Source of the DNA: a virus
Lineage: Duplodnaviria > Heunggongvirae > Uroviricota > Caudoviricetes
Length of the DNA stretch: 14,526 bases
Reading direction: 5' to 3' (one strand)
Virus record (IMG/VR): IMGVR_UViG_2778261256_000010
Span: 1-14,526 of that record
Each line of letters starts with the position of its first letter. Within the stretch, counting starts at the first letter, position 1. The notes under the pieces are model-generated. The model was not told the DNA's origin. It saw only the letters and a program-made list of their open reading frames with translations, and made no database searches. Position numbers and translations under genes: made by a program. This document shows, piece by piece, positions 1 to 14,526 of the stretch.

Positions 1-158
1 TCGAAACGTACTCTCAACAGTTCGCTTAGGCATGGAAGTTTTGCGGCATTCTGGCTACACAATAACAAGGGAAGACTTACTCGTGGCTGCAACCCTACTA
101 GCTCAAAATTTATTCACACATGGTTACGCTTTGGGGAAATTATGAGGGGATCTCTCAG
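1..158 (+). mobile_element. IS10-like (IS4 family) insertion sequence, 3' portion ending at the inside end
   Basis: Frame +2 reads ...RNVLSTVRLGMEVLRHSGYTITREDLLVAATLLAQNLFTHGYALGKL then TGA (143-145), which I recognise as the IS10 transposase C-terminus. The last 24 bp (135-158, ...GGAAATTATGAGGGGATCTCTCAG) are the reverse complement of the IS10 inside end CTGAGAGATCCCCTCATAATTTCC. Recognition is from memory. Confidence 0.8.
2..145 (+). CDS. IS10 transposase, C-terminal 47 codons (rest of gene lies left of the window)
   Basis: Open frame from the window edge to TGA at 143-145; sequence matches my recollection of the IS10 transposase tail. Confidence 0.75.
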   Translation, partial: RNVLSTVRLGMEVLRHSGYTITREDLLVAATLLAQNLFTHGYALGKL

Positions 159-386
159 TACTTTATCTCCCTTTTCTGCAGCTAGATCAATCCACTTCTT
201 GGCCTCAACTACATCCTTATCAAAACCATTGATACCATCAAAATAATTTGTCCCTAACTCACTTTGTGCTGCGGTATCCCCTGCGTTAGCGGCTTCTATC
301 AGCGTTTGTTTATTGTCTGCGTTAACGAATCCAGAGCTAAAAAGCAAAGTTAATGCCAGCAACGATGAAGATTTTATGAATTTCAT
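114..386 (-). pseudogene. Sel1-repeat secreted protein, 3'-truncated by IS10 (native part 159-386; 114-158 is read-through into IS10)
   Basis: Start at the second Met of the 114..431 ORF (MKFIKSSSLLALTLLFSSGFVNA, a signal-peptide-like N-terminus). One Sel1-like repeat (AQSELGTNYFDGINGFDKDVVEAKKWIDLAAEKGD) breaks off mid-repeat exactly at the IS10 end (158/159); the last 14 codons are IS10-derived. Confidence 0.6.
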
Positions 387-618
387 ATTTTTTGTTCTGT
401 TGATATAGGATGAACAGTTTAGACGCGGCAAGCGCCAAGTGTGCGAAAAGGGTACTTAAATTTAGTTTATCTGTCAGCTTTGTTAATATAGTTTATAGAT
501 GGTAAAGTTAACAGAAAACTAATCACAGCTAGAAATAATGACTTATTTAATTATTGTGACGCTGCACAAGATATACTTAAATTATAACAACGATAAATAT
601 AATTAAAGGGAAATCAAA

Positions 619-1032
619 ATGAGCAAAAATAAGCTGATTTTAACAGGAGCTTTATTGTCGTTATTTGCTTTAGTGGGGTGTAAACCCACCGACGAGAAGG
701 CTATTTCTCTGGGTCAACAGGCAATTGCGGATGATATGAAAGACCCCTCGTCTGTAATGTTTAGAAAAGATAAGTTCGTCAGGACTGATCATAATGACGG
801 GAGAGTTACCGGTTTTGTGTGCGGTGAATTAAACGCAAAAAATGGATTTGGTGCATACGTGGGCTACCACTCATATGTTGTCGAACTTGAAATGAAATCA
901 AAGGGCATGTTTTCTAAAGGTGTGGAATACAAAATCCTCATGAAGTCATTGGCACCAAACGAGCCTCATGATTTACAGCGTTATAAGCAGGTCTACAGAG
1001 AGATGTGCAACAGTGAGGCTGTAGCTCATTAA
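619..1032 (+). CDS. small lipoprotein, unknown function
   Basis: 137-aa ORF with RBS AAAGGGA 6 nt upstream; N-terminus MSKNKLILTGALLSLFALVGC has a signal peptide and lipobox (LVGC). Confidence 0.7.
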   Translation: MSKNKLILTGALLSLFALVGCKPTDEKAISLGQQAIADDMKDPSSVMFRKDKFVRTDHNDGRVTGFVCGELNAKNGFGAYVGYHSYVVELEMKSKGMFSKGVEYKILMKSLAPNEPHDLQRYKQVYREMCNSEAVAH

Positions 1033-1095
1033 TGTGAATGCCGGGCTTATCGTCTGCCTGGCTTCTTCGTATAGCAGACTATTGCGCCCGATATA

Positions 1096-1115
1096 ATAAG
1101 TAGATACTTACTTAT
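1096..1115 (+). repeat. 20-bp motif ATAAGTA-NN-TACTTACTTAT, copy 1 (identical arms to the copy at 4689-4708; near-copy at 11336-11355)
   Basis: ataagtagatacttacttat, 42 bp upstream of the 1157 start codon and immediately downstream of a perfect TATAAT (1092-1097). Confidence 0.55.
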
Positions 1116-1156
1116 TTTTCTGAAAGAATACTTTCATCTGTTAGTCAGGAGTTGCT

Positions 1157-1951
1157 ATGAAAGAAGAATTTCAGAAGTTAGTCTGCGACATCATCGACAA
1201 ATCCGGCGTAGAAATTGATACAGAAGAGCGCCAGAAGATTATCGACGAGGCGATCCAAACTGCACTGGAGCATATCGCCACGTCCGTGAGCACCGTACCT
1301 CTTTCGGAAGGCTCGAAATACATGCAGGTCTGGGTTCGTTTTGGAGAGTCCCCGGAGTTGCCAGGTGTTAAGCAGAAACGCGCGGCACTTGTGGCGTTCT
1401 CTCGCGAGATGAAAGACGCAACGGTCGAAGTGAGTACCGGTGCATGGTACGACGGCCGCATTGTCTACACCAATCAGACTGTGTGCGATAAAGGTGAACG
1501 GTTTGAGGATATTGTCGACGCAACTCTTCGCACGCTCAAAGTCAGAGCTGGTGTGGCGGATGATCCGTCCATCGCGGCGTTCCTGAGTATTGTCGAACAG
1601 TCTGAAGTTACCGAGCGCGTAACAGATCTGACAACTCCACCTGGTTTGCTGGAATTGGTGGTCAGTGGCGATATCAAAAAAGCCGTTGAGCGCATTCGTG
1701 AGGTGGAATACGGCATTATCTGCGATATGTGCCGCAGCGACTTAGACCTGGTGCGCATCATTGTCGACGCGGGTCAGGCATGTGACGGAGTACTCGCCAG
1801 TTTTGCAGGGCAAGTGGCTCGTCTGGCCAACGAATTACCCATGATTAAACAAGAAGCCAAATCCTACGCCGTTCATCGTACCAACGATTTACTGGACCCA
1901 TACCGGTTCGAAGCTGCTCAGGACAAAATGACTGGCTGGGCGACCTGGTAA
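1157..1951 (+). CDS. hypothetical protein (264 aa), no recognisable motif
   Basis: Long ORF with strong RBS AGGAG (1147-1151) 5 nt upstream, followed by its own terminator. Antisense ORFs 1171..1461 and 1474..1761 are taken as shadows. Confidence 0.7.
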   Translation: MKEEFQKLVCDIIDKSGVEIDTEERQKIIDEAIQTALEHIATSVSTVPLSEGSKYMQVWVRFGESPELPGVKQKRAALVAFSREMKDATVEVSTGAWYDGRIVYTNQTVCDKGERFEDIVDATLRTLKVRAGVADDPSIAAFLSIVEQSEVTERVTDLTTPPGLLELVVSGDIKKAVERIREVEYGIICDMCRSDLDLVRIIVDAGQACDGVLASFAGQVARLANELPMIKQEAKSYAVHRTNDLLDPYRFEAAQDKMTGWATW

Positions 1952-1969
1952 GCCTCGATAAAACATTTA

Positions 1970-1990
1970 GCCCCCTCGTGGGGCTTCTTT
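1970..1990 (+). terminator. Rho-independent terminator
   Basis: GCCCC-ctcgt-GGGGC stem-loop followed by TTCTTT, 19 bp after the stop of the 264-aa gene. Confidence 0.6.
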
Positions 1991-2032
1991 AAACTGCGAT
2001 TAATAAGTAAGTACAAGATTACGGTTAGAAGC

Positions 2033-2509
2033 ATGTCCACAAGAACAGATTTGTCGAAAATCCCGTCTATCTCCGGAAACAACGGTTATTCGCTGCGCTG
2101 CCCGGAAGTGAAGCTCAACGGCCATGAGGCTCATTGCAGCTATACAGTCTGCCAACACACGATCCTCGCCTATAAAGAAAAACGTCTCCCGGCTACATCG
2201 TTCCAGTCCTGCGCTGCGGCTATTGCTGCTGGTAAATGTCAGGCACTGAAAATGATGGTCGAAGAGATCCGCAAAGACGAACAGCTCTACTTCATCGATA
2301 TGTCTTCACTTATCAAAGAAGTGGAAGAGCAAAACGACCATGCCAGAACGCTCCCCCGGAAGCGAAACACCGCGACAATTGACAGTCTTATTCATCGCAC
2401 GAAGAAAACAGAACCTGCTAAATCCGAAACCAATCCCACCGATTCACTGGCGCCGATCACTGACGTGTACGCGGCACTCATTGAAGAAGCAACCAAAGAA
2501 AACACATGA
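2033..2509 (+). CDS. hypothetical Cys-containing protein (158 aa)
   Basis: ORF directly upstream of and co-oriented with the ligase; five Cys in the N-terminal half (C23, C35, C40, C60, C69) suggest a possible metal-binding module. No family recognised. Weak RBS. Confidence 0.55.
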   Translation: MSTRTDLSKIPSISGNNGYSLRCPEVKLNGHEAHCSYTVCQHTILAYKEKRLPATSFQSCAAAIAAGKCQALKMMVEEIRKDEQLYFIDMSSLIKEVEEQNDHARTLPRKRNTATIDSLIHRTKKTEPAKSETNPTDSLAPITDVYAALIEEATKENT

Positions 2510-2543
2510 AAACTCCCGAGCGACCGATGGAGGTTAAACACTA

Positions 2544-3866
2544 ATGGAAAAACTGATCGCCCTAAAGCACAAGCTGGATGCTATTAAAACGATGGGAACC
2601 AACGCCAAGAAAGAGGCGCTGGCCAATCTGGATGAATTTGAACAGAGCATGGTCTCGCTAATGCTCAATCCATTCATTCGATTCGGTGTGAAGAAGTACA
2701 AAGTGGCCGAGCCACTCGATACTTCCGTACCCAGCGACCAGAAGGTAGTAGATCTGCTGGAGAAGCTGGCAGCGCGCGAACTGACCGGGAACATCGCTAT
2801 TGCTGCTGTCGAATCACTCGTTGCCTCGATGTGCGCTGACGGGCAGGACGTGTTTCGTCGCTTCCTGCTGAAAGATCCGAAAGCCGGTGTCGGCATCAGC
2901 CTGTGCAACAAGGTGTTCGAAAACCCAATTCCGAAGTTTGAGGTACAGCTGGCGTCTCCGTACAAGGAGAAAGGCGACAAATACCCATTTAAACCAAATC
3001 CAAAGGCCAAGTGGCCAATGATCGGCAGTCTCAAACTCGATGGTCTCCGGGTTATCTGCGAAGTCATCGTGGACGAGGGTGAGGTCAATTTCCTGACGCG
3101 CACCGGCAATCCGATTACGTCACTCGATCACCTTAAACCAGCCATGCTGGAGCGGGGCAGACTCTCCGGCTTCAATCACATCTTCTTCGATGGAGAGGGC
3201 ACTGCAGGTACATTCAACCAGTCAGTGTCGGCGCTTCGTAAGAAGAACGTGAAAGCCATTGGTGCCGTTTACCACATTTTCGATTTCTTCTTACCGGAGT
3301 GGCGTGCTCAAGCAAAAAGCAAAGAGTACCTGAAGACCGGTATGAAGCTGAAAGAGCGCCTGGCTATGCTGGTGGCGTTGTTCCGCAACACTTGCGTGGA
3401 AGATTATGCGCAAGATATCCACCTTCATCCGTTCTACATCATCCATAGCCACGAAGATTTCATCGAACGTTTCATGAAGCGACTGGACGAGAATGAAGAG
3501 GGAGAGATGGACAAAGATCCGGATTCAGTTTACGAGTTCAAACGTACCCGCAGCTGGTGGAAGCTGAAAGACGAGGATTCAGAAGACGGTGAAATCATCG
3601 ACTTCGAGCCTGGCGATCCGGATTCTGGATTTGCGCATACGCTAGGCAAGATAGTGATTCGTCTGGAGAACGGCGTCATCGTTCGTGCCAGCGGTATCAA
3701 GCATAAATACCTGGATGAAATCTGGAACAATCAGGAGAAGTATCGTGGACGCATCGTTGAGGTTCACTGCCATGAGAAAACGCCAGATGGTAGCTTGCGT
3801 CATCCACGTCTGAAGTGGCCTAAATGTCTTCGAGATACCGAAGATCGTATTGGAGATAAAGAATGA
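2544..3866 (+). CDS. ATP-dependent DNA ligase, phage T4 gp30-like
   Basis: RBS GGAGG upstream. Nucleotidyltransferase motif I KLDGLR (K164, 3033-3050), FFDGEG, WWKLK, and the C-terminal LRHPRLKWPKCLRD (motif VI-like). The N-terminal domain aligns by eye with T4 ligase (ARELTGNIAIAAVESL...ISLCNKVF...LASPYKEKGDK versus T4 TRKLTGNAAIEELTGY...VSIANKVW...LASSYDEKGINK). Confidence 0.85.
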   Translation: MEKLIALKHKLDAIKTMGTNAKKEALANLDEFEQSMVSLMLNPFIRFGVKKYKVAEPLDTSVPSDQKVVDLLEKLAARELTGNIAIAAVESLVASMCADGQDVFRRFLLKDPKAGVGISLCNKVFENPIPKFEVQLASPYKEKGDKYPFKPNPKAKWPMIGSLKLDGLRVICEVIVDEGEVNFLTRTGNPITSLDHLKPAMLERGRLSGFNHIFFDGEGTAGTFNQSVSALRKKNVKAIGAVYHIFDFFLPEWRAQAKSKEYLKTGMKLKERLAMLVALFRNTCVEDYAQDIHLHPFYIIHSHEDFIERFMKRLDENEEGEMDKDPDSVYEFKRTRSWWKLKDEDSEDGEIIDFEPGDPDSGFAHTLGKIVIRLENGVIVRASGIKHKYLDEIWNNQEKYRGRIVEVHCHEKTPDGSLRHPRLKWPKCLRDTEDRIGDKE

Positions 3867-4042
3867 TGCTCGGCTGGATGTTTGTATTTTTAGTCGTCGG
3901 CATTGTTATCGGAAGTCTGGTTATGTCCAGCTGTATCCACGATTACGTAAAAGCCGGTGTCATGCAAAGGCGAGGTCGTATTTATCGCATAGTAGATATC
4001 ACGGACACACTGAAGGAGATTAAGGATGATCATGTTAAGTAA
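3863..4042 (+). CDS. small membrane protein (59 aa), not in the supplied ORF track
   Basis: ATG at 3863 overlaps the ligase stop (ATGA); RBS GGAGA 7 nt upstream; MMLGWMFVFLVVGIVIGSLVMSS is a predicted TM helix; stop TAA 4040-4042. Translated by hand. Confidence 0.45.
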   Translation: MMLGWMFVFLVVGIVIGSLVMSSCIHDYVKAGVMQRRGRIYRIVDITDTLKEIKDDHVK

Positions 4043-4238
4043 ACGAGAGAAGGAAACCCTGCGTGAAATTAGCAAGTGGAAGGAGTTCTACGCCAACTGG
4101 AAGCCGAAGACCAGAGCCAAACTGGAGCGCATGAATCTTGTCGCCAACGTTTCTCCAAAGGGATGTATTGAGAACTATCAACTGACTGAAAAAGGTTATT
4201 TGTTGTTGCAGCAATTGACTGAGGCGGGGGCGCACTGA
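4026..4238 (+). CDS. small hypothetical protein (70 aa)
   Basis: Strong RBS AAGGAG (4013-4018) 7 nt upstream of ATG 4026; soluble, charged sequence; stop overlaps the next start. Confidence 0.55.
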   Translation: MIMLSKREKETLREISKWKEFYANWKPKTRAKLERMNLVANVSPKGCIENYQLTEKGYLLLQQLTEAGAH

Positions 4239-4390
4239 TGATTCCATACATCATTTTATCTTTTACTGGTGGCGTGGGCCTCGGCCTCGCAATCTGCCGC
4301 GCCCTGGTCCAGCAGGAACTGCAAACCAAAACACTTCGTGTCGGTAAGCGTGTGTATCGGGTTGTTCACGAGACGGGAGTGCGAAAATGA
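4238..4390 (+). CDS. small membrane protein (50 aa), not in the supplied ORF track
   Basis: ATG 4238 overlaps the upstream stop (TGATG); MIPYIILSFTGGVGLGLAICRAL is a TM helix; stop TGA 4388-4390 overlaps the ATG of the next gene (4387). Confidence 0.4.
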   Translation: MIPYIILSFTGGVGLGLAICRALVQQELQTKTLRVGKRVYRVVHETGVRK

Positions 4391-4692
4391 GCAATTTGAC
4401 TTCCTTCGACTGGTGGCTGGCAACCTACCTTGTGGCGGCCGGCTTCGGATTTGCCTTTTACATTGGTCAGTTAATCGTAAAGCTACTGCTGATCAGATTC
4501 GCCAGCCATAAACGCATAGACGACGGTCTGTGGCGTCTGGGGTCCCTGTTAGAGACGCATTACGGCGAACTCAAGGAAAACGAAACTATCACTATTCAAG
4601 CGAAGCGTTTTACCGCCATCATCACGAGAACTCCGGAACAAAAGGGGAGCCTGATCAAAAAGATAGCAACTAAACGCATCACAGATAGATAA
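4387..4692 (+). CDS. small membrane protein (101 aa)
   Basis: N-terminal TM segment WWLATYLVAAGFGFAFYIGQLIV followed by a charged C-terminal domain; translationally coupled to the preceding small gene. Confidence 0.6.
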   Translation: MSNLTSFDWWLATYLVAAGFGFAFYIGQLIVKLLLIRFASHKRIDDGLWRLGSLLETHYGELKENETITIQAKRFTAIITRTPEQKGSLIKKIATKRITDR

Positions 4693-4708
4693 GTATTTAC
4701 TTACTTAT
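4689..4708 (+). repeat. 20-bp motif ATAAGTA-NN-TACTTACTTAT, copy 2
   Basis: ataagtatttacttacttat, overlapping the stop codon of the 101-aa gene; followed by CTAATAT...TATAAGAT, which is shared with copy 3. Confidence 0.55.
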
Positions 4709-4884
4709 CTAATATGTATAAGATCACTTTGTTTTCGTTGAGATGCGACTGTTTGAACGTTAAATATAACTGCAAACGAAGATGCATACCTGGCAGTAGC
4801 CTAAGAAGCCAAACACCAGCGAGGTCAGTTTCCAGCCTCGTCACCAAAATGGGACACACTGAGCGAGTGTGATTGCAGAACGCA

Positions 4885-4916
4885 GAATAGGGCATATTGC
4901 ACCATCCATGCCCTAT
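4885..4916. other. perfect 10-bp-stem hairpin (AATAGGGCAT / ATGCCCTATT, 12-nt loop)
   Basis: Direct reading; no U-tract after it, so not a classical terminator. Confidence 0.5.
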
Positions 4917-5071
4917 TCAATGAAGTAACAGAATGGGCGGTTGGTTTCATCATTCCATTCACCCATCCCGGTTTCAGCTGACCGTCCATTCTGTTACGTC
5001 ATTTCCATTACTTATGTCGTTTATACTTGGGTTAAAAGCGGCGACGTAACCCGGCTGACTTGGTTAGTCAG

Positions 5072-5189
5072 CACATAACGTTGAGATCACTGATTTTTCT
5101 TAAAATCATACAGGCGATTCCACATAGCTGTAGCGACTGATCAATATGTTGGGTTGAACATTAATCGGTTCAGTGATCTCAACGTTGTG
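5072..5189. repeat. 17-bp perfect inverted repeat (5076-5092 / 5169-5185; 20 of 21 if extended) flanking a 76-bp spacer
   Basis: AACGTTGAGATCACTGA and its exact reverse complement TCAGTGATCTCAACGTT; three GATC sites within the element. Confidence 0.55.
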
Positions 5190-5435
5190 AAAGCAGGATT
5201 AATTAACCCTCTAGTGAAAACATTGTTGCCTTTATTGCCCCTGACTTCACAACATGTATGATTCCATACATCCAATAAGATCGAAGAATCTAACGGCAAT
5301 CAACCACCGAGAAAGATTCCAGATCTTCGCTCATATGAGCGAGCCACATACCTCGTCTGGCACTAACGTAAAGTGCAAGTTGCGGGAAAGTTTCTGGCTG
5401 CCTGGTTGTCCATAAGCTAGTACCGCCGCGAAAAT

Positions 5436-5510
5436 GATGGTGTAGCTCAGTGGTAGAGCGGTTGACTGTTAATCAACTGGTCGGTGGTTCGAGTCCACCC
5501 ACCATCGCCA
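5436..5510 (+). tRNA. tRNA-Asn (anticodon GTT at 5468-5470)
   Basis: Folded by hand into a full cloverleaf: 7-bp acceptor stem GATGGTG/CACCATC, D-arm GCTC-AGTGGTA-GAGC, anticodon stem GTTGA/TCAAC with loop CTGTTAA, T-arm GGTGG-TTCGAGT-CCACC, discriminator G, encoded CCA. Confidence 0.9.
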
Positions 5511-5663
5511 ACATAGCGCTGAACGGTTTGGATTCGCCACCACCGTCCGAACGAAAGACTCCGCAAATGTCGCCAGACCGTTCAGCGCTGTGATAGACAC
5601 GGCAGACGTTTTTTAACCATTGCTTCTAAGCATCGTAGCAACACTTTTTTCAGCGCAAAATCC

Positions 5664-5685
5664 AAAGGGGCTTCGGCCCCTTTTT
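5664..5685 (+). terminator. Rho-independent terminator downstream of the tRNA
   Basis: AAAGGGGC-TTCG-GCCCCTTTTT: GC-rich stem, tetraloop, T-run. Confidence 0.7.
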
Positions 5686-5764
5686 GCTATCAAGTCGCAT
5701 ATGCAACCAACTTTTTTTAGCTTATAGTTAAGTTCAGTAGTAGAATGCTACGCTTCGTCGAGAA

Positions 5765-6313
5765 ATGACGATTATGGAGTCTATCGTGAAATTTAAAATC
5801 CAGCATTTGCAGGCAGCAGTGGCACTGGTTCTTGCCAGTATCCAGCCGCAACCCAAAGCGGTTGCGTGTCAGCCTACGATTGTAGAACGGGTTTATGAGA
5901 TGGGCGCTAGAGTCAACAAAACCGACATCAGTGATCTTACAGCTGCTCTCAATGAATTGGCTAAAGAACTGCGTTCAAGCCGCGCTGAACTTGCTCATTA
6001 TGCTGACACTGACTTCTTTGCTGCTATCAAAGTAGCGGAAGAAATTAAGAATCAAACTATTCATGTAGCCGGTATCGCAGAATCTTTTGTTTTGATGTTA
6101 CCTGAAAAAGACGTCATCATGTCTTACGACAAAAACACTGTTGAGTTTGCGTTTTTTAAGGCTATTAAAATGGTCAGTATTGCGACCAAAAACTATCTCA
6201 ATCTGATTGATCAGATTACACGCACTTCTGTAGTGCGTGACTCTGGTGTCAACCTTTTAGCCATGAACCATCTATTAGAGACTGGCAACAAGGCTGCGGC
6301 TAAATGGCATTAA
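5765..6313 (+). CDS. putative antitoxin-like partner of the YafO-family toxin (182 aa; true start uncertain)
   Basis: ORF ends 10 nt inside the toxin gene (6304-6313 overlap), the usual toxin-antitoxin coupling. No recognisable Phd/YefM or RHH sequence signature; much larger than E. coli YafN (~97 aa). Confidence 0.45.
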   Translation: MTIMESIVKFKIQHLQAAVALVLASIQPQPKAVACQPTIVERVYEMGARVNKTDISDLTAALNELAKELRSSRAELAHYADTDFFAAIKVAEEIKNQTIHVAGIAESFVLMLPEKDVIMSYDKNTVEFAFFKAIKMVSIATKNYLNLIDQITRTSVVRDSGVNLLAMNHLLETGNKAAAKWH

Positions 6314-6720
6314 CGGCTGAATACAGTCAAGTTACGTGGGATGATTTTTTTCAGCCCACTTTTGTCGTTTACCCTGACCTAGAAAGTCAGCTCAAATCCG
6401 AGTTCATTACTTACAAATCAACTGGCGCACCATCTAATCTTCTTGGACGAGATGCGCCATTTGACTTCCCGCCGTTCGCCGTTGATGCTAATGTCCAGCA
6501 TATTCACGTCAATTTGCATTTCCAGCTTACCTGGAACGCAAGGCAAGAGAACTACAACCGAACCTCAAACCACTATCTCGTTTATACCGAGCACATGTGG
6601 GATAGCGGGCGTTTTTTGCTGATGGGGCTAGTCACTCCAGCTCACGATCGTATGCCAGCAAGAGATACTAGGTTGCTCAGCTACTTCGCTGAAGTCGCAG
6701 AAGGTTTCCATTCTAGCTGA
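6304..6720 (+). CDS. yafO: YafO-family type II toxin (ribosome-dependent mRNA interferase family)
   Basis: Aligned by eye to my recollection of E. coli YafO: FITYKSTGAPSNLLGRDAPFD vs FISYKRDGVLPDIFGRDALYD; VQHIHV vs VAHIHL; RTSNHYLVY vs RTNDEAHLVY; FLLMGLVTPAHDRMPARD vs WLLIAILKPEPHKLARD. Confidence 0.7.
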   Translation: MALTAEYSQVTWDDFFQPTFVVYPDLESQLKSEFITYKSTGAPSNLLGRDAPFDFPPFAVDANVQHIHVNLHFQLTWNARQENYNRTSNHYLVYTEHMWDSGRFLLMGLVTPAHDRMPARDTRLLSYFAEVAEGFHSS

Positions 6721-6887
6721 ACTTTAGCGATCGTCATCTTCTTCATCATTCTTTTTCTTCTAACAAATCATTCTCATCAATCTGGCTCAGATGGCATTCC
6801 AAAGTTGGCGTTATTAGGCGCTTTTTACTATTTAGCGTTTAAGATGGTTTGTCTACATAATTTATTCAGAATTTACGTAAGCTATAT

Positions 6888-6922
6888 AAATGATTCCATA
6901 CTTGTAAGGTATGGAATCATTT
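6888..6922. promoter_or_regulatory. perfect 14-bp inverted repeat AAATGATTCCATAC-N7-GTATGGAATCATTT (candidate operator)
   Basis: Exact palindrome about 100 bp upstream of the recombinase ORF; shares the core TGATTCCATAC with the 15-bp direct repeats at 4238 and 5258. Confidence 0.5.
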
Positions 6923-6973
6923 TCAAAAACAGTCTATTTTACTGTTGATCATACAAAAACTGAGGCCTAACAC

Positions 6974-6992
6974 ACTGTTTATAAATACAGTA
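6974..6992. promoter_or_regulatory. LexA (SOS) box-like site, CTGT-N8-ACAG
   Basis: ACTGTTTATAAATACAGTA against the gammaproteobacterial consensus TACTGTATATATATACAGTA; AT-rich spacer; about 30 bp upstream of ATG 7021. It is the only CTGT-N8-ACAG I found in the window. Confidence 0.5.
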
Positions 6993-7020
6993 AAAACAGG
7001 CTTCACTCAGTGAGTGGACT

Positions 7021-8124
7021 ATGAAAAACACTTTTGATAAAGCACGCGCAGCAGAAAACACCTCTAGAGAAGCCATCGAGTATCTCGAACGCGCTTCCGG
7101 TTTGTCAGCAGTGTCGACCACCAATTTCGACGGTGACATGTCGTTTTCTTCCGCATTCATGTTATTCACTCGCTTATCTTTGCTGATAACGAGACGTCGA
7201 CCTGAAATAGCTGTTCATTGTATTTTGATACATGTAATGCCGCATATCTGTGAAGTAAAAGTAAGTGACATTAGTAGGGTTTTAGTCAACCAGCTGGTGA
7301 ACCCATTAATACTTGAGGGCAAGATCGTCCAGGGCAGACGTGTGTTCTCGCTGATGAAGCAGTTTCTCAGTTGGTGTGCATTTCAGGGCTTAATTGATAC
7401 ATCCCCATTGAACGATATGTCGCTTAACAGAGTAGCCGGTGGCGCGAAGCCCACGCCGCGCGAGCGCAAACTGACCGACGCAGAGGTCTGGGTCTTTTGG
7501 AATGTATGGGACTACTTCAACGTATGTGAGGGTACAAAGTGGGCGGCCAGATTATGCCTTGTAGCGGCCAGACGACCAGATGAAGTGCTCCGAGCTAAAA
7601 GATCAGAATTCAACCTCGAATATAATTTATGGAATCAAGGAACGAGGAATAAATCGGCTCGCCAGCACTCGTTACCATTAAGCCCGCTAATGCGCAAATG
7701 TGTTGAGGAGCTGATCAAATACGGAAAAGGCAGCCAGTGGCTTGTTCCTTCAAACAAGAAACAGGGTGAGGATGTGCCAATGTCTAAGGTGGCCATATCA
7801 CAGGCGTTGAGAAGGATTTTAGAACGTCCAGAGTTGATGGAGCTTGAGCCATTTACCCCCCGAGATTTGCGTCGTACTGCGCGTAGTTACTTCCCCGCGT
7901 TAGGCATAAGTCAGGAGGTATCCCGCAAAATTATGAACCACAGTCTTGAGGGGATAGATCGAGTATACGATCGACACGATTATATAGACGAGATGCGAGA
8001 CGCCTTAAACAGTTTTTCGGCGTACATCGCATCAATCGTAGAGAAACAGGATTTAGAGGAGATAGATCATAAGTTCAAGGGAGATCGACTCGCTACTGAG
8101 CTAATCCGTGTAAATTTCTCATAG
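7021..8124 (+). CDS. tyrosine recombinase/integrase, P4-like catalytic core; arm-binding N-terminal domain absent, first ~60 aa unrelated
   Basis: Core-binding-like segment from about aa 70 (HVMPHICEVKVSDISRVL...VFSLMKQFLSWCAFQGLIDTSPLNDMS); catalytic signatures ARRPDEVL (box I Arg), FTPRDLRRTA (box II, with R where His is usual), NHS, and RVYDRHDY (catalytic Tyr). Confidence 0.65.
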   Translation: MKNTFDKARAAENTSREAIEYLERASGLSAVSTTNFDGDMSFSSAFMLFTRLSLLITRRRPEIAVHCILIHVMPHICEVKVSDISRVLVNQLVNPLILEGKIVQGRRVFSLMKQFLSWCAFQGLIDTSPLNDMSLNRVAGGAKPTPRERKLTDAEVWVFWNVWDYFNVCEGTKWAARLCLVAARRPDEVLRAKRSEFNLEYNLWNQGTRNKSARQHSLPLSPLMRKCVEELIKYGKGSQWLVPSNKKQGEDVPMSKVAISQALRRILERPELMELEPFTPRDLRRTARSYFPALGISQEVSRKIMNHSLEGIDRVYDRHDYIDEMRDALNSFSAYIASIVEKQDLEEIDHKFKGDRLATELIRVNFS

Positions 8125-8517
8125 CGACTTGATTGCCTCAACAACCCGCTCCGACGCACCACGTTGGTCACCGAAACGTCGACGGAAGGCTTCCAGAACT
8201 AGTTTTTCATCTTTAGTCAGAGGGGCTGTGCCTTCGTCGCGAAAAAACGCTAACAGCTCTGGATGACGCTCTTCCAGCACCATTAGCATCAATCGGACCG
8301 AATCGGCATCCAATGCTTTAGCCAACGCTCTGACCTTGTCGATCGGAAGCGGGATTTTGCCGCTCTTGATAAGTGAAAGATTGTTAGGGTTTTTATAGCC
8401 TGCTTCTTTCGCGATGGTCGCCTGGCTTTTCGGAGAAATCGCGATTAAAGCGTCAATGTAAGCAGCGTAGCGACCTACTTTAGCTTCTGTTGTTTCGTTG
8501 GTAGCCATAATTATCAA
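8119..8517 (-). CDS. helix-turn-helix (XRE/Cro-like) transcriptional regulator
   Basis: SQATIAKEAGYKNPNNLSLIKSGKIPLPIDKVRALAKAL is a canonical HTH; convergent with and overlapping the recombinase 3' end by 6 bp. Start may be the second ATG (MATNE...). Confidence 0.65.
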   Translation of the reverse strand: MIIMATNETTEAKVGRYAAYIDALIAISPKSQATIAKEAGYKNPNNLSLIKSGKIPLPIDKVRALAKALDADSVRLMLMVLEERHPELLAFFRDEGTAPLTKDEKLVLEAFRRRFGDQRGASERVVEAIKSL

Positions 8518-8764
8518 CCTGCGTGTTTTGATTTTATTTGGTAAGTGCTTACTGATATTACATCAAAGGTTAGTGTTGTAAAGACTTATCTATTTTTTTA
8601 CGTAGGTTTACTGACCGCAAAAGGCTTCATTAATAGACAACTATCTAAAAAATAACTCATTTAAGAACTTAAAACTAAGTTGTATTTGATATATAAGTAT
8701 TCCGTATTGATACAATAGGTAGTAGTATTGCAAGGCATTTACGTGTTCAGTTGGATGATATGAA

Positions 8765-8977
8765 ATGAAAAAAATAACTTCTAATTTGATCGCCCTTGAG
8801 GTCGGACATACGGTTTCAATTGACGATGATGGGGCAGCAGCCATACTCACTGAACTGCCAACAAAGTCTTTGTTACTTGACATGAAAGACGCAACCGCAT
8901 ACATCTTTGAGCTAAAGGGCAAGTGCTTCACTCTCATCAATACCGGCTGCGGTTCAGTAGCCGTCCGCACAAGTTAA
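8765..8977 (+). CDS. small hypothetical protein (70 aa)
   Basis: RBS-like GGATGA upstream; sits just upstream of the vWA gene; could be spurious (AT-rich surroundings). Confidence 0.35.
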   Translation: MKKITSNLIALEVGHTVSIDDDGAAAILTELPTKSLLLDMKDATAYIFELKGKCFTLINTGCGSVAVRTS

Positions 8978-9002
8978 CACCACCCCTCCCATCCTCTCTA
9001 GC

Positions 9003-9037
9003 GCCTGTACGAACAGATTAGATGCCTGTTCGTACAG
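9003..9037. promoter_or_regulatory. tandem near-palindromic sites GCCTGTACGAACAG / GCCTGTTCGTACAG (candidate operator pair)
   Basis: CTGTACGAACAG (9005-9016) and its exact reverse complement CTGTTCGTACAG (9026-9037), 9-bp spacer, about 55 bp upstream of the preferred start of the vWA gene. Confidence 0.45.
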
Positions 9038-9090
9038 TGATAAATTACGCACATCAGAAAACAAATTGTTTTAACAACAAGGGAATTCTA

Positions 9091-11319
9091 ATGTCCAAAA
9101 AAACCACCAAAGCTGTACTGAAAGAGGTGCAGGATTTTCGCGACTGTGTAAAACGAGTTGTAGCGATGCTTTCAGGTAAACAGATACCTGTTGCAGAACG
9201 AGGCAATGAAGCATATGTCCGCTATAACCGGCGCGGCGAACCAGTGCTGGTAAACATCCCATCTATACCGGACGACGCGTCGCCAACCCTCATGAACGCA
9301 GTGCGTGGTTTTCTCGACCATGAGGTGGCCCATATTCTCTTTACTGAACCGAAAGTCGCAATGCAGATGCGCGAAAGAGGAAAGGCTCCGTCTACGGGGC
9401 TTTGGAATGCGCTGGAAGACGTTTTTATTGAACGCAGAATGGGGCAGGTCTTTAACGGAACCCGGCGTAATTTACTTGCAACACAGAGTCTGGTTATCGA
9501 CAAATACTTCAGGAATAAAGTACCAGAAGCGGTTTTAGCCTGTCACGGAGACCAGCGTGAATTGTTTTTGAAATTCTTCCTTTGCCCGGTCGTCCGCGCC
9601 TGGGATGGACAAAGCCCCTTCATCGATTTTATGGAAGAACACTGGCGCCTTATCGAGAGGCCGGTAGCCTTACTAAAGGAGCATGGTATAGACGTGGCCG
9701 TTCGCAATATGTCGAACACTGAGGATTGCGTGAAGGTCGCTGCTGCTATAGCCCAAATCATGCAGGATATGAAAGACAAGCCAGAGGGCAAATTACCAGA
9801 ACTTAAATCATCTGCCAGAAAGCCGTCGGAGAGCAAAGACGAGTCCGAGGAAACGCCAGAATCAGGTGACGAGCCGTCTCATGGTGACTCTGCATCTAAG
9901 CCTGCCAAAGGCGAAGGCGATGACAAGGAAGAACGAGAAGATGATGCATCAGAAGAGGAAGATTCTGGGGATTCCGATTTGCCTGATTCGTTAGATAAGG
10001 ACTTACCTACACACGTTAAAGATATTAGTGATACAGAAAGTAAATATACAGAAGCAGGCCACGAAGAGTCAGGAGACACCCCAGAATCCGATGCTATCGG
10101 CATGAAATCAAGTGACTCTGACACCGATGGTGATGGCGGTGAGGACTCCGATACTGATCGTGGGGAAACTGAAGAAGACGTCGAAGGCAAAAAAAATAAA
10201 GATGGTGCGGAAGTGCCCAAAGACAGTGAGTCTGGCTTTGTTCCTGCGCCGGATGAAATGACTCTGGAGGAGGCGCTAAAGGCGCTCGACGAGATGGAAG
10301 ACGGAATCGGTGAAATGACCGAAGACGCACTGTCGGCCACCATCAGCAAAGAGCTTATGAGCGTCTCACCTTCTGATTATCGGCCATACGATCGATCATA
10401 CGACTTTATCGGGTTGATTGATGGAGCCGAAGAGCATGTGAAGCGCACCAGAAAGACGTTCGGTGCAATACCAATGCACTCACCAGTCGACCGCTACCGT
10501 ATGGTGCCAGAAGGCAGAAAACTCTTTGAACTGAAAATCGAAAAACATCTGTCTGCAGGCGTTTCTTCGACGCTGGCCAAAGACCTGGAGCGGGCCATCG
10601 CCAGCCGCAACCGAGTTCAGTTTATACCTGGTCAGAGGCGTGGGCGGATACATGGCGCGAGCCTGTATCGTCTGGCAATGAACGACGACCGAGTGTTCCG
10701 CAAGAAGGAAGACCATAGAGCGGTGAACGCGTGTGTCCAGCAAGTCATCGACTTGTCCGGCTCAATGGATGGCGTGAAGATTCAACTGGCCCTAGCCAGT
10801 GCCTATACCATTGCGGATGCTTTAGATCGTATCAATGTCCCCAACATCATCACCGGCTTTACCACGTTCGGTAGCCCAGATTATGAAACCAGGTCGAAGC
10901 GCGGGTTTACACGCTTCGAGGCGCTCATGCTGCCCATTATCAAAAACTGGAATGAGAAAGCAAACTCTCCAGAGATCCGTGCTCGCATGGGATGCGTATG
11001 TGAGACGTTCCCCCTGCTCAATAACGTCGATGGTGAGAGTGTCGCGCAACTGGCTACCCTGTTTGCAGGGCGAATGGAGGACAAAAAGATCATGCTGGTT
11101 ATGAGTGATGGGGAGCCATGTGCTACAGGTAGTGGATTCCATCAGCATTTACGAACCGTCACCAAAGAAATTGAGACCTTGAGCGACATCGAACTGATGG
11201 CTATCGGCATTCTGACCGACGAACCACGGCGTTACTACAAAAATTACGCACTGGTTAACAGTGTTGAAGAGTTAGGGCCGTCAGTCGTCACTGAGTTATC
11301 TCGTATCATTCTTGGGTAA
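9091..11319 (+). CDS. CobT/BchD-like architecture: N-terminal HExxH (zincin-like) module, ~170-180 aa acidic Ser/Asp/Glu-rich linker, C-terminal von Willebrand factor A domain
   Basis: Preferred start ATG 9091 (RBS AAGGGA 6 nt upstream); the track ATG 9022 lies inside the palindrome and lacks an RBS. HEVAH at 9319-9333 with Glu in NALEDVFIERR about 25 aa downstream (gluzincin-like spacing). vWA MIDAS DLSGS (10750-10764), then GFTT and MSDGEP. Confidence 0.75.
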   Translation: MSKKTTKAVLKEVQDFRDCVKRVVAMLSGKQIPVAERGNEAYVRYNRRGEPVLVNIPSIPDDASPTLMNAVRGFLDHEVAHILFTEPKVAMQMRERGKAPSTGLWNALEDVFIERRMGQVFNGTRRNLLATQSLVIDKYFRNKVPEAVLACHGDQRELFLKFFLCPVVRAWDGQSPFIDFMEEHWRLIERPVALLKEHGIDVAVRNMSNTEDCVKVAAAIAQIMQDMKDKPEGKLPELKSSARKPSESKDESEETPESGDEPSHGDSASKPAKGEGDDKEEREDDASEEEDSGDSDLPDSLDKDLPTHVKDISDTESKYTEAGHEESGDTPESDAIGMKSSDSDTDGDGGEDSDTDRGETEEDVEGKKNKDGAEVPKDSESGFVPAPDEMTLEEALKALDEMEDGIGEMTEDALSATISKELMSVSPSDYRPYDRSYDFIGLIDGAEEHVKRTRKTFGAIPMHSPVDRYRMVPEGRKLFELKIEKHLSAGVSSTLAKDLERAIASRNRVQFIPGQRRGRIHGASLYRLAMNDDRVFRKKEDHRAVNACVQQVIDLSGSMDGVKIQLALASAYTIADALDRINVPNIITGFTTFGSPDYETRSKRGFTRFEALMLPIIKNWNEKANSPEIRARMGCVCETFPLLNNVDGESVAQLATLFAGRMEDKKIMLVMSDGEPCATGSGFHQHLRTVTKEIETLSDIELMAIGILTDEPRRYYKNYALVNSVEELGPSVVTELSRIILG

Positions 11320-11335
11320 TAGCTTACCCTTAAAA

Positions 11336-11355
11336 ATAAGTAACTACTTACTATA
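11336..11355 (+). repeat. 20-bp motif, copy 3 (ATAAGTA-AC-TACTTACTATA)
   Basis: 17 bp after the vWA gene stop and about 60 bp upstream of the zinc-finger gene; followed by CTAATAT...TATAAGAT as at copy 2. Confidence 0.5.
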
Positions 11356-11413
11356 CAGCCTAATATATTTCTATAAGATATACCCCACAAACGACAAACA
11401 GTAAGGAAAAAAC

Positions 11414-11680
11414 ATGACCGCTACTGCACTACAGCAAGAAGAACATTTGCCGGAAGCCATCGTCTGCAAGTGGTGTGGCAAATCCTTTCATTACCTGAAA
11501 TCCCATATCTCTATGGGCCGTTGCGAGAATATTCCTGAGTCTGCGAAGGGTCTGGACGTGGACGAAGTGGTGAAGATGTACACCTCTGCGTTTCCAGATG
11601 AACCAACGATCTCTCGCACGGCACTGGCCAAACTCAATGAGAAGGGGTCGTTTGCGGGAGGGGGCGGAATCCTACGCTAA
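11414..11680 (+). pseudogene. Ros/MucR-type zinc-finger mini-protein, 3' end replaced by the Tn3-family inverted repeat (native part 11414-11643)
   Basis: RBS AAGGA 6 nt upstream. IVCKWCGKSFHYLKSHI matches the Ros/MucR zinc-finger IVCLECGGSFKSLKRHL, and SRTALAKLNEKG matches ARSRLAKEMGLG. From codon 78 the ORF is encoded by the transposon IR (GSFAGGGGILR). Confidence 0.5.
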
Positions 11681-11681
11681 G
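11644..11681. repeat. Tn3-family 38-bp terminal inverted repeat (GGGG...ACGCTAAG)
   Basis: GGGGTCGTTTGCGGGAGGGGGCGGAATCCTACGCTAAG; outer GGGG at 11644; the tnpA stop (CTA on +, 11677-11679) lies inside the IR, as is typical of the family. Confidence 0.8.
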
Positions 11682-14449
11682 GCTTTGGCCAGCGATATTC
11701 TCCGGTGAGATTGATGTGTTCCCATCCGAGCGGCGAAACATGGGCCAAGAGATCGGGCGATAGCAGCTTTCCATCGCGTTTCTGGTTTGCAACGACCTCG
11801 CCGAGCTTCATGGTGTTCCAGAAGATGATGATGGCGGCGAGCAGATTCATGCCGGCGATGCGGTAATGCTGGCCTTCGGCGGAACGGTCGCGGATTTCAC
11901 CGCGGCGGTGGAAGCTGATTGCCCGCTTCAGCGCATGATGAGCTTCGCCTTTGTTGAGCCCGATCTGGGCACGCCGTTGGAGTTCGGCATCCAGAATCCA
12001 GTCGATCATGAACAGGGTGCGCTCGACGCGACCGACTTCCCGCAGGGCTGTCGCGAGCTCGTTCTGCCGCGGATAGGAGGCGAGTTTCCGCAGAATCTGG
12101 CTTGGCGCGACGGTCCCGGCAGCAATGGTGGCGGCGATGCGCAGGATGTCGGGCCAATTGCGCTCGATCATGGCTTGGTTGACCTTTCCGCCGATCAACG
12201 CTCGCAGGTGCGCCGGGGCGGCCGACGGATTGAACGCGTAGAGCCGTTTGGATGGCAGGTCGCGGATGCGCGGAGCGAACCGGTAGCCGAGAATGGCACA
12301 TGCGGCAAAGACGTGATCGGTGAAGCCGCCCGTGTCGGTGAACTGCTCGCGGATATGGCGTCCAGCATCGTTCATCAGCAGGCCATCGAGGATGTAAGGC
12401 GCTTCGCTTGCCGTTGCAGGAATCACCTGGGTTGCGAACGGCGCATATTGGTCGGAGACGTGGCTATAGGCTTTCAGGCCCGGGGTATTGCCATATTTCG
12501 CGTTGACCAGGTTCATGGCCTCACCTTGCTCTGTAGCGACGAAGAACTGTCCGTCGCTCGAAGCCGACGTGCCCATGCCCCAGAACCGGGCCATGGGTAA
12601 CGCTGCCTGTGCCTCGACCACCATGGCCAGCGCCCGGTCATAGGCTTCGCCCTCGACATGCCACCGTCCAATGCGGATCAATTCCCAGAAGGTGTGGGTG
12701 TTTGTCGCATCCGCCATTTTGCGCAAGCCGAGGTTGATCCCTTCCGCCAAGATAACGTTCATTAGCCCGATCCGGTCAGCGCAGGGTGCTCCTGTGCGCA
12801 GATGGGTGAACGCTTCGGTGAAGCCGGTCGCCGCATCCACCTCCAGCAGGAGATCGGTGATGCGCGTGGGCGGGATCTGCTTGTAGAGATCGAGCACCAG
12901 ATCTTCGGCGCCTGTCGGCGCGGCGGCTTCGAGTTTCTCGATATGCAGAACGCCGTTTTCAATCGACCCGCCCGGGATCGTGCCTGCGCGAGCGGCACGG
13001 CCAAGCTCGCGCAACCGCATGTCGAGGCGAGCTTGCCGGTCTGCCAGCCATTCCTCCGGCCGCAATGGCACAGCGAGACGACCGCCTTCCGCGATGGATT
13101 GTGCCGGAACGAGTGCGTGTTTCAGATCGCCATAGCGCCGGGACCTAGTAAGCCAGACATCTCCGGAGCGGAACGCATCGCGCAGATGGAACAGCACCGC
13201 GATCTCCCATAGGCGAGCGTCGCCAGCCCTCTGGGCCCGAAGGTGGCGATGCCATTTCGAGCTGGGCCGCAAGAAGCTGGTCATCGCGGCATCGTTCAAA
13301 CCGGTACGAAGGGCCGTCACCGCTTCCAGAAGCGGCAGTGCAACGGGCGCAGCTCGCAGATCGAGCAGGCGCAACATGCGTGGAGCGTATCGGCGGAAGC
13401 GGTGATAACCGTCGAGCACATGATTGAGCGGATCGTCGGCCATGGTGGCGGTCAGCCTGGTTGCCATTGCAACAAGGGTTTTTAAGCCGTCCCACCCTGA
13501 CCCACTCGCGATGACATCGCCCAGCGGCTGGCCATCATCCTGTGCATCGACCAGGGCGCCCCCGATCTCGGCGAAGGATTTCAGGGTGTCACGCACCACC
13601 CCCGCTTCGTCTGCGACCTTTGCATGGCAAATACGCTCCGAAGCACGGTAGAGACGGCCGACGATCCGGTCGTGGGTTTCGACCACTGCGTCGGCCAACA
13701 TCGCCTGCCATTCCGAGACGCAAACAGCCAAGATCGCAAGCCGCCTGTCCTCCGGGAGATCGCGCATGCCGTCGGCATAATACCGTTCACCCTGCCTGCG
13801 CAGACGAGTCACCCGATGGGCAGGAACGCCGGCAAGCAGATCCTCGGGGAGATCGATGCGTTGCAGATATTCGAGCCGGTCGAGCAGCCGGTTGGCCGAC
13901 GAAGAGTTCGAGCCAGGCTCGAACTGGCGCAGCCACACAAAACGGGTCACCCGATCATCAGCCGTCTCCTCGAGCAATGCCAGCAACTGTTCTCGGATCG
14001 ACATAGGCAGCCGACTGGCGATCCTCGTCTCGATGCGTCGCTCGGCATCGACGAGAGCCGCGGCACAAAGCCGCTCGATCGTGGATGTCGCGGGAAGGAC
14101 AGTGCGGGTGCGTCGGCACTCGGCTACGAAGCGACGGGCGATATCCTCGTTCGACACCGCCATCTCGGCTTCTCGGAACAACCATTCCTTCAGCTCGCTC
14201 GCACCACGTCCGGAGAAGGTGCGGAAGCCGTAGAGCCCCCGTAACTCGGCAAGATGCTCGTGCCGTGTTTCCTCGCGGGCAGCATAGTCTACGAGATCGT
14301 CGGCACCCAGGCCAAGCTGCGCTCCGATAAATTCGATGACCTCTGCAGGGATCAGTTCGCCTGGAGCCAGCACCCGGCCGGGATAGCGCAGGACACACAA
14401 TTGCAGGGCGAAGCCGAACCTGTTGTGAGCGCGCCGACGCAGCCTGATA
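11644..14449 (-). mobile_element. Tn3-family transposon remnant (one IR plus 5'-truncated tnpA; no res, tnpR or cargo in view)
   Basis: High-GC block bounded by the 38-bp IR on the left and the IS10 outside end on the right. Confidence 0.8.
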
Positions 14450-14505
14450 CTGATGAATCCCCTAATGATTTTTATCAAAATCATTAAGTTAAGGTAGATA
14501 CACAT
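11677..14505 (-). CDS. tnpA: Tn3-family transposase TnpA, 5'-truncated (first ~18 codons of the ORF are IS10-derived; native part 11677-14449)
   Basis: 942-aa ORF; C-terminus ...LSPLGWEHINLTGEYRW is the Tn3-family signature; N-proximal SIRLRRRAHNRFGFALQLCVLRYPG matches Tn21 TnpA near residue 37-60 (recalled), so about 35 N-terminal residues are missing. Opposite-strand ORFs in this block are GC-rich shadows. Confidence 0.9.
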   Translation of the reverse strand: MCIYLNLMILIKIIRGFISIRLRRRAHNRFGFALQLCVLRYPGRVLAPGELIPAEVIEFIGAQLGLGADDLVDYAAREETRHEHLAELRGLYGFRTFSGRGASELKEWLFREAEMAVSNEDIARRFVAECRRTRTVLPATSTIERLCAAALVDAERRIETRIASRLPMSIREQLLALLEETADDRVTRFVWLRQFEPGSNSSSANRLLDRLEYLQRIDLPEDLLAGVPAHRVTRLRRQGERYYADGMRDLPEDRRLAILAVCVSEWQAMLADAVVETHDRIVGRLYRASERICHAKVADEAGVVRDTLKSFAEIGGALVDAQDDGQPLGDVIASGSGWDGLKTLVAMATRLTATMADDPLNHVLDGYHRFRRYAPRMLRLLDLRAAPVALPLLEAVTALRTGLNDAAMTSFLRPSSKWHRHLRAQRAGDARLWEIAVLFHLRDAFRSGDVWLTRSRRYGDLKHALVPAQSIAEGGRLAVPLRPEEWLADRQARLDMRLRELGRAARAGTIPGGSIENGVLHIEKLEAAAPTGAEDLVLDLYKQIPPTRITDLLLEVDAATGFTEAFTHLRTGAPCADRIGLMNVILAEGINLGLRKMADATNTHTFWELIRIGRWHVEGEAYDRALAMVVEAQAALPMARFWGMGTSASSDGQFFVATEQGEAMNLVNAKYGNTPGLKAYSHVSDQYAPFATQVIPATASEAPYILDGLLMNDAGRHIREQFTDTGGFTDHVFAACAILGYRFAPRIRDLPSKRLYAFNPSAAPAHLRALIGGKVNQAMIERNWPDILRIAATIAAGTVAPSQILRKLASYPRQNELATALREVGRVERTLFMIDWILDAELQRRAQIGLNKGEAHHALKRAISFHRRGEIRDRSAEGQHYRIAGMNLLAAIIIFWNTMKLGEVVANQKRDGKLLSPDLLAHVSPLGWEHINLTGEYRWPKP

Positions 14506-14526
14506 CTTGTCATATGATCAAATGGT
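14450..14526 (+). mobile_element. IS10-like outside end (5' portion of a second IS10 copy, continuing past the window)
   Basis: CTGATGAATCCCCTAATGATTTTTATCAAAATCATTAAGTTAAGGTAGATACACATCTTGTCATATGATCAAATGGT matches my recollection of the IS10 outside end and pIN/pOUT region with a few substitutions. Confidence 0.8.

Follow-up and report, generated by a model that had tools for sequence, protein, structure and literature searches.

SSU5-type phage-plasmids are already known to carry resistance genes, in some cases moved by infection (PMC9600943). Tn5393, a streptomycin-resistance transposon of the Tn3 family, has been described with a terminal repeat given as the "81-bp TIRstr" (PMC6052338), and in the form named Tn5393h a Tn10 lies in tnpA, an insertion that, according to a review, "likely annihilates its mobility" (PMC10333595). 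Here, we describe a sequence in which both meet. The window, that is, the whole stretch of DNA analysed, corresponds to a complete draft short-read contig of Escherichia coli (NNVY01000075.1, 14,526 bp), both ends of which lie inside IS10. Our findings make it very probable that a Tn5393h-type element, with a Tn10 inherited from the ancestor of its lineage, transposed into codon 77 of a CobS-like gene of an SSU5-type E. coli phage-plasmid. The features on which this reading is built are listed in Table 1.

Table 1. Features of the 14,526-bp window, in order of position.
Feature	Coordinates	Strand	Remarks
IS10, last 158 bases (inside end, ...GGGGATCTCTCAG), tetD-side Tn10 arm type	1..158	+	contig starts inside the element; 0/158 mismatches to IS10-b of pCS0010A vs 6/158 to IS10-a
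sel1-repeat (TPR-like) gene, 5' part	159..386	-	truncated by the left IS10; "sel1 repeat family protein" in the best-matching plasmids
CobT-like VWA protein gene, 765 aa	9022..11319	+	Pfam CobT_C E=1.4e-108, CobT E=1.9e-35; directly upstream of the interrupted gene
CobS-like AAA+ ATPase gene, first 77 of 411 codons	11414..11644	+	identical to the intact genes of pEC21Z137-115K and pYY76-1-1 up to the breakpoint
Chimeric ORF, 88 aa (77 native codons + 11 codons read from the IR)	11414..11680	+	catalogued as WP_244578712.1, "hypothetical protein [Escherichia coli]"
GAGAA, predicted copy of a 5-bp target duplication	11639..11643		inferred from the position of the IR terminus; second copy outside the window
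81-bp terminal inverted repeat (IR) of Tn5393, tnpA-proximal	11644..11724		identical to the tnpA-side IR of pCS0010A
Tn5393 tnpA, codons 39-961 and stop	11677..14449	-	Tn3-family transposase; stop codon inside the IR; first 38 codons missing
AGCCTGATA, one copy of the 9-bp Tn10 target duplication	14441..14449		same 9 bp flank Tn10 on both sides in pCS0010A; one copy in the window
IS10 outside end, first 77 bases, gltS-side Tn10 arm type	14450..14526	+	contig ends inside the element; 0/77 mismatches to IS10-a of pCS0010A vs 4/77 to IS10-b

Over 88-93% of its length, the backbone (159-11643) aligns colinearly with plasmids of E. coli at 99.3-99.5% identity, and phage SSU5 matches positions 1-11643 at 91.1% identity over 61%. 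Its genes follow the order tRNA-Asn, YafO toxin, integrase, cobT-like, cobS-like and dnaE. Judged by these sequence features, the backbone is that of an SSU5-type phage-plasmid of E. coli. Like the resistance phage-plasmids of this type (Pfeifer et al. 2022, PMC9600943), it combines an SSU5-like backbone with transposon-borne resistance determinants in a transposase-rich region. However, the published cases lie at other loci and comprise integron regions and other transposon regions, whereas the window holds a Tn5393/Tn10 insertion in the cobS-like gene.

In uninterrupted relatives, the start codon of the broken gene opens a 411-aa AAA_5/CobS-like ATPase gene located between the cobT-like gene and dnaE. 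When aligned, the window is identical to these relatives through 11643/11644 and diverges completely thereafter. A preliminary description of this DNA had proposed a Tn3-family element inside a gene, and that proposal is confirmed and its coordinates are exact, with intact homologues running so far past 11644 that a natural end of the reading frame before that point is refuted. The intact homologue matches Pfam AAA_5 (E=2.8e-15), and residues 142-411 of the protein align with a solved CobS structure in the PDB (E=1.5e-25); the window copy is without this ATPase part. The arrangement resembles the AAA+/VWA pair of the CobS/CobT cobaltochelatase, both in the CobS-like residues 142-411 and in the upstream gene with CobT and CobT_C domains. 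Unlike cobaltochelatase CobS, the protein has an extra N-terminal extension of about 140 residues and phage replication genes as neighbors, and it reaches 85.5 bits against the cutoff of 558.55 in the NCBIfam equivalog for true cobaltochelatase CobS (TIGR01650). No CobN was seen within the window. The CobS-like gene adjoining the CobT-like gene and dnaE is kept in about 270 SSU5-type phage-plasmids, and its 3' part is present in 269 of the 271 matching plasmids.

Past the breakpoint, the reading frame takes in 11 foreign codons (GSFAGGGGILR) before it meets a stop at 11678-11680. The catalogued protein WP_244578712.1 is a junction artefact of the interrupted gene and represents no real protein family. 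The insertion would have inactivated the ATPase and left behind the 88-aa chimeric peptide.

The first 77 codons are predicted to encode a Cys18-Cys21-His31-Cys37 zinc-knuckle module. C18, C21 and H31 are invariant in the homologues and align to C79, C82 and H92 of Ros; the ligand residues of the knuckle are invariant among the homologues, and the next conserved ligand candidate after H31 is C37. Ros is the best but weak match whether sequence profiles, folds or pairs of profiles are compared, and its alignments cover about 22-31 residues and then stop. The fold comparison was based on a model of the 77 residues encoded in the window; an earlier 183-aa model was mostly of low confidence (pLDDT 49) and its Foldseek search was uninformative. 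With Ros/MucR proteins (PF05443; structure 2JSP), the module shares the motif IVC-x2-CG-x-SF-x2-LK-x-H and the spacing Cys-x2-Cys-x9-His. In contrast to them, the fourth ligand of the knuckle is a Cys at +6 rather than a His at +3, +4 or +5. The C-terminal half of the Ros/MucR domain (PEEYRxKWxLPxDYPMVAPxY) has no counterpart in the sequence, and the module also differs from MucR in having no N-terminal oligomerisation region. Moreover, Ros/MucR proteins are small stand-alone regulators (~140 aa), whereas this knuckle forms the N-terminus of a 411-aa AAA+ ATPase.

Pfam ROS_MUCR (PF05443) remained below threshold: its cutoff is 25.4 bits, and the match, confined to residues 13-33, scored 13.3 bits (E=0.086); a 165-aa N-terminal piece gave zero matches to PF05443, and precomputed annotation assigned this family to 0 of 18 N-terminal homologues. 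The first description had regarded the gene as a small one carrying only a Ros/MucR-like domain, a view that the length and ATPase domain of the intact gene contradict, even though the likeness itself is real over some 22-30 residues. Nor can we maintain the suggestion of an alphaproteobacterial family in a gamma-like background, as the surroundings are an SSU5-type E. coli phage-plasmid and homologues of the N-terminal module were found only in such elements. It is conceivable, though doubtful, that the N-terminal ~70 residues are a true, highly diverged Ros/MucR zinc-finger relative of Cys2-His-Cys type, fused to an AAA+ motor. If true, a Ros-type DNA-binding fold would exist outside the usual stand-alone alphaproteobacterial regulators, and this would hint that the CobS/CobT-like pair of the phage is directed to DNA and does not act in porphyrin chemistry; natural stand-alone versions of the finger would in that case remain after the Tn5393 insertion and after the deletion in the Logan contig ERR4289423_33.

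The same gene is broken in other members of the family. In p1585m1_B (NZ_CP086388.1), it is interrupted by IS26 at about nt 160, and in pJH51-3 (CP095457.1), at about nt 712, by an element with a Tn1721-type IR pair, the duplication GGGTT and a 40-kb resistance region. In P0011, the gene ends in an IS1 tail, and ERR4289423_33 has a 1.1-kb deletion within it. The window thus resembles pJH51-3 and p1585m1_B in that a mobile element breaks the same gene in the same plasmid family, and the element of pJH51-3 is likewise of the Tn3 family with a 5-bp duplication; it differs from them in that its element is Tn5393, placed at nt 230 of the gene. Because the CobS-like gene has been broken repeatedly, by Tn5393, a Tn1721-type element, IS26, IS1 and deletion, and independently in several related plasmids, it appears dispensable for plasmid maintenance, and loss of the ATPase would be tolerated in this respect.

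The deletion in the Logan contig has an endpoint at nt 226, only 4 nt from nt 230. A shared hotspot and a transposon-adjacent deletion were both considered and rejected, since no transposon is left there and the join resembles a short-homology deletion; we therefore treat the nearness of this endpoint to the insertion as coincidence.

The junction between backbone and IR reads ...AATGAGAA followed immediately by GGGGTCG. The repeat starts at 11644 (reading GGGGTCGTTTGCGGGAGGGGGCGGAATCCTACGCTAAG...), and its first G completes codon 77 (AAG, 11642-11644). The Tn3-family core occupies the first 38 bp of the repeat and ends in ACGCTAAG, as does the Tn1721-type IR of pJH51-3. The repeat had earlier been given as 38 bp; its position abutting codon 77 was correct, but its full length is 81 bp. 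Bases 1-81 of the repeat are matched exactly in thousands of plasmids. In the reference plasmid pCS0010A, a repeat search pairs the tnpA-side IR with the strB-side IR over 94 nt at 89%.

Insertion of a Tn3-family element would be expected to duplicate 5 bp, as at the Tn5393 site in pLAP2_020035 (ATAGC) and in the pJH51-3 case given above. For the window, the predicted right junction is ...CCCGCAAACGACCCC-GAGAA-GCGTGCCGAAAA..., where GCGTGCCGAAAA is the rest of the ATPase gene. A search of IMG/VR and metagenomes for this junction (IRR followed by 4-7 nt and CGTGCCGAAAA) found none, and the left junction occurs in no other record among PLSDB plasmids, complete E. coli genomes, IMG/VR, GTDB representatives and JGI metagenomes, so that the insertion is documented by one contig. 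Because the other end lies outside the window and was not found in these scans, the 5-bp duplication, and hence simple transposition, is unproven at this site.

The identity of the element is clear from the 2,883 bases between the start of the IR and the end of the contig (11644-14526), which show 0 mismatches to pCS0010A and are 100% identical to many plasmids, so that chance has no part in these features. pCS0010A is a Salmonella Kentucky plasmid with the described Tn5393h layout, used here in place of CP001122 (pCVM29188_146); its element reads IR, tnpA fragment, Tn10(tetB), tnpA', tnpR, IS1133, strA, strB, IR. The resemblance of the repeat to a Tn5393 end, suggested in the preliminary description, is thereby borne out. 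The transposase matches Pfam DDE_Tnp_Tn3 (E=1.2e-143) and DUF4158 (E=4.2e-42), as well as the NCBIfam model transpos_Tn3 (1000.1 bits against a cutoff of 500). The intact protein, rebuilt from pCS0010A, has 961 aa, of which 923 are kept in the window. GC content is 62-64% within tnpA; along the transposon it ranges from 0.58 to 0.645, whereas the backbone before it has 0.44-0.54, a marked difference that had been noted from the outset.

Tn5393h (pCVM29188_146 type) and the related Tn5393l of R64 are forms of Tn5393a with Tn10 in tnpA; with them, the element shares the IR, tnpA, the point at which the outside end of IS10 lies, and AGCCTGATA. It departs from the Tn5393h records in its site, codon 77 of a phage-plasmid ATPase gene, and in that the visible stretch runs from the IR to IS10 only. 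On this sequence agreement, the element is a Tn5393 of Tn5393h type. That it "retains only the IR and tnpA", as first thought, does not follow, as the draft contig stops in IS10 and records with the identical block have tnpR, IS1133, strA, strB and IRR beyond Tn10.

The left end of the window also lies in an IS10, which went unmentioned in the preliminary description and shows a 99.3% match to annotated IS10. Its presence raises a different reading, in which IS10/Tn10 or recombination, and not Tn5393 transposition, brought in the Tn5393 fragment within a bigger piece of DNA. The 14.3 kb lying between the directly oriented IS10 copies would then have arisen from a Tn10 inside-end intramolecular inversion. 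Inside-end inversion is a classical Tn10-promoted rearrangement, and its expected topology matches the ends of the contig, which is bounded by two different Tn10 arms, each with its outside end first when read along the plus strand; in addition, what borders the tetD-side arm at its inside end is the sel1-repeat gene of the backbone and not tetD. However, an inversion accounts for the junction between the left IS10 and sel1, not for that between backbone and IR at 11644, with its signature of Tn3-family transposition, and the left end is accounted for just as well by an ordinary extra hop that took the active IS10 into sel1. We consider this reading quite improbable. A simple hop of the left IS10 into sel1 predicts a 9-bp repeat of TACTTTATC at its far side.

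The right IS10 starts at 14450 with CTGATGAATCCCC... and cuts tnpA, as the first inspection had recognized. From this, a sequence of local events had been proposed, in which a small stand-alone Ros/MucR regulator was hit by a Tn3-family transposon and an IS10 then jumped into tnpA at this site. The intact 411-aa gene copies with their CobS-like AAA+ domain and the low ROS_MUCR scores already stand against the first step. As for the second, the identical tnpA-IS10 junction with the same 9-bp AGCCTGATA is found in 39 plasmid records of PLSDB, a junction-specific count (the 454 records at >=80% coverage include copies with an uninterrupted tnpA), while a scan of representative genomes for this junction found none. 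Among 6 sampled junction records, 5 distinct IR flanks occur, to which the window contig adds a sixth, giving at least six Tn5393 sites; all sampled Tn5393 boundaries coincide with the terminus of the IR, and at one site the 5-bp duplication is clean, namely the ATAGC cited above.

The hotspot consensus of IS10 is NGCTNAGCN. Because AGCCTGATA fits it poorly, repeated IS10 hits at the same base are improbable; given the preferred targets of IS10, an independent second hit at this base is unlikely but not impossible. Since the junction is common to different Tn5393 sites, the IS10/Tn10 insertion is best explained as an inherited feature of the Tn5393h lineage, with no later local hit. The order first proposed, transposon into the gene and then IS10 into tnpA, is therefore unsupported; the order of events at the window's own site cannot be proven, and we judge the local scenario as a whole highly improbable.

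A misassembly that joined a phage-plasmid contig to a Tn5393 end from elsewhere in the genome is scarcely credible: although this is a draft short-read contig with repeats at both ends, Tn5393 ends and IS10 are multi-copy and the junction lacks a match in any other searched record, the backbone gives way to the IR precisely at the first base of the repeat, as real transposition requires, backbone and IR share one G only and thus leave an assembler no repeat through which to switch, the sequence on either side is unique within the contig, and the contig was reported for two samples.

We return to transposition of a Tn5393h-type element as the preferred explanation. The sequences themselves establish the two junctions, what each part is, and that different sites have the tnpA-IS10 junction in common. 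Tn10 would have entered tnpA after codon 38 once, in the ancestor of the lineage, with the 9-bp duplication AGCCTGATA, and would have been inherited at the window's site. The Tn5393-type element would have inserted into codon 77 by its own transposition chemistry, possibly along one of two routes. The defective element may have been moved by a Tn5393 transposase supplied in trans; alternatively, an intact Tn5393 may have arrived first, its interior being replaced later by homologous recombination with a Tn10-bearing copy. Other contigs would be expected to hold tnpA', tnpR, IS1133, strA-strB and IRR, together with the 334 codons that complete the ATPase gene at its 3' end.

Every component of this structure is already known, and the event is an ordinary one. 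It adds one more resistance transposon, probably with strA-strB and perhaps with tet(B), to an SSU5-type phage-plasmid, which matters little beyond bookkeeping. Besides the artefact nature of WP_244578712.1, two aspects are of practical use. The cobS-like gene of SSU5-type phage-plasmids is a convenient place to look for cargo. The shared tnpA-IS10 junction, in turn, can usefully serve as a lineage marker by which Tn5393h-type elements are traced; these have evidently spread to several sites even though their transposase gene is broken.

The gene interrupted in the window encodes a CobS-like AAA+ ATPase. The preliminary description had taken it for a small Ros/MucR gene; from the same start codon, however, the plasmids pEC21Z137-115K and pYY76-1-1 carry a 1,236-bp coding sequence annotated "AAA family ATPase", whose product contains an AAA_5 domain (E=2.8e-15) and aligns over residues 142-411 to solved cobaltochelatase CobS chains (E=1.5e-25). 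Because the intact product reaches only 85.5 bits against the NCBIfam CobS equivalog, far under the cutoff of 558.55, we call the protein CobS-like rather than CobS. The gene belongs to the conserved core of the SSU5-type plasmid group, and its 3' kilobase is near full-length in 269 of the 271 plasmids matching it (Escherichia, Salmonella, Enterobacter, Citrobacter, Yersinia pestis and others). The window copy retains codons 1-77 only, and the ATPase is cut down to a chimeric peptide of 88 aa, almost certainly without activity.

An exact-protein look-up with this chimeric ORF picked out one NCBI contig only, NNVY01000075.1 (14,526 bp; assembly GCA_002485945.1), whose complete sequence is the window. 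Positions 159-11643 form a single colinear piece of SSU5-type phage-plasmid backbone, matched by several E. coli plasmids at 99.3-99.5% identity over 88-93% of its length and by Salmonella phage SSU5 at 91% identity over 61%. Gene order follows that of related plasmids: DNA ligase, tRNA-Asn, YafO toxin, tyrosine integrase, CobT-like gene and the interrupted gene, after which dnaE comes in the relatives. The tRNA, toxin and integrase are present in related plasmids too and are ordinary for the group.

Since IS10 lies at both ends, the contig termini are short-read assembly breaks in a repeat. Both fragments have the same orientation, outside end first on the plus strand. Compared with pCS0010A, the Salmonella Kentucky plasmid holding a complete Tn10-interrupted Tn5393, the right fragment shows 0/77 mismatches to the gltS-side arm of Tn10 and 4/77 to the other, and the left fragment 0/158 to the tetD-side arm and 6/158 to the other. 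The left inside end adjoins backbone DNA, not tetD. Either an extra IS10 hop into the sel1 gene or an inside-end intramolecular inversion of Tn10, which would discard tet(B), fits this arrangement. The 9 bp after the left IS10 are TACTTTATC, a target duplication if the insertion was simple.

Features of the window, lesions of the cobS-like gene in other records, and sequences just outside the IR of the sampled Tn5393 copies
Record	Feature	Position	Strand	Details
Window	IS10 inside end	1-158	plus	
Window	sel1-repeat (TPR-like) gene	159-386	minus	signal-peptide-like N-terminus; cut by left IS10
Window	tRNA-Asn (GTT)	5436-5510		
Window	YafO-family toxin gene	6304-6720		
Window	Tyrosine integrase gene	7021-8124		
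Window	CobT-like VWA gene	9022-11319		CobT_C E=1.4e-108
Window	Tn3-family transposase (tnpA)	11677-14449	minus	Pfam DDE_Tnp_Tn3 E=1.2e-143; DUF4158
Window	IS10 outside end	14450-14526	plus	CTGATGAATCCCC...
p1585m1_B	IS26 in cobS-like gene	about nt 160		excerpt 6616-6850
pJH51-3	Tn1721-type IR pair	about nt 712		duplication GGGTT; 40-kb resistance region; excerpts 9616-10330 (L007) and ~8940-9530 (L008)
P0011 (protein entry)	IS1 in cobS-like gene			tail GDAANLLI
Logan contig ERR4289423_33	1.1-kb deletion	nt 226 to just upstream of dnaE, ~100 bp beyond gene stop		excerpt 6001-6330
pCS0010A, pIncFIB L-I1	IR flank (shared site)			...GTCCAACC
pLAP2_020035	IR flank			...CCATAGC; 5-bp duplication ATAGC at both ends
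pLAO8	IR flank			...CCAGCAT
IncR plasmid CP099300.1	IR flank			...CCATCAG
pYY76-1-1	IR flank			...ATCATGTT
Window	IR flank			...ATGAGAA

The inserted element is a copy of Tn5393, of the known type that Tn10 interrupts. Positions 11644-14526 match the pCS0010A element with 0/2,883 mismatches, which bears out the likeness of the repeat to the Tn5393 end suggested at first. A review (PMC10333595) gives the layout of that element, with Tn10 in tnpA, for Tn5393h, and judges that the insertion likely abolishes its mobility. From end to end the element comprises IR, tnpA fragment, IS10, gltS...tetR(B)-tet(B)-tetC-tetD and IS10, followed by the first 38 codons of tnpA, tnpR, IS1133, strA, strB and IR; its terminal repeats pair across 94 nt at 89%. 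The same 9 bp, AGCCTGATA, lie on both sides of Tn10 in pCS0010A and precede the window IS10. The transposase rebuilt from pCS0010A has 961 aa, of which the window holds residues 39-961 (NCBIfam transpos_Tn3, 1000 bits; cutoff 500). The 38-bp repeat first described corresponds to the core typical of the Tn3 family, which has ACGCTAAG at its end like the Tn1721-type repeat, but the full repeat is longer: bases 1-81 of the element are matched precisely by thousands of plasmids, as a relic adjoining strB, and an "81-bp TIRstr" is described for Tn5393 (PMC6052338). The transposon is also higher in GC, as first noted (0.58-0.645, against 0.44-0.54 in the backbone).

The physical layout of ORF, inverted repeat, tnpA and IS10 at 11414-14449 is likewise confirmed. 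The ORF starts at 11414, and identity to uninterrupted relatives ends at 11643/11644, where the repeat starts with GGGGTCGTTTGCGGGAGGGGGCGGAATCCTACGCTAAG; the last base of codon 77 (AAG) is the first G of the repeat. Reading continues for 11 codons (GSFAGGGGILR) to a stop at 11678-11680, giving WP_244578712.1, listed as "hypothetical protein [Escherichia coli]". The tnpA stop, on the minus strand at 11677-11679, overlaps this stop inside the 81-bp repeat, so any gene entered in the same frame is closed 11 codons into the IR. The backbone thus gives way to the IR exactly at its first base, which is the signature of Tn3-family transposition. This family moves through a cointegrate resolved by TnpR and duplicates 5 bp of target; replicative transposition of this kind would predict a duplication of GAGAA (11639-11643) and a second junction IRR-GAGAA-GCGTGCC..., IRR being the strB-side repeat. 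That junction was not found in IMG/VR or metagenome scans. The insertion site is the only feature specific to the window contig, being absent from all other records among PLSDB plasmids, complete E. coli genomes, IMG/VR, GTDB representative genomes and JGI metagenomes.

Although the sequence had been read correctly in the preliminary description, the gene identity was mistaken and the proposed chronology, transposon into the gene and then IS10 into tnpA, is unsupported but conceivable. A junction-spanning query found the same tnpA-IS10 join in 39 PLSDB records. Six of these, on different backbones, were sampled; in each the element stops precisely where the IR ends, and the flanks differ as tabulated. 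As one junction and one 9-bp target copy recur at six Tn5393 sites, these sequences are most simply explained by a single entry of Tn10 into tnpA, in an ancestor. The interrupted element may then have spread by transposing with the help of a transposase acting in trans; alternatively, homologous recombination may have transferred the interior with its Tn10 into Tn5393 copies already in place, which would keep the originally proposed physical order at the window site, but not the IS10-hit mechanism. Independent IS10 hits at one base are unlikely, AGCCTGATA being a poor fit to the IS10 hotspot consensus NGCTNAGCN. The SSU5-type plasmid pYY76-1-1 (NZ_CP040928.1) carries the same IR-tnpA fragment-IS10 block at 82675-85557, a different backbone site, so Tn5393h-type elements have entered this family at least twice; its cobS-like gene (21802-23037) is intact.

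The 77 native residues include IVCKWCGKSFHYLKSHISMGRC; C18, C21, H31 and C37 are invariant across all true homologues of the N-terminal module, found in SSU5-type elements only. The Ros-like impression held in part, on a narrow basis. The module shares with Ros a Cys-x2-Cys-x9-His knuckle, whereas its fourth ligand is Cys at +6 (His in Ros), and the conserved C-terminal half and N-terminal oligomerisation region of MucR are missing. Over residues 13-33 the match to Pfam ROS_MUCR reaches 13.3 bits (E=0.086), below its gathering cutoff of 25.4 and slightly below the score of a generic C2H2 model, and the precomputed PF05443 domain occurs in none of the homologues. Against all PDB sequences the module profile ranks Ros first (2JSP, E=0.048), with XPA and ClpX zinc fingers close behind; against a genuine MucR/Ros alignment, profile-profile comparison gives 91.5% probability over just 22 columns (module 13-34, Ros 74-95), both profiles being of low diversity. 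Membership of the Ros/MucR family is thus not established. These lines agree with one another but are weak evidence for a diverged Ros-type finger fused to an AAA+ motor in these phage CobS-like ATPases, a reading we consider doubtful; if true, it would be the one point of some novelty. The components themselves (Tn5393h-type transposon, Tn10/IS10, SSU5-type phage-plasmid) are all known, and earlier work has described SSU5-type phage-plasmids that carry resistance cargo (PMC9600943).

Across this group of phage-plasmids, at least five independent events have broken the cobS-like gene: insertions of Tn5393, IS26, a Tn1721-type element and IS1, and a deletion. The deletion endpoint lies 4 nt from the window insertion point, probably by coincidence. 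What remains directly upstream of dnaE in that Logan contig (6001-6270) is a zinc-finger module of 75 residues that ends in a short foreign tail, and the cobT-like gene is fragmented too. Four homologous protein entries (P0147, P0149, P0150 and P0153, in the WP_244578712.1 cluster) are frameshifted short N-terminal versions broken at about codons 65-91, near an A-rich run; they may be genuine pseudogenes or may reflect sequencing errors in a homopolymer, and some of the assemblies have ~105-kb contigs. Given these independent losses, the plasmid evidently tolerates loss of the gene, which looks dispensable for plasmid maintenance and a recurrent site for cargo.
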